Shown here piece by piece: positions 1-64,000 of a DNA stretch of 64,000 nucleotides (positions are counted from its first letter, which is position 1; every line of letters begins with the position of its first letter). This DNA is from an uncultured bacterium (GTDB taxonomy: Bacteria; Patescibacteriota; Doudnabacteria; UBA920): contig CAVVMJ010000003.1 in the NCBI GenBank assembly GCA_963749445.1, positions 128,715-192,714 on the forward strand. The letters run 5' to 3'. The translations under genes were made by a program, and so were the position numbers. Below the pieces are notes generated by a model, which was given only the letters and a program-made list of their open reading frames with translations, was not told where the DNA came from and did no database searches.

Positions 1-1831
1 CAGTTTATAAATTTCCCGTTCCAGCTGATTAATGTCTATTTCCGCCTCGCCGGAAAGCCGGTTTAAAAATTTTGCGTCCAGCTTAATGCCACTTAACTCC
101 ATATTCGCCAAAACTTCCACCAGCGGCATTTCTATGTCGTCAAAAATTTTGCGCAGGCCTTCCTTTGAAAGCGCAGGCTCAAATAATTCCTTAAGCCGCA
201 AAGTCATATCCACATCTTCGCAGCAATACCAGCTAACTTTGGCCGGCTCAACTTTGTCCATCGTGGTTTGGGTTTTGCCTTTGCCGATTAAGTCTTCAAT
301 GGGCTGCATTTGGTAGCCCAGCTCGTTAAACGCCAAAGTATCCAAACTGTGCTGGCGGGTTCCGGCATTTAAAAGATACGAGGCGATCATGGTGTCAAAA
401 TAGATAGTGCTTAGTGCTAAGTGATTAGTGCTTAGCACTTGTAAATCATACTTAATGTTATGGCCGATTTTGGCCCACTTTAATTTATTTGATAGTGGGC
501 CATCCGTCGAAGCTTCAGCGAAGGCGGATCCACTCCCACCGATTATCTTTTTTAACTCATCTGACGCCAAAACCAAATCCGCGGGCACATAATAAGCCTC
601 GCCACGCTTTACGCATAAGCCAACGCCGACCAATTTGGCATCTATAATATCCAGGCTCGTGGTTTCCGTGTCAACCGTTAATTCTTTGGCGGATGATAAA
701 ATTTTTAGGAGCTTTTTCCAATTTTGCCGCCGTGTCTATCAGTTCATAATCCTGCTTGCCAATACCACCTCCCCCCGCTTCGCGGGGTACTCCTCCTATA
801 TTAGGAGGAGAGACTCCGTGGTTCTCCGGGGATAACTGCGGCTCGCCCGACGAAGCCTTGGCGTAGTCGGGAGCATTCCCCTCCTGGGACAGGAGGGGTG
901 TCCCGACTTGTCGGGACGGGGTGGTAGTATCATTCCCATTCTTCGGCAATTTATTAAGCAAACTCCTAAACTCCAATTCCTGAAACAGCTTTACTACAAC
1001 CTGCAAATGCGCCGCGTCTAAATCGTACTTGGGAATATCAATGTCCAAAGCCACATTGCAATCTATCACCGAAAGTTGATACGACATCCGCGCCTCTTTT
1101 CCTGGTCAATCAATAACTGCACATCCTCGGCTTTATCCTATTGCCTGTTGCCTCTTTCCCTATTGCCTGATACAAACCATCCAGCGATTTAAATTCTTTG
1201 ATTAATTCCTCCGCGGTTTTTTCCCCAATGCCTTTGACGCCCGGAATGTTATCGGACGGGTCGCCGCGTAAAGATTTATAATCCACCATCTGGTCGGGAT
1301 TCAACCCATAGCGCGCACGCACGGCCTTGGCATCATAAACCACAGTGTCGGTAATGCCTTTGCGCATGGTGTAAACTTTTATCACGTGATTAACCAACTG
1401 CAGAGTATCCAGATCGCCCGTCACAATAATAACTTCGGCCTCGGGATTTTTTTTATGAGATTCATTGCCAAAGTGCCCAAACAATCGTCCGCCTCAAACC
1501 CCTGCTTTTCAAAAATCGGAATGTTCAAAGCCCGCACCACTTCCTTGACGCGCGGAATTTGGTCGTAAAGTTCCTGGTCGGCCTTAACGCGCGTGGCTTT
1601 GTATTCTTTATACTGCACATGCCTAAAGGTAGGGCCGGCCAAATCAAAAGTGCAGGCAATATGCGTGGGCTTAATGTCCGCAATGGCTTTAAGCAGAATT
1701 AAACTAAAACCGTAAACCGCATTGGTCTGCTCCCCGCTTTTGGTGTTTAAAACCGGAATAGCATGGTAGCCGCGGTGGATTAACGCGTTGCCGTCTATTA
1801 ACATGTAGCGCTGGCCTGTGGATTTAACCAT
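1..1831 (-). CDS. polA: DNA polymerase I (5'-3' exonuclease plus start of 3'-5' exonuclease domain); the gene continues past the window start. It has about 4 apparent frameshifts, those sited at homopolymers near 705 and 1450, and an in-frame GC-rich repeat insertion at 764-920.
   Basis: Translations contain MLIDGNALIHRGYHA, the H3TH motif GDPSDNIPGVKGIGEKTA, and DTETTSLD (Exo I) in a third frame that runs to position 1. Frame breaks fall at T5/T8 runs. Confidence 0.8.
764..920. repeat. Family-A GC-rich double-hairpin palindromic element (copy A1), inserted in-frame in polA.
   Basis: ccccgcttcgcgggg + cctcctatattaggagg + gagactccgtgg, followed by the hairpins cccctcctgggacaggagggg and gtcccgacttgtcgggac. 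A near-identical core is present at 46937-47000. Confidence 0.75.
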
Positions 1832-2012
1832 ATCTTCTAAAATTGTTAGTTTTGTGAGTTGATGGGAATCTTCGAGATGGTATTATCGTTGGCTGATATT
1901 CATCGGCAGTCTGATAATTACCATTAGCGCGACTATCGGCAAGAAGATTCCCATCAAGCCAGTTTTTGGAGGCAATGGACTTATTGGTGTTATTATTATA
2001 ATCTACATTTGC

Positions 2013-4150
2013 ATGCTTGACCACTTAAAAAAGCTCACACTTCCCCCAAAATTCCGCACAAAAACCGCCAAACGCTGGTTTGTAGCCGGGGTTGTCTTGA
2101 TTGGGCTGATGGTTGTTTGGGGAATAGTTTCCGCGCGGCTCGCTAACCGGTTACAACTCGCCTACCAGGCGCAAAGCTCGCCCGTGTGGTACGACAGAAA
2201 CGGCCAATTGTTGGATATTAAACCCAACCCACAGGGCAATTACGACCAATTTTTACCCAAAGTACCGCCGCGCCTGGGCAGCCTGCTATTAAAAAAAGAA
2301 GACCGATTTTTTTACTGGCATTTTGGCATTAACCCTTTTAGCTTAACGCGCGATTTTTTTCGTGGGTAATTTCCGGCAGGCGCAGCGGCTCGTCCACCAT
2401 AACCCAGCAGCTGGTAAAAATTTTGCTGGGCAATGCCAATGACCGTTCGGTCGGTAATAAACTGCGTGAATTTGTCTACGCTGAAAGTTTGGAATACCGT
2501 GCCCCCAAACAGCAAATCTTGCTAATGTACTTAAACAGCGCCTATTTTGGCCCAAACAGCCAAGGCATCAAAGATGCCAGCCTCTACTACTTTGGCGTGC
2601 CGCCGGAAAACTTAAACGACGCGCAAATTCTGTCAATTCTGGCCGCGCTTAACAGCCCGAGCCTTACCTCGCCCACAAATTCTCCCAATTTGGCCCGAGC
2701 CAAAATTCTCGCTAAACATTTTGGCCTTAACATCGCCGCCGCCGACTGGCAAAACATCAGCCTTGCCAAAACCCACAACTACCGCCAAAATCCCGAAAGC
2801 TTTGAACTGGGCAGTTTAAACGTGCCCTGCCAAAATTCCTGCCGGCTGACTTTGGACAGCGACTTAACCAAAAACATCCGCGAAATTTTGCGCCGCAACC
2901 TAAATTCCGCCAGCCTGCAAACCGCAAGCAACGGCGCCGTGGTGGTAATTAAGCTGCCGGAAAACGAAATCCTAAGTTTGGTCGGCTCGCCCGAGCCTGA
3001 ATCCAAAGGCCAGGGGCTGCAGCTTAATATGGCCATCAAACCCCGCGCCATTGGCTCTACGGCCAAGCCGTTTATTTATTTAAACGCGTTTGAGCAGGGC
3101 GCGCGGCCTTACAGTTTGGTGGATGATACGGAAAGGAAGTACCAGCTGGGCACGGGTTTTGATTTTTTCCCGCAAAATTTTGACGGCCAGTTCCGCGGCC
3201 TGGTAACTTTGCATCAGGCGCTGGATAATAGTTTAAACATCCCGAGCGTCCAGGTTTTAAGTTTTGTGGGTTTGGATAATTTTTACGGCTTCCTCAGCAA
3301 AGATTTGCAGTTTAAACCCCAGCAGCCGCTGGAAAATTATGAATTAAGCATTGCCCTGGGGGGCTTGGAAATGGATCCGCTGACTTTATCCCACTACTTT
3401 ACAATTTTCCCGCAAAACGGCTGGCTAAAACCTTTGACTTTGTACCAATCCGGTTTTAATTCTACACCCTACTACCAAACACCCATGGAGCAAATGTCCA
3501 TCAACCCCAAACAAATCGGCAAGGAGGCCGATGTGGAATTGGTTAATAAAATTTTGAACGATAGAGAAACCGGCGTGGACCAGTTTGGCATTAAAAGCAA
3601 TTTGAATTTGCCGTTTACCAATTACGCGGTCAAAACCGGAACCAGCCGCGATTATCACGACAGCTGGACCGTGGGCTACACGCCGGATTTTTTGGTGGGG
3701 GTTTGGATTGGCAACTCAGATAACCGCGCCATGAAACAAATTACCGGCCTGGCCGGCGCCGCCCGCGTCTGGCACGAGGTGATGAACCTAATGTACAACA
3801 CCGCCTACAACAAAAACACGCAATTTAATTTTAGCAAAGTCCAATTTATCCAAAGCGGCGACACCTTAGACTTTGCTTTGGCCGGAGACGACTACAACAC
3901 CGCGCGGCAGATAATGTTAAAACCGCAGCTAATTCTAAACCCCCACGACAACGACCAACTATTATTCCAACCCGGCGCCAGCATCCCCCTCTCCGCCTCA
4001 ACTGATGTCGATTGGACAATCAACGGCCAATTTTTTGCCCACGCTCAAAAAACCTTTTACCCCATCACCAAATCCGGAAGCCTAACTATAAAAGCCACAT
4101 CCACCGACGGAAAAACCCAGCAAGTTACTATTAATATAAACAAAGAATAA
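2013..4150 (+). CDS. Class A penicillin-binding protein (transglycosylase + transpeptidase + C-terminal domain, PbpC-like). Apparent frameshift at a T7 run near 2355.
   Basis: N-terminal TM; EDRFFYWHFGINP and GSSTITQQLVK (transglycosylase motifs, the latter in a shifted frame); the transpeptidase motifs STAKP, SLN and KTGT. Confidence 0.8.
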
Positions 4151-4151
4151 T

Positions 4152-4805
4152 ATGGATACTCTAAATATTTCCTTGCATGGAGCTAAGGAAAAAGAAGTTT
4201 TTGAATTTTTTAACCAAATCGTAAAAGAAACAACGATTGTATTTTTAAAAGATGTCTCTGGCGGGGACAGGATACCCCTTAGAATTCAAATGATTATAAC
4301 TTTTAGCTTAATAGACATTCTTGCAAGTTATTGGTTTGAATATTTAGAAAAGACAGGGACTCAACAAGAAAGATTTTGTTTATGGTATAAAACTTTCTGT
4401 AAAACCTATAGGAATAAAAAATATTTAAAAAATCAACAATGGAATATTCTCAGTAGTTCTCGTTTATATCAACTGAGAAACTCATTAGTCCATTTCTTTG
4501 GACTGTCTTCTAAAATAGAAAACATATACCTATCGCTAGTGCCAAATGATTTACCAGATAATGAAAAAAGTGATTTAGAAAAAAGATTGAACAACCATAA
4601 ATACAAAACCATAGTCATAAAGCCAAACGAATTTCACGAACTAGTCCGAGAAGGCGGCATACTTATGTTGGAGGACTGGCTAGAAAATGTAAGATTGGCA
4701 AACTCTGGAGACACTAATAAAAAAAATGCGCATATCAAGGGAATAAACAAAATATGGGAAAAAATACGATCTGAAGGTGCCTCAATAATTTTAAAAAAGA
4801 AATAA
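4152..4805 (+). CDS. AT-rich hypothetical protein with a HEPN-like Rx4H motif (possible Abi/toxin-like RNase).
   Basis: LYQLRNSLVHFFG contains R-N-x3-H. GC is about 30% against about 47% for the flanks. The start abuts the upstream PBP stop (TAA-T-ATG). Confidence 0.4.
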   Translation: MDTLNISLHGAKEKEVFEFFNQIVKETTIVFLKDVSGGDRIPLRIQMIITFSLIDILASYWFEYLEKTGTQQERFCLWYKTFCKTYRNKKYLKNQQWNILSSSRLYQLRNSLVHFFGLSSKIENIYLSLVPNDLPDNEKSDLEKRLNNHKYKTIVIKPNEFHELVREGGILMLEDWLENVRLANSGDTNKKNAHIKGINKIWEKIRSEGASIILKKK

Positions 4806-4808
4806 CCC

Positions 4809-4837
4809 AAAAGCTCAATCGGCACGGTTGAGCTTTT
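4809..4837. terminator. Bidirectional hairpin terminator between the convergent genes.
   Basis: aaaagctcaatcggcacggttgagctttt. Confidence 0.5.
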
Positions 4838-4862
4838 GAAAATACCTTAGTTATGGCTAAAT

Positions 4863-7800
4863 TTACTGCGTGATCGTAAATATCTCCCCGCGGGTGCGGC
4901 CGAAGTGGTCAGGTTGGTAGAGCTCACTGGCGACGGCCGGGAGGTGCTGGAACTGGCCGGGGATTAGCGCGCGGACATAGTAATCGTATTCGTAAACTCC
5001 GGGCTGTAAGTTTTGGTTAAAGAGCATTAAGCGGTCATCGTGGTATTCCACGGAATCCGGAATGAGCGAATCGGTAGTGGTCAAATTGCCGGAATAAACT
5101 TCGTCGGGCAAATCCGCCACGGCCGTGGTGCCGGGGACGGTTGAGCTTTGGCGGACGAACAAGCCTTTAATCCACAGCCACGAGCGCGTAAAGAATCCCG
5201 GGCGCTTAAGCTGCACGGTTTTGGTTGGCACATTTTGTCCGGCCTGTGCATTTTCATATCCGTACGCCGGAGTGGTCAAATACTGCTGGTTTAACGTTTG
5301 GTTTTCCGTGGCCAAATTAAAGTTCACCAATTCCATACCCGCCGGAATAAAACTTTCCACAGTCACAAAATTCCGCGGCTTGCTTACGGTTAAGGTTAAA
5401 TGGGCCCTTAGCACCTGTCCGACTTTGGCCTGATTAAGCGGCGTTTTATTCACGGTATCATCCAAAGCATAAAGTTCGCGCGAAATCGCAAAACCTTCGT
5501 CGCGCGGCGCAATACTGTTAACCGGCAAAAAATACTTTAGCGTCATATCGTAATAAAATCCATTGGTCTTGTCGTTGAGGTTCTGTTTATTAAACTGCAA
5601 AACGCTAAGTTTGTTTGGAGTAAATGACGAAATTGGAATAAAACTTTGCAGGGAATCCAAAATCGTTTGGCTGTTAAATGTAAAATTAGCTTGCGGCTTG
5701 GTATCCAGCAACAAGTTTAAGGTAAAGCTAGACTCGGTCTCCCCTTTCCACTGCAAGTAGTCAACCAGCGCGTCCATAACCGTAACCGTGCCGTCGGTTG
5801 ACCCCCACGAGCCGTCCTTGGCGCGGGAATTTTGCAGCCAGCGCAACATTTTGTCGGTTTCGCTGAATTGGCGCTGGGCTAAACTTTCGGCTTTGAGCAA
5901 CAAAGCCGTATCCTTAACCGGTGTTTCGTAATAATACCACAGTAAATTCTGATCCCCGGTGGTCAAATACGCGCCGCGGCCGTCCACCACCACGCGGTTT
6001 TCCAAAGTCTGGAAAACCTGGTTGCCAAACGTGCTGGATTGTTTTGCCGATGACAACAAAGCCAAATACACCAAAGACAAATTGGAAATATCCTCGTTAA
6101 AGAATTTTGGATCGTTGGCCAAAGCTTGAATTTGCGGCTGCAAAGCAGCGAATTGCTGGGAAGCGGATGGTACGCGGCTAAAAGTATAAGCCGTTAAAAT
6201 CAAACTGTCTTTGCTGCGGTTAAGGTTATAATCACCTGTCCAAGTTTGATAAGCGTAAGCCACAGCGCGGGTTTCGGCCGCGTCGTCAATTTTGTATTTG
6301 GCCTGGCGCAAGTCTTCCAGCGCGTTTAAAACATCCAAAGTCAAATAGTAATCGGACTTCATACCCGGATAATAGCTGAATCCCCCGTCCGAATTTTGGT
6401 TGGACATAATCCGGCTAAGGCCAATACTGACTACGTCGTCGGCCGAGTAAGTTTGGTTGTCAAACTGAACTTGGGGCATTTTAAATTTATCACCCAAGTT
6501 TTTTAAACTGACAAAGCGCTTAACCGTAGCCACGGCCGTAAGCTTGCTGATCATTTGCTCGGTGCAGCCATATGGATAATCCACCAAATATTTCAACGCC
6601 CCGGGCAAAACGCCGGCCAATGTGGCCTGGGCCTCTATTTGCACGCCGCCGCGGTCCGGGATAACATTGTCCGGCAGCCAGACGTATTCGTTGGCCGTTT
6701 GGTTAGTAGTATAGTTGGATGTAGCCACGGCTTCGTAAGTCTGGTCCGGCGTAACCGGAAAACTGCTGTCCACGCTGTCCTGGTACTTGTCATTTTTGGC
6801 CGTAATGTTCAAAGTATGCTGACCGTCCTGCTGCGATGCCGGCGCCACGGCTTTAACGTAAACCGTTTTGGTGTCCCCGGCGTTTAACGTTACGGTCTGC
6901 GGCTTGTTGTCCGGCATTTGGAGCGAGCTGCTGGTAAAGCTGACCTGAAGTGTCTGGGCGCTGCCGGTTTGGTTAAAAATTTTGCCGCCCAAAGCAAAGC
7001 TGTCGCCGGGAATGACAAAGCGCGGCACTAAAGGCGTGACCATCAATTCTTTTTGCGCCTTAAATTCCTTATATCCAACGCCTAATTTGGTATCTTGGGT
7101 GAGTCCCACGCCTTCGGCCTGCCAAGTGGTAAGGTTATCGGGCAAAGTAAAACTGACTTGGGCATGGCCGTCGCTGCCGGTTTGGACATCCGCGTTCCAG
7201 TAAGCCGTATCTTTAAACACCCCGCGTTTTTTGCTGGCCAAATCCTCGGGCGCGGCCCCGCCCCCGCCTTTGGTGCCGGTCGGAATTTCCGCCTCGGTCA
7301 AAATATTTTTGATGTTTGACGAAGTGGTCACACCCAGCGGCCGGCCGTCGTAAAAAAAGCTCACCGGATCTTTTTTGGGATTGCCCGAAAGTGCCAGCAC
7401 GCTCAAATCCGCCACAGCCAAGGAAACATCCGCGGGCACGGGCTTACCGGAAACATCTTTGGTGACGACATCCAAAGTCACCTGCTCGCCGGGTAAATAA
7501 TTATTTTTGTTGGGTGTTACGTCCACGGTCAGAGTTTTTTGTTTGGTGTCTATAAAGAACTGGGCCTGGCCGAATTTAACTTCCGGCTTGGGCGACAGCA
7601 GCAGTACCGTGACAAAAACATTGGGCACGTAAGCGTCCTTGACGTCAAAAGTATAATTATAAAAATTTTGGTTGATGTCTACGATTTGGTAATCCAAAAT
7701 CCGGCCGCGCTCTACCGCAATCAGAGCCTTGGCATGGTCATAAGGCGACTTGATGACTACCTGCCCGGCTTGGCCGACTTCCAGTTTGTTATTGGCCACG

Positions 7801-10800
7801 GCCAAATCCAAAGATTCGTTGTTTTCCGGCTGGACTTCCACGCTGCCCTGGCCGTAAACGTAAAAATCCTGCGTGGCGGTAATGGGATTGCCGCGGCTAT
7901 CGGCTGCCGTAAGCGCGACCTCATACTCGCCTTCCTGCCCGACCGTAAAATCCTTGGAAAAATTGCCGCTGCTGTCGGTCTGGGCCGTAAACTGCTGCAC
8001 CGTGTCTACCTGTTTTTCGGAATGATAGTAATAATTCCCGTCAACCTCCTGGCGCTTAAAATAGTTCCAGGTAATTTTGTTGACTTTGCCGCTAATATTG
8101 CCCACGGAAAGTTCTTTGCCCTGGGTATCCACGGTTTTGATTAAAATTTTATTGGCGTCATTTTTGCCAAAATAGCTCTTGTCCAAATTCACGCCCAAAT
8201 AAAACTGCCCGCGGTGCACAATGAAAGACTGCTCGTTGGACACAGCCTGTCCCGTGGTATTGGTTACGGTTACATCAACCACAAAAATTTTACTTTGATT
8301 TTGATTGTCTATGGAAAACAGTTTACTAAAATCCAAAACTTGGCTTATTTGCGCGTGACCCTGGGTATTTAACTGCGCTTTGCCGCGCAAAATAAAACTG
8401 TCGCCGTAGCCGGCATCGGGCTGGTAATACCAGCCGGCGCCGAACTGGAAATTTTGGTCCTGGTAGCGGTCAAAATAATAATCCTGGGCCGTGACCGTGT
8501 AATCCACGCTGCCGCCTTCCACGGGCACGCCAAAATAATAATTGGCGTCAACGCTTAGGTTGGCCGTATCGCCGGCAATGTATTCGGCCTTGTCGCTCTT
8601 TAAATCAACCTTAAACGGAGATGGCACGTAATCTTCCACGTCAAAAGTATAAATGCCGTCAAAAGCCTGGACGCGATAAGTGCCCAAGGGAGCATCCGCG
8701 GCCAAATGGAACACCGTGTTAAACGTACCGTTTTTACTGATGGCTAAATCCTCCGTGTCCACCTGTTCATTCTTGCTGCTAAAAATCTGCAGGGACGCGG
8801 TCTTGCCCGTATAAATTTCGTAAACGCCGTCGTAGCCAATGCGGTAAAGGCCCTTAATGTCCACTTCCTGGCCCGGACGATAAATCGGTCGGTCAGAATA
8901 AATGTAAGTTTTGTCCCCTCCCTGGTAAGGCGACGACCACTGAAATTTGTCGCTGTAGCCGGACACGATGGTGCTGTCATTGTCCTTGCCGATTACGGCC
9001 GCGCCGTTGCCGGCGTAAGCTTTGGCCCGGGCCACGCCGGAGCTGTCGGTGGTTGCGGTGTCAAACGCCAAATATTTTTTGTCCTGTTTTTGGAAGACTT
9101 GGATGGTGGCGCCCTCTACAGCGTTAAGTGAGCCGATTTGGGTTACCCAATACAAATTGCCCTGGGAAGATGACAACAACTCGCGCTCCGTGGCGCGTTC
9201 GGGCTGGACGGCGGCGGTTCCGGGAGAAGACGAAGTGTCGTCGCTGACTTCCACTTTCTTTTCCTGGGCAGCCAAATTGGTCACGTTCAAAAAAGTGCGC
9301 TCATAAATTGGCGGGCCGGGGCGGGTTTTGCCGGTGTTATAGTCGTAAATCTGCTGGCGCAGCTGCGGGTTGGAAAAACTTAAAACATAATAACCCAAAG
9401 GGCTGGGAACAATATCTGACAACTGCACCTGGAAATAATTCAACGTCCAGAATTTTGGCGGCAGGTCAATGCGCTTGGTCCAGGTCTGCTGGCAGTCCAG
9501 CGCGGAGCCGGCAATACCCGCATCCGGCTGGGTGTCGGGATCCAAATACCCGAGCATGGTTTGGCTGCTTACCTGGCAAACGTGCAAATCCAAATAATCC
9601 AAATTCGTGGCCGCGTAAGTGAGCTTGGTATGGCCGGGCGAAGTAACGTTGTAGCCCTTTTGCAGGGAATTAAAATCGGTGTAAGTGCTGTCAATTTTGC
9701 CGGAAGTAAAATTTAAATTTTGGCTCAAGCTTTGCCCAAACTGGTCAACTAAATTTAACTGCATCTGGTACTCTGTTTGCGGAATTAACCCGTAACGGAT
9801 CCGGTTGTCATACTGACCGGGCGAGCATTTTTCGTCAGCTGATCGTGAGCCAGTCTGCACCTTATAGGCCACATCCCAGTCCCATTTGCCCACGCTTAAA
9901 TTGGACTTGAGCCGCTGGTAAAAATTTTCCGGCTGGGCATCGTCCAGCGGAGAATTGGTGCAAATGATTAATCTGGTAACGTCTGCCGCCTGCTCACCCG
10001 GGGCAGGCGTGGTGCTTAACACCTTTAGCTGGGGGAAAATTTGCAGCGATTCCTTAATCGGGTCGGAGTTTAACTGCAGCCCTTTGGCATTAAAAATTTT
10101 TGTCAGCTCCACGTCAAAACTTTGTCCGGGCTGCCAGTTTTGATCTTTAAAACTTACCAGTAATTGCTTTTTATCGGTTACCTGCTTACATTGCCCGTCA
10201 ACATAAACCTCATTGCCGTCCGCGTCCAATTCACACCTTTGTCCGTAATCCACACGGTCCAAATTTTGCGCCGTAATTTGGGAACGGTCTTTGTCTATCT
10301 CCTCATAAAAATTCAAAACCAGCTGGCCTTTGGGGTCAAACATAGTGGGCTCGACCAAACTGGAACGGGAAGACGAAGCGCTTACTGACTCCACAATGTC
10401 GGGAACCTGCACCGCGGCGCTGCGGCCCTCGGACAAATTAATATCACCCTCCAGGGGAACGGCGCCGCTGATGTCTACCTGGTAATTGCTATTATTGTCC
10501 CAAAATTTGGCGCGGCCGAACTTGTCGGCTTTGGCAAAAATCAAAACCACGGATTTGTCGGTATAATCCGTTAAATTAACCGCCCCGCCCAAGCTCACGC
10601 CGCGGGTGCCATACTGGGTGACAAAGGGCACCGCATTGTTGGTCGCTAAATTTTTTACGGTAATCTGCGCGGTGGTTTTGGCCAAATCTACGGGTTGGTT
10701 AAAATCAATCTTAACCGGTTCGTCATATAATGTTACGCCATCGTGATGGATGGTATTTCCGGCAAACCGCAAGGGCCGCGTGGTAAACTGCGCCTGCGCC

Positions 10801-11525
10801 TGGGGCACAGGCAAGCCGTCCATAGATGTAAAACCGCTCTGTACCAAGACGGTATAATGGCTGGAGCGGGAAAGGCGCGCTGTTGGCGTAAACTCCAGCG
10901 TCCGCGTAGTCGCCCACTTAAATTTTCCGGCTGTTTCCGGAATGATTTTAACGGGCAGGGGCTTGGACTCCTGAACATCCAGCGTGCTTAGCGGCACCAT
11001 GGGCCGGTTAAATTCAATGGTAATGGCATCGGTCTCCGGCGCTTCTGAACCGTCTTTGGGAAAAATCGCGCTAACCTCCGGGTCAACATCGGCCTGGAAA
11101 TTTTGCGCCAAATGCACATCGCCGGCGGCCAAACTGACTTGGTAGTATTTGCCCGACTCCAGTTTGGCTGCCGGCTTAAAGACCAATTCAGTCGCCTTGC
11201 TGCCCACAGACCAGGTTCCTAAAAGTTTTGGGTCAAAACTAATTGCATCCTTGGCCTGATCCGAAGTCAAGCTGACTCCGGGTGGTAAATTAATTACTAC
11301 TGCCGCGCTTTGGGAAATTTTGGCCGCCACCAAGCCCACCGGCTCATCCTGCCATTTGGGCTGAATACTTTTAACATAAAAATAATTATACCCCAGCCAT
11401 CCGGCCGCTGCCACAATTAACACAGCGGCCGTCAACATAACGCCGCGCCTGTGGTGTCGCTTTAGCTGCTGTTTGTCTATTTCTGTCTCCTGAACGGGTT
11501 TTGCCGGAGCATTGGTTTCGTCCAT
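4863..11525 (-). CDS. Bacterial alpha-2-macroglobulin family protein (2220 aa, N-terminal membrane anchor).
   Basis: Thioester motif YPYGCTEQ; N-terminal TM after a basic stretch; very long run of MG-like beta-rich sequence. Confidence 0.8.
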   Translation of the reverse strand: MDETNAPAKPVQETEIDKQQLKRHHRRGVMLTAAVLIVAAAGWLGYNYFYVKSIQPKWQDEPVGLVAAKISQSAAVVINLPPGVSLTSDQAKDAISFDPKLLGTWSVGSKATELVFKPAAKLESGKYYQVSLAAGDVHLAQNFQADVDPEVSAIFPKDGSEAPETDAITIEFNRPMVPLSTLDVQESKPLPVKIIPETAGKFKWATTRTLEFTPTARLSRSSHYTVLVQSGFTSMDGLPVPQAQAQFTTRPLRFAGNTIHHDGVTLYDEPVKIDFNQPVDLAKTTAQITVKNLATNNAVPFVTQYGTRGVSLGGAVNLTDYTDKSVVLIFAKADKFGRAKFWDNNSNYQVDISGAVPLEGDINLSEGRSAAVQVPDIVESVSASSSRSSLVEPTMFDPKGQLVLNFYEEIDKDRSQITAQNLDRVDYGQRCELDADGNEVYVDGQCKQVTDKKQLLVSFKDQNWQPGQSFDVELTKIFNAKGLQLNSDPIKESLQIFPQLKVLSTTPAPGEQAADVTRLIICTNSPLDDAQPENFYQRLKSNLSVGKWDWDVAYKVQTGSRSADEKCSPGQYDNRIRYGLIPQTEYQMQLNLVDQFGQSLSQNLNFTSGKIDSTYTDFNSLQKGYNVTSPGHTKLTYAATNLDYLDLHVCQVSSQTMLGYLDPDTQPDAGIAGSALDCQQTWTKRIDLPPKFWTLNYFQVQLSDIVPSPLGYYVLSFSNPQLRQQIYDYNTGKTRPGPPIYERTFLNVTNLAAQEKKVEVSDDTSSSPGTAAVQPERATERELLSSSQGNLYWVTQIGSLNAVEGATIQVFQKQDKKYLAFDTATTDSSGVARAKAYAGNGAAVIGKDNDSTIVSGYSDKFQWSSPYQGGDKTYIYSDRPIYRPGQEVDIKGLYRIGYDGVYEIYTGKTASLQIFSSKNEQVDTEDLAISKNGTFNTVFHLAADAPLGTYRVQAFDGIYTFDVEDYVPSPFKVDLKSDKAEYIAGDTANLSVDANYYFGVPVEGGSVDYTVTAQDYYFDRYQDQNFQFGAGWYYQPDAGYGDSFILRGKAQLNTQGHAQISQVLDFSKLFSIDNQNQSKIFVVDVTVTNTTGQAVSNEQSFIVHRGQFYLGVNLDKSYFGKNDANKILIKTVDTQGKELSVGNISGKVNKITWNYFKRQEVDGNYYYHSEKQVDTVQQFTAQTDSSGNFSKDFTVGQEGEYEVALTAADSRGNPITATQDFYVYGQGSVEVQPENNESLDLAVANNKLEVGQAGQVVIKSPYDHAKALIAVERGRILDYQIVDINQNFYNYTFDVKDAYVPNVFVTVLLLSPKPEVKFGQAQFFIDTKQKTLTVDVTPNKNNYLPGEQVTLDVVTKDVSGKPVPADVSLAVADLSVLALSGNPKKDPVSFFYDGRPLGVTTSSNIKNILTEAEIPTGTKGGGGAAPEDLASKKRGVFKDTAYWNADVQTGSDGHAQVSFTLPDNLTTWQAEGVGLTQDTKLGVGYKEFKAQKELMVTPLVPRFVIPGDSFALGGKIFNQTGSAQTLQVSFTSSSLQMPDNKPQTVTLNAGDTKTVYVKAVAPASQQDGQHTLNITAKNDKYQDSVDSSFPVTPDQTYEAVATSNYTTNQTANEYVWLPDNVIPDRGGVQIEAQATLAGVLPGALKYLVDYPYGCTEQMISKLTAVATVKRFVSLKNLGDKFKMPQVQFDNQTYSADDVVSIGLSRIMSNQNSDGGFSYYPGMKSDYYLTLDVLNALEDLRQAKYKIDDAAETRAVAYAYQTWTGDYNLNRSKDSLILTAYTFSRVPSASQQFAALQPQIQALANDPKFFNEDISNLSLVYLALLSSAKQSSTFGNQVFQTLENRVVVDGRGAYLTTGDQNLLWYYYETPVKDTALLLKAESLAQRQFSETDKMLRWLQNSRAKDGSWGSTDGTVTVMDALVDYLQWKGETESSFTLNLLLDTKPQANFTFNSQTILDSLQSFIPISSFTPNKLSVLQFNKQNLNDKTNGFYYDMTLKYFLPVNSIAPRDEGFAISRELYALDDTVNKTPLNQAKVGQVLRAHLTLTVSKPRNFVTVESFIPAGMELVNFNLATENQTLNQQYLTTPAYGYENAQAGQNVPTKTVQLKRPGFFTRSWLWIKGLFVRQSSTVPGTTAVADLPDEVYSGNLTTTDSLIPDSVEYHDDRLMLFNQNLQPGVYEYDYYVRALIPGQFQHLPAVASELYQPDHFGRTRGEIFTITQ

Positions 11526-11618
11526 GCCCGTATTTTAGCACAAAATAAATTTTCTGCCCAAGTCTACGCCTAAAATTACTCGCAAACTCTCTTTTGGCGA
11601 TTGTGGTAAAATGTAGGT

Positions 11619-13001
11619 ATGGAAATCTTGGACAAAAAAACAGGCTCAACTACCGGCTGGCTGTTGCTTACCCTAAGCGCATTAATTATTATCCGCATCC
11701 TGCCCATCCTTAAATCCCCGTTTTCCACTTACGGTTATGACTTTGGCTTTTACTCTTACGAGGCCGGTCACGCCGGACAGTTTCATTTTATTGACTTGTT
11801 CAACAACGCCGTTTGGGGCGGCTACAACAACCCGATTTTTTTGATTGGCTCGTGGCTTCACATTCCGTCCGCGCTTTTGGTCAGCGAGTTTTATTTTTTG
11901 GCGGCCGTGGCTTTGGGCCTGGCAATTTATTTTTGGATGAAATTAAAAAGCCAAGCGGCCGGAATTTTTGCCTGCCTGCTGGTTGCGGCTTCGTTTGTCC
12001 AAACCAGCGGATATTTGATGTATCTTTGGAAAAATATTGTGGCATTGCCGCTTTTGGTATTAGGTTTTAAATTTTTGGAGGAAAAAAAATATTGGCAACT
12101 GGCAGTTTGCACCGCGGTCATTTTGCTGCTTCACCGTACCACGGCCATTGTCTTTATTTCATCGCTGATAATTTACGGAATATGGCAGTTCATCCAACAA
12201 AAAAAATTTCGGCTTTTGGCCGGCCTGTTTGCCGCAGCGCTGATTTTAGCCGCAACCGGATTTTACGCCTTACATCTTAAATCTTTAATCTTTAATCTAA
12301 TTCACAACAACAACTACTACGTAACCACCGGCCTGTTTATGGAAGGGTCTAACTTTTGGTTAATCTGGTGGCCATTTTTGCTTCTGGCTTTACCGGGAGT
12401 GTACCTTTACCTCAAAAAACGCCAACACCCGATTTTGCCCGTATTTACGGCAATTTTGCTGATTTGGATAGCGTTTAAATTTCCCTTCTACCGGCGCATG
12501 CTGCTTTATTTGGATTTATGTTTGATAGTTTTCGCCGCGTACTTTTTAAGCCTGGTGGATTATTCGCGAAAATTTATGAAACTCGCGCTCGGCGTTATTG
12601 TCGCCGTGCTGCTAATCCGTTCCGCCGATTACGCGCTGTCCCAAACGCCGCTGATTACCTCCCAAGAAGTCAGCGAAATTAAAAACTTCCGCCCGCCCGG
12701 CGGCCCCGGTTTTATCCTCGCCGTTTCCGCCAACGACGCGCCGTGGCTTTTAGCTTACGCCAATCCGGCCCAGCGCTTAGGCGCGCCCGGCCTTCTGGAA
12801 GACCCTCACACCTATCAGGAATGGCAAAACTTTTGGCATGGCCAGGACCAACGGCAATTTTTGTCTTACTACCCGCGGCCGCTGTATTTTTACCAGCGCA
12901 GTTACCGCCTGCCGCCGTTTGGCGTTACCCAATGCCTCACTCCGCTGACGCCGAATTTTTCCCAGCTAAACTACGATTGCCTGGAAAAATCCCTGCCGTA
13001 A
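11619..13001 (+). CDS. Polytopic membrane protein, possibly a GT-C fold (PMT/ArnT-like) glycosyltransferase.
   Basis: About 11 predicted TM helices, a first extracytoplasmic loop with acidic/aromatic residues (YGYDFGFYSYE), and a soluble C-terminal domain. Confidence 0.35.
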   Translation: MEILDKKTGSTTGWLLLTLSALIIIRILPILKSPFSTYGYDFGFYSYEAGHAGQFHFIDLFNNAVWGGYNNPIFLIGSWLHIPSALLVSEFYFLAAVALGLAIYFWMKLKSQAAGIFACLLVAASFVQTSGYLMYLWKNIVALPLLVLGFKFLEEKKYWQLAVCTAVILLLHRTTAIVFISSLIIYGIWQFIQQKKFRLLAGLFAAALILAATGFYALHLKSLIFNLIHNNNYYVTTGLFMEGSNFWLIWWPFLLLALPGVYLYLKKRQHPILPVFTAILLIWIAFKFPFYRRMLLYLDLCLIVFAAYFLSLVDYSRKFMKLALGVIVAVLLIRSADYALSQTPLITSQEVSEIKNFRPPGGPGFILAVSANDAPWLLAYANPAQRLGAPGLLEDPHTYQEWQNFWHGQDQRQFLSYYPRPLYFYQRSYRLPPFGVTQCLTPLTPNFSQLNYDCLEKSLP

Positions 13002-13029
13002 AATTATCAGCCCGAACCTTGCACACAAC

Positions 13030-13057
13030 AAAACTCTCCGCCTTGGCGGAGAGTTTT
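13030..13057. terminator. Bidirectional terminator hairpin.
   Basis: aaaactctccgccttggcggagagtttt, lying between convergent genes. Confidence 0.55.
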
Positions 13058-13111
13058 GTTCCTGTTATTATTTTTTGGCTAATCTTAAAATAATAATTTT
13101 TTCAATAAATA

Positions 13112-16100
13112 CTAATTGTGAATCGACACAGTGTTAGTCGGGTAATTGACAATCAAGCTGCCGGAAAGGCCGCTGCCGGCGCCGTTTACATCGTTAAAAG
13201 TCAAAACACCGGCCGAGCCAGGGCTTAAGGACAGGCTCGCGGAATTTGCAGTTATCGCGGTAACCGGAATATAGATATCGTAAGTTTTGGAAGCTCCGGC
13301 CGCAATCGTATTGCCGCCATTAAAAGTCAAATTTAATGTTCCGCCGCTAGAATTGCCAAATACGCTGGAATTGGAAACAACTTGGCCGGTTGCGCTATCT
13401 ACGGCTGTTACCGCGTTGGTGGTACTGATTGTTGCGCCCGATACGGTAACGCTGATTGGCAAAGCGGTCAAAACAATGTTGCCGGAAGCGTTGGCATTGA
13501 CCACTACGGATGCGACTTTTACCGATCCTGTTGTTAGAGAACTGTTGGAAGCAACCAAACTTAAAGTTGGGTAAGAACCCACTACTTTCATAGTGTTGCT
13601 ATTAACATTGGCGGTTGCGGTTTGGGTAATGCCTCCAGATGAATATTTGATGGAACTTAAAGTAATATAGGACGTGTTCCCGGAAGGTATGCCGTTAGCT
13701 CCGACAGAAGCATAATTTACGGAAACAGGTATGTTTGCGCCCGCGTAGCCGGCCGGAATGGGAAGGTTTAATCCCGTAATCACGGCCGTGCCGCCCACCA
13801 CCGGAGCCGTCAAGTTGCTGACTAAAACTGAGGTAATGCCACTGCCGGAAACAGTGAACGTCAGTTGCTGGACGGTCACGGCAGAAGAAGCGGCGAGATT
13901 ATAGACCGCGATTGGCGCGCTCATTGAGCCGCCGACAATGAACTGCGAAACTGGCGACATCGCGCTGAGCGTGGCGCTCAATGACGTCGAAACTGCTCCC
14001 TGCACTGTTACCAACTGGCCTCCCAGGGGAATTATTGCCGGATAGGTTTGATTATTGACTGAGGATTGCGCGGTTATAGAACTTAAAGTAATAAAACTCT
14101 GATATTGGCCGGTAATGTTAGTGGGGCTAAATGTCACATCAACATAGATATTAAGATATATCGTCGCTTGGGGCGCTATTACCAAAGGATTCGTCGACAG
14201 ACTGAATGTGTAGGTATTGCCGTTGCTGGGACTCGGCACAGCAGAACTCAACTGAGTCGTGCCCGACATAAGCTTTAAATTCTGAAAATTACCCGTGACG
14301 TTACTATTGGAAGTTTGGAGGGTAATTTGTTTTACTAAAGCAGATTCATTATTACTGTTATTCTTTAAAGTAAACGCGGCAATCATCTGGTTTAAGTTAT
14401 TAGTGCTAACCTGGAGACTGTTAGAGCCGGTTGTGGCCGCAGTTAAACTTAAATTTGAAGTACTGCCGCACGTGCCGGCGATCTGGTCCAGCGGCGCGTT
14501 GCAGCCTTGCTGTTTCATCGACACCACGCCGACCTGGCTTAAGGCCTGCTCCGCGCTATTGGCCGCCACGACATTGGCAAAACTAAAACCCCAGGAATTA
14601 AAAATGGCAACGCTCGGAAAACCGTACAAGCCGTTTTGTCCAACCAACTGCACCGTGCCATTGTTGTTTATGATAGTGCCGGGACGAATAACCGCGGAAT
14701 CGCTGACTTTGACGTAGCTATTATTGCTCGACGTTCTTCCGGAAGAATCGGTAGCATAAACCATAATATTATAGATACCGGAACTCTGCCAAGTATGGCT
14801 GATGGTAAACGATAAACCTGTAGGCTTATCGTTGCCGGTTTGTTTTTGAGATCCATCTCCCCAATCTACGGTGTAAGAAATTGTATATCCTGCGGTAGTA
14901 CTCGGGTTGGCCACGGACATAACATAAAAACTGCTCACGCCCGACATTACGCTGGTCGGACCGGTAATAATCGGCGGGGTTAAAGCGGAAACGGTAGAAC
15001 CGCACGCGTTGTTAATTTGGCTTAAAGGATCGCTACAGCCGACCTGCTTCATCGGCACCGTGCCGATTTGGCTTAAGGCCTGCTCGGCGCTGTTGGCGGC
15101 CACTACCTGGCTAAAGCTCCAGCCCCAGGAATTAAAAGTCGCGATGTCCGGGATGCCGTACAAACCCTTGCTCCCCACCAAATAAACCGTGCCGCCGTTG
15201 GTAAACACCAGTTGGCCTATGCGGGCGCCGCTAATAGGTACAGCGGCAACTGAAAAATTCGCACTAGAACCAAAATTAACGGTAGCGCTGTTATCCCCAA
15301 CGCCAACAACACTTGCTGAATAATTTCCAGCCGCTCCGGAAGAAATATCCGCGCGGACGGCATAATAAACCGCCTGGCCATCCTTAATCAATTGCGGCGT
15401 AAATGAAAAGTCGTACTGAGTATTGTTATTTGAATTACCTGTAAAAACATTTTTTACCGCGGCAACAAAATTACCATTTTGATCGTAAAGCCCAACATTG
15501 GAAAATTGACCGGTAACGTCTCCCGGGCTAATGGCCACCGAATAATCTCCCAAGTTCAGACTTGTGCCGCTTAGTCCCACGCTGAACGTGAACAAATTAG
15601 CGCCGGTTGTGCCCGCAATTATTTTGCTAGCAGGTGAAACGGAAAAATTAACAGTTCCGATTTTAGTTGAGCCGCACATGCCGTTAATCTGGCTAATGGC
15701 ATCGCTGCAAGCCGGATTGCGGGAAGGCACCCAGGTGCCGGAAACCGGCAAGGCGGATTCGGCGGCATTGGTCGGCAGGACGTTGGCAAAAGACCAACCC
15801 CACGAATTAAATACCGCTACGCTCGGGATTGGATACAAAACACTCTGGCCAACTAAGTAAACGGTTTTATCAGTCTTATAAACCAACTGGCCAACGCGTG
15901 CGCTAACGGATGTTCCTAAAGTCACGGAAAAAATTTGGGCATTACTGGTACCATTAGCGTTAGTTACGACCACCGAATAGTCGCCAGGGATAACACTAAC
16001 TATGTACTGCGGGCAAGCCGTACCAACCGCGCAGTGCGGCGCTAAAGTTTCGGGAATGGTAAATTGCAAAGTTTTGCCGTCGCTGGAAGTTAAGTTGCTG

Positions 16101-18928
16101 GCCACTTGATAATTCCTCATGCTCACGTTGTTTCCGGTGGAAGCAAAACCGCTGCCGGAAACTGTCACCACAGTGCCCACCGGCCCGGATGCGGGATTTA
16201 ATGAGTTGATATTGACAACGCTGTTAGTCGGATTAACCAAACTAAAACTTTGACTGGTATCCGGGACGCCATAACAATGGGCCGGGTAACTATTAGTGCA
16301 CATTTGTGGCCCACTAATGGTCAGGGTATAGTTGCCAACTGACAGATTGTTGCTAATGGTCCAACTATAACTGCCGGTGTTGGGAGCGGTGGTGGTCAGA
16401 CTATAGTTGCCGGAAGCACCAGTTAAAACAATGCTTAATGGGTAACCACCGGTGGTACTCGCATCCCAGGTAATCATATGAATACTGCCAAGTGCCCACT
16501 GCTCGCCACCGGCCGGGGAAAAAATCTTGATTGAAGTGGAACTGGCGGCAGAAACTATGGTAAACGCACCGCTAGTGCCGCCTACTACATAAGTACAGAT
16601 GGTTCCACCATTATTAGCTGTACAATTATTTACCGGATATGAAACCGCCACCTTATAATAGTTTGACGCGCCCATTGTGCCGAATGTCGGACTTGCGATT
16701 GTCCAAGCATAAGATCCATTATTTGGAACATTGGATGCAATAACTTGATAATTAGTACATGCGCTTATCATGGCAGGGGTACAATCAGTACTGCTGACCA
16801 ACTCTATATTAACTGTGGGAGAAGCCGAGCTATTAGGTACCCAAGTAACTATATGGGTAGATCCAACCGCCCACTGTTCTCCACCGGCCGGGATAGTGAC
16901 GCTAACTGTCGATTGGGAAGAGCTGCACGTGCCGTTAATCTGACTAATGGCATCGCTACAGGACGGATTGCGGGAAGGCACCCAGGTGCCGGAAACCGGC
17001 AACGCGGCTTCTACGCTGTTGGCCGCGGATACTTGGCTGAATGTCCAGCCCCAGGAATTAAATACCGCTACGCTGGAAATCGGATACAAAACATTTGAGC
17101 CGACCAAGTAAACGGTTTTATCACTCTTAAAAACCAACTGGCCAGTACGAACACCAATGGTCGCTGACCCGTTTACAGTAATAGTAAAAGTATTGGTGCC
17201 AATGTTGCCGTTGGTGTCCACCGCTTTAAGTTGGAACGTATATGTGCCGGCCGTAGTCGGCGTGCCGGAAAGAGTGTAAGTGTTGTGATAATAAGCTGGG
17301 CAAGCGGCTCCCACCAGACAAGCCGGTATCGGATTTTGACTTAAAGACAAACCGGGAGGTAAATTACCGTCCGACGTCATTGTGTATTCCGCGTTGGATG
17401 GGGATATATTTAAAGTCGCCATATAATACTGCCCGACCGTAGCTGTAGACGACGGCCCAGCAATAGTAATCGTCTGGGTTGGAGAAATTGATTGAGTGAT
17501 AACAAACGGCGCATCGCTCTTGTCGTCCGAAATGCTGTGGTTATCCTGAATCCAAGCCTGATAATATCCCGACGGAATGGTATGGCCATAAGCATCATTG
17601 CCCTGAACCGTCCAGTTAAATGAACCGTTGTTGGGTTCATTAGATCCCAAGTTATACAAACCGTTGCCGCAGGAGCTGACGCTGGAATTGGCGCATGGAA
17701 TCAAATAAAGATGGATTAAATAGCTTGGATCGTCGCCGGTCCACTGGATATTTAAATTTGATCCCGTGACAAACTTCTCCCCGCCGTTCGGGCTTAAAAT
17801 TTTCAACAGGCCGGCCGCCGGAACCGGGTTAACGGTTATTGTGGCGGGAACCTGCCCTAAAACATTAAACGCATAACCGCCGCCAAAGGTGGCCACTATA
17901 TAATACGTGCCGGACGGCAAGTTACCGACTGTAGCGGTAAACATCCCGTTAAGCCCGTTTGGAGCGCTGCCCACAATCTGCGTAATGTAATTTGCAACAT
18001 CTTGCCGATAGGAAGGAACGGGGGTAGTTACGGCTGCCGGATACGAAACTCCGGTCGCGCTGTTTACTAATTTAATATTGATATTTAAATTGCCGCCATT
18101 ATTATAAGCCCAGCCGGAAACCATAACACTGCCCGGAGCCGTGGCGCTGTAAGAAGACATGGATTCCAGCCAGCCTTCTATTAAACTATTGCTGCCCTGG
18201 CCGTAATGCGGGGTGGTATAGCCGTAAGCCGGCGGAGGCGTTGGACAAACGATAATCTGGCAACCATTATTATCATATTTATCATAACAACCGTTCTGGG
18301 GAACTGCGGTCGGAACCGCACATGTCGGGCTTGGCTTGGCCGGAGCGGTAATATTTAAAGATGTCAGTTGCTGTAAGCGGCTGCCGATTTTTTTATATAA
18401 AATAAAAGTGTAGGTTTGGTTGGGCAACAAGTCATTGCCGGTATAGCCCGAGCCGGAACCGGTAATACCATCCATAAACGGCCAGCTGTTAACCTTTATG
18501 GCGCCGGTAATGCCGCCTTGCAGCTGATAATCAACCTTAACCTGCCAGCCGTTGCCGGAAAAACCGATAAGCTGATAAGTTAAACAGTTGACGGTATTGT
18601 AGCCGCACACGGGCTGGTTGTAGCCGTAAGTGGCCACGCCCAAAACCCGGGGGGTCTGGACGGTGGTATTAAACGCGCCGGCTAAAATGCCTTCTGCTCC
18701 GCCGGACAGTTCGGTTTGGGCAACCATGGTGAGCGCGCCGACTGAAGTGGCGGCAAACAGCACAAAAGCAATGGCCGTAATCGAGCTAATTTCCGCGTTA
18801 AAAATAGATCGCACAAAAGACCAGGTGCCGCTGGCTGTAGCGCTGGTTTGTTCCCGGGCTTGGCTTAAGTGCCTGCCGGAGATTGCGTATGGGTTCATGG
18901 AAAAACCTATTTCCGCGCAAACAGACAA
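13112..18928 (-). CDS. Giant Ser/Thr/Asn/Gly-rich cell-surface protein with tandem ~80-aa repeat modules and a PKD-like segment.
   Basis: N-terminal TM/signal; at least 4 copies of the module GQLVxKxDKTVYLVG...FNSWGWSFxxV...CSDxxSQINGxCGS; VDWGDGS (PKD-like); two modules are about 85-90% identical at DNA level (about 15670-15900 and 16925-17165). Confidence 0.7.
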   Translation of the reverse strand: MSVCAEIGFSMNPYAISGRHLSQAREQTSATASGTWSFVRSIFNAEISSITAIAFVLFAATSVGALTMVAQTELSGGAEGILAGAFNTTVQTPRVLGVATYGYNQPVCGYNTVNCLTYQLIGFSGNGWQVKVDYQLQGGITGAIKVNSWPFMDGITGSGSGYTGNDLLPNQTYTFILYKKIGSRLQQLTSLNITAPAKPSPTCAVPTAVPQNGCYDKYDNNGCQIIVCPTPPPAYGYTTPHYGQGSNSLIEGWLESMSSYSATAPGSVMVSGWAYNNGGNLNINIKLVNSATGVSYPAAVTTPVPSYRQDVANYITQIVGSAPNGLNGMFTATVGNLPSGTYYIVATFGGGYAFNVLGQVPATITVNPVPAAGLLKILSPNGGEKFVTGSNLNIQWTGDDPSYLIHLYLIPCANSSVSSCGNGLYNLGSNEPNNGSFNWTVQGNDAYGHTIPSGYYQAWIQDNHSISDDKSDAPFVITQSISPTQTITIAGPSSTATVGQYYMATLNISPSNAEYTMTSDGNLPPGLSLSQNPIPACLVGAACPAYYHNTYTLSGTPTTAGTYTFQLKAVDTNGNIGTNTFTITVNGSATIGVRTGQLVFKSDKTVYLVGSNVLYPISSVAVFNSWGWTFSQVSAANSVEAALPVSGTWVPSRNPSCSDAISQINGTCSSSQSTVSVTIPAGGEQWAVGSTHIVTWVPNSSASPTVNIELVSSTDCTPAMISACTNYQVIASNVPNNGSYAWTIASPTFGTMGASNYYKVAVSYPVNNCTANNGGTICTYVVGGTSGAFTIVSAASSTSIKIFSPAGGEQWALGSIHMITWDASTTGGYPLSIVLTGASGNYSLTTTAPNTGSYSWTISNNLSVGNYTLTISGPQMCTNSYPAHCYGVPDTSQSFSLVNPTNSVVNINSLNPASGPVGTVVTVSGSGFASTGNNVSMRNYQVASNLTSSDGKTLQFTIPETLAPHCAVGTACPQYIVSVIPGDYSVVVTNANGTSNAQIFSVTLGTSVSARVGQLVYKTDKTVYLVGQSVLYPIPSVAVFNSWGWSFANVLPTNAAESALPVSGTWVPSRNPACSDAISQINGMCGSTKIGTVNFSVSPASKIIAGTTGANLFTFSVGLSGTSLNLGDYSVAISPGDVTGQFSNVGLYDQNGNFVAAVKNVFTGNSNNNTQYDFSFTPQLIKDGQAVYYAVRADISSGAAGNYSASVVGVGDNSATVNFGSSANFSVAAVPISGARIGQLVFTNGGTVYLVGSKGLYGIPDIATFNSWGWSFSQVVAANSAEQALSQIGTVPMKQVGCSDPLSQINNACGSTVSALTPPIITGPTSVMSGVSSFYVMSVANPSTTAGYTISYTVDWGDGSQKQTGNDKPTGLSFTISHTWQSSGIYNIMVYATDSSGRTSSNNSYVKVSDSAVIRPGTIINNNGTVQLVGQNGLYGFPSVAIFNSWGFSFANVVAANSAEQALSQVGVVSMKQQGCNAPLDQIAGTCGSTSNLSLTAATTGSNSLQVSTNNLNQMIAAFTLKNNSNNESALVKQITLQTSNSNVTGNFQNLKLMSGTTQLSSAVPSPSNGNTYTFSLSTNPLVIAPQATIYLNIYVDVTFSPTNITGQYQSFITLSSITAQSSVNNQTYPAIIPLGGQLVTVQGAVSTSLSATLSAMSPVSQFIVGGSMSAPIAVYNLAASSAVTVQQLTFTVSGSGITSVLVSNLTAPVVGGTAVITGLNLPIPAGYAGANIPVSVNYASVGANGIPSGNTSYITLSSIKYSSGGITQTATANVNSNTMKVVGSYPTLSLVASNSSLTTGSVKVASVVVNANASGNIVLTALPISVTVSGATISTTNAVTAVDSATGQVVSNSSVFGNSSGGTLNLTFNGGNTIAAGASKTYDIYIPVTAITANSASLSLSPGSAGVLTFNDVNGAGSGLSGSLIVNYPTNTVSIHN

Positions 18929-19083
18929 GCCCTGATTTTGGAGCTTAGCGTTCGCGCTGTTTAATTTTATTTTTGTTTCGATCTTCGGCTGTTTTGGCCA
19001 AAGAAAAAGTTTTTAACTTCTGAATATATTATAGCACATTTAAAAAAATTTGTCCAGCGTATGCGGAAAAAATTATTACCTAT

Positions 19084-19172
19084 CATTGCGAGTGCAGCCG
19101 AAGCAATCTTATCCAAGCTCAAGAAAAAGATTACCGCGTCGGCCAGTTAAAGCCCTGGCCTCCTCGCAATGA
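19084..19172. repeat. Family-B palindromic element (copy B3).
   Basis: attgcgagtgcagccgaagcaatc ... ggcctcctcgcaatg; the first motif is identical to the one in copy B2. Confidence 0.6.
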
Positions 19173-19331
19173 CACTGATAATTGCCAAAATTTAATCAAA
19201 TAGAAAACCGCGCTCGCACATCATACCCAAAGGTACAATGCGCTCACGCGGCTTTCGAGCCTAAAGAGAAGAAGCTTCTGTCCGCCGAGGCGCTTTAGGC
19301 TAAGCGCGCGGCGGGGTTGGCCGATGATGGC

Positions 19332-20471
19332 CTATTGCTGCTGAACGGCGTTCGTCACCGGCGGGTACAGAGCCGCATCCGCCATATTAGGCGCGAACTC
19401 GCGCGGCAAAAACGTATATGCCGCGTTGGGTTGGGTAAAATCGAATGCCCACAGTTCGTTGCCACCTTCGTGATACGCGTCCCCTTGGGCATAAATCGAA
19501 ATATATGCCACGCCCTTGGAGACGAAGAAGGTATGTGGACCAAACTGCACGCCATTCAACATCCCACCTGTAAGCAACGGCACAGCGTTGACAAACGGCC
19601 CTTGCGGCCCAAGTGCCTGCTGTAGCTGGATGATCTGACCGGGAAAGGATGGTCCTGTGGAAACCGAGGGTAAACAGGGATCCGAGCAGGTCTGATTGTT
19701 GCCGCCCTGCACCACCGCGAGCAACACATAGACCTGATTCTTTTGGTCGTTTGTTGCTAACCCCACGGCGTTGCTAGTGGGCACGTGATAGTAAATCTGA
19801 GCCTGGCGACTGTTGGACTTGAGCAAAACCACATCCTGATTCACGATGTCGAGCGTGTACAGGTCGCCATTATTCAGATATATACCACTTGCGATGCCGT
19901 AACCGACAGAGCGCAAACCAGAACCACTTTGGGCATTAACCTGGTTCGTGTCCACAAACTGCTGGAGTACAAACGGGTTATTGATGCGCCCGAGGGTGAC
20001 AGAGTTGGAAGCCTGGGCTATCAAGGCATCAGCGAGACCAACCGTGGGATACTGATCGATGCTGCTGGCAAATCCCTGGCCGTTATCCTGAATGCGACTC
20101 AGGCCTTTGGAACTGAGGGCGAAAATCGTGCCCCCCAAGGCAATGCCGCACTTTTGGAAGTCCTGGCCCGGCAAATCGGTTACTATAGTCATGGAGTCAA
20201 CGCGCGTTTTCTGGCGCGCACCCCACACTGCCCGTAGCACGCCATCGTAACCGCACACTAAAACCACATCGCGGTCCGTGGGCAAGGTGAATGACTGAAC
20301 CAGCGGGGTGGCGACTTCGGCCTGTCTGCGAGCAGCATGCATTTTGTGCTCCGCCGGGTGCGAAGTCCAGACTCCGGCGTTGCGATTCCAGACTTCCATA
20401 CGGTCCTGGGCGAGAGCGCCAACGCATAGCAGCGCCAACGCAAGAACTACTGTCAAAGATCTTTTCGTCAT
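19332..20471 (-). CDS. Secreted hypothetical protein (signal peptide, beta-rich), part of a GC-rich island.
   Basis: MTKRSLTVVLALALLCVGALAQD signal peptide. GGAG SD upstream. Local GC about 55%. Confidence 0.5.
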   Translation of the reverse strand: MTKRSLTVVLALALLCVGALAQDRMEVWNRNAGVWTSHPAEHKMHAARRQAEVATPLVQSFTLPTDRDVVLVCGYDGVLRAVWGARQKTRVDSMTIVTDLPGQDFQKCGIALGGTIFALSSKGLSRIQDNGQGFASSIDQYPTVGLADALIAQASNSVTLGRINNPFVLQQFVDTNQVNAQSGSGLRSVGYGIASGIYLNNGDLYTLDIVNQDVVLLKSNSRQAQIYYHVPTSNAVGLATNDQKNQVYVLLAVVQGGNNQTCSDPCLPSVSTGPSFPGQIIQLQQALGPQGPFVNAVPLLTGGMLNGVQFGPHTFFVSKGVAYISIYAQGDAYHEGGNELWAFDFTQPNAAYTFLPREFAPNMADAALYPPVTNAVQQQ

Positions 20472-20813
20472 TGTTGAAACACTCCGTTTTGTCAAATTTG
20501 GTTGTCTCCCACCACTGGGTCTGGGGCAACTAGCTATATTGCCCCCGAAAAAATAAATGTCTACGGCTGGATCCAGGATATTTTTTGCGGCCCTCAATAA
20601 TCATCGGCACAAAAAATTCCGGGATGGACAGCATTAAGACATCCACTTTTCCGGGGACAAACTTCTTTTCTTCTCTTCTAAAATCCTCCTAAAACTTATA
20701 AAAGTACTAAAAATCGCATAACCCACAATTTGGGACTATGACGTATAATTATACACCAAATTGCTTATTTTGTCAAGAATATTATGCTCTTGAATTAGCC
20801 TAAATTAAATAAA

Positions 20814-20871
20814 ACCCGCTTATTCAGCGAGTCTTAATCTTTAAATCTTTCAATTTTCAATCTTTCAATCC
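20814..20871. repeat. Family-H direct repeat (copy H2).
   Basis: cgcttattcagcgagtcttaatctttaaatctttcaattttcaatctttcaat, matching 22604-22729. Confidence 0.6.
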
Positions 20872-20997
20872 CCGATAGACATAAGGAAAGCAGGCGACAC
20901 TGGAGTGAACGCCTGCCTATGCCTCCAAATATTGATGTTACCGGTCGGAGTCCGGCCAGCCTCCCGCTCGCGCAAAAGCAGGGGCTGTAGGGAAAAC

Positions 20998-22510
20998 CTA
21001 AGACTTCTTGCGGAATAGCCAGTGAACGGTAATACTACCGTTCTTCGTCCATGAAAACCGCAAATGTTTGGACCCGCGGCTCACCTCGCACCCCTCTGGA
21101 CTGAACGACGGCGCTTGATAGTACTTATGCGTATGGAGTGACGGGCGGTCCCATCCCTCTTCCGCCAAAATCCGCACATGGAGTATGACTAAGCGCCGTT
21201 CCTCGGAACCCAAATCATCAAGCGCCTCAAAAAAATGAGGGCTGTACTCGACAGAGCCGTCATCGTTCTGCCATCTATAACTGTCCGGCAGGGTAAGAGG
21301 CTCATCAGCTCCAAGGGAGGCAATATTATCACCATGTTGCCCGACGAAATCATCAAGGTTAGCGCTATTCGTTTCTTCCTCGTCGGTCAGCTGTGCCAGT
21401 TGTAAAGCCTTGTGCATCAGCCGCAGCGCTGTCTTGAAGTCCCCTGATTTTTTCGCGGCTTCTGCCGAAGCGCGCAAGGTTACTGCTTCCGGATCTAAAG
21501 CAAATCCTTGTTCGCGTGCCGCAAGCTGAAGCCTTAAATATTCCTGCTCACGCCAAACCAAACGTTCTTCCGCGCTTGGCTTTGCATAAGCACCGGTTAC
21601 AGGACAAACCTTTGACTCGACTGTAACACGAGCTACACGACACTTGACTCGAAGCCGATAAAGCCTGCGCTTGGAGTCCAACAATTTCTGCGTGGCTTCC
21701 TCGGCCAGCGCGGGGAGCGAGCCCAACGCGAAGCGAAGGAAAGAAAGGCATAAGCGCGTCTGTTTCCGCCGATCGTTCCAATTCCCCTGCGAATGCTTGG
21801 AACAGAACGAACCGGAAGAACCTAAAGTACAGTTGACGAAGAACGACAAAAACAGCTATTAGAAAACCCATACTTATCATCGCAACCATACTTGAATATC
21901 TAACAGCACTTTCGTCGCGGGAATGATTGGATTCTAATGCGGCACGTTTAGCCTGAAAAGCCTGCTCCGAAGCTGTGTGCATAGTCTCGATTAAGGCTTG
22001 AATTTGAGACTGTGACACATCCAGACCCTTAAGCTGCCACTGTCCCGGAGGCATTCCGCCAAAACTCAATTTAAGTTCATCCAATGCCCTCTGGTTACCA
22101 TCATAGGTTCCGTCCGTGTTCGCCGGAAAATCCAACATCGCCATAATTGAACGAGGGCGGGATCCGGTTCCACACATACCTTCAAACACCTGTGTGGAAG
22201 ATGTACGCCCAACGATGGTATCGGTTTCCTGACACAAAAAAACCTTAACGGTCTTCCGGTCAGGTTCAAGCGCCAACGTTCCGTAAAGCTTTGGAAACGC
22301 CGGTAGGCTCAAATTCTCCAACACCGCCAATCGAATAACCGGCTTGGGGCGGGGAACAGGCCGGGTGGCGAGCAACTGGCTCATCCAGCTATTGTAGCTG
22401 GACAGAGACTTGCTCGCCCCGGCCAACCACACTGTCGAAACGACAAGCACTACCGCAAAAAAACATAGCAGCAGCGCGCAAGCATTGCGCCATCTTCTTA
22501 TCTTTTCCAT
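20998..22510 (-). CDS. Two-TM membrane protein (periplasmic domain + cytoplasmic coiled-coil domain) that appears as two overlapping ORFs. Probably a single gene with a frameshift near 21850.
   Basis: The TM helices ALLLCFFAVVLVVSTVWLAG and MVAMISMGFLIAVFVVL are followed by junk-like sequence that overlaps the next ORF in another frame. A GGAGGA SD sits 5 nt before the start. GC about 55%. Confidence 0.45.
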
Positions 22511-22603
22511 CTCGTCCTCCGACGAATTTTAGATAAAAACCATCTCTTTCGAGACATACTATTATGCCTGAATTTAGTGCATTTGTAAAGACCTAAAATA
22601 CAA

Positions 22604-22729
22604 AAGCCTGCTTATTTAGCAGGCTTCAATCTTTCCCTCCTCCGCTTCACCCTTCGCTAAAGCTATGGGTGACAAGAAAGCTTCGGAGGGCAAGCAATCT
22701 TTCAATCATTCAATTTTCAATCTTTCAAT
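22604..22729. repeat. Family-H direct repeat (copy H1, with an internal hairpin insertion).
   Basis: ctgcttatttagcaggcttcaatcttt ... caatctttcaatcattcaattttcaatctttcaat. Confidence 0.6.
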
Positions 22730-22732
22730 TAC

Positions 22733-24388
22733 TTAGCCTTCCCCTGCAACTCTAAACACTTCCTCCACATCCGTCATCCCGTCCAGCGCTTTTAACAAAC
22801 CATCCTGCAGCATAGTAATCATCCCCTGCTTAATTCCCTCTGCCCTAAACTCCGACATTGGCGCTTCCTTCATTACCAGCTGCTGGATGGCGTCGGTGAC
22901 TTCCAAAATTTCATAAATGCCCACGCGGCCGAGGTAACCGAGATTGTGGCATTTATCGCAGCCCGGGCTGTGGTAAAATTGCAGCTCCTTCGGCAGGCTG
23001 ATGCCCGAAGTTTTGGGGATTTGTTTTAAAACGTACATGATTTTTTCCAAAACCGTGGGTGACAACGCGGTCTTGATTTTGCAACTCTGACAAATCCGAC
23101 GAACCAATCTTTGCGCCAGCACGGCCGAAAGCGCCGGGCCGATAATAAAAGGTTTGACGCCCATATTAATCAGGCGCGGAATGGCCCCGGCCGCATCGTT
23201 AGTGTGCAAAGTGGACAGCACCAAGTGCCCGGTCAGCGCGGCCTGGAGCGCCACCTCGGCGGTTTCCTGGTCGCGGATTTCGCCGACCATCACCACGTCC
23301 GGATCCTGCCTTAAAATCGCCCGCAGGCCTTTGGCAAAATCAAAATCCGCGGTGTGGTCAATGGGCGTTTGCACAATCCCTTCCAATTTATATTCCACCG
23401 GGTCTTCCAAAGTGATAATTTTGACGCCCGGCTGGTTAAGCTCGTTCAAAAACGCGTACAGCGACGTGGTCTTGCCGCTGCCCGTGGGGCCGGTGGTAAT
23501 TATCGCGCCGTTGGGCTTGTTTAAAATGCGGTGCAAAATATCCTGGTGCTGCGGCCGGAAACCCAAATCCGTCAAATGTAAATTTATAGCGCCGGTGCCG
23601 AGCAGACGCATCACGATTTCTTCACCGTAAGCGCTGGGCAGGACGGAGACGCGCACGTCAATAGGTTTTTTTAGATAAGAAAAGGTGATGCGCCCGTCCT
23701 GGGGCACGTTTTCCACGTTGAGTTTAAGTTTGGACAAAATTTTAATGCGAGTGACCAAGGACCGCTGCAAATCTTTGCTGATGTGCAGCATATCCTGCAG
23801 CACCCCGTCCACGCGGAAGCGCAATTTCACAAAATGCTCCTCCGGCTCCAAATGGATGTCGCTGGCTTTATAAAACACCGCGGCGCCGAACATGGTTTCC
23901 ATCAGCTGGGTGGCGGTTTTTTTCTTTTGCTCGTCTTCTTGCCCCAGCGCCTTGATCTCGGCAATAAAATCCCTCTGTGTGTCCACCCGCACCTCTTCCT
24001 CGTGGGCGGCCTTGGGCCGCATGACCTTACTATAAAACCTTAAAGTCTGAACCAGGCTTCTTTGGGATATCAAATACAGGCTGACCTTGTCGCCCTGCTT
24101 TTTGAATTCCGTAATTTTTTCCTGCAGCATAGGATGTTCCGGGTCGGTAACGCCAATGCGCAAATCCGTCAGCTCCTTATAGAACGGCAGGGCGCCCATT
24201 TCCTTGGCTTCTTCTTCGGTAAACAAACCGAGCACGTTTAAATCCACGGGGAAATTATGCAAATCAATGTAAGGCAAACCCTTCGATCCTGCCTTGGCTT
24301 TGGCTTCCTCTTCAGCCATCTGGCGATTGACGTCATCCAGGGTAGACTGCAATTCCTTAGGCGTACTGGCTAAAAAATGCTTGCTCAT
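22733..24388 (-). CDS. pilB: Type IV pilus/type II secretion assembly ATPase (PilB/GspE family).
   Basis: Walker A GPTGSGKTTS, and the C-terminal zinc-binding tetracysteine motif (CQSC...CDKC) typical of GspE-family ATPases. Confidence 0.85.
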   Translation of the reverse strand: MSKHFLASTPKELQSTLDDVNRQMAEEEAKAKAGSKGLPYIDLHNFPVDLNVLGLFTEEEAKEMGALPFYKELTDLRIGVTDPEHPMLQEKITEFKKQGDKVSLYLISQRSLVQTLRFYSKVMRPKAAHEEEVRVDTQRDFIAEIKALGQEDEQKKKTATQLMETMFGAAVFYKASDIHLEPEEHFVKLRFRVDGVLQDMLHISKDLQRSLVTRIKILSKLKLNVENVPQDGRITFSYLKKPIDVRVSVLPSAYGEEIVMRLLGTGAINLHLTDLGFRPQHQDILHRILNKPNGAIITTGPTGSGKTTSLYAFLNELNQPGVKIITLEDPVEYKLEGIVQTPIDHTADFDFAKGLRAILRQDPDVVMVGEIRDQETAEVALQAALTGHLVLSTLHTNDAAGAIPRLINMGVKPFIIGPALSAVLAQRLVRRICQSCKIKTALSPTVLEKIMYVLKQIPKTSGISLPKELQFYHSPGCDKCHNLGYLGRVGIYEILEVTDAIQQLVMKEAPMSEFRAEGIKQGMITMLQDGLLKALDGMTDVEEVFRVAGEG

Positions 24389-24447
24389 TTTTGTTTCTAA
24401 AAATTCTTAAAACCTTCAGGCTTTTATTATATCACTTTCCCCAAAAC

Positions 24448-25614
24448 TCAGACAGCCGACAAGGTGCCTTGCAGCGGATTTAAGCTGCCGAGCATCTGCT
24501 GTTCGGCTTCGGCCAGAGTTGTTTGCGAGGATATAAAACTAAAAATTTTATACTGCGGCAGTTCCAAAATCGGCTGGGCAGGTAATTTTAAATTATCGGC
24601 CAATTGCTCCAAAGGCAAGCTCAAATGCGCAGCTAAAAGCCCGCCGATGCCGCCGGAATTAGCTTCAAACAGAATCACGGCCAGCTTATAACCCCCAATA
24701 TTTTCCAAAAGCTCTTTTAAAGCCAAAATAACTTCCGCTTCCGAGCTTTCGGATTTTTCAAAATCCGTCCGGCTGATTACCGAATAAACCAAAGACAAAT
24801 CTTCTTGTGTTTTTAAGCGAGCCAACACCCGGCCCCACAACTTAAGCAGCGGCAGCGACTTGGTTTTATAAATGTTTTTGATGATTTCCTGCTGGCGGCC
24901 GCCAAAACCCACCAGGCGCGAAGCTTTCATAAAAGACTCGGGCGTGGTAAGGGCGTGCTGAAAACTATTGGTCTTGGTAATAATGCCGGTCAGCAGCGCT
25001 GTGGCAATGTCCTCATCAAGCAGATTCTGTTCAAACCGTTCCAATAGGCCCGCCAAAATTTCCGCGACCGACGTGGCGGTCACGTCAACCAAATTTATCG
25101 CTCCGTACAAATCATTGCCGGCTTTGTGGTCAATGTTGATTTTTGGCGTTTCGTAAAACAGGTCGGCATGGTCGTGGAAAAGGTTGCCTAAAGATTCCAG
25201 GCTCGGCGCGTCCAGCGTCACAATGACGTCTACGGGAAATTTTTCACTGAAAAAACTCACGTCGGCGGGCACAAAAGCCTCATCTTTTGATTTTAAATAA
25301 ATATTGACTTTGTCTTCCGTAGTTTGATAGCTAAGTTCTTCCAGTTTTTTCTGCAATATATCCAAACTGACAACCAGGCTTTTGCCTGCGGTGATGTCGG
25401 TTTTGATGGAATCGGACGCTGGCAAAAACCGCAAATTTTCGGCCCTTGAACCGCTGCTGGCCAAGTCCACGTCTTTTTGCATTTTTTGCAAAAACAACTT
25501 CAACGCCAAACCGCTGGCCACGGCATCCGCGGTCAGGTTTTGGGGCAAAGCGATTAAAACTTTATTAGCTTTGCGCAGCCGGTCAAAAATTTGTTCTTGC
25601 GTGGATAATTCCAT
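24448..25614 (-). CDS. DHH/DHHA1 family protein (NrnA-like), possibly catalytically degenerate.
   Basis: NIDHKAGNDLYG (DHH motif as IDHK) and ANSGGIGGLLAAH (GGGH as GGIG). Confidence 0.55.
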   Translation of the reverse strand: MELSTQEQIFDRLRKANKVLIALPQNLTADAVASGLALKLFLQKMQKDVDLASSGSRAENLRFLPASDSIKTDITAGKSLVVSLDILQKKLEELSYQTTEDKVNIYLKSKDEAFVPADVSFFSEKFPVDVIVTLDAPSLESLGNLFHDHADLFYETPKINIDHKAGNDLYGAINLVDVTATSVAEILAGLLERFEQNLLDEDIATALLTGIITKTNSFQHALTTPESFMKASRLVGFGGRQQEIIKNIYKTKSLPLLKLWGRVLARLKTQEDLSLVYSVISRTDFEKSESSEAEVILALKELLENIGGYKLAVILFEANSGGIGGLLAAHLSLPLEQLADNLKLPAQPILELPQYKIFSFISSQTTLAEAEQQMLGSLNPLQGTLSAV

Positions 25615-25639
25615 AAACGTCTCTACTAAATACGAGAGA

Positions 25640-25890
25640 GTCTAAAAGTACTAAACTTTAATGTCCAGCTTTAGTATTTTTAGGAAGTTTAGTATTTATA
25701 GGACTTACGCGCTTGGCCGAGTACGAGGCATTTTCCGAGGATTTTTGGAGGCGTAGTCCATCTACGACGACAAAAACCAAAGGAAAATAACGAAGTAATC
25801 GGCCAAGCCCCTGTGGTTTGAGGCAACAGTACATAGATTTTTATCCTTTTTGCCTCAAACGCGTAAGTCCTAATTTAGTAGAAAATCAGT
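25640..25890. other. Structured intergenic region with nested inverted repeats. Candidate ncRNA or palindromic element.
   Basis: aggacttacgcg...cgcgtaagtcct, ttggccgag...cggccaag, and tttgaggca...tgcctcaaa. Confidence 0.3.
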
Positions 25891-25948
25891 CCGATTGATC
25901 AGTATACCCGATTTTACGGCACTGGTCAATAAATGGTAAAATCCCTTT

Positions 25949-26353
25949 ATGGATCGTATCCAACACATCAAGCTTACCAATATAAAACCGACGGCTGACA
26001 AAATCACAAAACAGCTTAAAGGCGGGGAAGTTTTGGCGCTTATAGGCCCGCTCGGCAGCGGTAAAACCGCCTTTGCTAAGGCCTTGGGCAAACAGCTTAA
26101 AATCCGACACAAAATAACCAGCCCGACGTTTACCTTAATGCATGTTTTTGCCGGACGATTGAAAAAAAATAAGCCGGTTGTGATGTACCATTTGGATCTC
26201 TACCGCACCAAAAATTATGCCGAGGTCAAAGCTTTAGGCATTACCAAACTCTGGGGCAAACCGCAAACCATTACCCTGATTGAATGGGCGGATAAAATTA
26301 AAAAACACTTACCCAAAAAAACCATTTATTTATATTTTTCTCACGAGCATTGA
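25949..26353 (+). CDS. tsaE: tRNA threonylcarbamoyladenosine biosynthesis protein TsaE.
   Basis: LIGPLGSGKTAFAKAL P-loop, followed by SPTFTL. Confidence 0.75.
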   Translation: MDRIQHIKLTNIKPTADKITKQLKGGEVLALIGPLGSGKTAFAKALGKQLKIRHKITSPTFTLMHVFAGRLKKNKPVVMYHLDLYRTKNYAEVKALGITKLWGKPQTITLIEWADKIKKHLPKKTIYLYFSHEH

Positions 26354-26451
26354 TGGGCATCTTCAAGCAGCTATTAAAGATCGATCAATATTTATTATTC
26401 GACGAATCAACCGCCACTAACTAAACCATATTCTCGAAGATGCCCATCAAC
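26350..26451. promoter_or_regulatory. Long-range inverted repeat (16-bp stem, about 66-nt loop) between tsaE and the VanW-like gene.
   Basis: ttgatgggcatcttcaag ... tcgaagatgcccatcaac. Confidence 0.4.
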
Positions 26452-26461
26452 AGATAAATTC

Positions 26462-27694
26462 ATGAAAAAAACACCACTCATATTTTTTATACTCGCGCTC
26501 ATCGCGCTATCACAAAACGCGCAAGCCCAAACTCCTCCTCGAGGATTTGTTTATGATGGCAAAGAAATTACGCTGGCCGATAGCGACAAAATTTTTACCG
26601 TCAGCGCCCAAACTGTGGCGGGTTGGCAAGGACTAAGCCGGCGGCCAATAGCATCGCCTTTGGAACAAGCGCCGCCGGATTTAAAACAACAGTTGTCCAA
26701 TTCTTTTGGCCTGCCGTACAGCGCGCAAAACTCGGCTGTCATCACCTATCATTACGGTTTAGAAAAAATTTATAACTATTTACAAAGTTCGATAGCGACC
26801 GGCACGGACCAAAGCCTGATTGAGCCAAAATTAACCATCCAAAATAACCGCGCCACGGATTTTGCGGCCCCGCAAAACGGCCGGCGTTTGGATGTTTACC
26901 AAAGCACTTTGGATATTGCGGCAGCTTTGGAACAGCATAAAAATACAGCCGCCTTAACAGTTAATGAAACATTTCCCACCAAAACTTTGGCGCGGACTAA
27001 CAACCTGGGAATTAACGAATTGGTAGCTGAAGGGGTGTCCAATTTTAAGGGCAGTCCCAACAACCGCCGCCACAACATTGCCACCGGCATTGAAAAATTC
27101 AAAGGTTTGATAATTCCCCAAGGCGCGACTTTTAGTTTTGACGACGCTCTTGGCCCGGTCACGGCCGAGGCGGGATTTTTGCCCGAACTGGTAATCAAAG
27201 GCAGCGAGGGCACGATTCCCGAGTTAGGCGGCGGGCTGTGCCAGGTTTCCACCACCACTTTCCGAGCCGCGATGGACGGCGGCCTGCCGATTACGGATCG
27301 GCGCAACCACGCTTACGCCGTGCAGTACTATTCGCCGCAGGGCACGGACGCCACCATTTACCCTGGCTCCGCGGATTTAAAATTCATCAACGACACGCCG
27401 GGCGCAATTATGATTTGGCCGTATGAAAAAGACAACAACACTTTGGTATTTGATTTTTACGGCACCAAGGACGGCCGCCAAGTCACTTTGGACAAACCTG
27501 TAGTTTACGACCGCCAAACTGACGGCTCCATGAAAGCCACCTGGACACGGCATGTGATGAATAACGGCACAACCACTACCGTCACCTTTAAATCCGTCTA
27601 CCAATCCCCGGCCCTATTCCACAAAACCGAAACCTTTGTTTCCGCCACCGGCACCCAAACCAGCGGCTTGACACCGCCTGCGAAAGTTCAATAA
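26462..27694 (+). CDS. Secreted VanW-domain protein.
   Basis: Signal peptide; GGGLCQVSTTTFRAA (VanW core motif). Confidence 0.65.
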   Translation: MKKTPLIFFILALIALSQNAQAQTPPRGFVYDGKEITLADSDKIFTVSAQTVAGWQGLSRRPIASPLEQAPPDLKQQLSNSFGLPYSAQNSAVITYHYGLEKIYNYLQSSIATGTDQSLIEPKLTIQNNRATDFAAPQNGRRLDVYQSTLDIAAALEQHKNTAALTVNETFPTKTLARTNNLGINELVAEGVSNFKGSPNNRRHNIATGIEKFKGLIIPQGATFSFDDALGPVTAEAGFLPELVIKGSEGTIPELGGGLCQVSTTTFRAAMDGGLPITDRRNHAYAVQYYSPQGTDATIYPGSADLKFINDTPGAIMIWPYEKDNNTLVFDFYGTKDGRQVTLDKPVVYDRQTDGSMKATWTRHVMNNGTTTTVTFKSVYQSPALFHKTETFVSATGTQTSGLTPPAKVQ

Positions 27695-27802
27695 ACACCA
27701 CAAATATAGTAGAATACCTATGTGATACCGATATACGGATTCCGAACTGTCAATATTATCAGTATCATCCGCATTAATCAGCATATCAGTGCCTGATAAT
27801 TT

Positions 27803-28855
27803 ATGATCACTTCCAACAAAGACAAAACTGATATTTCCCCTCTGGATGCCGCTCTAGCGGAAGAAGAGGACAAAGGACTGGACCAGAATTTACGGCCGGC
27901 GGTTTTGGAGGACTATGTCGGGCAGGAATCGGTTAAGGAAAATTTGCGGGTGATAACGGGCGCGGCCAAACAGCGCGGCGAAATTTTGGAGCATCTGCTG
28001 TTTTACGGGCCGCCGGGTTTGGGCAAAACCACTCTGGCTTTTATTGTCGCGCGGCAAATGGGCGTCAACATCCGCGTCACCTCGGGTCCAGCCATTGAGC
28101 GCGCCGGCGATTTGGCTAGCCTTTTGACCAACCTAAACCAGGGCGATGTTTTGTTTATCGATGAAATTCATCGGTTAAACAAGGTCGTGGAAGAAGTTTT
28201 ATATCCGGCCATGGAAGATTTTGCCCTGGACATAATTTTGGGCAAAGGCCCGGGCGCGCGCTCCATTAGGATGGACCTTCCCAAATTCACGCTGATAGGC
28301 GCCACAACCCGCATTGGCTTGATATCCAGCCCCCTGCGCGACCGTTTTGGCGCCACTTTTCGCCTGGAGTATTACACGCCCGAGGAATTGGAAAAAATCA
28401 TTGCCCGCTCGGCTAAAATCTTAAAAGCCAACATCAACAAAGAAGCCGCAGCCGTTTTAGGCCGGCGGGCGCGATTTACTCCCCGCATCGCCAACCGGAT
28501 TTTAAAGCGCGTGCGCGATTTTGCGCAGGTTAACGGCCATGCTACAATAAACAAAGACGTGGTGGCTAAAGCTTTACAGTTACTGGAAATTGACGAACTG
28601 GGACTGGACAAAAATGATCGGCGGATTTTGGAAGCTTTGATTACCAAATTTGGCGGCAAACCGGTGGGGCTAAGCACACTGGCCGCGGCCACCGGGGAAG
28701 AAGAAGACACTATTACCGACGTGCATGAGCCATTTTTAATCCGCCTGGGACTGCTGTCCAAAACTCCCAAAGGCCGGCAGGCGACCGAAACAGCATATGC
28801 ACACTTGGGAATAAACCTCCCGATGAGCCAGCAAAAAACCCTACTTCAGTTATAA
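27803..28855 (+). CDS. ruvB: Holliday junction branch migration ATPase RuvB.
   Basis: DYVGQE, Walker [15 protein letters not shown], Walker B/sensor-I region [10 protein letters not shown]. Confidence 0.9.
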
Positions 28856-28963
28856 GTTGTAGGTTATAGAAGCCAGTTTGGTCATAAGTTAATAGTTATA
28901 AGGCAGCCTTACAACTTACTGCCCACGACTATACTGGTTTCCATAACTTAAAACCTCCTACCC
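28838..28963. repeat. Family-F/G palindromic element (copy F1), overlapping the last codons of ruvB.
   Basis: ccctacttcagttataagttgtaggttatag...; related to copies at 29160, 48580 and 51541. Confidence 0.55.
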
Positions 28964-29176
28964 ATGAACCTAAACGACCCCACCAACCTACTCGTAGCCG
29001 GCATCTACTATTTAGGCGCCGGAGTCTTAAGCCTGTTTTCCATTTTTGGCGTTTACCTGCTTATGCGCTACGGCAAATCCACCTTGCTCTCCTTTACCGT
29101 GAGCGTTTTTTACATTTTTATTTTTCTCTCGATCCTTGGCAGCTCCTACCAATCTTTACAAACCCTACTTCAGTAG
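28964..29176 (+). CDS. Small two-TM membrane protein (hypothetical). Its 3' end lies in repeat F2.
   Basis: Hydrophobic 70-aa ORF bracketed by the F1 and F2 repeats. Confidence 0.35.
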   Translation: MNLNDPTNLLVAGIYYLGAGVLSLFSIFGVYLLMRYGKSTLLSFTVSVFYIFIFLSILGSSYQSLQTLLQ

Positions 29177-29292
29177 TAAGTTATAGGGTATGGCAGCCAG
29201 TACGGTTATATGTAGTTGGTTATCAGTGGCTTATAACCTACAACCTATTACGCCACCGGCCGCTACAACCAATAACCTATTACCCTACTAAA
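29160..29292. repeat. Family-F/G palindromic element (copy F2).
   Basis: ccctacttcagtagtaagttatagggtatggcagccagtacgg...ccaccggccgctacaacc...ataacctattac; shares blocks with G1. Confidence 0.6.
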
Positions 29293-29294
29293 TT

Positions 29295-29864
29295 ATGCCC
29301 TCATTCCGCAAACTTTTTCCCAGCCAGTTGGATGAAGAAACCGTGTTTTTGGTGGTACGCGAACATTGGTTTCACTTTTTCCTCAAAGTCGTGGTCTGGC
29401 TGTTTTTTGCCGCGATTTTGGTTATGTTCAATCACTATATGCCCCAGTACGTCCCTTTGATGTTTAGCGACCGCGCCGGTCAGGTAACGCATTTGTTTAC
29501 CCAGGTTTACACCCAGTTTTTAGCAGTCAGCCTGTTTTTGATTTTTATTTTTTATTACCTAACCATAGACGTCATCACGGACATCAGGATTGTGGACGTC
29601 ATCCAAGAAGGACTGTTTAACCACACGGTCTCCGAACTGCACATAGACAAAATTGAGGATGTCACCAGCAAAACCGCGGGCCTGTTCGGCACAATTTTTA
29701 ACTACGGCGATGTCTACGTGCAAACCGCCGGCACGGTGGAGCGGTTTGAATTTAATTCCGTGCCCAACCCGGGCGCCATTGAAAAAATGATTCTGGATCT
29801 CTACGAAAAAAACTCCAACTTTGTCAAAGACGCCCAGGCGGACAAACAATTATTATCACACTAA
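29295..29864 (+). CDS. Membrane protein with a bacterial PH-like (YdbS/YdbT-like) domain.
   Basis: Two N-terminal TM helices followed by a small beta-rich domain. Confidence 0.3.
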   Translation: MPSFRKLFPSQLDEETVFLVVREHWFHFFLKVVVWLFFAAILVMFNHYMPQYVPLMFSDRAGQVTHLFTQVYTQFLAVSLFLIFIFYYLTIDVITDIRIVDVIQEGLFNHTVSELHIDKIEDVTSKTAGLFGTIFNYGDVYVQTAGTVERFEFNSVPNPGAIEKMILDLYEKNSNFVKDAQADKQLLSH

Positions 29865-29874
29865 TTCTTCCGCT

Positions 29875-30342
29875 ATGGTAAAAGTTCTCGTCTCCGGGGG
29901 ATTTGACCCTATCCATATAGGCCATGTCAGATTGTTCAAAGAAGCCAAGGCCCTTGGCGATTATTTGGTTGTGCTGGCCAACAACGATAACTGGCTGAAA
30001 AAGAAAAAAGGATTTGTTTTTATGAATCAAGCTGAACGCAAGGCTGTTCTGGAAGCCGTTCGCTGGGTGGACGAAGTCCAAATTACCACTCATCCGGAAA
30101 ACCCGACCGACATGTCCGTCTGCGCCGACCTAAAAAGGATTAAACCCGACATTTTTGCAAACGGTGGCGACCGCGACAAAAAAAACGCTGACACCTCCTC
30201 TTCTTCATTGAATCCGGAACAAAAACTTTGCCAGGAAATGGGCATAAAAATGGTCTTTAACGTCGGCGGCGAAAAAGCCCAAAGCTCCAGCGAACTGGTC
30301 AGGCGCGTTAAGGGAAACGACTCCTCAAAGGCATCATCCTGA
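29875..30342 (+). CDS. Cytidylyltransferase-like nucleotidyltransferase (RfaE domain II / TagD-like).
   Basis: VLVSGGFDPIHIGHVRLF (HxGH motif). Confidence 0.6.
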   Translation: MVKVLVSGGFDPIHIGHVRLFKEAKALGDYLVVLANNDNWLKKKKGFVFMNQAERKAVLEAVRWVDEVQITTHPENPTDMSVCADLKRIKPDIFANGGDRDKKNADTSSSSLNPEQKLCQEMGIKMVFNVGGEKAQSSSELVRRVKGNDSSKASS

Positions 30343-30440
30343 ACGGAGCGGAGACTGCTGCGTTAATTGGTTGATGATATAATACAATCAAGCCTTGAAT
30401 AAAGGCTTTTTTGTTTGTTTTTAATTAACCAATTTCGTTT

Positions 30441-30710
30441 ATGAAATCAGTTTGCAAATATTGCGGCAATAATCGATTAGTTAAGTGGGGCGGTAGGCGC
30501 AGGTATTGCGGGCCTTGTGATAAAACTTTTAGGGTTAAAAAGGCAGGAAGAAAAGGAACCAAAAAGACAGGCATGTACGTATTGGACCGGTCAACTTTTA
30601 GACGTATTGGATTTAAAACCAAAATGCGAGATACGACCGTGCTGAGAGGTTTGCATAAAGAGTTGCGGCCTGTGCCTACCCCGCTTGAGCATTTAAAAAA
30701 AACTTAAACC
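30441..30710 (+). CDS. insA: IS1 InsA-like zinc-finger protein.
   Basis: C-x2-C...QRY-like...C-x2-C motif. Confidence 0.6.
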
Positions 30711-31384
30711 GCTGTTCCAAAGTCCTGGTCATTGACGCCAAGCACGTGCCGGTCAAGGGAGAAGATTACTGCGAATATCTGGCCTACGACACCAACGTCG
30801 GCTTAATCGGCCGGTGTCATCGGAAGGGCGGAGAATCCACCTGGGGTTACCGGCAAATTTTTAAGGAACTCAAGGCTGTCGGTTATGAACCCAAAGTAGT
30901 CGTAAGCGACGGCGGAACGGGCATTTTCAGCGCTTTGAGGGCATTTGGCATTAAACGCCACCAGCGCTGCCATATCCATCTGCTGCGGGATTTGAAGACC
31001 GGCCTGAGAATACACGCCAAGAGGCCGAAAATTGTTTTAAGAAAATTTTACTGGGTTAAGTACGCCAAGTTGGTTTTGGACTCCAACGATGAATACCAGT
31101 TAACTTTAAGATTAAAACATTTTGACAGGGTTGTATTTGCTATGTGGCCCGGAGGCGGAGACGTGGAATTAAATGCCATTAACGGTTTCATCAGGACTTT
31201 GCCTTTGGCCTTTACTTTTATGGAATACCGAAAGCTTTGGGGCATCCCAAAAACCACCAATGTCTTGGAGGGCTACATTAGCCATCTTAACGCCAGACTT
31301 AAGACCATGCGGGGACTCAAAAACCCGGCAAACGCCGGGCGGATATTGAATGCCATCCATTACTTTTTGAGGAAGAAAATTTAA
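30690..31384 (+). CDS. insB: IS1 InsB-like transposase catalytic ORF (expressed as InsAB' by -1 frameshift).
   Basis: DDE-type region VVVSDGGTGIFS...HQRCHIHLLRDL. Confidence 0.55.
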
Positions 31385-31498
31385 GCGGTTACCAACCAAT
31401 TAGTGCAGCAGTCCCGGAGCGAAGGATCTCAAAAAAACCAAGGCCGGAAGCGTCGTGTCCCTCGCACGCGCCCCGGCCTTTTAGTTTTTTTCATGAAT

Positions 31499-31810
31499 CT
31501 AGATTTCCACAGAGATGGCATAAACCACCTGCTTGCCGATCAATTGATTTATATACTCTATGATCCGCTGAGCCAAAATTTTGATCTGGTAGGCCAATTC
31601 CTTGGACAGGCACGCAACTATTAAAATCCCGTTTTTTAAATCTATAGCCTTGGTTTCTTTGCCCAATTCCTCGGCAAAACCCATTGCCGCGTCCCGCCAG
31701 TACCTGATAGCCTGATGTTTGTAAAAAGCTTTTTGGAGTTTATATTGTTTTATCCGGCCCGGCAAAACCGCGCCGACTGAATTAAATCCTTTTTGGTTAT
31801 TTGATTTCAT
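31499..31810 (-). CDS. dciA: DUF721/DciA-like protein (helicase-loader-like) beside recF.
   Basis: 103 aa; ILIVACLSKELAYQIKILAQRIIEYIN matches the DUF721 pattern; lies in the recF/dnaN/dnaA neighbourhood. Confidence 0.5.
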   Translation of the reverse strand: MKSNNQKGFNSVGAVLPGRIKQYKLQKAFYKHQAIRYWRDAAMGFAEELGKETKAIDLKNGILIVACLSKELAYQIKILAQRIIEYINQLIGKQVVYAISVEI

Positions 31811-31825
31811 AAAATTTCTTTGCCG

Positions 31826-31950
31826 TTAGGCTGCGTTCTTGAGGGTCGCCCTCTGGCAAGGACTCCGTGATTTTAGAAACGATTGGTAAATATCAAAACA
31901 TTGCTTATTAAATGACCTTGGTTGTAGCCAGAGGGCGACCCTCAACCAAA
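31826..31950. other. Long hairpin (17-bp stem gagggtcgccctctggc, about 75-nt loop) in the intergenic region.
   Basis: ttgagggtcgccctctggcaagg ... gtagccagagggcgaccctcaacc. Confidence 0.4.
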
Positions 31951-31963
31951 TACAAAAATTTTG

Positions 31964-33045
31964 TTATTTATTTTCCTCAACGGCCGGGGTTAGGGTGATG
32001 TGCTGGGCCGGCATTTCCAACGGCTGGGTGGTGGTAATGAAGGTTTGAAATTTGCCTTGTAAATATTTAAGTAGGAAAGTCCGGCGCGTGTCGTCCAGTT
32101 CGGAAAGAACGTCATCTAAAAGCAAAATCGGCTGCTCTCCCTCCTTGCTTAAATACTCTAGTTCCAAAATTTTTAGCGCCACAATTTGGCTGCGCAGCTC
32201 GCCGCGGGAGGAAAACGGCGACAGGAATAAACCTTCGCTCTTGAGGAAAAAGTCGTCGCGGTGCGGGCCAACCAAACACATTCCCGTTAGCTGCTCTTTG
32301 GGCGCGGCCGCGGCCAGCTTCAGCCGGAAATTTTCCGCCACTTCCTCAAAACTGTCGCCGGGCAGGCTTTCCAAAAACACCTCCACCGGCCGGTGAAAAC
32401 CGGAAATGCTGGAATAGATTTCCGCGACGCTGTTGTTCAAAAAGTTAACGAATTTTTTGCGTTCGTAAGTTATCAGACTGCCAAAATTCACCAACTGCTC
32501 GTTCCAGCTCCCAAGCGCTTCCTGGCCGCCCCTGCCCTGTTTAATTTCCTGCAGCAGACGGTTTTTTTGGAACAACACCCGTTTGTAGCTAATCAAGGCA
32601 TCCAAATACTCCAAACGCTTTTGGGAAAGCACCATGTTTAAATACTTACGCCTGGCGTCTGGCGTTTTGCTGAACAGGTCCACGTCCGTGGGATCAAAAA
32701 TCACCACGCCCATGAATCCCTGGGCCTCGCGCCTTTTTTTCTGACGCCGTCAATCAAAAAGTTGGCGTAAATCTTGTCACGCTTTTCCAAAAAGATTTCC
32801 AGGCTGTGGGGTTGGCCGGCTTTTTCCAGCAGTATTTTCAACTCCAAACTGGCGCTGTCCTTTAGAAAAATAAACTCAGTGTCATCGCGGAACGATTTAA
32901 ACAGCGAAGCAAAATAAACCGACTCCAAAAGGTTGGTTTTCCCCACCGCGTTGGGGCCAGTGAGCACCACCACGTCGCTGTTAATGTCAATGTCCAGGCT
33001 GGGGTAGTTGCGAAAATTTTTTATGACAATGCTTTTTATTCTCAT
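31964..33045 (-). CDS. recF: DNA replication and repair protein RecF, with an apparent frameshift at a T7 run near 32735.
   Basis: N-terminal LTGPNAVGKTNLLES (Walker A) and C-terminal LLLDDVLSELD (Walker B/signature), in two frames. Confidence 0.8.
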
Positions 33046-33143
33046 AGGCCGCTGATTTGTCGCCGATTAGTACGCTGACCAAACGCTGAAGCCGGTTTTC
33101 GGCATTTTATCAGCGTCACAATCCGCGTCTTATCCGTGGTTTT

Positions 33144-34244
33144 TTAAGATTTAATGGGCATTACTAAATACAAATAGTCACTTTGGCCCTCGGGCAACAG
33201 CAAACTGGGAGAGCTTTCATCAATAATTTTCATCACCACGCTTTCGGTATTTATCCCGCCCAAACAATCGGTAATATAATAATAGTTAAGCAGTATGGCG
33301 CCCGACTTGCCTTCAATTTTTGGCTGGAGCTCTATCTCGCTTTTACCTAAATCTTGCGACTCGGTAATTAGCTTGAGGGTTTGATTGGAGTTTTCATAAA
33401 TAAACTTCACGCTGTTGCCTGCCTGGCTAAAAACACCCCCGGCTTTTAAGGCTCCCAACAAATCCTGTTTTTTTAAGGTAATGGTGGTAGTAAAGTTTTG
33501 GGGGATAATTTGCTTATAATCCGGATATTGCCCGTCTATTAAACGGCTGATAATTTCTGTGTTATCGACTTTAAAACCAATCTGGGTTTCGGTAAAATTC
33601 AAACCCACGGCGCCTTTTTGGGCTCCTATGACCCGAGAAAGCTCATTAATGGTTTTATGGGGGATAATAATTTGCTGGTCGGTGTGGTGTGGTGTAGTTA
33701 AATTAACCTGTTTTTCCGCCAGGCGGTAGCGGTCGGTAGCCACAATTTTCAGCAACTTTTTCCCAAAAGAAAACAACACCCCGGAAATTTCCGGCTGGGT
33801 TTGGTTTAAAGAAACCGCAAAACTTACCTGATCCAAAGAGGTTTTAAGAAGCTGTGCGTCGATTTCTAGGTTGTGGTTTTGTTCAATGGTAGGAATTAAA
33901 GGGAAGTCTTCCACCGGCAGGGTTTTAACAGTTGTGTGATAGTTTTCCGTTTCCACCCCCAATTCGGAATTATTGCTAAAAAGGGTGAGGTTTTGGTTAG
34001 GAAGATTGTTAACCAACTCGGTGATGGTTTTTGAGGAAACTGTTACCGCGCCTTCTTGTTCTACCTTGCACCGAATGTGGGTAGTAATCCCTACTTCCAA
34101 GTTGGTGGAAGATATCTTAAGCATCCCATTTTCGGTTTTGAGCATAAGGTTGTTTAAAATCGGTAAACTGGCGTTGGAAGAGATTATTCTGCCAGCCATG
34201 ACAAGCCCAGATTTTAAATTTTCTTGGGTGCAAACTATTTTCAT
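33144..34244 (-). CDS. dnaN: DNA polymerase III beta sliding clamp.
   Basis: MKIVCTQENLKSGL start; three-domain clamp length; sits between dnaA and recF. Confidence 0.8.
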   Translation of the reverse strand: MKIVCTQENLKSGLVMAGRIISSNASLPILNNLMLKTENGMLKISSTNLEVGITTHIRCKVEQEGAVTVSSKTITELVNNLPNQNLTLFSNNSELGVETENYHTTVKTLPVEDFPLIPTIEQNHNLEIDAQLLKTSLDQVSFAVSLNQTQPEISGVLFSFGKKLLKIVATDRYRLAEKQVNLTTPHHTDQQIIIPHKTINELSRVIGAQKGAVGLNFTETQIGFKVDNTEIISRLIDGQYPDYKQIIPQNFTTTITLKKQDLLGALKAGGVFSQAGNSVKFIYENSNQTLKLITESQDLGKSEIELQPKIEGKSGAILLNYYYITDCLGGINTESVVMKIIDESSPSLLLPEGQSDYLYLVMPIKS

Positions 34245-34411
34245 ATATTTAAGAATTAATTTTAAACGATAGTTATAGTAAGGTTTGTGGGTTGGTGGAT
34301 AAGTGGTGGGGAATGAATGTGGGTTGGGGTTTGGTAAAAACAATTTGTTGAAAAAAGTTTTTCTGTTTGTTGATAAGTAAGTTTCACACCCTTGGTTTAA
34401 TTTGAGGGTTT

Positions 34412-35758
34412 TTATATGAACAGTTTATCCATAATTAAATCTATCTCTTGTTTTAACTGTTCTTTTTCCACCACCAACTTCGCCACCTTTTCTACAGCGT
34501 GCATCACCGTAGTGTGATCCCGGCCTCCAAAAAAATCACCAATGGAGGGGAAGGAATTATCTAATTCCTTGCGTATTAAATACATGGCGATTTGGCGTGG
34601 TTTTACAAACTCTTTTTTCCGGGATTGTTTAATTAAATCCTCGTTGGAAATATTGTAAAATTCCGCAACGGATTCGGCGATTTTTTTGGCGGACGTGACC
34701 CGTTTTTTTGCGCCAATAATGCTGGCCAGAATGCCCTTCGCCTGGTCAATCAAAAGGCCCCGATTTTCCATTTGCTGGTAAACCGCCAACCGGTTTAGCG
34801 CGCCTTCCAATTCACGGACGTTGTTTTGGATGTTTTCGGCAATGTAAAATAAAATATCCTCGGAGATTTGGGCTCCCCGCTTTTCCATTTTAATCCGCAA
34901 TATGGCCATGCGGGTTTCCAAATCCGGCGCCTGGATGTCTGCCACCATCCCCCACTCAAACCGGCTGACCAAACGCTGTTCAATGGCCGGAATGTCTTTG
35001 GGCAGCCGGTCGGAAGTGATGATGATTTGCTTGCCTTTGTCGCGGAGTTCGTTAAATGTGTGGAAAAATTCTTCCTGGGTGCTTTCTTTGCCGGCGATAA
35101 ACTGGATATCGTCAATCATCAGGGCGTCCAACAGGCGGTAGGACTTTTTAAACTCCTCCATCCGGTTTTGTTTGATGGCGTCGACATAGTCGTTGGTAAA
35201 TTTTTCCGAAGTTACGTAAAGCACCCGGGCTTTGGGATTATTTTGCAACAGCCTGTACCCCGCGGCTTGCATGAGATGGGTTTTGCCCAAACCCACGCCG
35301 CCGTAAATAAACAAGGGGTTATATTGGTTGCCCGGATTTTTGGCCACGGACATGGCGGCCGCGTGGGCCAATTCGTTGTTTTTGCCGATAATTAAAGTTT
35401 CAAAAGTGTATTTGGGGTTAAGCCCGGAACTGTTTTGGGGCAGGGCTCCCCTAACCGGCGCGTGGCCATCGGTTTTAACCGCCGTTTTGTTGCCCGCGGT
35501 TGATGCCGGAGCGGCCGCGCCAATTTGGTATTTTATTTCTTTGATTTCGGGGGCAATACTTTTTAGGCACTTTAACATTTCTTGGTGGTATTTGGCCGCA
35601 ATCCAGTCGCGATTAAACGCGTTGGGCACGGCGATTAAAATAAAATCATTCCCCCGTTCCAGAATCGAGGTATTTTTAAACCAGGTATTAAAATTGGCCT
35701 TGCTTAAATTTATTTCCAAACTGCCCAAGATTGCCTGCCATAACTGTTGGTTGTTCAT
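34412..35758 (-). CDS. dnaA: Chromosomal replication initiator DnaA.
   Basis: NPLFIYGGVGLGKTHLMQA (Walker A), IDDIQF, and a C-terminal HTH (HTTVMHA). Confidence 0.9.
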   Translation of the reverse strand: MNNQQLWQAILGSLEINLSKANFNTWFKNTSILERGNDFILIAVPNAFNRDWIAAKYHQEMLKCLKSIAPEIKEIKYQIGAAAPASTAGNKTAVKTDGHAPVRGALPQNSSGLNPKYTFETLIIGKNNELAHAAAMSVAKNPGNQYNPLFIYGGVGLGKTHLMQAAGYRLLQNNPKARVLYVTSEKFTNDYVDAIKQNRMEEFKKSYRLLDALMIDDIQFIAGKESTQEEFFHTFNELRDKGKQIIITSDRLPKDIPAIEQRLVSRFEWGMVADIQAPDLETRMAILRIKMEKRGAQISEDILFYIAENIQNNVRELEGALNRLAVYQQMENRGLLIDQAKGILASIIGAKKRVTSAKKIAESVAEFYNISNEDLIKQSRKKEFVKPRQIAMYLIRKELDNSFPSIGDFFGGRDHTTVMHAVEKVAKLVVEKEQLKQEIDLIMDKLFI

Positions 35759-36034
35759 AGGACTAAACAGATTAACACGGATAAATTACTAACAGCACGG
35801 ATCTGTGCTCACCGGTTTTTTAATCTGTGTTGACCCGTATGCTTTATTCTAACAGGGAGTTATCAACATGTAAATGAACCAAAAACTCTTTTATTTAAAA
35901 GCGAAAGTAAAAATTGTGTGTATATGTTGTGGAAAAGGTGTGGTTAATTTTCTTAAACCTTTCCGCTTTAATCTAAGATTGACCGAAAGACCGATTGCTG
36001 GTATAATTCAGTGAGAAAATTAAAGAATTCTTAC
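35759..36034. promoter_or_regulatory. Candidate oriC: AT-rich dnaA-rpmH spacer with DnaA-box-like 9-mers.
   Basis: TTATCAACA, TGTGGAAAA and TGTGGTTAA (each 1 mismatch to TTATCCACA); divergent dnaA and rpmH. Confidence 0.55.
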
Positions 36035-36169
36035 ATGAAAAGGACATATCAGCCAAAAGTGAAAAGGCGAAAAACGAGGCACGGTTTTTTGCACCGCATG
36101 CAGACCAGAACCGGACGGAACGTATTGTCGCGCAGGCGCCACAAGGGCCGCAAGAAACTTTCTGTGTAG
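36035..36169 (+). CDS. rpmH: 50S ribosomal protein L34.
   Basis: [44 protein letters not shown] translated directly; below the ORF-track size cutoff. Confidence 0.9.
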
Positions 36170-36174
36170 ACATA

Positions 36175-36268
36175 GCAATTAACAAGATTGACATGAATGA
36201 ACAAGATTGACAAGATTGCCAACCCAAATTCATGTCAATCATTTAAATCATTTAAATCTTGTTCAATC
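36175..36268. repeat. Family-C AT-rich palindromic element with repeated TTGACA motifs (copy C1).
   Basis: caagattgacatgaatga acaagattgacaagattgccaac ... attcatgtcaatcatttaaatcatttaaatcttg. Confidence 0.65.
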
Positions 36269-36273
36269 GAACT

Positions 36274-36612
36274 ATGTTTTCCAAACAGCATCGCCTTGGC
36301 AAAACCACAGACGTGCAAAAAGTTTTTGCCCAAGGGCGGGCTTTTTTTAACCCCTTGTTTACGATTAAATTTTTGACGCGGCCTAGCCAGCTTCCGCGGT
36401 TTACCGTGGTGGTATCCACTAAAGTTTCCAAGAGCGCGGTTAAACGCAATCGGTTAAAAAGGCTGACGCGGGAGTTTATTCGGATGCGGATGGGAAAATT
36501 TAGGCTCGGTGATTATGTGGTAATTTTAAAACCGGCCGCAGCGAGGCGGGATGAAAAATCGCTGATGATGAGCTTATCCGAACTGTGCCAGAGAGCCAAA
36601 CTGATAATTTAA
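36274..36612 (+). CDS. rnpA: RNase P protein component.
   Basis: Basic ~110-aa protein, KHRLGKT...VSTKVSKSAVKRNRLKR, directly after rpmH. Confidence 0.8.
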   Translation: MFSKQHRLGKTTDVQKVFAQGRAFFNPLFTIKFLTRPSQLPRFTVVVSTKVSKSAVKRNRLKRLTREFIRMRMGKFRLGDYVVILKPAAARRDEKSLMMSLSELCQRAKLII

Positions 36613-36640
36613 CAGTCTTTGAGGGCTTCTCTATGGCGCT

Positions 36641-36747
36641 CCACCCCGACCGACGACGAGTGCGCCCGAGGAGGAATGGAGGGGTCTGTAAAAATAACAG
36701 ATTCCTCGACTCGTCCTCAGCTGCTATTTGGGACTCGCTCGGAATGG
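36641..36747. repeat. Family-D palindromic element (copy D1).
   Basis: ccaccccgaccgacgacgag...gaggaatggaggggtctgt / aacagattcctcgactcg...ctcgctcggaatgg; a related copy is at 63337-63445. Confidence 0.6.
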
Positions 36748-36766
36748 AACGTTAATATTTACCCTT

Positions 36767-37039
36767 ATGAAAAAATTTGTCAGCAATCCAATTAGTCTTT
36801 CTTCCCGCGCGGCAGCCGGGCTGGTTTTTGTTTACCAACGTTCCCTGTCGCCAGATCACAGTTGGTTGGCTGCGCGTTTTCCTTACGGGTTTTGCCGCCA
36901 CTATCCGTCCTGCAGCGAATATTCCCGTCAGAGCCTGCTTAAATTTGGGTTAATAAAAGGTGGGCTGTTATCCGTTAAACGGTTAGCGCGCTGCCATCCT
37001 TGGGCCGAGCCGTCCGTTGACCCGGTTCCGCATTTTTAA
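36767..37039 (+). CDS. yidD: Membrane protein insertion efficiency factor YidD.
   Basis: YQRSLSP...FCRHYPSCSEYS. Confidence 0.75.
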   Translation: MKKFVSNPISLSSRAAAGLVFVYQRSLSPDHSWLAARFPYGFCRHYPSCSEYSRQSLLKFGLIKGGLLSVKRLARCHPWAEPSVDPVPHF

Positions 37040-37052
37040 AAATTGATTTAAT

Positions 37053-37766
37053 ATGTGGCTGCTTACTATTTATCATAATTTCCTTTATCTCCCCCTGCTG
37101 AACCTGCTGGTGTTTTTTTATAACATCATTCCCGGCCATGATATTGGCATAGTGATTATTGTGCTGACAATTGTCATTCGTTTGGCACTGGCCCCGAGCT
37201 TCCATAAATCACTCAAAAGCCAAAAGGCCATGAATGACTTGCAGCCCAAGTTGAACGAATTGCGGAAAAAGCACAAAGAAGATAAGGAAGCCTTGGCTAA
37301 AGCCACTATGGGCCTTTACCGCGAGCACAAAATTAATCCTTTGTCTTCCTGTTTGCCGATTTTAATCCAGTTGCCGATTTTAATCGCGCTGTACCAGGTT
37401 TTCCGTTTGGCGCTCGGCGGGCACGATTTGATGGGGCTTTATTCGTTTGTCAAAAACCCCGGGTTTATTAGCCCAAAGCTGCTCGGTTTGGTGGATCTGT
37501 CCAAGCCCAGTTACGTGTTCGCAATTTTGGCCGGCGCGGCGCAATTTTGGCAGTCAAAATTAATGATGCCCAAGGCCAACTCCGGCCAGGACGCGACAAT
37601 GCGCGCCATGTCCGTGCAGACCACTTATGTTTTGCCCTTTATTAGCGTGATAATCGCCTGGCGTCTGCCTGCGGGCCTGCCGCTTTACTGGATTGTAACT
37701 ACGCTGTTTGCTGTGGGGCAGCAGTATTATATTCTGCGCAAACAGAATCCGACAGCGGCCCAGTAG
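37053..37766 (+). CDS. yidC: Membrane protein insertase YidC (short form).
   Basis: Multi-TM; the conserved YWIVTTLFAVGQQYYI region; lies in the rnpA-yidD-yidC-jag cluster. Confidence 0.8.
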   Translation: MWLLTIYHNFLYLPLLNLLVFFYNIIPGHDIGIVIIVLTIVIRLALAPSFHKSLKSQKAMNDLQPKLNELRKKHKEDKEALAKATMGLYREHKINPLSSCLPILIQLPILIALYQVFRLALGGHDLMGLYSFVKNPGFISPKLLGLVDLSKPSYVFAILAGAAQFWQSKLMMPKANSGQDATMRAMSVQTTYVLPFISVIIAWRLPAGLPLYWIVTTLFAVGQQYYILRKQNPTAAQ

Positions 37767-37835
37767 TGGGTAGTTGGTAGGAGGTAGCCAGCAGTTTGGC
37801 TACCCGCTACTTACTACTAACTACCAGCTAATTTT

Positions 37836-38315
37836 ATGACCGACTACGACAAAATCGAACAGGTAAAAAAAATCATTATTGGGGTGTTGGAAAAAATGGG
37901 GATAGCGGCGGAGGTGGAATTTGAAGAAAGTATTACCAAAGGGCTGATTTTTAACATTTCCTGCCGCGATGCTTTTATGCTCATTGGCCGCGAAGGTTCT
38001 ACCCTGCACGCACTGCAGGTTTTGGTCCAGTCCATTGCCGCGCGCCGGTTTCTTAAAGAGCCCGATGGGCGGATGATGTGGTTTACTTTAGATGTTGACG
38101 ATTACAAAAGAAAGCGTGAATGGTACTTAAAGGAAACGGCCAAGGCGGCTGTTGACCACATAAAAAAAACCGGCCGTGCCGTAAGCCTTGATCCCATGCC
38201 CAATTACGAACGCCGGCTCATCCACGCCTACCTCCAGGAACACTGCCCCGAAGCCGAAAGCTCTTCCATTGGCAACGAACCGTATCGGAAAGTCGTGATA
38301 AGGCTAAAGAGATAA
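37836..38315 (+). CDS. jag: Jag/KhpB-like KH + R3H RNA-binding protein.
   Basis: C-terminal R3H motif ERRLIHAYLQEH; position after yidC. Confidence 0.7.
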   Translation: MTDYDKIEQVKKIIIGVLEKMGIAAEVEFEESITKGLIFNISCRDAFMLIGREGSTLHALQVLVQSIAARRFLKEPDGRMMWFTLDVDDYKRKREWYLKETAKAAVDHIKKTGRAVSLDPMPNYERRLIHAYLQEHCPEAESSSIGNEPYRKVVIRLKR

Positions 38316-38385
38316 ATTCCAAGTTTTAAAAACACCCGAGAGGGTATTTTTTGTAGCGTGCCGATTTATCGGCTGGGCGATGGTT

Positions 38386-39189
38386 TTATTTCAGCCGCTC
38401 TGCTTGTTGCCAGGCGAGTTCAAAAACAATCTTTAAGGAATTAGCAAAGGAGGGATTTTTGATTTCAAAAGCCATCTTTTCCCCGGGCTTAACCAGCACG
38501 CCCATCACAACGTCGTCGTAAATATTCACTTCCGCGGCTGGCGTAAACGGGAATTGTTTTTCCAGCCAGCGGTATTCTGTGCATTTTTGGTAGAGCGGAC
38601 TGTTTTTATAAGTGGTTTCATAAAAATACAAACCGGCTTCATTTTTCATAACCAAAGCTTTTTCTTTTATTCCAAGTTTCGCACGTTCTTTGACGTAGTC
38701 TTTACCAAATTTGTCATAAGCTGATTTTTCTTTTCCGGGCAAGTAAACATTCAAATCCAAAACTGAATAAATTATACTTTTGGATTCCAGCGTGTGCCAA
38801 TAAATATTTTTTATTCCGTCCCAGCCTTCAAAAAATTTAATGACCGGTTTGTTTTCTTTTTTGTATAGTCCTTGAAGATCGGGCAATAACTCTCCAACAT
38901 CCGCCAGGCGCTTTTCCGCCTGGTGTTTCTTATTTTCTAAGTATTGTTTTAACCTGAACGGCGCCTCGGCCACGTATATGGTTTTTTTAGTGCCGAGAGT
39001 TGTGCGGCTGGCTAAGCCGTAAAGCGACAAGCGTTCCAAAATATCATAGCCGGTTGTGCGGTTAAGCGTAGCCGCTTTGCTAATATCACTCACCGTTCCC
39101 TGCCCCAACTCCAACAGCGCCAAATAAACTTTGGTTTCGTTTGGATGTAACCCCAAACTTTGCAGTTGTTCGGCGATTTTGCAATCCAT
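38386..39189 (-). CDS. TrmB-family transcriptional regulator (wHTH + C-terminal domain).
   Basis: KVYLALLELGQGTVSDISKAATLNRTTGYDILERL wHTH. Flanked on both sides by gccgatttatcggc hairpins (38352-38368 and 39258-39275). Confidence 0.55.
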   Translation of the reverse strand: MDCKIAEQLQSLGLHPNETKVYLALLELGQGTVSDISKAATLNRTTGYDILERLSLYGLASRTTLGTKKTIYVAEAPFRLKQYLENKKHQAEKRLADVGELLPDLQGLYKKENKPVIKFFEGWDGIKNIYWHTLESKSIIYSVLDLNVYLPGKEKSAYDKFGKDYVKERAKLGIKEKALVMKNEAGLYFYETTYKNSPLYQKCTEYRWLEKQFPFTPAAEVNIYDDVVMGVLVKPGEKMAFEIKNPSFANSLKIVFELAWQQAERLK

Positions 39190-39456
39190 ATGGGAGAACA
39201 GATAAACACGGATGTAGCGTGCCCATTTATGGGCGGACGATGGATGTGTTTAGTGTAGTTAGCCGATTTATCGGCTGTTATTTGTGTCAAGTCATCCCGA
39301 CAAAATTTGAAAAGTTAAATATAAAAGCCAGAAATAAGCCTAAATACATTATATCATAAGTGGAGCCAAATTGTCAATATGTGATTATTATGGTATATTT
39401 CCCCGTTAAAACAAAAATCCTAAAACGGCACTTTTTGTTTCAACAAGGAGGAGTTC

Positions 39457-39906
39457 ATGAAAAACGTGAAAGTGGTTTTGTTTTGTGAGAGCTCTCAAGG
39501 ATTTGAGGATCTTTTGTGGGGTGACCGTGGATGCCTTCGCGCGGACTACCAACGCCTGTCGGGTGTCGAAGTAGAAGCCCGGGGATTTGGGGGAAATCTG
39601 GTAGATACCAATGGCAAACCCAATGAGAACGGGAAAGCTTTTTTGGAGGCCTGCAAAACTGCGGACGTGCTCGTCACGGACGCTTGGACTGGCACATCGA
39701 TGTACACGAATACCGAGGAACCCTTAGCCAGGATGGCTGAGATGGTGTGGAGAGCGAAAAAGCTCAATCCCCGGCTGGTGGTGTTCGGCGACTTGCTTGA
39801 AGGCGAGCACGAGACAATTCTCCACCAGATGTACGGCGCAACACCGATCAGGCACTGGCGGGACAAGAAGATCATCGAAGCGGTCAAAAAGGCCGCTCTC
39901 ACGTAG
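39457..39906 (+). CDS. Hypothetical Rossmann-like protein in a foreign-looking cassette (possibly nucleoside 2-deoxyribosyltransferase/SLOG-like fold).
   Basis: Strong SD AAGGAGGAG; GC about 55%; alternating beta/alpha pattern VKVVLFCES...ADVLVTDAWTGT...RLVVFGD. Confidence 0.3.
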   Translation: MKNVKVVLFCESSQGFEDLLWGDRGCLRADYQRLSGVEVEARGFGGNLVDTNGKPNENGKAFLEACKTADVLVTDAWTGTSMYTNTEEPLARMAEMVWRAKKLNPRLVVFGDLLEGEHETILHQMYGATPIRHWRDKKIIEAVKKAALT

Positions 39907-40032
39907 TACTTGGCAGGACTAGTGTGTATTTACAATGCATTCGCGCTGCCTTTTTGAGGCTTTGATGAAAATCGAGGCTTCAAAATCGGAAAACACCCGG
40001 CGGGGCGTGAATACGCAAAATTAGGAGGTAAC

Positions 40033-40446
40033 ATGGAAGACGTTGGCACGGTTGGGAGCTGGAACGATGTATCTAAGGCCGCGCAGACGCTCATGCGCAG
40101 GGGCTATATACAGGGAGTGGCAATTGTGTCACTTCAAAAGTTCGGTGAGGGAGAATACGATGCCGTGCGAATTGATGGCAACGGCGCAGGCTATGACGAT
40201 GGCACGCTCGACAAGGTCATGCGGGAAATCCCACAAAAGTTTCCGGATGCCGTGAGTTTCCGGCTCTTCATCGAACGCATGAAGGCGTACGGATCAGGAG
40301 AACCTTGGTATGAGACATTGACGGTAGTTTGCGTGGCCGCAAAGCAGGCGCTTGATACCATTCAGCCGCGAGGACTTCTGCATAAGTCACTGAGGATTAC
40401 ACAGTTTTCGGCGGTCATCGGTTCGTGCGGGTATCTGGGCGATTGA
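40033..40446 (+). CDS. Hypothetical protein, the second gene of the GC-rich cassette.
   Basis: SD TAGGAGGT 5 nt upstream; no recognisable motifs. Confidence 0.3.
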   Translation: MEDVGTVGSWNDVSKAAQTLMRRGYIQGVAIVSLQKFGEGEYDAVRIDGNGAGYDDGTLDKVMREIPQKFPDAVSFRLFIERMKAYGSGEPWYETLTVVCVAAKQALDTIQPRGLLHKSLRITQFSAVIGSCGYLGD

Positions 40447-40490
40447 CATCGGCGATGGCGTGTGCCATCATTCAACGGACCAAATGATAA

Positions 40491-40533
40491 AGGGCGGATA
40501 ACGAAGCATTCGTTCCGCCCCTTTTTATAAAAA
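40491..40533 (+). terminator. Rho-independent terminator.
   Basis: gggcggataacgaagcattcgttccgccc followed by a T5 and an A6 run. Confidence 0.7.
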
Positions 40534-40541
40534 ATTATTTT

Positions 40542-40577
40542 GTCTAACATCATTTCCGGCCGGAAATGATGTTAGAC
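40542..40577. promoter_or_regulatory. Perfect 36-bp palindrome.
   Basis: gtctaacatcatttccgg|ccggaaatgatgttagac. Confidence 0.6.
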
Positions 40578-40581
40578 AAGG

Positions 40582-41847
40582 CTAAATTGCTAGAGAAAGT
40601 ATAATCCAAAATACCATGGCCAAGTCGTTTTTAAAGTAGGGGTTGTCTACTTGGCCTTGGACTAATACTGCGATGAGGAAGAGGGCGATGGATAAGGCAA
40701 TTGTGCGGTTAAAATCTCCAACTACCCCGTCTCGCTTCGCAATCCACCCCTCCTTGGCAGGAGGGGAAGCTCCGCGAAGACCGCGGTAAAGGTAGAGTCC
40801 GATTAGCCCGATTAAACTTATTAGCCCGATTAGTCCGGTTTCCACCCAGAGGTCTAGGAAAATGTTGTGCGGGAAGTTGTGGGTGTCGGTGAGGCCGGGG
40901 TCGGTGTTAAGGGTTGTCCACTGGCGTGAAAAGCCGGTTAAGCCGAGTCCAAAAATCGGCGATTCTTTAACGCCTTTTATGCCGGTATCCCAAAGGGAAA
41001 AGCGGGAGACCGCGGACTTCTCACCGTAAAAAGGCAGGACAAAGCGCCAGCGGAGGTTGGGGATGCAAACGATAACGATAACCATAATGATAACGCCGGC
41101 AAAAATTATTTTGCGGATTTTTTTGTCCGCGGCAAATATCAGGTAAACCAAAACCGCGGCGCCAAGGCCGGCCCAGCCGGCGCGGGAGAGCGATAATAGT
41201 AATCCGGTAGCGCCGATTATCCAAGCAAACATCTTTATCCAATTTTTCCACCCCTCCCTAACCCTCCCCATCAAGGGGAGGGAAAAAGAAGAAAAAATAT
41301 CCGGAATCAAGAAGGCTAAAAGTGGGGCGCACCAGAGGGCGTAAAAGTTCGGGTGGATGAAGAAGCTTAAGGCGCGCTTGGGCTCGTTGCTGTTGCCCCA
41401 CCAAGCTGTCGGCAATCCGATTAATGTAAAGTACTGGAGAATTGCGTAGAGGCCGGTGACTGCGAGGAGAAAGTAAGTAGTTAGTAGTAAGTAGTTAGTA
41501 GCCCGCGGGTATTGCTTGATAATAAATCGGCCGATAAAAAATATAGAAACCGGCTGCAAAAATAACACAATAAACTGGCCGAGTTTGGCGCGGTCAAAGC
41601 CATGGACAAACAAGGAAATTATCCCGGACAGGAAAAACAGACCAACCAAAACCAGGATTTTTTTATCCAAACCCATCAGCGATTGCCAAAATTCCCGTAG
41701 TTGATGTTTGGCCAAAATCCACCCTAAAAAAATCACCCACACTAAAACTACCCACACCATTAAAACGTCTGGGGGAAAGCCAAAAACGTTAAATTTAATA
41801 ACGTAGGTCGGCGTTAGCAGTAAAGTTAGGGCAAGAAGATAAGGCAT
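40582..41847 (-). CDS. O-antigen ligase-like (Wzy_C/WaaL family) polytopic membrane protein. Carries in-frame GC-rich hairpin inserts.
   Basis: LLLSLSRAGWAGLGAAVLV (Wzy_C motif). Hairpins cccctccttggcaggagggg (40773-40815) and ccctccccatcaaggggaggg (41250-41285) fall within loops. Confidence 0.6.
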   Translation of the reverse strand: MPYLLALTLLLTPTYVIKFNVFGFPPDVLMVWVVLVWVIFLGWILAKHQLREFWQSLMGLDKKILVLVGLFFLSGIISLFVHGFDRAKLGQFIVLFLQPVSIFFIGRFIIKQYPRATNYLLLTTYFLLAVTGLYAILQYFTLIGLPTAWWGNSNEPKRALSFFIHPNFYALWCAPLLAFLIPDIFSSFSLPLMGRVREGWKNWIKMFAWIIGATGLLLSLSRAGWAGLGAAVLVYLIFAADKKIRKIIFAGVIIMVIVIVCIPNLRWRFVLPFYGEKSAVSRFSLWDTGIKGVKESPIFGLGLTGFSRQWTTLNTDPGLTDTHNFPHNIFLDLWVETGLIGLISLIGLIGLYLYRGLRGASPPAKEGWIAKRDGVVGDFNRTIALSIALFLIAVLVQGQVDNPYFKNDLAMVFWIILSLAI

Positions 41848-41857
41848 AGTTATTGAG

Positions 41858-41950
41858 CAAGATTTAAAAGATTTAAATGATTGACATGATTAAGAGTTGG
41901 CAATCTTGTCAATTTTGTCATTCATGTCAATCTTGTCAATCAATTTAGGG
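41858..41950. repeat. Family-C palindromic element (copy C2, inverted relative to C1), filling the WaaL-like gene's upstream spacer.
   Basis: Reverse complement reads acaagattgacatgaatgacaaaattgacaagattgccaac...catgtcaatcatttaaatcttttaaatcttg. Confidence 0.65.
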
Positions 41951-44800
41951 AATTGTGACGTTGATTTTGGGACTGGCGGCGCCGGTATCGCTTTGGGCGA
42001 AAATTTTATAGCTGCCGGAAGGCGGCGGCGCGGTCCAGGTCAGGCTGTACTGGTAAGTGTCGCCCAAGTGGCTGATATTAAAAGCCGGACCCAAAGCTTG
42101 CGCTGCCCCCCCGTCTTTTTGGTAGAAAAAGTTGACTTGGCCGTAGAGTTTTGGGCTTTCGGCCGTGATGTTCAAAGGAAAATTGGCCGTGGTTCCGGCA
42201 GGAGGATCGGTAATTGTCAGCGATTGTTGGACGGAGCCATAGTTGACGCTGACGCTGGTGTCCGCGGTTTGGTTTTGATTATCCGTGGCTCTCACCGCGA
42301 TGGTGTGTTGGCCGCTGTTGAGCGTTTTGTCAACCGTAAACACAAACGGCGCGCCGAGCAGGCTTTTGTAAAATATCCCGTCAATGGACAAGTCCACGCG
42401 GCTGATTGTGTTGGGAGAATTAGCCTGCACGTTCACGGTAAAGGGCAGGCTGGTGAGGTTGTCGCCATCAGCTGGATCCAAAATTTGCACGGTCAGGCTG
42501 CCGGTGTTGCCGCCGGGCGGAGGCTGAATAGTTACCGTGGTTCCCGCCGGACAGACATCCGGCTGGGTGGCGGCCCAGGCCTGGACCGGGTCTTCCCAGT
42601 TGGGATTATTCGGCATTTCGCTATGGTAAACCGAACAAACTTTGTAGACTAGATTTTGTTGCGGCGTCAGCGAAGTGGCCGGCAGGTTAGTTGTGGAATC
42701 AAAAGCTTGGTTTACGTGTACGTTGTCATAGTCAGTCGGCACGGAGTAATCGGCGAATATCTCGGTATGGGTTGAGGGAGAATATTGGGTGGGCAGTTTG
42801 CCGGAGGCATCGTCAACCGTGGCCTGCTGGATGCCCGGGGGCACGGTAAAGTCTTCGGCCGGTGTGTTGGCTAGAGCCTTTAGCATAAAATCGTGCCAAA
42901 TGGGCGCGGCGACCACCACGCCATCCGCGTTTTTGGCCAGAAATTCGCCGTCGTTATTGCCCGCCCAAACGCCGGCCGCCAAAGACGGGGTAAAGCCCAA
43001 AGTCCAGCCGTCGTGCCAGTTTTGGGTGGTGCCGGTTTTGGCCGCCACGGTGCGGTCCGGCAAAATCAGCGGCGAATTGGCGCCAAAAATAAAGCTGCGG
43101 GAATTGTTGTCGGTTAAAATATTAATCAGCTCGTAAGCCGCTTGCGGGTCCACAACCTGTTTGGCGCTATTTTGATATTGCTCCAGTACGTTGCCGGAGC
43201 TGTCTTCTATTTTTAAGATGGCGGTGGCGTCGTTTTTCAGCCCTTCGTTGGCCAAAGCCGCGTAAGCCGCGGTGTGATCCAAAAGCCTGACTTCACAGCC
43301 GCCCAGCACCAAAGACAAGCCGCAATCCGCCAGCGGACTGGCAATGCCTAGATCGTGCGCGGTCTTGGTGGCATTGTTGACGCCAACCAAATCTAAAGTT
43401 TTAACGGCCGGCACGTTCAGACTACCGGCCAAGGCCTTGCGCATGTTGACCAGGCCGTTGTTTTCGCCGTTGTAATTGTGCGGGATATAATCTTTGCCGT
43501 TGTAAGTGCCGAAATCGGTGGTCAGGTCAAACAAAGGGCTGGCCGGCGTGTAATTAAATTGTTTGCCAAACGCGGTCACGTAAACGTAAGGCTTAAAGCT
43601 GCTGCCGGGTTGGCGCAGGGACAGCGCCACATTGACGTTGGGTTCAAAAGTGCAGTTTTTACCCGGACTGCAGCCAGTCGGCTCCGGCGCACCGAAATAA
43701 TCCTTGCTGCCCACCATGGCCAAAATTTGTCCAGTTTTGGGATCAATCGCCACCAGCGCCGCGTTGCCGACTTTGTACTTTTTTTGCTCCTTAGCCGCGT
43801 CGTCCTTGACCACCTGTTCGGCGATGCTTTGGAGTTTGGGATCCAGCGTAGTGTAAACTTTTAAGCCCCCTTCTTCCAGGGTTGACTCGCCGTATTTATT
43901 CGCCAAATAGTTTTCTACGTACAGCACAAAGTGTGGCGCCACCATATTGTTGGACAGCGGGGAGAAATCAACCTTTTCGCCTTGGGCCTGCTTCATTTGA
44001 TCGTTCGTGATGTAGCCCTGGTCTTTCATCAGCGATAAGATTGTATTTTTGCGGTCATCTAACGCCTGGCGGTTGGGGCCTAAAGGATTATAATAAGTCG
44101 GAGCTTGGGGCAGGGCTGCAAGATAGGCGCTTTCGGCCAGGTCTAAATTGTTGGCGGATTTGCCAAAATAGCTTTGGGCCGCGGCTTCTACGCCGTAAGC
44201 GTTCCGCCCATAGGGAATTTCATTGAGGTACATTTCCAGAATTTGGTTTTTAGAAAAGCGCGCGTCAATGGCAATGCTCAAAATCGCCTCGCGGATTTTC
44301 CGGTCCCAGGATTTTTGGTTGGTCAAAATGGCATTTTTGACAAACTGCTGGGTAATGGTGCTGGCGCCTTGGCTTTTGTGCAAAGTCAGCACATCGGCAA
44401 TGGCCGCGCGGACTATGCCGGTAAAAGATATCCCGCCTTCTTTGTAAAAATTTTTGTCTTCCACGGCAATGGTGGCGTGTTGAAGATCAGTCCCGATTTG
44501 GCCCAGGCTCACCTGGGTGCGTTTGTATTCCCCGTGGATTTCGTAAAGTTGGCTGCCGTCTTTGGCGAAAATTTTGGTGGATTCCGGTATTTGTCTGTCC
44601 AACAGTTTACCCGGGTCGGGCAAATCGCGGGTGTAATAAAAAAACAATATGGCAATCAGCAAAATGCCCAGGGCCACAAGGCGAAAAGTCCAGGTAAAAA
44701 ATTTTTTCCGGGGAAACTTGCCGAATTTGAATTTGGGCTTTGGTTGCCGTTTAGGCGGCCTTGCCGGTACGGCTTTTGTTGTATAACTGTATACGCGCAT
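41945..44800 (-). CDS. Class A penicillin-binding protein PBP1A with C-terminal Ig-like extensions.
   Basis: Transglycosylase motifs EDKNFYKEGGISF and GASTITQQFVKN; transpeptidase SxxK/KTGT region; N-terminal TM. Confidence 0.85.
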   Translation of the reverse strand: MRVYSYTTKAVPARPPKRQPKPKFKFGKFPRKKFFTWTFRLVALGILLIAILFFYYTRDLPDPGKLLDRQIPESTKIFAKDGSQLYEIHGEYKRTQVSLGQIGTDLQHATIAVEDKNFYKEGGISFTGIVRAAIADVLTLHKSQGASTITQQFVKNAILTNQKSWDRKIREAILSIAIDARFSKNQILEMYLNEIPYGRNAYGVEAAAQSYFGKSANNLDLAESAYLAALPQAPTYYNPLGPNRQALDDRKNTILSLMKDQGYITNDQMKQAQGEKVDFSPLSNNMVAPHFVLYVENYLANKYGESTLEEGGLKVYTTLDPKLQSIAEQVVKDDAAKEQKKYKVGNAALVAIDPKTGQILAMVGSKDYFGAPEPTGCSPGKNCTFEPNVNVALSLRQPGSSFKPYVYVTAFGKQFNYTPASPLFDLTTDFGTYNGKDYIPHNYNGENNGLVNMRKALAGSLNVPAVKTLDLVGVNNATKTAHDLGIASPLADCGLSLVLGGCEVRLLDHTAAYAALANEGLKNDATAILKIEDSSGNVLEQYQNSAKQVVDPQAAYELINILTDNNSRSFIFGANSPLILPDRTVAAKTGTTQNWHDGWTLGFTPSLAAGVWAGNNDGEFLAKNADGVVVAAPIWHDFMLKALANTPAEDFTVPPGIQQATVDDASGKLPTQYSPSTHTEIFADYSVPTDYDNVHVNQAFDSTTNLPATSLTPQQNLVYKVCSVYHSEMPNNPNWEDPVQAWAATQPDVCPAGTTVTIQPPPGGNTGSLTVQILDPADGDNLTSLPFTVNVQANSPNTISRVDLSIDGIFYKSLLGAPFVFTVDKTLNSGQHTIAVRATDNQNQTADTSVSVNYGSVQQSLTITDPPAGTTANFPLNITAESPKLYGQVNFFYQKDGGAAQALGPAFNISHLGDTYQYSLTWTAPPPSGSYKIFAQSDTGAASPKINVTIP

Positions 44801-44869
44801 ATGTGCTCATTATAACTGTTTTCCGGTTTTAAGAAAAATGCTATAATAGATGCAAGTGAACTTTTAATT

Positions 44870-46036
44870 ATGGATAAAATAGAAGAAATCTTAAGGGGTG
44901 CGGGAGAGATCTTTACCAGGGCGGAGTTGGAAGATGTTTTGGCATCCAAAAAAAAGTTGAGGATTTATTACGGGGTTGACCCTTCGGGTGCGGTTATTCA
45001 TTTGGGCCACGCGGTAATTTTAAGCAAACTGCAAATTCTCCAGCAGCTTGGCCACAAAATTATTTTTTTAATTGGCGATTTTACAGGCATGATTGGTGAT
45101 CCAACTGATCGCGCCTCAGTGCGCCAGCCTCTTACCCGCGAACAGGTTTTGGAGAACGCTAAGACCTACAAAAAACAAGTGTCTAAATTTTTGGATTTTA
45201 CGGGAAAAAATTCGGCGGAAATCAGGCTCAACAGCGAGTGGAATAACAAATTATCTTTTAAAGATATTATTAAACTGTCCGGCAAGTTCACGGTGCAACA
45301 GTTTTTGGAGCGCGATATGTTTGAAAAAAGGATGGCCGAAGGCAAGCCCATTGGGATGCATGAATTTTTATACCCGCTTATCCAGGGCAATGACGCGGTT
45401 GAACTTGACGCGGACATGCAGGTCGGCGGCACGGACCAGACCTTCAACATGCTACAGGGAAGATATTTGATGAAGGCTCTGAAAAATAGGACGCAAATGG
45501 TGATAACTTACCAATTGCTGGTTGGTACTGACGGTAGGAAAATGTCCAAGAGTTACAATAATGACATTGCCATTGGCGCGGAGCCGAACGATATGTTTGG
45601 TAAGGTTATGTCTGTTAATGATGATTTGATAAAACAGTATTTTATTTTGGCTACGAGCGTTCCTTTGGAGAAAGTGGATGAAATTTTGAAATTGCCTAAT
45701 CCCCGCGACCAAAAGTTAAGGCTGGCCGAAGAAATTGTGGCGCTATACCATGGTATAGCGGCCGCGGAAAAGGCCAAGGAGTCTTTTATCAGTCAGTTTA
45801 GCAAAGGCGAGCTACCTGCTGATATTGAAATTAAGCCTTCGGGAGCCGTAAAAGTTTCTGACGCGCTGGTTGAGTTAGGTTTAGCTGCCAGCAAGTCGGA
45901 AGCGCGTCGGTTAATTGAACAGGGCGGAATTGATTACGATGGAAAACGCCTTACAGAAGACGTTGATTTGGAATCTGATGGCGAGCCGAAACTTTTACGC
46001 AGAGGCAGGAATTTCGTAAAGATCAAAAAGAAATAA
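44870..46036 (+). CDS. tyrS: Tyrosyl-tRNA synthetase.
   Basis: HLGH (HIGH) and KMSKS motifs; C-terminal S4-like domain. Confidence 0.9.
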   Translation: MDKIEEILRGAGEIFTRAELEDVLASKKKLRIYYGVDPSGAVIHLGHAVILSKLQILQQLGHKIIFLIGDFTGMIGDPTDRASVRQPLTREQVLENAKTYKKQVSKFLDFTGKNSAEIRLNSEWNNKLSFKDIIKLSGKFTVQQFLERDMFEKRMAEGKPIGMHEFLYPLIQGNDAVELDADMQVGGTDQTFNMLQGRYLMKALKNRTQMVITYQLLVGTDGRKMSKSYNNDIAIGAEPNDMFGKVMSVNDDLIKQYFILATSVPLEKVDEILKLPNPRDQKLRLAEEIVALYHGIAAAEKAKESFISQFSKGELPADIEIKPSGAVKVSDALVELGLAASKSEARRLIEQGGIDYDGKRLTEDVDLESDGEPKLLRRGRNFVKIKKK

Positions 46037-46040
46037 ATCA

Positions 46041-46066
46041 AAACCCCTCCACTCGGAGGGGTTTTA
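46041..46066. terminator. Bidirectional terminator hairpin.
   Basis: aaaacccctccactcggaggggtttt. Confidence 0.6.
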
Positions 46067-46113
46067 AATTCAGCGTAAGATCAGCGTTGCAATCAGCGAC
46101 CTATCAGCGGTTT

Positions 46114-46392
46114 TTACACCTGGGCTTCGCCGCCGTCATCATCATCGCCATTCATTTCTTCATCTTTGTCCATTTCTTCGGTCGGAGCGTCGGTTGGGGT
46201 GCCTCCGGCCGCCGGGGTGTCGTCAAAAAACATAAGTTTGGTCTCCTTGGGTTCCACTTTGGGGAACTTGATAGTTAGCTTAAACTTCTGATTTTTCAGA
46301 AGTAAAGTCAGTATACCACGGCGTTTATCGGTGTCCAACCGATATATCCCCAGCCTTAGTTTAAAGTTTTTCGATAGTGAAATCCCGCGCAC
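46114..46392 (-). CDS. Hypothetical protein with an acidic C-terminal tail.
   Basis: ORF with a D/E-rich C-terminus; no recognisable motif. Confidence 0.3.
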   Translation of the reverse strand: MRGISLSKNFKLRLGIYRLDTDKRRGILTLLLKNQKFKLTIKFPKVEPKETKLMFFDDTPAAGGTPTDAPTEEMDKDEEMNGDDDDGGEAQV

Positions 46393-46844
46393 AGCGCTAT
46401 CGCCAGCGCATCGGCCGCATCGTCCGGCTTGGGCACGGATTTTAATTTAAAAGTTTTTTGCACAATATACTGCACCTGTTTTTTTTCGGCTTTGCCGTAG
46501 CCGCAGATAAAACTTTTTACCTGCAGCGGCGTAAATTCCAAAATCGGCAAATGATGCTGCTGCGCAATAAGCAAAACCACCCCCCTGGCTTGGCTAACCG
46601 TCATTACGGTTTTTTGGTTGGTGGTAAAAAATAGTTTTTCTATGCCGACCACGCCGGGTTTGTATTTTTTGATGAGCCGATTTATATCCGCCGCCAAAAT
46701 TGCCAACCGTTCGGCATCGGGCAAAGTTTTTTTAGTTGAAACAATTCCAAAATCAATGAGCCGGAATTCGTCTTTTTTGTTCGTCGAAGATATAATCCCA
46801 AACCCAGTCGTAGCGGTTCCCGGGTCAATTCCAAGAATAGTCAT
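46356..46844 (-). CDS. ruvC: Holliday junction resolvase RuvC.
   Basis: MTILGIDPGTATTGFGII N-terminus. The ORF-track N-terminal extension reads through repeat A2. Confidence 0.8.
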   Translation of the reverse strand: MTILGIDPGTATTGFGIISSTNKKDEFRLIDFGIVSTKKTLPDAERLAILAADINRLIKKYKPGVVGIEKLFFTTNQKTVMTVSQARGVVLLIAQQHHLPILEFTPLQVKSFICGYGKAEKKQVQYIVQKTFKLKSVPKPDDAADALAIALCAGFHYRKTLN

Positions 46845-46936
46845 AAGGTTTATATACGGAGTTTCCTTCCCTCTTTGAGGGAAGGTGGATCGCGCAGCGA
46901 GACAGAAGGGTTGGAGTGTTATCAACCCAATCTCCA

Positions 46937-47000
46937 ACCACCTCCCCCCGCTTCGCGGGGTACTCCTCCTTGAAAAGGAGGAGAGACTCCGCGGTTTTGT
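46937..47000. repeat. Family-A element (copy A2), intergenic.
   Basis: cacctccccccgcttcgcggggtactcctccttgaaaaggaggagagactccgcggtttt. Confidence 0.7.
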
Positions 47001-47006
47001 TTGGTT

Positions 47007-47723
47007 TTATAAATTGGCTGATGTGTGAACAGCGATAACGTCTTCGTCATTCTCCAGCTCCGCGAACAGCGCGTCTATTTTAGGTTTTTGATCTTCAGAT
47101 AAATCCACGCCTTGCGAACTTTCTTTTATAATATCGGCGCGCGCGATTTTGGCTCCGGCCTGCGCCAATGCGGTTTTTATTTTTTGCAAATCTGCCGGCT
47201 GCGTGTAGACTTCCAGCCCTTCATCAGACTCCCGAACATCATCAGCGCCGGTATCAATGGCCGCCATCTCAATGTCTGATATTTTGGCATCGCGCTCCAC
47301 TAAAATTTGGCCTTTGGCGTGAAATTGCCAGGCCACCGACCCCTGGCTGCCCAAATTGCCGCCGTGTTTGGAAAAAATGTGCTTTATGTCGTTAGTAGTG
47401 CGGTTGGGGTTGTCTGTGGCCGCTTCCACCAAAAATGCCGTACCGAACGGGCCGTAACCTTCGTAAACCACTTCCTTGATGTTTCCCGCCGTGCCGCCCG
47501 TAGCCGCTTTTATAGCGCGTTCAATGTTGTCATTCGGCATTCCCTGGTCTTTGGCGTAATCTACCGCGCTTTTTAATTTGAAGTTGGAAGCCGGGTCGCC
47601 CCCGCCGCCCTCTTTTACGGCGATGGAAATCTTTTTTCCCATTTTGGAAAACAGCAGGCCGCGCTTTTGGTCCAAAACGCCCTTGGTTCTTTTAATTTGC
47701 GACCATTTAGAATGTCCGGACAT
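47007..47723 (-). CDS. yebC: YebC/PmpR family DNA-binding regulator.
   Basis: MSGHSKWSQIKRTKG N-terminus. Confidence 0.85.
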   Translation of the reverse strand: MSGHSKWSQIKRTKGVLDQKRGLLFSKMGKKISIAVKEGGGGDPASNFKLKSAVDYAKDQGMPNDNIERAIKAATGGTAGNIKEVVYEGYGPFGTAFLVEAATDNPNRTTNDIKHIFSKHGGNLGSQGSVAWQFHAKGQILVERDAKISDIEMAAIDTGADDVRESDEGLEVYTQPADLQKIKTALAQAGAKIARADIIKESSQGVDLSEDQKPKIDALFAELENDEDVIAVHTSANL

Positions 47724-47764
47724 AGATATTGGATGTGCTGATGGTTATTGATGTGTTTGGTATA

Positions 47765-47818
47765 GAGGCACGCCGTGGCGTGCCTGATTGTCGGCATGCC
47801 AAGGCATGCCGCTACAGT
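47765..47818. repeat. Family-I tandem-hairpin element (copy I1).
   Basis: ggcacgccgtggcgtgcc + ggcatgccaaggcatgcc; an inverted copy lies at 60480-60545. Confidence 0.6.
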
Positions 47819-48571
47819 TTATTTAAACGATACCAAAACCGTAACTTCGCCTTTTATTGATGGTTTTTCTTTAAGTTTTTCCAAAACTTCGCCCGCGGAG
47901 CCGCGGATGAATTCTTCGTGCATTTTGGTGAGTTCGCGCGCAACAACGACTTGCGATCTCGGATAAGCGTTGGTAACGTATCCCAAAGTTTTTAAAATCC
48001 GTTCCGGGGATTCGTAAAAAATTGCCGTGGCTTCAGCATCGGCCGCTGCTTGCAAAGCCGATAAAGTTTTGGCCGCGGTTTTTTGCAAAAATCCCAAAAA
48101 CATGAACCGGTCGGTCGGCAGGCCGGAAGCCGAGAGCGCGGCAACGGCGGCATTGGCCCCCGGGATGGGAACCACTTGAATATTTTCTTTGGCGCATTCC
48201 CGTACTAATCTGAATCCCGGATCGGAAATCCCCGGCGTCCCTGCGTCGGTGATTAAGCATCCATCTTCTTTTTTTAGTCTTCGCGCAAGTTCTTTGACGA
48301 TTTGCTGTTCGTTGAATTCCGCAAATTGGACAATAGGTTTAGCTGAAATTGCGAGGAGTGCAGCCGACGAAGCAATCCCGTTCTTATTTGGGATTGTCGC
48401 GCCCTCGGCTGCACTCGGGCTCGCAATTTCCAAATGCTCGATGTATTGCAATAGCCTTCTGCTGTACCCCGGGTTTTCGGCCATCACAAAACCACACGCC
48501 TTTAAAGTTTCAACGGCGCGCAGGGTAATGTCTCCCATGTTGCCTATCGGAGTTGCTACTATGTAGAGCAT
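47819..48571 (-). CDS. rsmI: 16S rRNA 2'-O-methyltransferase RsmI, with a ~29-aa in-frame insertion encoded by repeat B1.
   Basis: MLYIVATPIGNMGDITLRAVETL and DAGTPGISDPG; extra segment EIASPSAAEGATIPNKNGIASSAALLAIS relative to the typical RsmI layout. Confidence 0.8.
   Translation of the reverse strand: MLYIVATPIGNMGDITLRAVETLKACGFVMAENPGYSRRLLQYIEHLEIASPSAAEGATIPNKNGIASSAALLAISAKPIVQFAEFNEQQIVKELARRLKKEDGCLITDAGTPGISDPGFRLVRECAKENIQVVPIPGANAAVAALSASGLPTDRFMFLGFLQKTAAKTLSALQAAADAEATAIFYESPERILKTLGYVTNAYPRSQVVVARELTKMHEEFIRGSAGEVLEKLKEKPSIKGEVTVLVSFK
48345..48430. repeat. Family-B palindromic element (copy B1) inside the rsmI coding sequence.
   Basis: gaaattgcgaggagtgcagccgacgaagcaatccc...gggattg...tcggctgcactcgggctcgcaatttc; a near-perfect hairpin. 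Confidence 0.7.
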
Positions 48572-48579
48572 GGAGTGTA

Positions 48580-48690
48580 TTTGGTTATAGGGTGTGGCGG
48601 CCGGTACAGTATTAGGGTTTGGGTATTAAGTCACTTACACCCAAAGACCTACAACTACACTGGCCGCTATACCTTATAACCTATTACAGA
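48580..48690. repeat. Family-F/G palindromic element (copy G1).
   Basis: ggttatagggtgtggcggccggtacagtattagggtttgggtattaagtcacttaca...ctacactggccgctatacc; about 80% identity to the inverted copy G2. Confidence 0.65.
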
Positions 48691-48962
48691 TTTTTATCAG
48701 GAGCCTCTAATCCAAAAGCCTCTTCCAGAAAATCGTATTCCGCCTTGAGTTTTTCCCGGGCTTCTTCCATTTCTTCTTTTTCCTCGCCTTCGGCTTCAAA
48801 CCATTGGTCGTAGCCGGCCTTGAGCTCGTCGTCAATTTCCTGAAGGCGCGCGTAAGCCTCGGCCTCGCTTTGCGGACCGGAGTCCTGCCATTCTTCGTAG
48901 GTCATCCCCAGGCGCTTTTTGTACTTTTCCTGGTAGAGGTCTTTTATGTCGTCTTGATCCAT
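48684..48962 (-). CDS. Hypothetical acidic protein.
   Basis: ORF only. Confidence 0.3.
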   Translation of the reverse strand: MDQDDIKDLYQEKYKKRLGMTYEEWQDSGPQSEAEAYARLQEIDDELKAGYDQWFEAEGEEKEEMEEAREKLKAEYDFLEEAFGLEAPDKNL

Positions 48963-49118
48963 TTACCCGCCTAAATTTTGCCCTAAAAATTGGGCAAGAT
49001 TAATTATTTAGATAACGGTTGTTAATCAAAAGTTTTAGATTCCACGCTGCAAAATTTCGGCAGGTTAGTCTATTCTACTAAAATAATTATGCAGCATTTT
49101 TTCAATCTGGTTCCGTCC

Positions 49119-49325
49119 CTACCCGGTTTTTAGCCATTGTTCCCGCACAAAGGCATCATGTTTGTCTAAAAAAGCTTCGTAATATATTAAACGGAAAGGT
49201 TTCCTGTTCTTTGTTGATTCTATACCACCTTTATTATGTAATGCAAATCGCTGCTTTAGGTTATTTGTACAGCCGATATATAGCCTGGTATCTTTTAAAC
49301 TTTGTAAGATATATACATAGTGCAT
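49119..49325 (-). CDS. GIY-YIG nuclease family protein (YhbQ-like), possibly C-terminally truncated.
   Basis: YVYILQS...LYIGCTNNLKQRFALH. Confidence 0.55.
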   Translation of the reverse strand: MHYVYILQSLKDTRLYIGCTNNLKQRFALHNKGGIESTKNRKPFRLIYYEAFLDKHDAFVREQWLKTG

Positions 49326-49798
49326 AAGCTAACTTATTTTATCGCAAATTTTGCCCGGCGACAAATTAACCCGCCGAAACTTTACGATGGATTTGTGGAA
49401 GCGAGGGAGAGTTAACAAATTTTTGATGCGGGTTTACCCACCGAAACTTTGCACAATTTATTAAAATTATTTGGTTGTTCAGACAAAATTATCTACTTAG
49501 ACTACCTAAACAACCCTCGCAAAGTTTAGGTGGGTAAAGTAAAAACCCCAATCTTGATAGCCCGCCCCGTCAGGGGAATTTGGGCATTGAAAGGGGTCTT
49601 TAAGAAAAGCTAGAAGAAGCTTGTGAGCTATAAGAAGTATCGAAATAAGCCTTATAGCCAACCGCCCTAAAAGTAGGGGTGGTAATCCCGATTTATCGGG
49701 ACAATTGGTTGATAAATTGTTTTTGTTTTTGTTTCTTCTTATGAAGAACTCACTTTTCTATAGGTATTATAGCAGATTTTTTGGAGGTTGTCTAGAGG

Positions 49799-50989
49799 CT
49801 AGTTTGTTTCCGCCAAAGCGCCGCGTCCTGTATTGATGACAATTACCTTACTATTTTTAGCTACCAAACCTTCCCGCCAACGTTTCATGTATAATGCGAG
49901 CCCCGCAGCAGCAGAAGGTTCGGTTGCAATACCAAGCGGCTCGCCTTTCTTTTTTAGAAGGTCATAAGCTTCTTTTATTTCGGCTTCTGATACTTTGTAA
50001 ACGCCTGTTTCAAGATGGGTGTACCCATCTTGTTTAAGTGAAGTAAGTCGATTTGTATCATAATGGATGTAGGGTTTTACAGGGGCTGCAAGTTTGTCGG
50101 CGATGCTGGGGAAACTTTCAGGTTCCGCCCCTAGGATTTTAACGTTACCGACCCGGAAAGATTCAGATTTAATCTGGTTCGCTATTTCTGACTCATCTGA
50201 GGTGTCCAATAAAAATTGCCGATCGACTAAACCTTCAAAGGTCGCCCCGGATCCATACGAATCATATATCTCATTTGGCTGTTCTAAAAATATTTCTTCA
50301 CCCAATACGTAATAGAACATTCTCCAAGGTCTTTCCGGGTCGTCTTCTTGGTTGGCACTGGTTAAGTCAAAGCCGGCATCGTTGTTGGTAAGTTCCATAA
50401 TTTGGCCTGGCTCCAGAGGGCTTTCTTGGGCTGGCATGTCAGTAAAGGCGTTTGAAGAAAGATCAGTTAGATATAAATCTGCCCGCATGGTTTTTAGTTT
50501 TATCAAAGTTTCGGGGGATACGTGTTTATCTAGCAATAGCTTTGGCGGAGGTAATTCAAAAGCTTCAAATGCGTTTGCCAGCGCTCTGCCGGCATTACCG
50601 GCGGTGATGATGGAAAAACGGGGCAGGTATTTAGTTTTGAGTTTTTCCTCATAACTTGGATCGTTGGCTAAGGTTTCCAGATAGAAGCGGGCTTTGTCTC
50701 GGTAAACACCAGCGCAGGCTCGGGCCATCCTATCTTTCATAGTTCCAGTAGGATTTACCGATTGGTCCCCTTCATTTTTTATAAATATTTTGCCAAAGCC
50801 ATCTTGAGACAGATCAAGTTCAACCAGAGGGGTTTTTGTCCCTTCCGATTCCAGGCCAACAGGGATTTCTTTAGCCCATCTTTGTGCCAGCTCCCTGGAC
50901 CAGAATTGTGGATAAGGAATTTCTTGCACAATTTCGCGTTTTGATTGCCAATTGGCTTCGCCAATTGGAAAATCTTTTATTTCTGTCAT
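49799..50989 (-). CDS. PLP-dependent enzyme of the tryptophan-synthase-beta/threonine-synthase fold, with a large internal insertion.
   Basis: NPTGTMKDRMA (PLP-lysine motif) and ITAGNAGRALA (Gly-rich loop). Confidence 0.5.
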   Translation of the reverse strand: MTEIKDFPIGEANWQSKREIVQEIPYPQFWSRELAQRWAKEIPVGLESEGTKTPLVELDLSQDGFGKIFIKNEGDQSVNPTGTMKDRMARACAGVYRDKARFYLETLANDPSYEEKLKTKYLPRFSIITAGNAGRALANAFEAFELPPPKLLLDKHVSPETLIKLKTMRADLYLTDLSSNAFTDMPAQESPLEPGQIMELTNNDAGFDLTSANQEDDPERPWRMFYYVLGEEIFLEQPNEIYDSYGSGATFEGLVDRQFLLDTSDESEIANQIKSESFRVGNVKILGAEPESFPSIADKLAAPVKPYIHYDTNRLTSLKQDGYTHLETGVYKVSEAEIKEAYDLLKKKGEPLGIATEPSAAAGLALYMKRWREGLVAKNSKVIVINTGRGALAETN

Positions 50990-50993
50990 AAAG

Positions 50994-51539
50994 TTAGAGT
51001 TTTTTATAGTATAGCAACAAACTGCCATGTTTGTTGAGCTTTTTTACGGAGATAAGTTTGAATTTTGTATTTAGATCAATATCGCTCGCAAACAAATCTA
51101 TCCCTCCCCCAAAAACGATTGGCTCAATGGTTAAATAAAGTTCATTAAGCAAATTGTTTTGCAAACAATAAGTATAGGTTTGCGCTCCGCCGAGGATGGC
51201 GACGGTTTTGTATTTTAGTTCGCGGATGAGTTTTTTTATATCTGATTTTTGCGGGTTGACATATAAAAGGTTTGTTTGCAACCTCTCTGCCCTTCGGGCA
51301 TCTTCCCTCGCCAGGGGAGAAGGCTCCGCGGTTTTGCTAAGAACTATGCAGTTGCGCTTGGATAGCGGCTTTATTGCCGTCTTGTAAGTGTTGTTGCCAA
51401 CGATTATGCAGTCGCATTTGTCCAGCAGCGCGCGCATAAAGAGCTTGTCTTCTTTGCTGGTCCAATCACTCGGATGGTTTGGGCCTTTGGCGATTTTGCC
51501 GTCCAGGGTTATGGCGGCAATGGCGATGTATTTGGACAT
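50994..51539 (-). CDS. RibD C-terminal/DHFR-like reductase domain protein, carrying an in-frame Family-A-like insert.
   Basis: IAIAAITLDGKIAKGP. The insert encodes EPSPLAREDARRAER (51292-51338). Confidence 0.5.
   Translation of the reverse strand: MSKYIAIAAITLDGKIAKGPNHPSDWTSKEDKLFMRALLDKCDCIIVGNNTYKTAIKPLSKRNCIVLSKTAEPSPLAREDARRAERLQTNLLYVNPQKSDIKKLIRELKYKTVAILGGAQTYTYCLQNNLLNELYLTIEPIVFGGGIDLFASDIDLNTKFKLISVKKLNKHGSLLLYYKKL
51292..51338. repeat. Family-A-like element (copy A3) inside a CDS.
   Basis: cctctctgcccttcgggcatcttccctcgccaggggagaaggctccgcggtttt; parallels the A1/A2 architecture. Confidence 0.5.
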
Positions 51540-51540
51540 G

Positions 51541-51650
51541 GTAATTGGTTATTGGGTTTGGCGGCCAGTATGGGTGTAGGTTTTTGGTTGTAAGTGACTT
51601 AATACCAAAACCTTAAGACCGTACAGGCCGCCACACCTTATACCCTAAGA
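51541..51650. repeat. Family-F/G element (copy G2, inverted).
   Basis: Reverse complement reads tataaggtgtggcggcctgtacggtcttaaggttttggtattaagtcacttaca... Confidence 0.65.
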
Positions 51651-52370
51651 CTTTTTAAAGATTTTTAATAGAGGGTAATATAAGTCTTTCTTTGGTTCAA
51701 TCACCAGCTTGCGATGGGTGCTGTGATTGGTAAACTTGATAAATTTCGCGCCGCGCAAAACCATCATCGGGGTTTTTTCGTTCCCCTCCCCCATCAGCAA
51801 GACAGCCATGTTGGATATGCTGTCCACGATGTTGCTTTGGGTGTATTTTAACTTGCGGCCGAAAATATCTTTTTTGCCGCGGTAGTCAAATAATGGCTCT
51901 AATCCGAAAAACCCTATGGATATCCCCTGCGTCCCCCACCGAAGCGGTGTGGTGTGGCTGTCGGTAATTGCCACCGCAAGTTTTTTTATTTTAAACTTCT
52001 TTTTTAAATATTTACAAATTTTTTTGGCCGCCTGGGTGGAATTCTTTGGCCAAAGGATGTCGTAGCCATTGCCGTTGCTCTCGTCAATCCCGGCTGAAGG
52101 AATTAGGGTGTAATCTTTAATTGTCAAAACTATATCCAATCCGTTAAGCACCCTTTTTGGCAGCGAATAATCCGCCTCTTGTTTTATAAGTTTTAGTTTT
52201 TCCCGATGATCATCTAATTTAACACAACGTCCTTGATGTATGGCCAAAATTTTGGACGTAACAAACAAAACGTCACCTTCTTTTAAGTGCGGCAGATGTT
52301 TGTCCATCAACCCAAAAATATCATCCTTGGGCGGTAAAAACTCCCGGGTTTTTATTGGCATAAATTGCAT
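51645..52370 (-). CDS. CofE-like (F420-0:gamma-glutamyl ligase family) protein.
   Basis: The SAGIDESNGNG motif and its length. Confidence 0.45.
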   Translation of the reverse strand: MQFMPIKTREFLPPKDDIFGLMDKHLPHLKEGDVLFVTSKILAIHQGRCVKLDDHREKLKLIKQEADYSLPKRVLNGLDIVLTIKDYTLIPSAGIDESNGNGYDILWPKNSTQAAKKICKYLKKKFKIKKLAVAITDSHTTPLRWGTQGISIGFFGLEPLFDYRGKKDIFGRKLKYTQSNIVDSISNMAVLLMGEGNEKTPMMVLRGAKFIKFTNHSTHRKLVIEPKKDLYYPLLKIFKKS

Positions 52371-52432
52371 ATATCGTATTTTATCAGAACTGTTGATACT
52401 TTAACAGCTTTAAATTATAATAAGGAAGATTT

Positions 52433-52507
52433 GGGCGCATAGCTCAGCGGTAGAGCAATCGTCTTATACACGATCGGCCCTAGGTTCGAATCCTAGTGCG
52501 CCCACCA
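52433..52507 (+). tRNA. tRNA with anticodon UAU (Ile, AUA-decoding), with encoded CCA.
   Basis: Cloverleaf folded by hand: acceptor gggcgca/tgcgccc, D arm gctc-agcggta-gagc, anticodon arm atcgt-cTTATac-acgat, T arm ctagg-ttcgaat-cctag. A terminator hairpin follows at 52511-52540. Confidence 0.8.
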
Positions 52508-52547
52508 AAAAACTCCGGCAGGTACCGGAGTTTTCGTATGACAGGAT

Positions 52548-52850
52548 TTATTTGAAAAATATATACCAGTCGGGGAATCTAACGAAGTCATAGAGCATGG
52601 CTGCCAGCAGGAAAGAAACTATCATTAGCACGGAAGGATGGGTTAGTCTTTGGGTTTTTACAGCAACGGCCATGGTTATGATCAATAGCACCAAATAAAC
52701 AAGCCAGTGGTGCAGGTGTACGTTGTAGCCGGATAGCTTAACAATTAAACTTGGCGTAATGGTTGCAATATTTTTATAAGGTGTGGTGCCCAGCTTTTCC
52801 CAAGTTAAGCCGCTGATAAGTCCGATAAAGATTGCAAGCAATTGGTACAT
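52548..52850 (-). CDS. Small membrane protein.
   Basis: Hydrophobic 100-aa ORF. Confidence 0.35.
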   Translation of the reverse strand: MYQLLAIFIGLISGLTWEKLGTTPYKNIATITPSLIVKLSGYNVHLHHWLVYLVLLIITMAVAVKTQRLTHPSVLMIVSFLLAAMLYDFVRFPDWYIFFK

Positions 52851-52854
52851 AGTG

Positions 52855-55323
52855 CTAAATTATTGTCGCGCTAGCCACTTTATCTCCTTCTTCCAGCCTC
52901 ATTACCCGCACGCCTTGCGTAGCGCGGCCTAAGGTGGAGACGGAGTTTAAGGGCAGGCGGATGGTTTGGCCGGATTTGGAAATTATGACCAGGTCGTGTT
53001 CTTCCGAGGAGTTTAAAATATACATAGAAACGATTTTTCCGGTCTTGGGCGTAACTTTAAGCGTCTTAATCCCGCTGCCGGCGCGTTTTTGGATTTTGTA
53101 ATAAGCGGCTTCGGTTTTTTTGCCCAGGCCGTTTTCCGTAACCACCAAAACTTCCAAATTTTTAACGTCAACCGATTTTTTAATTACGTCCATACTAATA
53201 ATCAGGTCGCCTTTTTTCAGCCGCATGCCGGTAACGCCACTGGCGTTTCTGCCCATGGCGCGCACGTCTTTTTCGTTAAAGCGGATGGCCTGGCCGTTTT
53301 CCGTGGACAGCATAATTTGGTCTTCGCCCGAGCTTTCTTCCACCCACTTGAGCTCGTCGTCGCCTTTTAAGGAGATGGCAATCATCCCGCTTTTGCGGAC
53401 TTTGGCGAATTCTTCCAAGGACGTTTTTTTAATCAGGCCTTTTTTGGTGGCCATGACCAAAAATTTGGCCGCGGTTTTTTTGCCCATGGTCAATACCGCG
53501 GTGGCGACTTCCCCGCCGCCCAGCTGCAAAAAGTTCACCAAAGCCTGGCCTTTGGACACGCGCGAGCCTTCCGGCAGTTCGTAAACTTTGGTCAAAAACA
53601 CGCGGCCTTTGTTGGTAAAGAACAAAATGTCGTCGTGGGTGTTGGAAGATAATCATTTTTTCCACCACGTCTTCTTCCTTTAAGGTCTGGCCGATTACGC
53701 CCTTGCCGCCGCGCGACTGGCTTTTGTAGGTGTCCGGCGCCAGGCGCTTGACATAGCCGGATTTGGTGATGGTAATAATTACGTTTTCTTCGGGAATTAA
53801 ATCTTCGGCGCAAAAGGTGCCGACCGCGCTTTTGACGACTGGGTTTTGCGCTCGTCGCCAAAGCGCGCTTTCATATCTTCCACTTCTTTTTTGATGATCC
53901 CCAAAATTTTCTTTTTGGACTGTAAAATGCCTTCCAGTTCCTCAATCAACATATTTCTTTTCCTTGAGCTCGTCGTCAATTTTTTTGCGCTCCAGCCCGG
54001 CCAGGGTCTGCAAACGCATTTCCAAAATCGCGTCGGCCTGGATGTCGGTGAATTTGAATTTTTTGATTAAATTAACCTTGGCTTCTTCCTTGGTCGGGCA
54101 TTTTGTTGATGGTGTTGATGACCTCGTCAATGTGGTCCAAAGCTTTTTTTAAGCCTTCCAAAATATGCGCGCGCTCTTTGGCTTTTTTGAGCTCAAATTC
54201 CGTGCGGCGGCGGATGACGATTTGCCGGTGCTCCAGATATTTTTCCAGCACGGTTTTTAAGTTCAGCACGTGCGGCTGCAATGCCGTCCACCAAAGCCAG
54301 CATGTTCATGTGGAAAGTTTCCTGCAGCTGGGTGTAGGAAAACAGCTGGTTTAAGATTTTGTTCGGCATGGCGTCTTTTTTAAGGTCAACCACAATTCTG
54401 ACACCGTCTTTGTCGCTCTCGTCGCGCACGTCCCTGATGCCTTCAATTTTTTTGTCGCGCACCAGTTCCGCGATTTTTTCCAAGAGGGTGGCTTTGTTGA
54501 CGCGGTACGGGATTTCATGGACCAAAATCCTAAAGCCGCCGGTTTTGGTTTCCACAATTTCGGTTTTGGCGCGCATGACCATGCTGCCCTTGCCCGTGGC
54601 ATAAGCGTTTTTGATGGCCGCGACATCATAAATAATGCCGCCGGTGGGGAAATCCGGACCTTTGATGAATTCCATTAAGTCTTCGCTGGCGACTTCGGGA
54701 TCATCAATCAATTTAACAATGGCGTCGCAGACTTCGGTTAAATTATGGGGAGGGATATCGGTTGCCATGCCCACGGCAATGCCTAGAGTGCCGTTTAAAA
54801 GCAGATTGGGCAGTTTGCCGGGCAAAACGAATGGTTCTTTGCGCGTGGCGTCATAGTTGTCGCGCCAGTCCACGGTTTCCTTATCTAGATCCACCAATAA
54901 TTCTTCGGCCAAGGCTGACATCCGCGCTTCGGTATAACGCATGGCCGCGGCGCCGTCGCCATCCATACTGCCAAAATTTCCCTGCCCTTCAATTAACGGA
55001 TAGCGCAAAGAAAAGGTCTGCGCCATATGTACCATACTGTCGTACACGGCCATATCGCCGTGCGGGTGGTACTTGCCGAGCACATCGCCGACTACGGCCG
55101 CGGATTTGCGGAATTTGACGTTGTGGCGCAGTCCCATTTCGTGCATCACATACAAAATGCGGCGGTGCACGGGCTTAAGCCCGTCCCTTACGTCGGGCAG
55201 GGCGCGGGAGACAATTACGCTCATGGCGTAGTCCAAATAGGACTCCTGCATTTCCCGTTCCAAAAAGCGCGGCTTAACTTCGCCGACTTCGCTGGTTACG
55301 GGTTTTGATGCGTCTTTGGGCAT
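52855..55323 (-). CDS. gyrA: DNA gyrase subunit A, fragmented by at least 4 apparent frameshifts between about 53600 and 54300.
   Basis: N-terminus [33 protein letters not shown]-terminal beta-pinwheel repeats continue in other frames. Confidence 0.8.
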
Positions 55324-55336
55324 AAGGGAATTGAGC

Positions 55337-55445
55337 AAAATTAAATAAAATTGACATAATTGAACATAATTGACGAATTTATAATCTGCGGTTTGGCAAT
55401 TATGGCAATTATTTAAATTATGTCAATTTTGTCATTTCTTGTAAT
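55337..55445. repeat. Family-C-like AT-rich palindromic element (copy C3).
   Basis: attgacataattgaacataattgacgaattt...ttggcaattatggcaattatttaaattatgtcaattttgtcat. Confidence 0.55.
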
Positions 55446-55650
55446 TATCTTGTAAATCTTTCACTCCTTTGCCGAGGGTGTCAAATAAAGTTGTGTCTTT
55501 GGGCAGGCTGCGGCTGTAGCGGGACAAAATTATCCATAACGCGAGCAGAACCACGGCGGCGACTATAATTGTAATCCAAATTAGCCGGATTTTTTGTTCC
55601 TGGGGTTTTTGCCGGATTTTTTCTATCCAATTCATAGGTAGTAATCTCAA
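55432..55650 (-). CDS. Small single-TM protein.
   Basis: ORF with a TM helix. Confidence 0.3.
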   Translation of the reverse strand: MRLLPMNWIEKIRQKPQEQKIRLIWITIIVAAVVLLALWIILSRYSRSLPKDTTLFDTLGKGVKDLQDNYKK

Positions 55651-55752
55651 ATATACAAATCAACACAAATATACAAATGTAAACTGCTAATTTTAGAAAG
55701 AATGCTTAATATCGGATTTGTATATTTGTCAAAATTTGTTTATTTGCGAATA

Positions 55753-56378
55753 CTACCTTAAAGGTTCCAACACGACTACTTTTGTCCCCTCTTCCGGCAA
55801 ATCTTTCTTTTTAACCGTGAGTTTTTCCATTTCCTCTTTTTTGCCGCCCATTTCTTTGATGAATTTATCCATTGCGTCCACGTCAATAATCAGGCCTGGC
55901 ATTTTATAATGTGATGGGATAACTATTTTTGGCTCAATCTCATTAACCACTTTGGAGGCGCCGGAAGCCGACATTACGGTATTGCCGCCCACGGGCAGGA
56001 TTAAAATATCAATTTCGCCCAAAGCCTCAATTTCATCCTCGCTCATATTAAAATCTTTAATGTGAGTGAGGTTAAGGATGCGCATATCTTCGCTTTCAAT
56101 GAGAAAAACGGTAACGTATTTGTCTTCCTGCTTCAGCGGGATGCCGGTTATGGTGACGCTTTTGATGTCGTATTCGCCCGGGTCAAAAATTTCAAACGGC
56201 TCGCCGGAAATGCCGGAAACCGCCGAATACAAGCTTTCTTTTTTTCGGCTAAAACCAAAATATCCGCCGCTCCCCGGGGAGGGGTTAGGCCGGAATCCTT
56301 ATGGAACGGGTCGGTGATGATTGTGGCTTCTTTAGTGGTGATTTTAAAGCTCGATAGACCGAAATATTGAATCTGCAT
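55753..56378 (-). CDS. Metallo-beta-lactamase-fold hydrolase (apparent frameshift at a T7 run near 56240).
   Basis: MQIQYFGLSSFKITT N-terminus and ILILPVGG...VIPSHY, in two frames. Confidence 0.5.
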
Positions 56379-56465
56379 ATGGATAAATTATAGCTGATTT
56401 TGCGGAAAAAGAAAAGGGCTTTGGGCCTTGTTTTTTTATCGAATTTATGTTAAATTCCTGCCGAG

Positions 56466-56816
56466 GTGAGAAAGATGAAGAGAGCGTTGGTTGGATTGTT
56501 CTTGATGGTGGCAATTCTGGTGGCCGTCCCTGTCCTGGCCGTTGAGTTGTTGCCTGTTATTGCCGCGGAGGATCAAATCCAATGTGGCAAGTATCTGGTT
56601 AAGACCGCCGATGGAGATTGGCGGGTTAAGGTAAAGGGGGATAATGGGGATTATCCGCTTGTTCTCAAAAGTGGTGATCTCTGGTTGGAGATCGTCCTTG
56701 GCCAAAAACAGACCCAGCTTGCTTGGGATGGAGCGGTTCATCGTTTTTGGCCGACTGCCGAGGAAACCGCTGATGCCTGTGTGGCGGCAATCCCGAAGTA
56801 CGAAAAGAAGAAGTAA
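56466..56816 (+). CDS. Small secreted hypothetical protein.
   Basis: Signal-peptide-like N-terminus. Confidence 0.35.
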   Translation: MRKMKRALVGLFLMVAILVAVPVLAVELLPVIAAEDQIQCGKYLVKTADGDWRVKVKGDNGDYPLVLKSGDLWLEIVLGQKQTQLAWDGAVHRFWPTAEETADACVAAIPKYEKKK

Positions 56817-57029
56817 TACGTCACTTTGGGATGCGGGGGCGGTGCCTGTGGCCGCCCTTGCTTTTTTTATACAAATTGTTATAATGCCAGTGCTTATTTG
56901 ATTAGTGCCGCGAGGATTTAATTTAAAAAATAACCCCAAATAAGCCTTTGAATCGCGACACTTTTAACAATTAACCAATTTGATACGTTTTTAATTGACC
57001 CAACGATTAAGCGTTGGTTTTTGTTTTTT

Positions 57030-57118
57030 GAAATTGCGAGGAGCCCCGACTGCATCGGAGGGGCGACGTGGCAATCCCTTAATCAGTGGGATTGCTTCGG
57101 CTGCACTCGCAATTTCAC
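57030..57118. repeat. Family-B palindromic element (copy B2) upstream of rpsA.
   Basis: gaaattgcgaggag...gcaatccc...gggattgcttcggctgcactcgcaatttcac. Confidence 0.7.
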
Positions 57119-57156
57119 AATTAGATATCAATCGGTTAAAAAAGGAAAATTAATTT

Positions 57157-58368
57157 ATGGCAGAAGAAACTATTCAACAAACCCCCGTGGTTAACCCCGC
57201 GGCGCAAAACGCCCAGACCATGGCCGAACTTATGGATAGCGGCGTGGAAATAAAGGTGCTTAAGGCCGGCGATATGGTGGAAGGCCGGCTGATTTCGGTG
57301 GGCAAAAATGAAGTTTACGTGGATTTGGAAGGCTATGGCGTGGGCGTGGTACGCGGCCGCGAGCTGTATGACGACGAGGCCACTTTAAGCTCGCTCAAGC
57401 CCGGAGACAAAATTTTTGTTTCCGTAATTGAGCCGGAAAACAAGGAAGGCATAGCGGAATTGTCCCTGCGCCAGGCCGGCCAGGAACGGGTCTGGCAGAC
57501 GCTCAAGACTTTGATGGAACAAAAGGACGTTGTCCGCACTAAAATTTTGGAAGCCAATAAAGGCGGCCTTATGGTGGAAATTAACAACGTGATGGGTTTT
57601 TTGCCTGTGTCGCAGTTGTCTTTGGAACATTATCCGCGGGTGGAAGACGGCGACAAGAACAAAATCCTCTCTGTGCTGCACAGTTACGTTGGTCAGTCGT
57701 TTGACGTTCAGGTAATAACCGCGGACCCGCAGGAAGAAAAACTCATTGTCAGCGAAAAAGCGGTTTTTGAAAAGGAGATGGAACAAAAGCTGTCGCAGCT
57801 GAAAATCGGCCAGGTGGTGGAAGGCACGATTACCGGCGTGGTGGATTTTGGCGCGTTCGTAAAATTCGGAGAATTGGAAGGCTTGGTTCACATTAGCGAA
57901 CTGGCCTGGCAGCGCATTGAAAATCCCAAAGACATTGTGCGCGTCGGCCAGAAGGTGCAGGCCAAAGTTATTTCAATTGATAAAGGCCGCGTGTCGCTAT
58001 CCATTAAACAATTACAATCCGACCCTTGGCTGGAAGCCGTGAAAAAATACCAAATCGGCCAGACTGTGGAAGGCGCGGTCACCAAAATTATGCCGTTCGG
58101 CGTGTTTGTGGAACTGGACAAGGACATTGCCGGGTTGTGCCACATTTTAGAGCTGTCCCACGAGGCCGTAAAAAATCCCGAGGAACTGCTCAAGCCCGGA
58201 GAGCGGAAATCTTTTAAGATTATTTCCATTGAGCCGGCCGAGCACCGTCTTGGTCTGTCGCTGAAAGCCTTGCAGGAGGCGCCGAAAAAAGTGGCAGCTG
58301 TTGAAGAAATTCCGGCTAAAACAGAAGTTAAGGACGAGGGGGTTAAGACGGAAGAAGCTAAGGCTTAA
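57157..58368 (+). CDS. rpsA: 30S ribosomal protein S1 (four S1 domains).
   Basis: Repeated S1-domain pattern (GxV...G.fV.....GL.H.SE). Confidence 0.85.
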   Translation: MAEETIQQTPVVNPAAQNAQTMAELMDSGVEIKVLKAGDMVEGRLISVGKNEVYVDLEGYGVGVVRGRELYDDEATLSSLKPGDKIFVSVIEPENKEGIAELSLRQAGQERVWQTLKTLMEQKDVVRTKILEANKGGLMVEINNVMGFLPVSQLSLEHYPRVEDGDKNKILSVLHSYVGQSFDVQVITADPQEEKLIVSEKAVFEKEMEQKLSQLKIGQVVEGTITGVVDFGAFVKFGELEGLVHISELAWQRIENPKDIVRVGQKVQAKVISIDKGRVSLSIKQLQSDPWLEAVKKYQIGQTVEGAVTKIMPFGVFVELDKDIAGLCHILELSHEAVKNPEELLKPGERKSFKIISIEPAEHRLGLSLKALQEAPKKVAAVEEIPAKTEVKDEGVKTEEAKA

Positions 58369-58419
58369 GAGTCAAGACGCGTGTTTGAGGGCAGCCCTCA
58401 ATTTATAGAAACGCAAAAA

Positions 58420-58449
58420 GGATTCCCAAGTATGGGAACCCTTTTTTTG
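58420..58449 (+). terminator. Rho-independent terminator after rpsA.
   Basis: ggattcccaagtatgggaaccc followed by T7. Confidence 0.65.
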
Positions 58450-58516
58450 TTTGAGTTGTATTCTCGTTGATCCGCGTTCATATCTGCGTAGAAGATCAGC
58501 GAGTAATCCGCGGTTT

Positions 58517-58741
58517 TTACATGGCCGGTTTGGGCATGCTGCTGGCGCTGGTGGCGCAGGCTTTGCAGTTGGCTTTATGGGTGACGGCTTCAAATATGGC
58601 GGACAGGCCGACAAGGACGTAAACAATATTGGCTAACGTTGTGCCTAGATACGCGACGGCGTTAAAACCGAACGCGAATAGGCCCCAGTTGAGGCCGCCG
58701 ATAACCAGAAGGATAAAAGCGATTATGTGGAGAGCTTTCAT
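58517..58741 (-). CDS. DUF378-family small membrane protein.
   Basis: MKALHIIAFILLVIGGLNWGLFAF. Confidence 0.55.
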   Translation of the reverse strand: MKALHIIAFILLVIGGLNWGLFAFGFNAVAYLGTTLANIVYVLVGLSAIFEAVTHKANCKACATSASSMPKPAM

Positions 58742-59058
58742 TTTGCTCACCCCCTTTTTATCCGCCCCGAAAGCAATGAGAGATGTCATGTTTCGGGTGC
58801 GGTATTTGTTTCATCAAAGAATGATTTCCGCCAGACCTGGGCGGATAACCCTCCGAAGCTTTCCGCTGGTCCGCCATAACTTTAGCGGCGGCGGAAGCGA
58901 AGGAGGGCAATAAATCGACACCGCCATTATATCAGTTTAAGCCAAAATCCGCCAAATCGGTTATCCCCTAGCTAGCAGTTAGCCTTTAGCTGATAGCGTT
59001 TAGCTAGACACTGAAGACTGGTTCGCTAAATGCTAATTGCCAACTGCTAAATGCTTTT

Positions 59059-60448
59059 TTACCATCCAAACATTTTTCCTACCTCTTCCGGCCCTTCGCG
59101 CCTTCTGGCGATTTTAATTTCGCCGTTTTGGGCGATTAGTTTGGCCGGACTGGACAGCAGGCAGTGGTGCGAGGCCAAGGAATCCTGATAGGCGCCGGTA
59201 TCCAATATAGCAATGTACAATTCATCGGTATCATCCAGCCGCGGCAGTAAAATGTAATCGCCGCCGGCCGTGTATTTGTCATCACTATCGCACGAAGAGC
59301 CGGCCAGCCAGACTTTGTCCAGTTTGCGCGTGTTCATATAGTTAACCGGTATGACGTGCCATTTTTGGTGGATGGCCCAGGTGTCTATCAAATCGTTCAT
59401 AAAACTGCCGTCTATCACATACCATTTGACGTTGCCTTTGTTGCCTACGTCTTTTTGGGTTAGAATTTTGTAGATGGTAATCTGCGCGGGCGCGGCCACG
59501 TAGCTGCCCCACTCCACAATCAGGTTGGGATGCCTTATGCCGAGCTTGTCCGCTTCTTTTTTGGCGGTTTTGACGATTTGCTGCACCAGATTTTTGCCCG
59601 TGTAAAAGTGCTTCTTTTTTTCAAACGGCACGCCGGCGCCGCCGCCGATGTCCAAAGTGTCCAGCTGCGGATTTTTTTCCTTCAGCTCGGCGTACAAGGC
59701 CAATGTCCGCTTTAAGGGTTTAATAAATCCTTGGATGTTTTCAATCTGTTTGGAAATGTGGTAATGCAGCGTTGAAAGATTTCTGACTTTGCCGATTTTG
59801 CGCAGTTCTTCTTCGGTAAAGCCGAAACGGTTGAATTTTTTGTCCCAGTGGGATTGGACTTTAATGTCCAGATTCACGCGGATGCCGACTTCGCCTTTAA
59901 ATTTGGCCATCCGTTCCAGTTCCGTATAGTCTTCAATAATTGGGATGACAATCAGCCCTTTGCTTTTTAATTCTTCAATCAGGCTGATGTATTTTTCGGT
60001 TTTTGGGCCGTTGCAAATGACGCGGATTTTGGCGTTGAATTTGTCCTGCTCAATCATCCGTCTTGACCAAGAACAGTTCGTTGGCGCTTGCCACGTCCAA
60101 ATTGGCGCCTTCGGCCACGGCCGGCAAAACAAATTCCTTGTTCTGGTTGGCTTTCATGGCGTAATGGTAATAAAATTTGCCTTTGTAGCCCAGTACTTTA
60201 ATGTAGGCGTTAAAGGTTTCAATTAGGTCCCGCACGCGGTTTTCTATAACCGTGGGGAAGACGATTTCCGTGGAGGTGCCGTACTTTTTGACAATGTCAA
60301 AGATGTTGTATTGGTAATTGCCTTCGCGCACCATAAGTTCGCCGTCCTGGCTGATGTCAAAATTGTGGGTATTGTATTCCTCAATGCCCAGGCGCCAGAA
60401 TTTGCGGAAGCCGTTCTTCTTTTTTTTGGTTCGATGTTTTATCGGCAT
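59059..60448 (-). CDS. speA: Arginine decarboxylase (SpeA-like, PLP-dependent), with an apparent frameshift near 60060-60130.
   Basis: N-terminal HYAMKANQNKEF (the PLP-lysine region) and C-terminal fold-III decarboxylase sequence. Confidence 0.6.
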
Positions 60449-60479
60449 AGGTGGATGATTTATGTACTACAAATGGCGG

Positions 60480-60545
60480 TTCTTGTAGTGGCATGCCGGG
60501 GCATGCTGTTTTCTGTCCAGGCACGCCACGGCGTGCCTCTACGTG
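60480..60545. repeat. Family-I tandem-hairpin element (copy I2).
   Basis: ggcatgccggggcatgc...ggcacgccacggcgtgcc. Confidence 0.6.
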
Positions 60546-60546
60546 C

Positions 60547-61730
60547 TTATTGATTAATGTGCGCGACTTTGGCAACCGGGAAGCCGTTAAAGTCCGTGGC
60601 CGAGGCTAAAGTGTAAGCGCCAATATTTTCCGCGTAAAGCAAATCGTCAATTTGCAAATCTTCCGGCAGTTCATCAGCCAGTGAGATTGTATCAAAAGCG
60701 TCGCAGGTCGGTCCAAAAGTGGCGCAAAGTTTGAGTTCGCCATCTTTAAAAGCGTGAAGCGGGTAATGCTGGTGGTCATAAACCTGGCCGGAAAAAGTAT
60801 GATACACGCCATCATCAAGATAATAACAAGTTTTGCCGTCGCGAATGGATTTGCCGATAATTTTTGTCACCAAGGTGCAGGCTGTGGCCACCATAAATCG
60901 GCCAGGTTCGGCAATAACCTGGATGTTGTCTTTGCCGAACAAGCGTTTAATTTCCGATATTCAATTTTTTAGCCAAAGCGGAAAATGATTTTACATCCGG
61001 TGCGTATTTAACCGGAAACCCGCCGCCAATATCCAAAACTTTTTTCTTTTTGCCCTCTTTATCCGTAAAACCAATTTCAAAATTCCGCAAAGCAGCTTCC
61101 TTCAAAATAGAATGCGCAAAATTCAGCGCTTGCAAATAGTTGTCAAAATTATTGCATTGACTGCCCACGTGAAAACTAATGCCTTCCACATCCAAACCCA
61201 TGCCAATGGCCTCGGCAATTAGATCCACGGCTTCGCCGGGATGCGCGCCAAATTTGGAAGACAGCTCCACCATACTTCCGGTGTTGGGCACGCGAATGCG
61301 TAAAACTAGCCCTACGTCCGGCGCGTGTTGCTTGATTTTTTTCAGTTCCTCAATATTGTCAAAAGTTACCAAAATTTTGTACGGGTTTAATTTTGTCAAA
61401 ACTTTGAACGGCTTAATAGTGTTGGCGTAAATAATTTTGTCCCAAATAAAATCTTGGCGTTCTTTGTCCGGCCAGGTTTCAATATTTTTATAAACAAGCT
61501 TGAATTCGTAAATTGAAGCCACGTCAAAGCTGGAGCCAAGGTCAAACATGGTTTTAATTATCTCAGGATTGGAATTAGCCTTAACCGCAAAATACGGTTG
61601 CACATCCGGCAATTTTTCACGGAATTCCTTAAAATTGTTGCGCTTAGGATTTCGTGGTCAACCACAAACAGCGGCGTGCCGTTTTTAGCCGCCAATTCCT
61701 GTAAAAGTTTTTTTCGTTCTTGGGTCATAG
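60547..61730 (-). CDS. Ornithine/lysine/DAP decarboxylase family protein (fold-III PLP), with 2 apparent frameshifts (about 60945 and about 61640).
   Basis: PYFAVKANSNPEI, GFHVGSQ, DIGGGFPV, and the C-terminal beta-barrel half in another frame. Confidence 0.7.
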
Positions 61731-61880
61731 AATTTAAATTACTAATATATTTAAATGGTATTGATGATAGCGAATTTCAATACGAATACGGTTTAAGATT
61801 AGTATTATTTGTACTATTCGCATGCATTAGTATATTGGTATCACATTAATAATCTATGGAATAAACCGGAAGTTTTCAAA

Positions 61881-63311
61881 TTGCCAAACATCGGCAGTGG
61901 GTTTGGTTGGCTGGATTTTCTTTAAAATAGACTACGCGGTTTTTAATGGGAGTCCAGTCCGAGGCCTTGGAAATAAAATTGCCTAAATAAGGTTTAGCAA
62001 TATCCAGTACAAAGTCGTGCGGTAAATCATCGGGTAAATTCAAATCCCCTTTTCGGGTTTTCTATCATCCAAAGTACGCGCTGATAACACCCGAGCGCGA
62101 CCTGCAAAGTTGTGGCATTTTGTCCCGGCGCCAGCCTTCTGGCTTCTTCTATGGAAAGATCGCTGCCTGTCCACCAGGAATTTATTCATGGCCCATAAGC
62201 AAAGCGCCTAAGATATCCGCGCCAGTAGTAATTTCATCTTCCATAATTCTTAATTTTGGCGGCAAAACATAATTTCTGCCGCGAAGTTCGCAAAGGGAAG
62301 ACAAAGTTTCGTGGCAAGGCATATATGCGTAATGCACGGTGGGACGAAAAACGGCCTTTTCTCCTTCCCAAACTGTAAGTCGATCTGATAATCCAAAAGC
62401 TTCGCCATGGCGGATAACCATGCCCACAATTTCCTGGTCCGGAATCCAGGACCTGACCCAGGTGTTCATACCCATTTGCGCCAAAGCGATTTGGTTTTTT
62501 GGGCCATATGGCGGAACATGCGCCAGAGTTCGGGAAGTTTTTGCTCATGCGTACCCCAGCCCATTTCCGCCGGCGCCGTGCCTTCTTCCCGAAGGCCTTC
62601 TATGCTCCAGGTGCCCACGAATTCATCCACTTCCTTGGGCCGATTGGTAATTTGCGTGTCGCGCTCGCTGCAATGAATGACTTTGACCTTAGTTTTTGGC
62701 CAAGCAAATTAAATTTGCGGGATTTGATTAATTCTTCCAGTTCTTCTTTGTCTTTCCCGGTTGCTTTTCCATCAGCTATCATTTTATTTGCAATATCAAT
62801 CAGCCCTTGTTTTACAAAATGTGAAATCAGCCCTGGATTAGCGCCATGGTCAACCACTGCAGTAGGCGCGTTCTTTCGGCCAGTCTTTGATCATTTCGCG
62901 GAGTTTCATTTGCCGCCAGTAAAGCGATTTTTCAAACGGACTGTCTTTAAATAATCCCTTCTAAAGAATCCCAAACCTCCACCGAAGTATTTACGTACAA
63001 AACATTATGGTCATGGCACCAGCCAATAATATCATTGGCGCCGATATTCCAGGCCAAATCAATAATCAGGCCGCCATTGTCCGTGTATTTGGCAAGTTCT
63101 TTGCCCATATTTTCCGGGGTAATCCGGTTGTCGGACAAATTTTACGCCTTTATCCGTAAATTTTTTTAAACTTTGGCTTTGTCTTCAAAATCCATAATGG
63201 TGACATTTTTCGGGTCAACTTTCAAATTCTCCAAAAGAACCGGCAAAGTGCATTGCGAAACCGAGCCATAGCCGATAATTAAGATTTTGTGGTTGAATTT
63301 TTTCTTAGTCA
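61881..63311 (-). pseudogene. hss: Homospermidine synthase-like gene (saccharopine-dehydrogenase fold), broken into at least 5 frame fragments.
   Basis: N-terminal ILIIGYGSVSQCTLPVLL, then VDHGANPGLISHFVKQGL and AYMPCHE...LPPKLRIMEDEITTGADILGALLMGHE, in different frames. Confidence 0.45.
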
Positions 63312-63336
63312 TTTTTTTGGTTGCACTTTTTTTGTA

Positions 63337-63445
63337 CCATTCCGAGCGAGTGCATCCGAGTCGAGGAATCTGTTACCCATCGATTATTGATAAACAACAG
63401 ATCCCTCCACTCGCCCTCAGATGCATTCGGCCTCGGTCGGGATGG
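63337..63445. repeat. Family-D palindromic element (copy D2).
   Basis: ccattccgagcgagtgcatccgagtcgaggaatctgtt...aacagatccctccactcgccctcagatgcattcggcctcggtcgggatgg. Confidence 0.6.
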
Positions 63446-63826
63446 AGACAAGACTAAATTAATTAATGTGAACAAAAAAACGCGATTCAAATTGAATCCG
63501 TTTACAATTAACCCGCCAAAAATTTTTGTGGCTGAGTTGAAGCAGTCAGTTTTATCGAATCATTGTTCAAATTTTTATTAATTTTGTCTGGAGAAAAAAA
63601 TTTTAGGCGGGTAAAATTAAGCCATTGAATTGACTTGCTGCTTGGGATGAAATAGTCGTGCGGATAATTGTTCTGGTCACCTTTCCGGAGTTAATAAAAC
63701 ATTAAGCCTAATTTACATTAAACGGTTGGGTTTGTCAAATAGTTTTTAAACCTTTTTACTATTTGTAAGGAATAAAAAATATTTGATAAAATTGCAGTAT
63801 ACATCATTAGCACCAAAGTATGGGAA

Positions 63827-64000
63827 CTAAATATGACGTAGATGAAAAATTTTTTGAAAAATGGACTCCTGTTATGGCGTATGTCCTGGGATATTTGTAT
63901 GCCGACGGCAGTTTGGAAAATGCGCCATATCTCCGGGGTAAGTATCTGCGGCTTACCAGTACAGATAAAGACCTTGTTGATTTTACAAGAAACGCTTTGA
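63827..64000 (+). CDS. LAGLIDADG-family homing-endonuclease-like protein (5' part; continues beyond the window).
   Basis: VLGYLYADGSL motif. Confidence 0.55.

Follow-up and report, generated by a model that had tools for sequence, protein, structure and literature searches.

A compact variable slot beside a TrmB-family regulator gene in Candidatus Doudnabacteria, and the flavodoxin-like and orphan proteins that it may carry

Introduction

Two small genes, here called A and B, lie between a regulator gene and a membrane-protein gene in a genome of Candidatus Doudnabacteria (CPR), and the question they raise is whether they represent a foreign defence cassette that happens to sit beside the regulator or a different kind of cargo whose position there has some functional meaning. 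Genomes of the CPR/Patescibacteria are small and contain many unannotated genes, and transcription regulation in these organisms is barely known. TrmB regulators typically control sugar metabolism, and our search for literature on TrmB in Patescibacteria or the candidate phyla radiation found no papers. The original prediction read the two genes as one foreign accessory unit, with a possible role in defence or toxin immunity and a site next to the TrmB-like gene. We have examined this reading by comparing the locus with its relatives and by profile and structure searches, within a window of 64 kb (the whole stretch of DNA that was analysed) that lies in an origin-proximal housekeeping block.

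Results

The locus and its variable interval

The four genes under consideration are:

38386-39189, minus strand: TrmB-family transcriptional regulator of 267 aa (Pfam PF01978, E=5e-14), divergent from the A-B unit
39457-39906, plus strand: gene A, 149 aa, a stand-alone member of an undescribed flavodoxin-like (beta-alpha)5 domain family
40033-40446, plus strand: gene B, 137 aa, a lineage-restricted orphan, predicted to be a cytosolic alpha+beta protein
40582-41847, minus strand: Wzy_C / O-antigen-ligase-like membrane protein (Pfam PF04932, E=3e-20), the conserved right border of the slot

Both open reading frames stand as originally predicted, and so do their AGGAGG-type Shine-Dalgarno sequences, AAGGAGGAG at 39445-39453 for gene A and AGGAGG at 40023-40028 for gene B. 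A GC content of about 55%, unlike that of the neighbours, had also been reported for the pair; there is indeed a mild enrichment, but the actual values are 53.8% (gene A) and 54.1% (gene B), and the adjoining PBP1 gene reaches 52.9% and another gene in the window 54.5%. Among 43 gene proxies gene A ranks 3rd and gene B 2nd (z = 1.4-1.5), the contrast being mainly with the AT-rich TrmB gene and intergenic DNA. Given this mild z and GC3 values of 0.647 and 0.594 for genes A and B, both within the host range, composition alone does not mark either gene as foreign. The locus is not an assembly chimera, since positions 37541-40569 are matched at 100% identity by L002, an independent Logan contig.

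The regulator scores 52.3 bits against the PF01978 helix-turn-helix profile (gathering cut-off 25.6), which places it in the TrmB family; it is the sole TrmB-like open reading frame within the 64-kb window and has orthologues in five Doudnabacteria species at 69-88% identity. On the other side, Wzy_C is syntenic in all relatives. A comparison of seven lineages reveals the interval between these two genes as a hypervariable slot of 1.0-1.7 kb, in which the same flanks and a conserved divergent promoter and leader enclose different cargo: orphans, membrane proteins and toxin-antitoxin pairs of the DUF433/DUF5615 type, which are genuine in L015 and L017, with a weak NDT-like open reading frame in L016. 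None of five species-level Doudnabacteria relatives carries gene A or gene B, so that the earlier view of an accessory locus is upheld. Six other Doudnabacteria lineages keep an orthologous TrmB gene and have no gene A, from which it follows that TrmB does not need gene A there, and that gene A might be a recent arrival in the slot and not an old partner of the regulator.

A conserved divergent promoter and leader

The conserved non-coding DNA between the regulator and the cargo holds the following elements:

39285-39302, unstranded: inverted repeat TGTC-N10-GACA, candidate TrmB operator
39348-39399, unstranded: divergent sigma-70-like promoters that share one palindromic -35 box, ATTGTCAAT
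39377-39372 (-35) and 39353-39348 (-10), minus strand: P_trmB
39371-39376 (-35) and 39394-39399 (-10), plus strand: P_slot
39406-39456, plus strand: leader 1, which opens with the near-invariant GTTAAAAC and contains the Shine-Dalgarno sequence of gene A
38352-38374 (TrmB 3' end), 39213-39235 and 39254-39276 (TrmB 5' UTR), unstranded: three copies of a TGTAG-hairpin repeat

In an alignment of the intergenic DNA the inverted repeat, a candidate operator for TrmB, is invariant in 7/7 lineages. The promoters were located by consensus scan, in which the P_trmB/P_slot pair gave 12/12 and 10/12 matches, and both hexamer pairs are kept in the seven lineages. Leader 1 is common to L003 as far as ATGAAAAA, where homology ends, and its hairpin is weak (dG -13.6, z -2.1). 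The TGTAG-hairpin repeat occurs three times in 64 kb where 0.05 matches are expected; identical hairpins had been noted as bracketing the TrmB gene, and they are indeed present (GCCGATTTATCGGC at 38360 and 39262), with a variant at 39221.

Gene A belongs to a defined but unnamed domain family

A word-indexed search of 5.8 billion proteins returned gene A only as itself, and even when it was repeated with the family profile just two proteins were found. That gene A is a singleton was nevertheless rejected, as an exhaustive HMMER search found 30 remote relatives at 26-42% identity. With phmmer, 31 representatives pass E<=1e-3, of which 14 also pass E<=1e-10; the matches to the 13 other representatives in the latter group (E=3e-22 to 1e-10) cover residues 1-147, and the family profile recovers the open reading frame of gene A in the window at E=4e-49. 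The family signature is KVVLxC, FGG, DADVVxxDAW and LMEG..VAVH. In its alignment K5, G46, F62, D75 and H123 are invariant, V7, F44, A69 and W77 nearly so, and Cys10 and Glu115 mostly conserved, Cys10 not being invariant. Gene A itself has all signature residues (K5, G46, F62, D75, W77 and H123) together with the motifs KVVLxC, DAW and L(M/L)EG. Gene A, at first sight a singleton, thus joins a domain family that is defined, if not yet named, and that has a genomic partner which recurs.

The beta/alpha alternation that had been read from the sequence as Rossmann-like is reproduced by an AlphaFold2 model (pLDDT 76.6, pTM 0.77) with five beta-alpha units and a Rossmann/flavodoxin-like fold. According to this model Cys10, Asp75, Trp77, Glu115 and His123 would be placed where beta1, beta3 and beta4 reach their C-terminal ends, or immediately beyond, and it is at such strand ends that CheY-like and flavodoxin-like proteins have their active sites. 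No significant Pfam, NCBIfam, PHROG or PADLOC family was found for gene A, and at E<=1 Pfam and NCBIfam gave nothing beyond OTCace and GroES noise. Assignment to the ornithine/aspartate carbamoyltransferases (OTCace) was rejected, the PF00185 match being limited to a motif of 30 residues (E=0.017) and, at 15.6 bits, lying below the cut-off of 29.4; a profile search of the PDB likewise gave a motif resembling the OTCase substrate-binding loop at E=0.19.

The usual partner of this family, and its regulator

Elsewhere the gene A domain usually has an atypical receiver-like domain beside it, either in the same protein or encoded by a neighbouring gene. In the fused proteins this domain matches Pfam Response_reg (PF00072) below threshold (E 1e-4 to 3e-6) and over its first half only, and it carries a DTNHHxHP motif; in the split operon of L059 the gene A domain and the receiver-like partner are separate (E=1e-27). 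The window holds no such DTNHHxHP partner, and the same is true of P0012 (near-identical contigs L060-62), another stand-alone member of the family. Relatives of about 290 aa could be taken for fusions of A and B (149+137 aa), but this idea was rejected, since the C-terminal half of these relatives resembles a receiver and is not matched by gene B, which scores -2 bits against the HMM of the receiver-like partner. The proposed cassette thus paired gene A with a protein other than its family's usual partner.

A divergent TrmB gene stands beside members of the gene A family or receiver-like genes in the window, in L020, on the P0008 contig and beside P0006 in L063/L064, and among about 24 fetched loci with enough upstream DNA about 10 have it 63-229 bp upstream. 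It is absent in 3 of 7 informative gene A family contexts (L019, L058 and L060-62). A divergent TrmB gene immediately upstream is therefore a frequent, not universal, companion of this family. The TrmB proteins of the window and of L063, where the gene is likewise adjacent to a member of the gene A family, are 32% identical over their full length (E=1e-31), and the corresponding gene A family proteins 38-42%. Because the gene A family is so often divergent from a TrmB-family gene, the position of gene A beside TrmB is probably functional, and an incidental siting does not agree with a recurrence of this arrangement, for gene A family and receiver-like genes, across unrelated contigs.

Gene B moves independently of gene A

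Gene B and the DNA before it introduce two further features:

39907-40032, plus strand: A-B spacer, with a degenerate terminator remnant (GGCAG...CTGCC TTTTT), a 15-bp hairpin and leader 2
39949-40526, plus strand: segment recently common with the L003 lineage, as identified by blastn

Only one 90% cluster represents gene B in a word-indexed search of 5.8 billion sequences, HMM searches (Pfam, NCBIfam, PADLOC and PHROGs) gave nothing significant, and its AlphaFold2 model (pLDDT 55.8) yielded no fold match. In the L003-L012 lineage gene B (90.5% amino acid identity) stands behind the unrelated p166/p188 and p88, which take the place of gene A. The shared segment is 87% identical to L003 at the nucleotide level overall and 91% within gene B, compared with ~70-72% for flanking genes, and dS is 0.25 in gene B compared with 1.17 to saturated in the flanking genes. 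This difference in dS indicates that gene B was recently exchanged between two Doudnabacteria lineages, long after their divergence, so that for gene B the earlier suggestion of a foreign origin agrees with a signature of recent transfer. Gene B is under purifying selection (dN/dS 0.21; 18 synonymous against 13 non-synonymous codon differences), and three variants all keep its full length.

Leader 2 (AAAACACCCGGCGGGG at 39990-40005, followed by the Shine-Dalgarno sequence of gene B) corresponds to the leader of the first gene in L014, L015 and L017, and the leader of gene B is 88% identical compared with ~32% for other intergenic DNA. The spacer is predicted to fold strongly (dG -43.2, z -3.5); the promoter scan gave no plus-strand site within it, and no consistent -35/-10 pair was seen there by eye. 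A and B would be co-transcribed. The boundaries at which cargo is swapped are the ATG of the first gene and a point 84 nt upstream of gene B, and they coincide with conserved non-coding flanks. Judged from these alignments, the slot comprises two independently swapping sub-slots, with gene B in the second behind its own conserved leader. The view of A and B as a cassette unit is not borne out, and where the pair was sought in other genomes, as originally suggested, gene B was found with other genes, A and B not being co-inherited.

Two terminators close the interval

Two hairpins lie back to back between gene B and Wzy_C:

40492-40528, plus strand: predicted intrinsic terminator of gene B, a hairpin at 40492-40520 and a T-run (RNA dG -18.4 kcal/mol, z -3.3)
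40540-40579, minus strand: perfect palindrome of 40 bp, the predicted terminator hairpin of Wzy_C, with an 18-bp stem and a 4-nt loop

The strong terminator originally seen 3' of the gene pair is well supported by the first of these, and L003 has in the same place a hairpin of different sequence with a T-run (dG -24.8). The palindrome, first described as 36 bp, is real and perfect but 40 bp long; no other palindrome in the window is as long, and its sequence occurs there once. It begins 2 nt after the stop of Wzy_C, is stable (dG -27.1, z -8.1) and was flagged as a minus-strand terminator with the tail AAAATAATTTTTT. In the relatives L003, L014 and L015 this position is taken by hairpins with other sequences, which argues that Wzy_C, the convergent gene, has its putative terminator in the palindrome: a stable, stop-adjacent hairpin with a T-run, whose position is kept while its sequence is free. 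A role as an operator or integration site, which had been put forward for it, does not fit this position or the differing hairpins of the relatives, and a repeated element, an operator and an att site were all rejected, the palindrome being unique in the window and its sequence not conserved. An Rfam search of 38200-40800 gave a sub-threshold miRNA match on the palindrome only. A striking palindrome can thus be set aside as a lead, being by this evidence an ordinary terminator.

Searches for a defence, toxin or NDT/SLOG function

Gene A had been likened to the nucleoside 2-deoxyribosyltransferase (NDT) and SLOG folds of antiphage systems. The structural comparison suggested with that prediction gave a divided answer, in that gene A has a Rossmann/flavodoxin-like fold but its matches are weak and mixed, and for gene B there are none. 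In Foldseek the NDT structures 8qc0/8pqt reach TMq 0.40-0.41 and rank 17-22 among heterogeneous matches, viral NDT-like proteins reach 0.45-0.49, and the RRS1/RPS4 TIR domains 0.46-0.53 (E ~2e-3 to 3e-3), a level that unrelated folds also reach; the other weak matches include lumazine synthase, RCK, pyridoxal kinase, SGNH hydrolases and glutaminase domains. Gene A does not match PF05014, PF15891 or any TIR HMM, and the resemblance, at TM 0.53 or less, appears to be one of generic fold. A relationship with the NDT-like open reading frame in the L016 slot was rejected (BLASTP E=11).

For the suggested defence or toxin-immunity role, no significant PADLOC, PHROG, Pfam or NCBIfam match was found for gene A, gene B or the gene A family. 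Genes A and B are without PADLOC-DB matches at E<=1, ten other family members gave one weak PADLOC match, in the receiver-like part (E=6e-3), and a scan of viral contigs with profile A7 (the two-domain gene A relatives) returned nothing. A type II toxin-antitoxin pair was also rejected, with no domain matches and genes that are not co-inherited. Membership of gene A or gene B in a defence, toxin or NDT/SLOG group is not supported, which removes a false lead at this locus.

Discussion

Taken together, the region may be the content of a small variable slot of the replacement type, which extends from a vertically inherited TrmB gene to Wzy_C. Transcription of the cargo would start at the conserved promoter, which faces away from that of TrmB and has the -35 box in common with it; the consensus and conservation of this promoter are observed, and TrmB may control it. 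TrmB and gene A most likely form a regulator-partner module, in which gene A would be an accessory protein that serves in signalling or handles a ligand, present here in minimal form and lacking the receiver-like domain. Gene B would be an unrelated, lineage-restricted orphan in the second sub-slot, exchanged between two Doudnabacteria lineages, with a strong terminator closing the A-B unit and the palindrome serving Wzy_C. As one joint account, from slot to terminators, we judge this to be somewhat better than an even bet. A broader idea may be entertained tentatively, as a possibility that we would not yet back: that TrmB regulators of the CPR are paired with an undescribed two-part module, the gene A domain and the DTNHHxHP receiver-like domain, fused or split, which senses a ligand or phosphoryl signal and controls the regulator. 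The window would then hold a minimal, receiver-less version in a leader-embedded slot whose cargo is swapped by recombination at conserved leader and terminator sequences. The recurrence of the gene A family with TrmB and a receiver-like domain makes a CPR-specific signalling module of this kind a testable hypothesis.

The explanation that deserves most attention besides the joint account is that a recombination hot spot has brought in two unrelated, lineage-specific genes with no functional link to TrmB, the adjacency seen elsewhere reflecting similar hot spots. The complete difference of cargo in the six other lineages that keep TrmB, the parsimony of a single gain of gene A, the TrmB-less family contexts and swap boundaries such as would be expected for homologous recombination around foreign cargo all agree with this. 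It remains unlikely in our view, given that a divergent TrmB gene at such short distance recurs in about 10 independent, highly diverged loci, and that the TrmB and gene A proteins of the window and L063 have diverged to a comparable degree, as expected if the pair is co-inherited. Gene A might instead be a small-molecule enzyme, a hydrolase or transferase using Cys10, His123 and Asp75/Glu115 under a sugar-responsive TrmB, with gene B as a passenger. The conservation of these residues, the weak structural matches with SGNH hydrolases, glutaminase domains and pyridoxal kinase, the local OTCase-like motif and the usual sugar-related role of TrmB would suit an enzyme; yet Cys10 varies, no enzyme family matches significantly and the usual fusion partner is a receiver-like signalling domain, and we consider this reading distinctly improbable.

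The foreign defence or toxin-immunity cassette, beside TrmB by chance, draws on the variability of the slot and its toxin-antitoxin pairs in L015 and L017, on A and B being among the most GC-rich genes of the window, on the recent lateral exchange of gene B and on the TIR and NDT proteins among the fold matches of gene A. Those fold matches are generic and heterogeneous, however, GC3 is host-like, and the two genes are separable, gene B occurring without gene A in the L003-L012 lineage; the family searches and the viral-contig scan were empty of significant matches, and it is with TrmB and receiver-like domains, in housekeeping surroundings, that the gene A family is associated. We regard the cassette as very improbable. 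Least credible of all, and hardly to be reckoned with, is that one or both reading frames are spurious or decaying. Among the Doudnabacteria only this lineage has gene A, and the model of gene B is of low confidence, but gene A keeps all family-invariant residues and folds confidently, both genes have strong Shine-Dalgarno sequences, and the low dN/dS and intact length of gene B speak against decay.

Compared with known systems, gene A shares a three-layer alpha/beta/alpha fold with NDT, SLOG and TIR proteins, and NDT and TIR structures are among its weak matches, but it lacks their Pfam domains and they rank no better than lumazine synthase or the other mixed folds. To the CheY-like receivers of PF00072 it is linked by its (beta-alpha)5 topology, by the invariant Asp75 at the end of beta3, by the resemblance of its DVVxxDAWxHP to the receiver motif DxxxxDxxMP and by the usual fusion of its domain to a receiver-like one. 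It differs in having a Cys in place of the acidic pair after beta1; PF00072 matches neither gene A, at E<=1, nor its stand-alone homologues, and the idea that gene A is a diverged receiver was rejected, with an hhalign probability of 2.4% against the fused receiver-like domain. The two hairpins between gene B and Wzy_C resemble the intrinsic terminators of convergent genes, each directly 3' of a stop and each with a T-run on its own strand, although that of Wzy_C is unusually long, perfect and AT-rich and its T-run begins 7 nt past the stem.

In Thermococcus and Pyrococcus, TrmB has a divergent trehalose/maltose ABC-transporter operon as its target, and the present locus has the same design of a PF01978 winged-helix regulator, a divergent operon and a conserved palindromic site between them. 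The putative targets here are an undescribed flavodoxin-like protein and an orphan rather than sugar transporters or glycolytic enzymes, and the cargo is replaced between species while regulator and promoter stay. Replacement-type flexible genomic islands, with conserved flanks and alternative cargo as at O-antigen loci, offer the other parallel: identical flanking genes, conserved non-coding borders, unrelated cargo in each lineage and recent lateral exchange of one cargo segment are all found in the slot, which gives direct evidence that divergent Doudnabacteria have exchanged genes recently. Unlike such islands the slot is very small (one to three genes), lies inside the leader of what would be a regulator-controlled operon and has two sub-slots that appear to swap independently, and it thus documents a very compact form of replacement in which promoter, leaders and terminators are conserved and the cargo is interchangeable.

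Gene content and composition of the locus

Gene order in the window (rpmH, rnpA, yidD, yidC, jag, a TrmB-family regulator gene on the minus strand, genes A and B, then Wzy_C and PBP1, both on the minus strand), synteny that in related contigs runs on as far as dnaA, dnaN and recF at one end and TyrRS and RuvC at the other, and the relatives of the TrmB protein together place the locus in a housekeeping block near the origin of a CPR bacterium. Those relatives came from a scan of GTDB species genomes, which returned five loci (three Candidatus Doudnabacteria, two Patescibacteria group) with TrmB identities of 69-88%. The locus is no assembly chimera, since jag, TrmB, A and B recur at 100% identity in a Logan contig that was assembled independently (L002) and stops inside the palindrome. 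The main elements are these:

38352-38374, TGTAG-NNN-hairpin, TrmB 3' end
39213-39235 and 39254-39276, two further TGTAG-NNN-hairpins, TrmB 5' UTR
39285-39302, inverted repeat TGTC-N10-GACA, invariant in seven Doudnabacteria lineages, candidate TrmB operator
39370-39378, palindromic -35 box ATTGTCAAT common to two divergent sigma-70-like promoters, each with a conserved -10
39457-39906, plus strand, gene A, 149 aa, Shine-Dalgarno AAGGAGGAG at 39445-39453
40033-40446, plus strand, gene B, 137 aa, Shine-Dalgarno AGGAGG at 40023-40028
40492-40520, gene B terminator hairpin, then a T-run; RNA dG -18.4 kcal/mol, z -3.3
40540-40579, perfect 40-bp palindrome, the longest in the window, single occurrence
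~40700-40765 and ~41248-41290, minus strand, insertions in Wzy_C; GC-rich, hairpin-like, starting CCACCCCTCC and containing GGAGGGG

Both ORFs and their strong Shine-Dalgarno sequences are present as the original prediction described them. It had also called the genes GC-rich and unlike their neighbours, which holds for their rank among 43 gene proxies taken from long ORFs (A is third at 53.8% and B second at 54.1%, the window as a whole having 47.3%) but overstates the contrast, as z is only 1.4-1.5, the adjacent PBP1 gene reaches 52.9% and one further gene 54.5%. With GC3 also inside the host range, composition alone is no mark of foreignness.

A hypervariable slot with separable cargo

The interval between TrmB and Wzy_C measures 1.0-1.7 kb in each of five species-level relatives, with differing genes, and neither A and B nor the two genes that replace A elsewhere (p188, p88) were found in these relatives by tblastn (1e-3). 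In L003-L012, which are metagenome contigs of JGI, ENA and Logan, the flanks are exactly those of the window, and gene A is absent; the space between TrmB and gene B is taken by two other genes, one for an unrelated, membrane-like protein of 166/188 aa and one for a product of 88 aa. This makes the slot hypervariable and A separable from B; with B found behind other genes, the proposed two-gene cassette falls away. In the species-level relatives the cargo comprises two orphans (L013), a membrane protein that is weakly UbiA-like (L014, L015, L016), an additional 171-aa ORF in L016 (7560-8075, reverse complement) that is weakly NDT-like (PF15891, E=0.011) and unrelated in sequence to gene A, and, in L015 and L017 (reverse complement), bona fide toxin-antitoxin pairs of DUF433 with DUF5615 (PIN-like), which lie on opposite strands in the two species. 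These pairs show that the slot does take mobile-type cargo. The UbiA-like protein, kept in L015 and L016, is apparently frameshifted in L014 (41 aa + 165 aa, reverse complement ~4577-5284), the sign of a pseudogene or else of an error in sequencing the MAG.

Gene B has its relatives in a single 90%-identity cluster among 5.8 billion proteins. Between the window and L003 it is 91% identical in nucleotides and 90.5% in protein, against 68% for the proteins of the flanking genes yidC, jag, Wzy_C and PBP1 and 79% for TrmB. By the Nei-Gojobori method its dN/dS is 0.21, so that it is a real gene under purifying selection. Its dS is 0.25, against 1.17-1.49 or saturation in the flanking genes, and its leader is 88% identical where other intergenic DNA is ~32% identical; we infer from these differences that a ~580-bp segment (39949-40526) came to be shared by the two lineages well after their divergence. 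The suggestion of an accessory module of foreign origin is thus borne out in that the locus is an accessory one, is variable and has in part been exchanged laterally, though not in its composition.

Gene B gave no HMM match in Pfam, NCBIfam, PADLOC or PHROG, and its AF2 model was poor (pLDDT 55.8), with no usable match in a fold search. No relative of it occurs across the ~50 loci examined.

Promoter, leaders and swap borders

Alignment reveals a region of ~135 bp common to all seven lineages. Because its divergent promoters use one palindromic -35 box, RNA polymerase bound for one direction may exclude its binding for the other. The start of the leader, GTTAAAAC, is near-invariant in the seven lineages, and between the window and L003 homology ends directly past ATGAAAAA of the first gene, returning 84 nt upstream of gene B. 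The leader of gene B (AAAACACCCGGCGGGG ... AGGAGG) is the one found directly 3' of the promoter in L014, L015 and L017, and sits before a different gene in L013, so the first-gene block of the window, L003 and L013 looks like an insertion into that leader. On this alignment the slot acts like a pair of sub-slots, in each of which the cargo is replaced between conserved non-coding borders.

The spacer ahead of the gene B leader carries a terminator, degenerate in the window (39913-39985) and clear in L003 (~9890-9957) and L013 (reverse complement ~11290-11356). Its T-run is able to pair with a downstream A-run (stems of 15 bp in the window, ~7 bp in L003 and 11 bp in L013), and as this pairing is retained in three lineages though the sequence has changed, the spacer may hold an attenuator-like element ahead of the second sub-slot. 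The TGTAG-NNN-hairpin motif (GCCNNTTTATNNGGC) has exactly three copies in 64 kb against 0.05 expected; L003 retains the hairpins flanking TrmB, one with an altered stem sequence, which suggests a structural role, as RNA or DNA hairpin, rather than a sequence-specific one.

Terminators and palindromes

The strong terminator predicted after gene B was confirmed, and L003 has at its position a hairpin of other sequence with a T-run (dG -24.8). The perfect palindrome, described as 36 bp, is in fact 40 bp long and begins 2 nt past the stop codon of Wzy_C. Folded on the minus strand it is a hairpin with 18 bp in the stem and 4 nt in the loop (dG -27.1, z -8.1), and AAAATAATTTTTT follows the hairpin. 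It had been offered as a possible operator or integration site. At the same position relatives carry hairpins of other sequence: a 12+3 bp stem in L003, a 12-bp stem in L015 and, in L014, a 32-bp perfect palindrome with the CGGCCG centre of the window. Since position and structure are kept and sequence is free, we rejected the operator and attachment-site readings, and the palindrome reads as an ordinary intrinsic terminator of Wzy_C, back to back with that of gene B between convergent genes.

Further perfect or near-perfect palindromes flanked by A-runs and T-runs, at 13027-13060 (AACAAAACTCTCCGCC/GGCGGAGAGTTTTGTT) and 46035-46070 (AAATCAAAACCCCTCC/GGAGGGGTTTTAAATT), look like bidirectional terminators, suggesting that this style may be common in the genome. 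Compared with L003, Wzy_C of the window has two in-frame insertions of ~21 aa and ~9 aa, the only sites of CCACCCCTCC in the window, which may be small palindromic inserts tolerated in protein loops.

The gene A domain family

A word-indexed search of the protein database with gene A returned only itself, and exhaustive phmmer of 1.84 billion representatives returned 31 proteins at E<=1e-3, 14 of them at E<=1e-10; full-length identities are 26-42%. Many are of ~290 aa, with an N-terminal gene-A-like domain and a C-terminal receiver-like domain (motifs ILVVDD, TDLMMP, VVSDTNHHDHP), the first half of which matches Response_reg below threshold in five of seven two-domain proteins scanned (E = 3e-6 to 6e-3) and gives no match in the other two. 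Stand-alone forms of ~150 aa were also found, one of them, in L059, followed by a separate receiver-like gene (E = 1e-27), so the two parts exist in fused as well as split form. No receiver-like partner is present in the window or the related Doudnabacteria loci; gene B was considered for this part and rejected (-2 bits against the partner HMM, hhalign probability 0.2%). Nor is the gene-A domain detectably a receiver domain itself (hhalign probability 2.4%).

Across the alignment K5, G46, F62, D75 and H123 are invariant, and V7, F44, A69 and W77 nearly so. Gene A bears every element of the family consensus (KVVLxC, FGG, DADVVxxDAW, LMEG..VAVH), with LLEG replacing LMEG. Its single-sequence AF2 model, of fair confidence (pLDDT 76.6, pTM 0.77), has a (beta-alpha)5 flavodoxin-like fold, and the secondary-structure map of this model would place C10, D75 and E115 at or just past the C-terminal ends of beta1, beta3 and beta4. 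A Rossmann-like fold resembling NDT/SLOG proteins had been proposed; the general architecture stands, and the resemblance is generic, as Foldseek against PDB and BFVD gave weak, mixed matches at TM ~0.5 (one viral match at 0.60) to TIR, NDT, lumazine synthase, RCK, pyridoxal kinase, SGNH hydrolases and response regulators. A PDB profile search gave an OTCase motif alone (E = 0.19), and the domain falls within no family of Pfam, NCBIfam, PHROG or PADLOC. Neither gene has a significant match in these collections, leaving the suggested defence or toxin-immunity role unsupported. Gene A belongs to an undescribed domain family that, in CPR bacteria, is linked both to regulators of the TrmB type and to receiver-like domains of an atypical form.

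The receiver-like domain (ILVVDD, TDLMMP, DTNHHxHP, KDW) is a sizeable family by itself in metagenome loci (L018-L057), where most copies have no gene-A domain with them and many are encoded divergently from a gene of the TrmB family; its match to Pfam Response_reg covers the first half alone and stays below threshold. In the three near-identical contigs L060-L062 an rve-family transposase gene lies two genes downstream of P0012, a stand-alone gene-A homologue, so at least some family members occur in mobile contexts.

Linkage to TrmB

A divergent TrmB-family gene stands directly upstream of the gene-A homologue in L020, the P0008 contig and L063/L064, an arrangement identical to that of the window, which has only one TrmB-like ORF. 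Of ~24 gene-A/receiver-like loci with sufficient upstream DNA, ~10 have a divergent TrmB ending 63-229 bp upstream. Over its full length the TrmB of the window shares 32% identity with the TrmB that adjoins the gene-A homologue in L063 (E = 1e-31), a divergence resembling that between gene A and the family protein P0006 (38-42% identity). Given this recurrence and the similar divergence of the two proteins, a chance adjacency is very unlikely. Gene A may be the ancestral partner of this TrmB, lost or replaced in the six other Doudnabacteria lineages, or later cargo kept because it functions with TrmB.

The best mechanistic reading, to which we give somewhat better than even chances overall, is a divergent operon under TrmB control, in which the product of the first gene, A, would act together with the regulator; the biochemical role of that product is much less certain. 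On this reading the locus would be a regulator-target or regulator-partner pair lying inside a replacement-type islet.

What the first reader, a model, noticed from the sequence alone, without database searches (positions are those of the whole stretch)
48345..48430. Family-B 86-nt hairpin element embedded in-frame in rsmI, with intergenic copies at 57030 and 19084
A near-perfect long hairpin (gaaattgcgag…ctcgcaatttc, nested with tgcagccga/tcggctgca and caatccc/gggattg) lies inside the rsmI ORF. It adds about 29 residues (EIASPSAAEGATIPNKNGIASSAALLAIS) between conserved RsmI blocks without breaking the frame. Copies B2 (upstream of rpsA) and B3 (at the border of the GC-rich island) share the identical 24-mer attgcgagtgcagccgaagcaatc. 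The element therefore looks mobile or at least proliferative, and tolerated inside an essential methyltransferase.
Basis: seen in the sequence. Interest (0 to 1): 0.85.

Follow-up and report, generated by a model that had tools for sequence, protein, structure and literature searches.

The report
Palindromic repeat inserted in-frame in rsmI
An 86-base hairpin-forming DNA repeat sits in-frame inside the ribosomal RNA methyltransferase gene rsmI of a Doudnabacteria-like (Patescibacteria) genome; it adds a floppy 29-residue loop, much like the 'protein-coding palindromes' of Rickettsia, and related species carry different repeats at this same spot.

Summary
Window 48345-48430 is an 86-nt near-perfect palindrome (fold z about -6.7). 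It lies in-frame in a bona fide rsmI (47819-48571, minus strand) and adds 29 residues between conserved blocks. Related copies lie at 57030-57116 and 19082-19173.

The element is a dimer of two inverted units, (T)GTC/GAA-ATTGCGAG-spacer-GAAGCAATC. This layout is the same as the CGTC/TGTC-tagged REPs (Neisseria dRS3/NTS, Rickettsia RPE-4/-6). The stem is shorter and the loop longer, and it fails the published SRM pattern.

The insert is absent from E. coli RsmI, from outgroups and from about 40-60% of close relatives. At exactly this loop, 72 of the 120 nearest homologues carry inserts of 18-55 residues. These derive from at least four repeat families and occur in both orientations. All loci read at DNA level were in-frame and stop-free.

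AlphaFold places the insert in a low-confidence loop between a helix and a strand. A Wzy_C gene in the window shows the same multi-family loop filling.

Verdict: a new member of a known kind (RPE-like intragenic REP dimer), with an unusual recurrent hotspot. How it moves is unknown. A link to Ssn-type GIY-YIG single-strand nucleases is a lead only.

The parts
48345..48430 (+). Family-B element B1, an 86-nt palindromic repeat dimer in-frame inside rsmI. Its 'canonical' orientation (short-spacer unit first) is on the + strand, antisense to rsmI. It encodes RsmI residues 48-76.
   Evidence: fold z about -6.7. (alignment A2). (model R1: 89 bits on +, 47 bits on -; the model was built from these sequences).
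48345..48379 (+). Left unit: tag GAA (GTC in most relatives) + ATTGCGAG + spacer GAGTGCAGCCGAC + GAAGCAATC + CC. ATTGC/GCAAT form a 5-bp stem and are followed by a conserved C, the same frame as the Neisseria NTS (GTC-ATT...AAT-C).
   Evidence: invariant columns A4 T5 T6 G7 ... G28 C29 T32 C33. Comparison with the NTS as given in PMC11893778.
48380..48389 (+). Central loop GTTCTTATTT. It varies in sequence and length between copies.
48390..48430 (+). Right unit, the inverted copy of the left unit with a longer spacer. Its reverse complement reads GAAATTGCGAG-CCCGAGTGCAGCCGAGGGCGCGA-CAATCCC. The extra GCCC...GGGC clamp makes the element asymmetric.
47819..48571 (-). rsmI, 16S rRNA (cytidine1402-2'-O)-methyltransferase, 250 aa. 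The ORF is intact through the element. It lacks the C-terminal domain of E. coli RsmI.
57030..57116 (-). Family-B copy B2, intergenic, 40 nt upstream of an S1-domain (rpsA-like) gene. It has the same GAAATT...AATTTC termini as B1. Its right unit carries a GCCCC...GGGGC side hairpin.
   Evidence: (DNA fold z = -5.5).
19082..19173 (+). Family-B copy B3, intergenic, with termini ATCATTGCGAG...CTCGCAATGAC. It is 79/92 identical to an intergenic copy in a different species (L024:8128-8213).
   Evidence: DNA fold z = -3.7.

Best explanation
The 86-nt hairpin is a selfish or neutral palindromic DNA repeat. It is a dimer of two inverted REP-like units of the CGTC/TGTC-tagged (dRS3/NTS-like) kind. It was inserted into, or inherited in, the codons for a surface loop of RsmI. 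That loop corresponds to N59/A60 in E. coli numbering, between the helix that follows the E44-R47 rRNA/Mg contact and the strand before H68. The insert persists because it is a multiple of three with its flanking base, carries no stop in the reading frame used (5 of its 6 frames are open), and lands in a loop that tolerates extra disordered residues. It is therefore translated as a 29-residue loop extension. Shown here: the repeat family, its in-frame state, its absence from many relatives, and its loop position in a predicted model. Inferred: that it arrived by a single-strand-hairpin-dependent insertion or recombination process; that the loop is repeatedly re-used because a resident repeat attracts further repeats and/or because only this loop is permissive; and that hairpins decay after insertion, giving a continuum from perfect to unrecognisable.
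For: The hairpin is far beyond chance. Intergenic copies share conserved termini and inner stems in this genome and in other species. The host gene is RsmI, and about 30 residues are extra relative to solved structures. Of 46 Doudnabacteria-like species representatives, 29 are empty and 17 filled, and all outgroups are empty. All of roughly 30 filled loci read at DNA level are in-frame and stop-free, and every copy of the ATTGCGAG type has a length of 2 mod 3 in the frame GTC|ATT|GCG. Most inserts still fold as strong hairpins; others are decayed, with energies running from -54 to -13 kcal/mol. At least four repeat families occupy the same site. The same element occurs in both orientations (alignment A2; strand scores). 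Sister species L009 and L006 (100% bootstrap) carry different families, and filled L023 nests in an empty clade (95-98%). AlphaFold gives the insert pLDDT 44-48, between helix 34-45 and strand 80-82, and the rest of the fold matches RsmI structures. The same phenomenon appears in two loops of a Wzy_C gene. Literature: CGTC/TGTC-tagged REP dimers occur inside genes and encode 20-30 residues, and dRS3, RPE-4 and RPE-6 belong to this class (PMC3733652). RPEs are in-frame inserts (PMC10969869).
Against: No insertion event was observed directly. I found no target-site duplication and no transposase. The window's three copies fail the published SRM pattern. Their stem (5 bp) and loop (13-30 nt) fall outside the 8-9 bp and 4-5 nt of described CGTC REPs. 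The gene phylogeny is poorly resolved, so one ancient insertion with in-situ turnover cannot be excluded. Translation of the insert is inferred from frame conservation, not from peptides. The structure model is of medium quality (mean pLDDT 75, pTM 0.53).
Confidence: 0.78

Rival explanations
1. There was one ancient insertion in the ancestor of a 'QYIDxL' sub-lineage, inherited vertically. Present diversity would come from in-situ inversion between the arms, 3n indels, nested insertions, gene conversion from other genomic copies, and precise or near-precise losses. Repeated independent hits would not be needed.
For: Flanking residues correlate with state: QYIDxL(P/S)...KKE in filled genes against EH(I/V)GAWPKE in empty ones. 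WIN, L001, L081, L161 and L162 share one orientation and boundaries. L001 differs by a 33-nt nested hairpin, which shows in-situ change. Most tree nodes are unsupported.
Against: Filled L023 is nested with 95-98% support among empty species whose flanks are the normal AWP/TWP type, which would need several exact reversions. Sisters L009 and L006 hold unrelated families. The closest homologues of the window protein include empty ones, at 87-88% identity against 86% for the best filled one. The Wzy_C gene has two further loops with the same multi-family pattern.
Confidence: 0.3
2. The repeats are substrates of Ssn-type single-domain GIY-YIG single-strand DNA nucleases. Each strand of the dimer presents one unit in the (GTC)-palindrome-C orientation. 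Cleavage a few bases upstream on both strands could free or nick the element, so its spread, turnover and hotspot behaviour would be Ssn-dependent.
For: The unit layout matches the NTS. The three bases before the palindrome matter for cutting and the C after it matters for binding (PMC11893778); both are conserved in alignment A2. Strict SRM/NTS motifs occur in Doudnabacteria-like DNA, including inside the rsmI inserts of L020 and L035. L004's insert holds CCATTCCCGCGAAAGCGGGAATCCAG. A single-domain GIY-YIG ORF lies about 640 nt from rsmI and is flanked by hairpin repeats on both sides, the NTS-ssnA-NTS-like arrangement. The same arrangement is present in L082.
Against: The window's GIY-YIG ORF has an in-frame TAG (W to stop). 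Its flanking hairpins belong to a different family (TTTACCCRCC...), not family B. Membership in cd10448 could not be tested; the nearest solved relatives are UPF0213 proteins. There are no SRM matches in the window. Ssn is shown to cut single-stranded DNA and modulate transformation, not to transpose repeats.
Confidence: 0.25
3. The hairpin is a selected functional element, for example an mRNA structure that controls rsmI translation or stability, or a selected peptide loop that helps this C-terminal-domain-less RsmI bind the 30S subunit.
For: The hairpin in the window is near-perfect. Compensatory differences exist between orthologues: GCAGC/GCTGC in the window against GCATC/GATGC in L081. 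Doudnabacteria-like RsmI lacks the C-terminal domain that is essential in E. coli.
Against: About 40-60% of close relatives have no insert. Where present, the sequence, length (18-55 residues), repeat family and orientation all differ. Many hairpins are decayed. The same repeats are intergenic elsewhere. There is no Rfam match. The insert is predicted to be disordered.
Confidence: 0.07
4. The insert is an assembly or binning artefact, with repeat-induced mis-join placing an intergenic repeat inside rsmI.
For: The source is a metagenome-assembled genome, and repeats are prone to mis-assembly.
Against: Inserts at the identical site occur in dozens of independent assemblies from different projects and in contigs up to 949 kb. 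All preserve the frame.
Confidence: 0.01

Closest known systems
Rickettsia palindromic elements (RPE; Ogata et al. 2000 and 2002, as summarised in PMC10969869 and PMC3733652)
   Same: Both are short palindromic repeats with several genomic copies. Both insert in-frame in conserved housekeeping genes, are translated as extra peptide segments, and sit where the fold tolerates them. The host in both cases is a small-genome, host-dependent bacterium.
   Different: The phylum differs (Patescibacteria, not Alphaproteobacteria). The element is 86 nt, against about 100-150 nt for RPE-1. I made no direct sequence comparison with RPE consensus sequences. Here one loop is occupied by different families and orientations in different species, which to my knowledge has not been described for RPEs.
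CGTC-tagged REPs, including Neisseria dRS3 and Rickettsia RPE-4 and RPE-6 (Di Nocera et al. 2013, PMC3733652)
   Same: A tag (C/T)GTC precedes a palindrome that starts with A-T pairs. A short tail begins with C. Units are commonly arranged as inverted dimers that can fold as one large stem-loop. Intragenic dimers encode 20-30 residues. No dedicated transposase is known.
   Different: The stem is 5 bp (ATTGC/GCAAT), not 8-9 bp. The 'loop' is 13-30 nt and often a hairpin itself, not 4-5 nt. The window's copies B1 and B2 have GAA in place of GTC. Patescibacteria was not among the five phyla reported.
NTS/SRM repeats and Ssn single-strand nucleases (Chenal et al. 2025, PMC11893778)
   Same: The frame GTC-ATT...AAT-C is shared. 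True NTS-like motifs occupy the same rsmI loop in sister species. A small single-domain GIY-YIG gene flanked by hairpin repeats lies next to rsmI.
   Different: Family B fails the SRM pattern. The neighbouring GIY-YIG gene is interrupted and flanked by another repeat family. NTS repeats are rarely genic (2% in N. meningitidis). No nuclease-repeat interaction was tested.
Bacterial MITEs (Correia/NEMIS, ERIC, Nezha and others)
   Same: Small size, terminal inverted repeats, hairpin-forming, non-coding origin, occasional in-frame fusions.
   Different: There is no target-site duplication and no parent insertion sequence with matching ends. The whole element, not only its termini, is a palindrome built from two REP-like units.

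Membership tests
Protein-coding palindromic repeats (RPE-like) | Repeated palindromic DNA element with several copies in the genome | tested here: met
   There are three copies in 64 kb. About 30 related elements occur in 1.27 Mb of related DNA.
Protein-coding palindromic repeats (RPE-like) | Inserted in-frame in a conserved gene whose homologues lack it | tested here: met
   E. coli, the outgroups and 29 of 46 species representatives lack it.
Protein-coding palindromic repeats (RPE-like) | Insert lies in a loop or surface position compatible with the fold | tested here: met
   AlphaFold model: the insert falls between helix 34-45 and strand 80-82, with block-mean pLDDT 44-48 (residues 55-70 below 50). 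The core matches RsmI structures. This is a prediction only.
Protein-coding palindromic repeats (RPE-like) | Sequence homology to Rickettsia RPE-1 to RPE-10 | not tested
   I held no RPE consensus sequences. The relation is only through the CGTC-REP class described in PMC3733652.
CGTC-tagged REPs (Di Nocera 2013) | CGTC (or TGTC/CCTC) tag at one end of each unit | tested here: inconclusive
   TGTC is present in 15 of 18 copies across species. The window's B1 and B2 have TGAA and B3 has TATC.
CGTC-tagged REPs (Di Nocera 2013) | Stem of 8-9 bp beginning with two A-T pairs, and a loop of 4-5 nt | tested here: not met
   The stem ATTGC/GCAAT is 5 bp and does begin A-T, T-A. The intervening segment is 13-30 nt.
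CGTC-tagged REPs (Di Nocera 2013) | Inverted dimers able to fold as one large stem-loop, with intragenic dimers encoding 20-30 residues | tested here: met
   The insert encodes 29 residues.
NTS/SRM-Ssn system (Chenal 2025) | Match to the SRM pattern HGTCWYN(0-2)YYVSBRHN(0-5)WNVSBRGN(0-2)RNCYNB | tested here: not met
   There are 0 matches in the window (0.24 expected). Matches occur in relatives, including inside the rsmI inserts of L020 and L035.
NTS/SRM-Ssn system (Chenal 2025) | A cd10448 Ssn gene in the genome, typically flanked by the repeat | tested here: inconclusive
   The GIY-YIG ORF at 49068-49325(-) scores 55 bits on PF01541 but carries an internal TAG. It is flanked by a different hairpin family. 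The cd10448 assignment is not testable with these tools.
NTS/SRM-Ssn system (Chenal 2025) | Strand-specific binding and cleavage of the repeat as single-stranded DNA | not testable with these tools
   This needs a biochemical assay.
MITE | Terminal inverted repeats | tested here: met
   The 11-nt termini GAAATTGCGAG/CTCGCAATTTC are perfect inverted repeats.
MITE | Target-site duplication and a parent insertion sequence with the same ends | tested here: not met
   No direct repeat flanks any of 18 copies. The termini ATTGCGAG/CTCGCAAT occur only in the three element copies of the window. The window's ORFs were not screened for transposases, and the rest of the genome was not available.

The most novel reading that the evidence does not exclude
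In Doudnabacteria-like Patescibacteria, a few permissive protein loops (the RsmI N59/A60 loop and two loops of a Wzy_C membrane protein) act as recurrent landing pads. Several families of dRS3/NTS-like hairpin repeats insert, flip, nest and replace one another there. The process may be driven by Ssn-type single-strand nucleases or by recombination at resident repeats. If so, selfish hairpin repeats would be a regular generator of lineage-specific protein loop diversity in these reduced genomes. It would also connect the NTS/Ssn system with the long-unexplained in-frame RPEs.
Probability: 0.35. Interest if true: 0.8.

Novelty: new member of a known kind. Interest (0 to 1): 0.58.

Why it matters
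In-frame palindromic repeats are best known from Rickettsia. Their mode of spread has stayed unclear for 25 years. This locus shows the same phenomenon in a candidate-phyla-radiation lineage. It has a dense natural series of empty, filled, flipped, nested and decayed states at one codon position across dozens of species. The repeats also share the layout of the Neisseria NTS, which was recently shown to be the target of Ssn single-strand nucleases.

That makes three questions testable: how such repeats move, why they pile up at the same site, and how proteins absorb them. On the practical side, these inserts inflate and fragment protein families in Patescibacteria metagenomes, and they can mislead alignment, annotation and phylogeny.

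Tried and rejected
- **Rfam.** The whole window at gathering threshold and the element at E <= 1 gave nothing but a tRNA.
- **Source contig.** Looking up the window's own RsmI failed, as it is not on record. I could not take a genome-wide census of copies.
- **Hairpin scanner.** A crude gapless scan of 883 kb of related DNA missed most bulged inserts and called spurious 'genic' hits on wrong-strand ORFs. I used it only as a rough indication that such hairpins are mostly intergenic.
- **Terminus-pair scan.** One 'genic' call (L082:8796) turned out to be intergenic between yebC and ruvC. L018:12143 is a true in-frame insert in Wzy_C.
- **Phylogeny.** Neighbour-joining trees of RsmI alone, and of RsmI + YebC + RuvC, are star-like with few supported nodes. 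I drew conclusions only from nodes with at least 95% support.
- **SRM pattern.** The published pattern gave no hit in the window.
- **Target-site duplication.** None was found.
- **Literature.** Searches for such repeats in Patescibacteria or the candidate phyla radiation found nothing relevant. Ogata 2002 is not held.
- **Rejected readings.** Intein, intron, RNA-level excision and translational bypass are not compatible with a 29-residue, always in-frame, stop-free segment.

Full report
**1. The observation**

Window 48345-48430 reads GAAATTGCGAG GAGTGCAGCCGAC GAAGCAATCCC GTTCTTATTT GGGATTG TCGC GCCCTCGGCTGCACTCGGGC TCGCAATTTC. It folds as one long hairpin on either strand. The energies are -52.8 and -55.3 kcal/mol, against -29 and -32 for dinucleotide shuffles. 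That gives z = -6.8 and -6.5, and none of 200 shuffles folds as well.

It lies inside ORF 47819-48571 on the minus strand, 250 aa. That ORF is RsmI: TIGR00096 at 212 bits against a cutoff of 167.9, plus PF00590. The reported peptide EIASPSAAEGATIPNKNGIASSAALLAIS is what the gene strand encodes.

Against E. coli RsmI, residues 1-43 and 83-247 align. Residues 44-82 face only nine residues of the crystal chain. The 24-mer ATTGCGAGTGCAGCCGAAGCAATC is exact at 19085(+) and 57090(-), with none expected by chance. The rsmI copy carries the same motif with GAG and C inserted.

**2. Organism and neighbourhood**

The closest public sequences are metagenome-assembled genomes labelled Candidatus Doudnabacteria or Patescibacteria. 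The best match is CAVYGQ010000001.1, with 82% RsmI identity. The gene order is a 92-aa ORF, rsmI, yebC, ruvC. This order is conserved.

**3. Anatomy of the element**

I collected 18 clear relatives: the three window copies, the rsmI inserts of 12 other loci, and intergenic copies in L014, L024 and L082. An alignment of 17 of them gives a common plan:

- a (T)GTC tag, which is GAA in window copies B1 and B2
- ATTGCGAG
- a variable spacer
- GAAGCAATC(Y)(Y)
- a loop of about 10-25 nt
- the inverted copy of the same unit

The 11-bp outer stem and the 7-9-bp inner stem are nearly invariant; the middle varies. One arm usually carries a longer spacer, a GSCC...GGSC or GCCCC...GGGGC clamp. This makes the palindrome asymmetric and gives it an orientation.

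A sister variant has ATTCC...GGAAT in place of ATTGC...GCAAT, with the same spacer core (L028:11418). That is a both-sides change which keeps the 5-bp stem.

Five of the six reading frames of B1 are open. No direct repeat flanks any copy. The 5' flank is pyrimidine-rich (YCT) and the 3' flank usually starts with AC(A).

**4. What the relatives show**

Among the 120 nearest RsmI homologues (65-82% BLASTP identity to the window protein), 48 are 221-228 aa and 72 are 233-276 aa. All extra length sits at this one position. Of 46 Doudnabacteria-like species representatives, 17 are filled and 29 empty. All six deep outgroups and E. coli are empty.

Empty genes read ...EH(I/V)GAWP|KE(M/V)VQFAE. Filled genes read ...QYIDxL(P/S)[insert]KKE(I/V)VQFAE.

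At DNA level most inserts are strong hairpins, but they belong to different repeat families:

- (i) GTCATTGCGAG...CTCGCAATGAC, the window's family. It encodes either VIA(R/S)...DEAI...KIAS..LAMT or (V/E)IASP.A.EGA.I...IASS.ALLA(M/I)(T/S).
- (ii) GTCATTCCG(A/G)...C(C/T)GGGATGAC, encoding VIPSASEES...GMT.
- (iii) CCATTCCCGCGAAAGCGGGAATCC..., found in L004 and L086.
- (iv) CCCCTCTC...GGAGGGGG, found in L009, L084 and L089.

Some inserts (L003, L005, L017, L010, L013) no longer fold. Folding energies run from -54 to -13 kcal/mol, a continuum expected if hairpins decay after insertion.

Every filled locus I read, about 30, is in-frame and stop-free. All family (i) copies in rsmI have a length of 2 mod 3 and use the frame GTC|ATT|GCG.

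**5. Orientation and recurrence**

The window's copy aligns in its + strand sense, which is antisense to rsmI, with the sense strand of L083, L163, L164 and L165. The 25-mer GAGGAGTGCAGCCGACGAAGCAATC is shared with L083. L001, L081, L161, L162 and L002 align as reverse complements, like the window. A covariance model built from this alignment scores the two strands about 25-50 bits apart, in the matching directions. These sequences trained the model, so that is consistency rather than an independent test.

So the same element occurs in both orientations at the same codon position. This means either independent insertions or in-situ inversion.

In a bootstrapped tree of RsmI (insert region removed) + YebC + RuvC, most nodes are weak. 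Two results are well supported:

- Filled L023 is nested in an empty clade, 98% with L040 and L011 and 95% when L008 is added.
- L009 (family iv) and L006 (family ii) are sisters at 100%.

The window protein's nearest homologues include empty ones, at 87-88% identity against 86% for the best filled one. I conclude that more than one event has happened at this site. How many remains open.

**6. Not only rsmI**

The Wzy_C (O-antigen-ligase-like) gene, window 40582-41847(-), has two loops that vary in the same way across species, one after LIPD.. and one after YRGLR. Examples:

- L004: VIPDSDPGSRILDSRFRGND, which contains a strict SRM.
- L018: VIPAATEPRSGEG...AGFRGND.
- The window: SPPAKEGWIAKRDGVVG and SLPLMGRVREGW, built on small CCCCTCC/GGAGGGG hairpins.

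Outside these loops, the hairpin repeats I found are intergenic.

**7. Where the insert sits in the protein**

An AlphaFold model (91-sequence alignment, mean pLDDT 75, pTM 0.53) has helix 34-45, then a segment with block-mean pLDDT 44-48 (residues 55-70 below 50), then strand 80-82. The model matches RsmI structures 3KWP, 5HW4 and 9PZG at E of about 1e-20.

The conserved TPIGN motif sets window residue + 12 equal to E. coli native numbering. I derived this offset from T19 and N23 in PMC13037946 together with the alignment. On that numbering the insert lies between N59 and A60. That puts it at the far end of the helix that begins after E44/D45/T46/R47 (Mg and h44 contacts) and before the strand leading to H68. 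None of the loop residues is listed as an rRNA contact in that paper. That the loop points away from the 30S is my inference.

**8. Comparison with what is known**

Di Nocera et al. 2013 (PMC3733652) defined CGTC-tagged REPs:

- The tag is often TGTC.
- Stems are 8-9 bp and start with A-T pairs; loops are 4-5 nt; there is a short tail.
- Units are mostly inverted dimers that can fold as one stem-loop.
- The class includes Neisseria dRS3 and Rickettsia RPE-4 and RPE-6.
- Intragenic dimers encode 20-30 residues, and no dedicated transposase is known.

Chenal et al. 2025 (PMC11893778) showed the following:

- The Neisseria NTS (CGTCATTCCCGCGMAVGCGGGAATCYRG) is bound and cut, as single-stranded DNA only, by the 94-aa GIY-YIG protein SsnA (cd10448).
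- The three bases before the palindrome matter for cutting, and the C after it matters for binding.
- ssn genes are typically flanked by their repeats.
- Repeat-rich genomes include Rickettsia and Wolbachia.

Family B shares the frame GTC-ATT..AAT-C and the dimer arrangement. It has a 5-bp stem and a 13-30-nt interior, and it does not match the published SRM pattern (0 hits in the window). Strict SRM or NTS-like motifs do occur in related genomes, and they occur in the rsmI inserts of L020 and L035 (L004).

I therefore file the element as RPE-like in behaviour and as a divergent relative of the CGTC/NTS class in form. It is not a member by the published definitions.

**9. A lead on mechanism**

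About 640 nt upstream of rsmI, at 49068-49325(-), is a single-domain GIY-YIG ORF (PF01541, 55 bits). It has Tyr5, Tyr16 and Glu62 at about the spacing of SsnA's Y6, Y17 and E64. It is interrupted by TAG where intact homologues have Trp.

Hairpin repeats of about 100 nt flank it on both sides (48965-49065 and 49433-49538; TTTACCCRCC.AAA.TTTGC ends). L082 has the same arrangement. This resembles NTS-ssnA-NTS, but the flanking family is not family B. I could not test cd10448 membership; the nearest solved proteins are of the UPF0213 type. The Ssn link is thus a hypothesis, at about 0.25.

**10. Verdict**

It is an instance of a known phenomenon, in-frame palindromic REP/RPE-type repeats, in a new lineage and with a divergent unit. 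The added value is the multi-family, two-orientation occupancy of one loop across many species, the parallel in Wzy_C, and the formal resemblance to NTS repeats.

Noticed in passing
window 49068-49325 (-), with hairpins at 48965-49065 and 49433-49538: A single-domain GIY-YIG nuclease ORF carries an in-frame TAG (Trp in the intact homologues of L082, L097 and L117). Hairpin repeats of about 100 nt with TTTACCCRCC.AAA.TTTGC ends bracket it on both sides. The same repeat-gene-repeat unit sits upstream of rsmI in L082. A third copy of the hairpin is at 63508-63615.
   Followed up: partly
window 40582-41847 (-), near 40713-40770 and 41255-41300: A Wzy_C (O-antigen-ligase-like) gene has two loops filled with repeat-derived peptides (SPPAKEGWIAKRDGVVG and SLPLMGRVREGW). 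Across related species the same two loops hold inserts from several hairpin families, or none. This is a second and third hotspot like the one in rsmI.
   Followed up: partly
window 47819-48571 (-): This RsmI, and all Doudnabacteria-like homologues (221 aa without the insert), end where the E. coli core domain ends. They lack the C-terminal domain whose deletion abolishes activity in E. coli (PMC13037946). How these enzymes dock on the 30S is unclear.
   Followed up: no
window 764-823, 46937-46996, 40713-40756: A 60-nt double-hairpin repeat (CCCCGCTTCGCGGGG + CTCCTCC..GGAGGAG) occurs at 92% identity in two intergenic places, one of them between yebC and ruvC. A partial, 75%-identical match lies inside the Wzy_C gene.
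   Followed up: partly
window 29173-29283, 48577-48687, 51541-51651: A 111-nt repeat that is itself palindromic. The second copy fills the gap between the 92-aa ORF and the rsmI start codon.
   Followed up: no
window 1859-1957 and 26350-26450; 31839-31945; 47763-47786 and 60518-60541; 36178-36268, 41852-41945 and 55329-55430: Further small hairpin-repeat families, all intergenic: TTGATGGGMATCTTC...GAAGATKCCCATCAA; perfect 19-nt arms TTGAGGGTCGCCCTCTGGC; a terminator-like 24-mer just downstream of rsmI; and AT-rich repeats.
   Followed up: no
L001:10142-10260: The closest relative's rsmI copy carries an extra 33-nt GC-rich hairpin (CCCGCCTCGCCGAAGACGGCGAGTCGGGGCGG) nested in one arm. It adds 11 residues in-frame.
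   Followed up: yes
L161:2336-2713, L162:3796-4161, L164:5659-6027: Small genes of the 23S_rRNA_IVP family (PF05635) appear at varying positions among rsmI, yebC and ruvC in some relatives but not in the window. They look like another mobile passenger of this neighbourhood.
   Followed up: no
window 52433-52507 (+): A tRNA-Ile gene with anticodon TAT, an uncommon way for bacteria to read AUA.
   Followed up: no
window 4863-11525 (-) and 13112-18928 (-): Two giant ORFs of 2220 and 1938 aa. The second contains internal 200-225-nt direct repeats (14466-15200 and 15669-17144). I did not annotate them.
   Followed up: no
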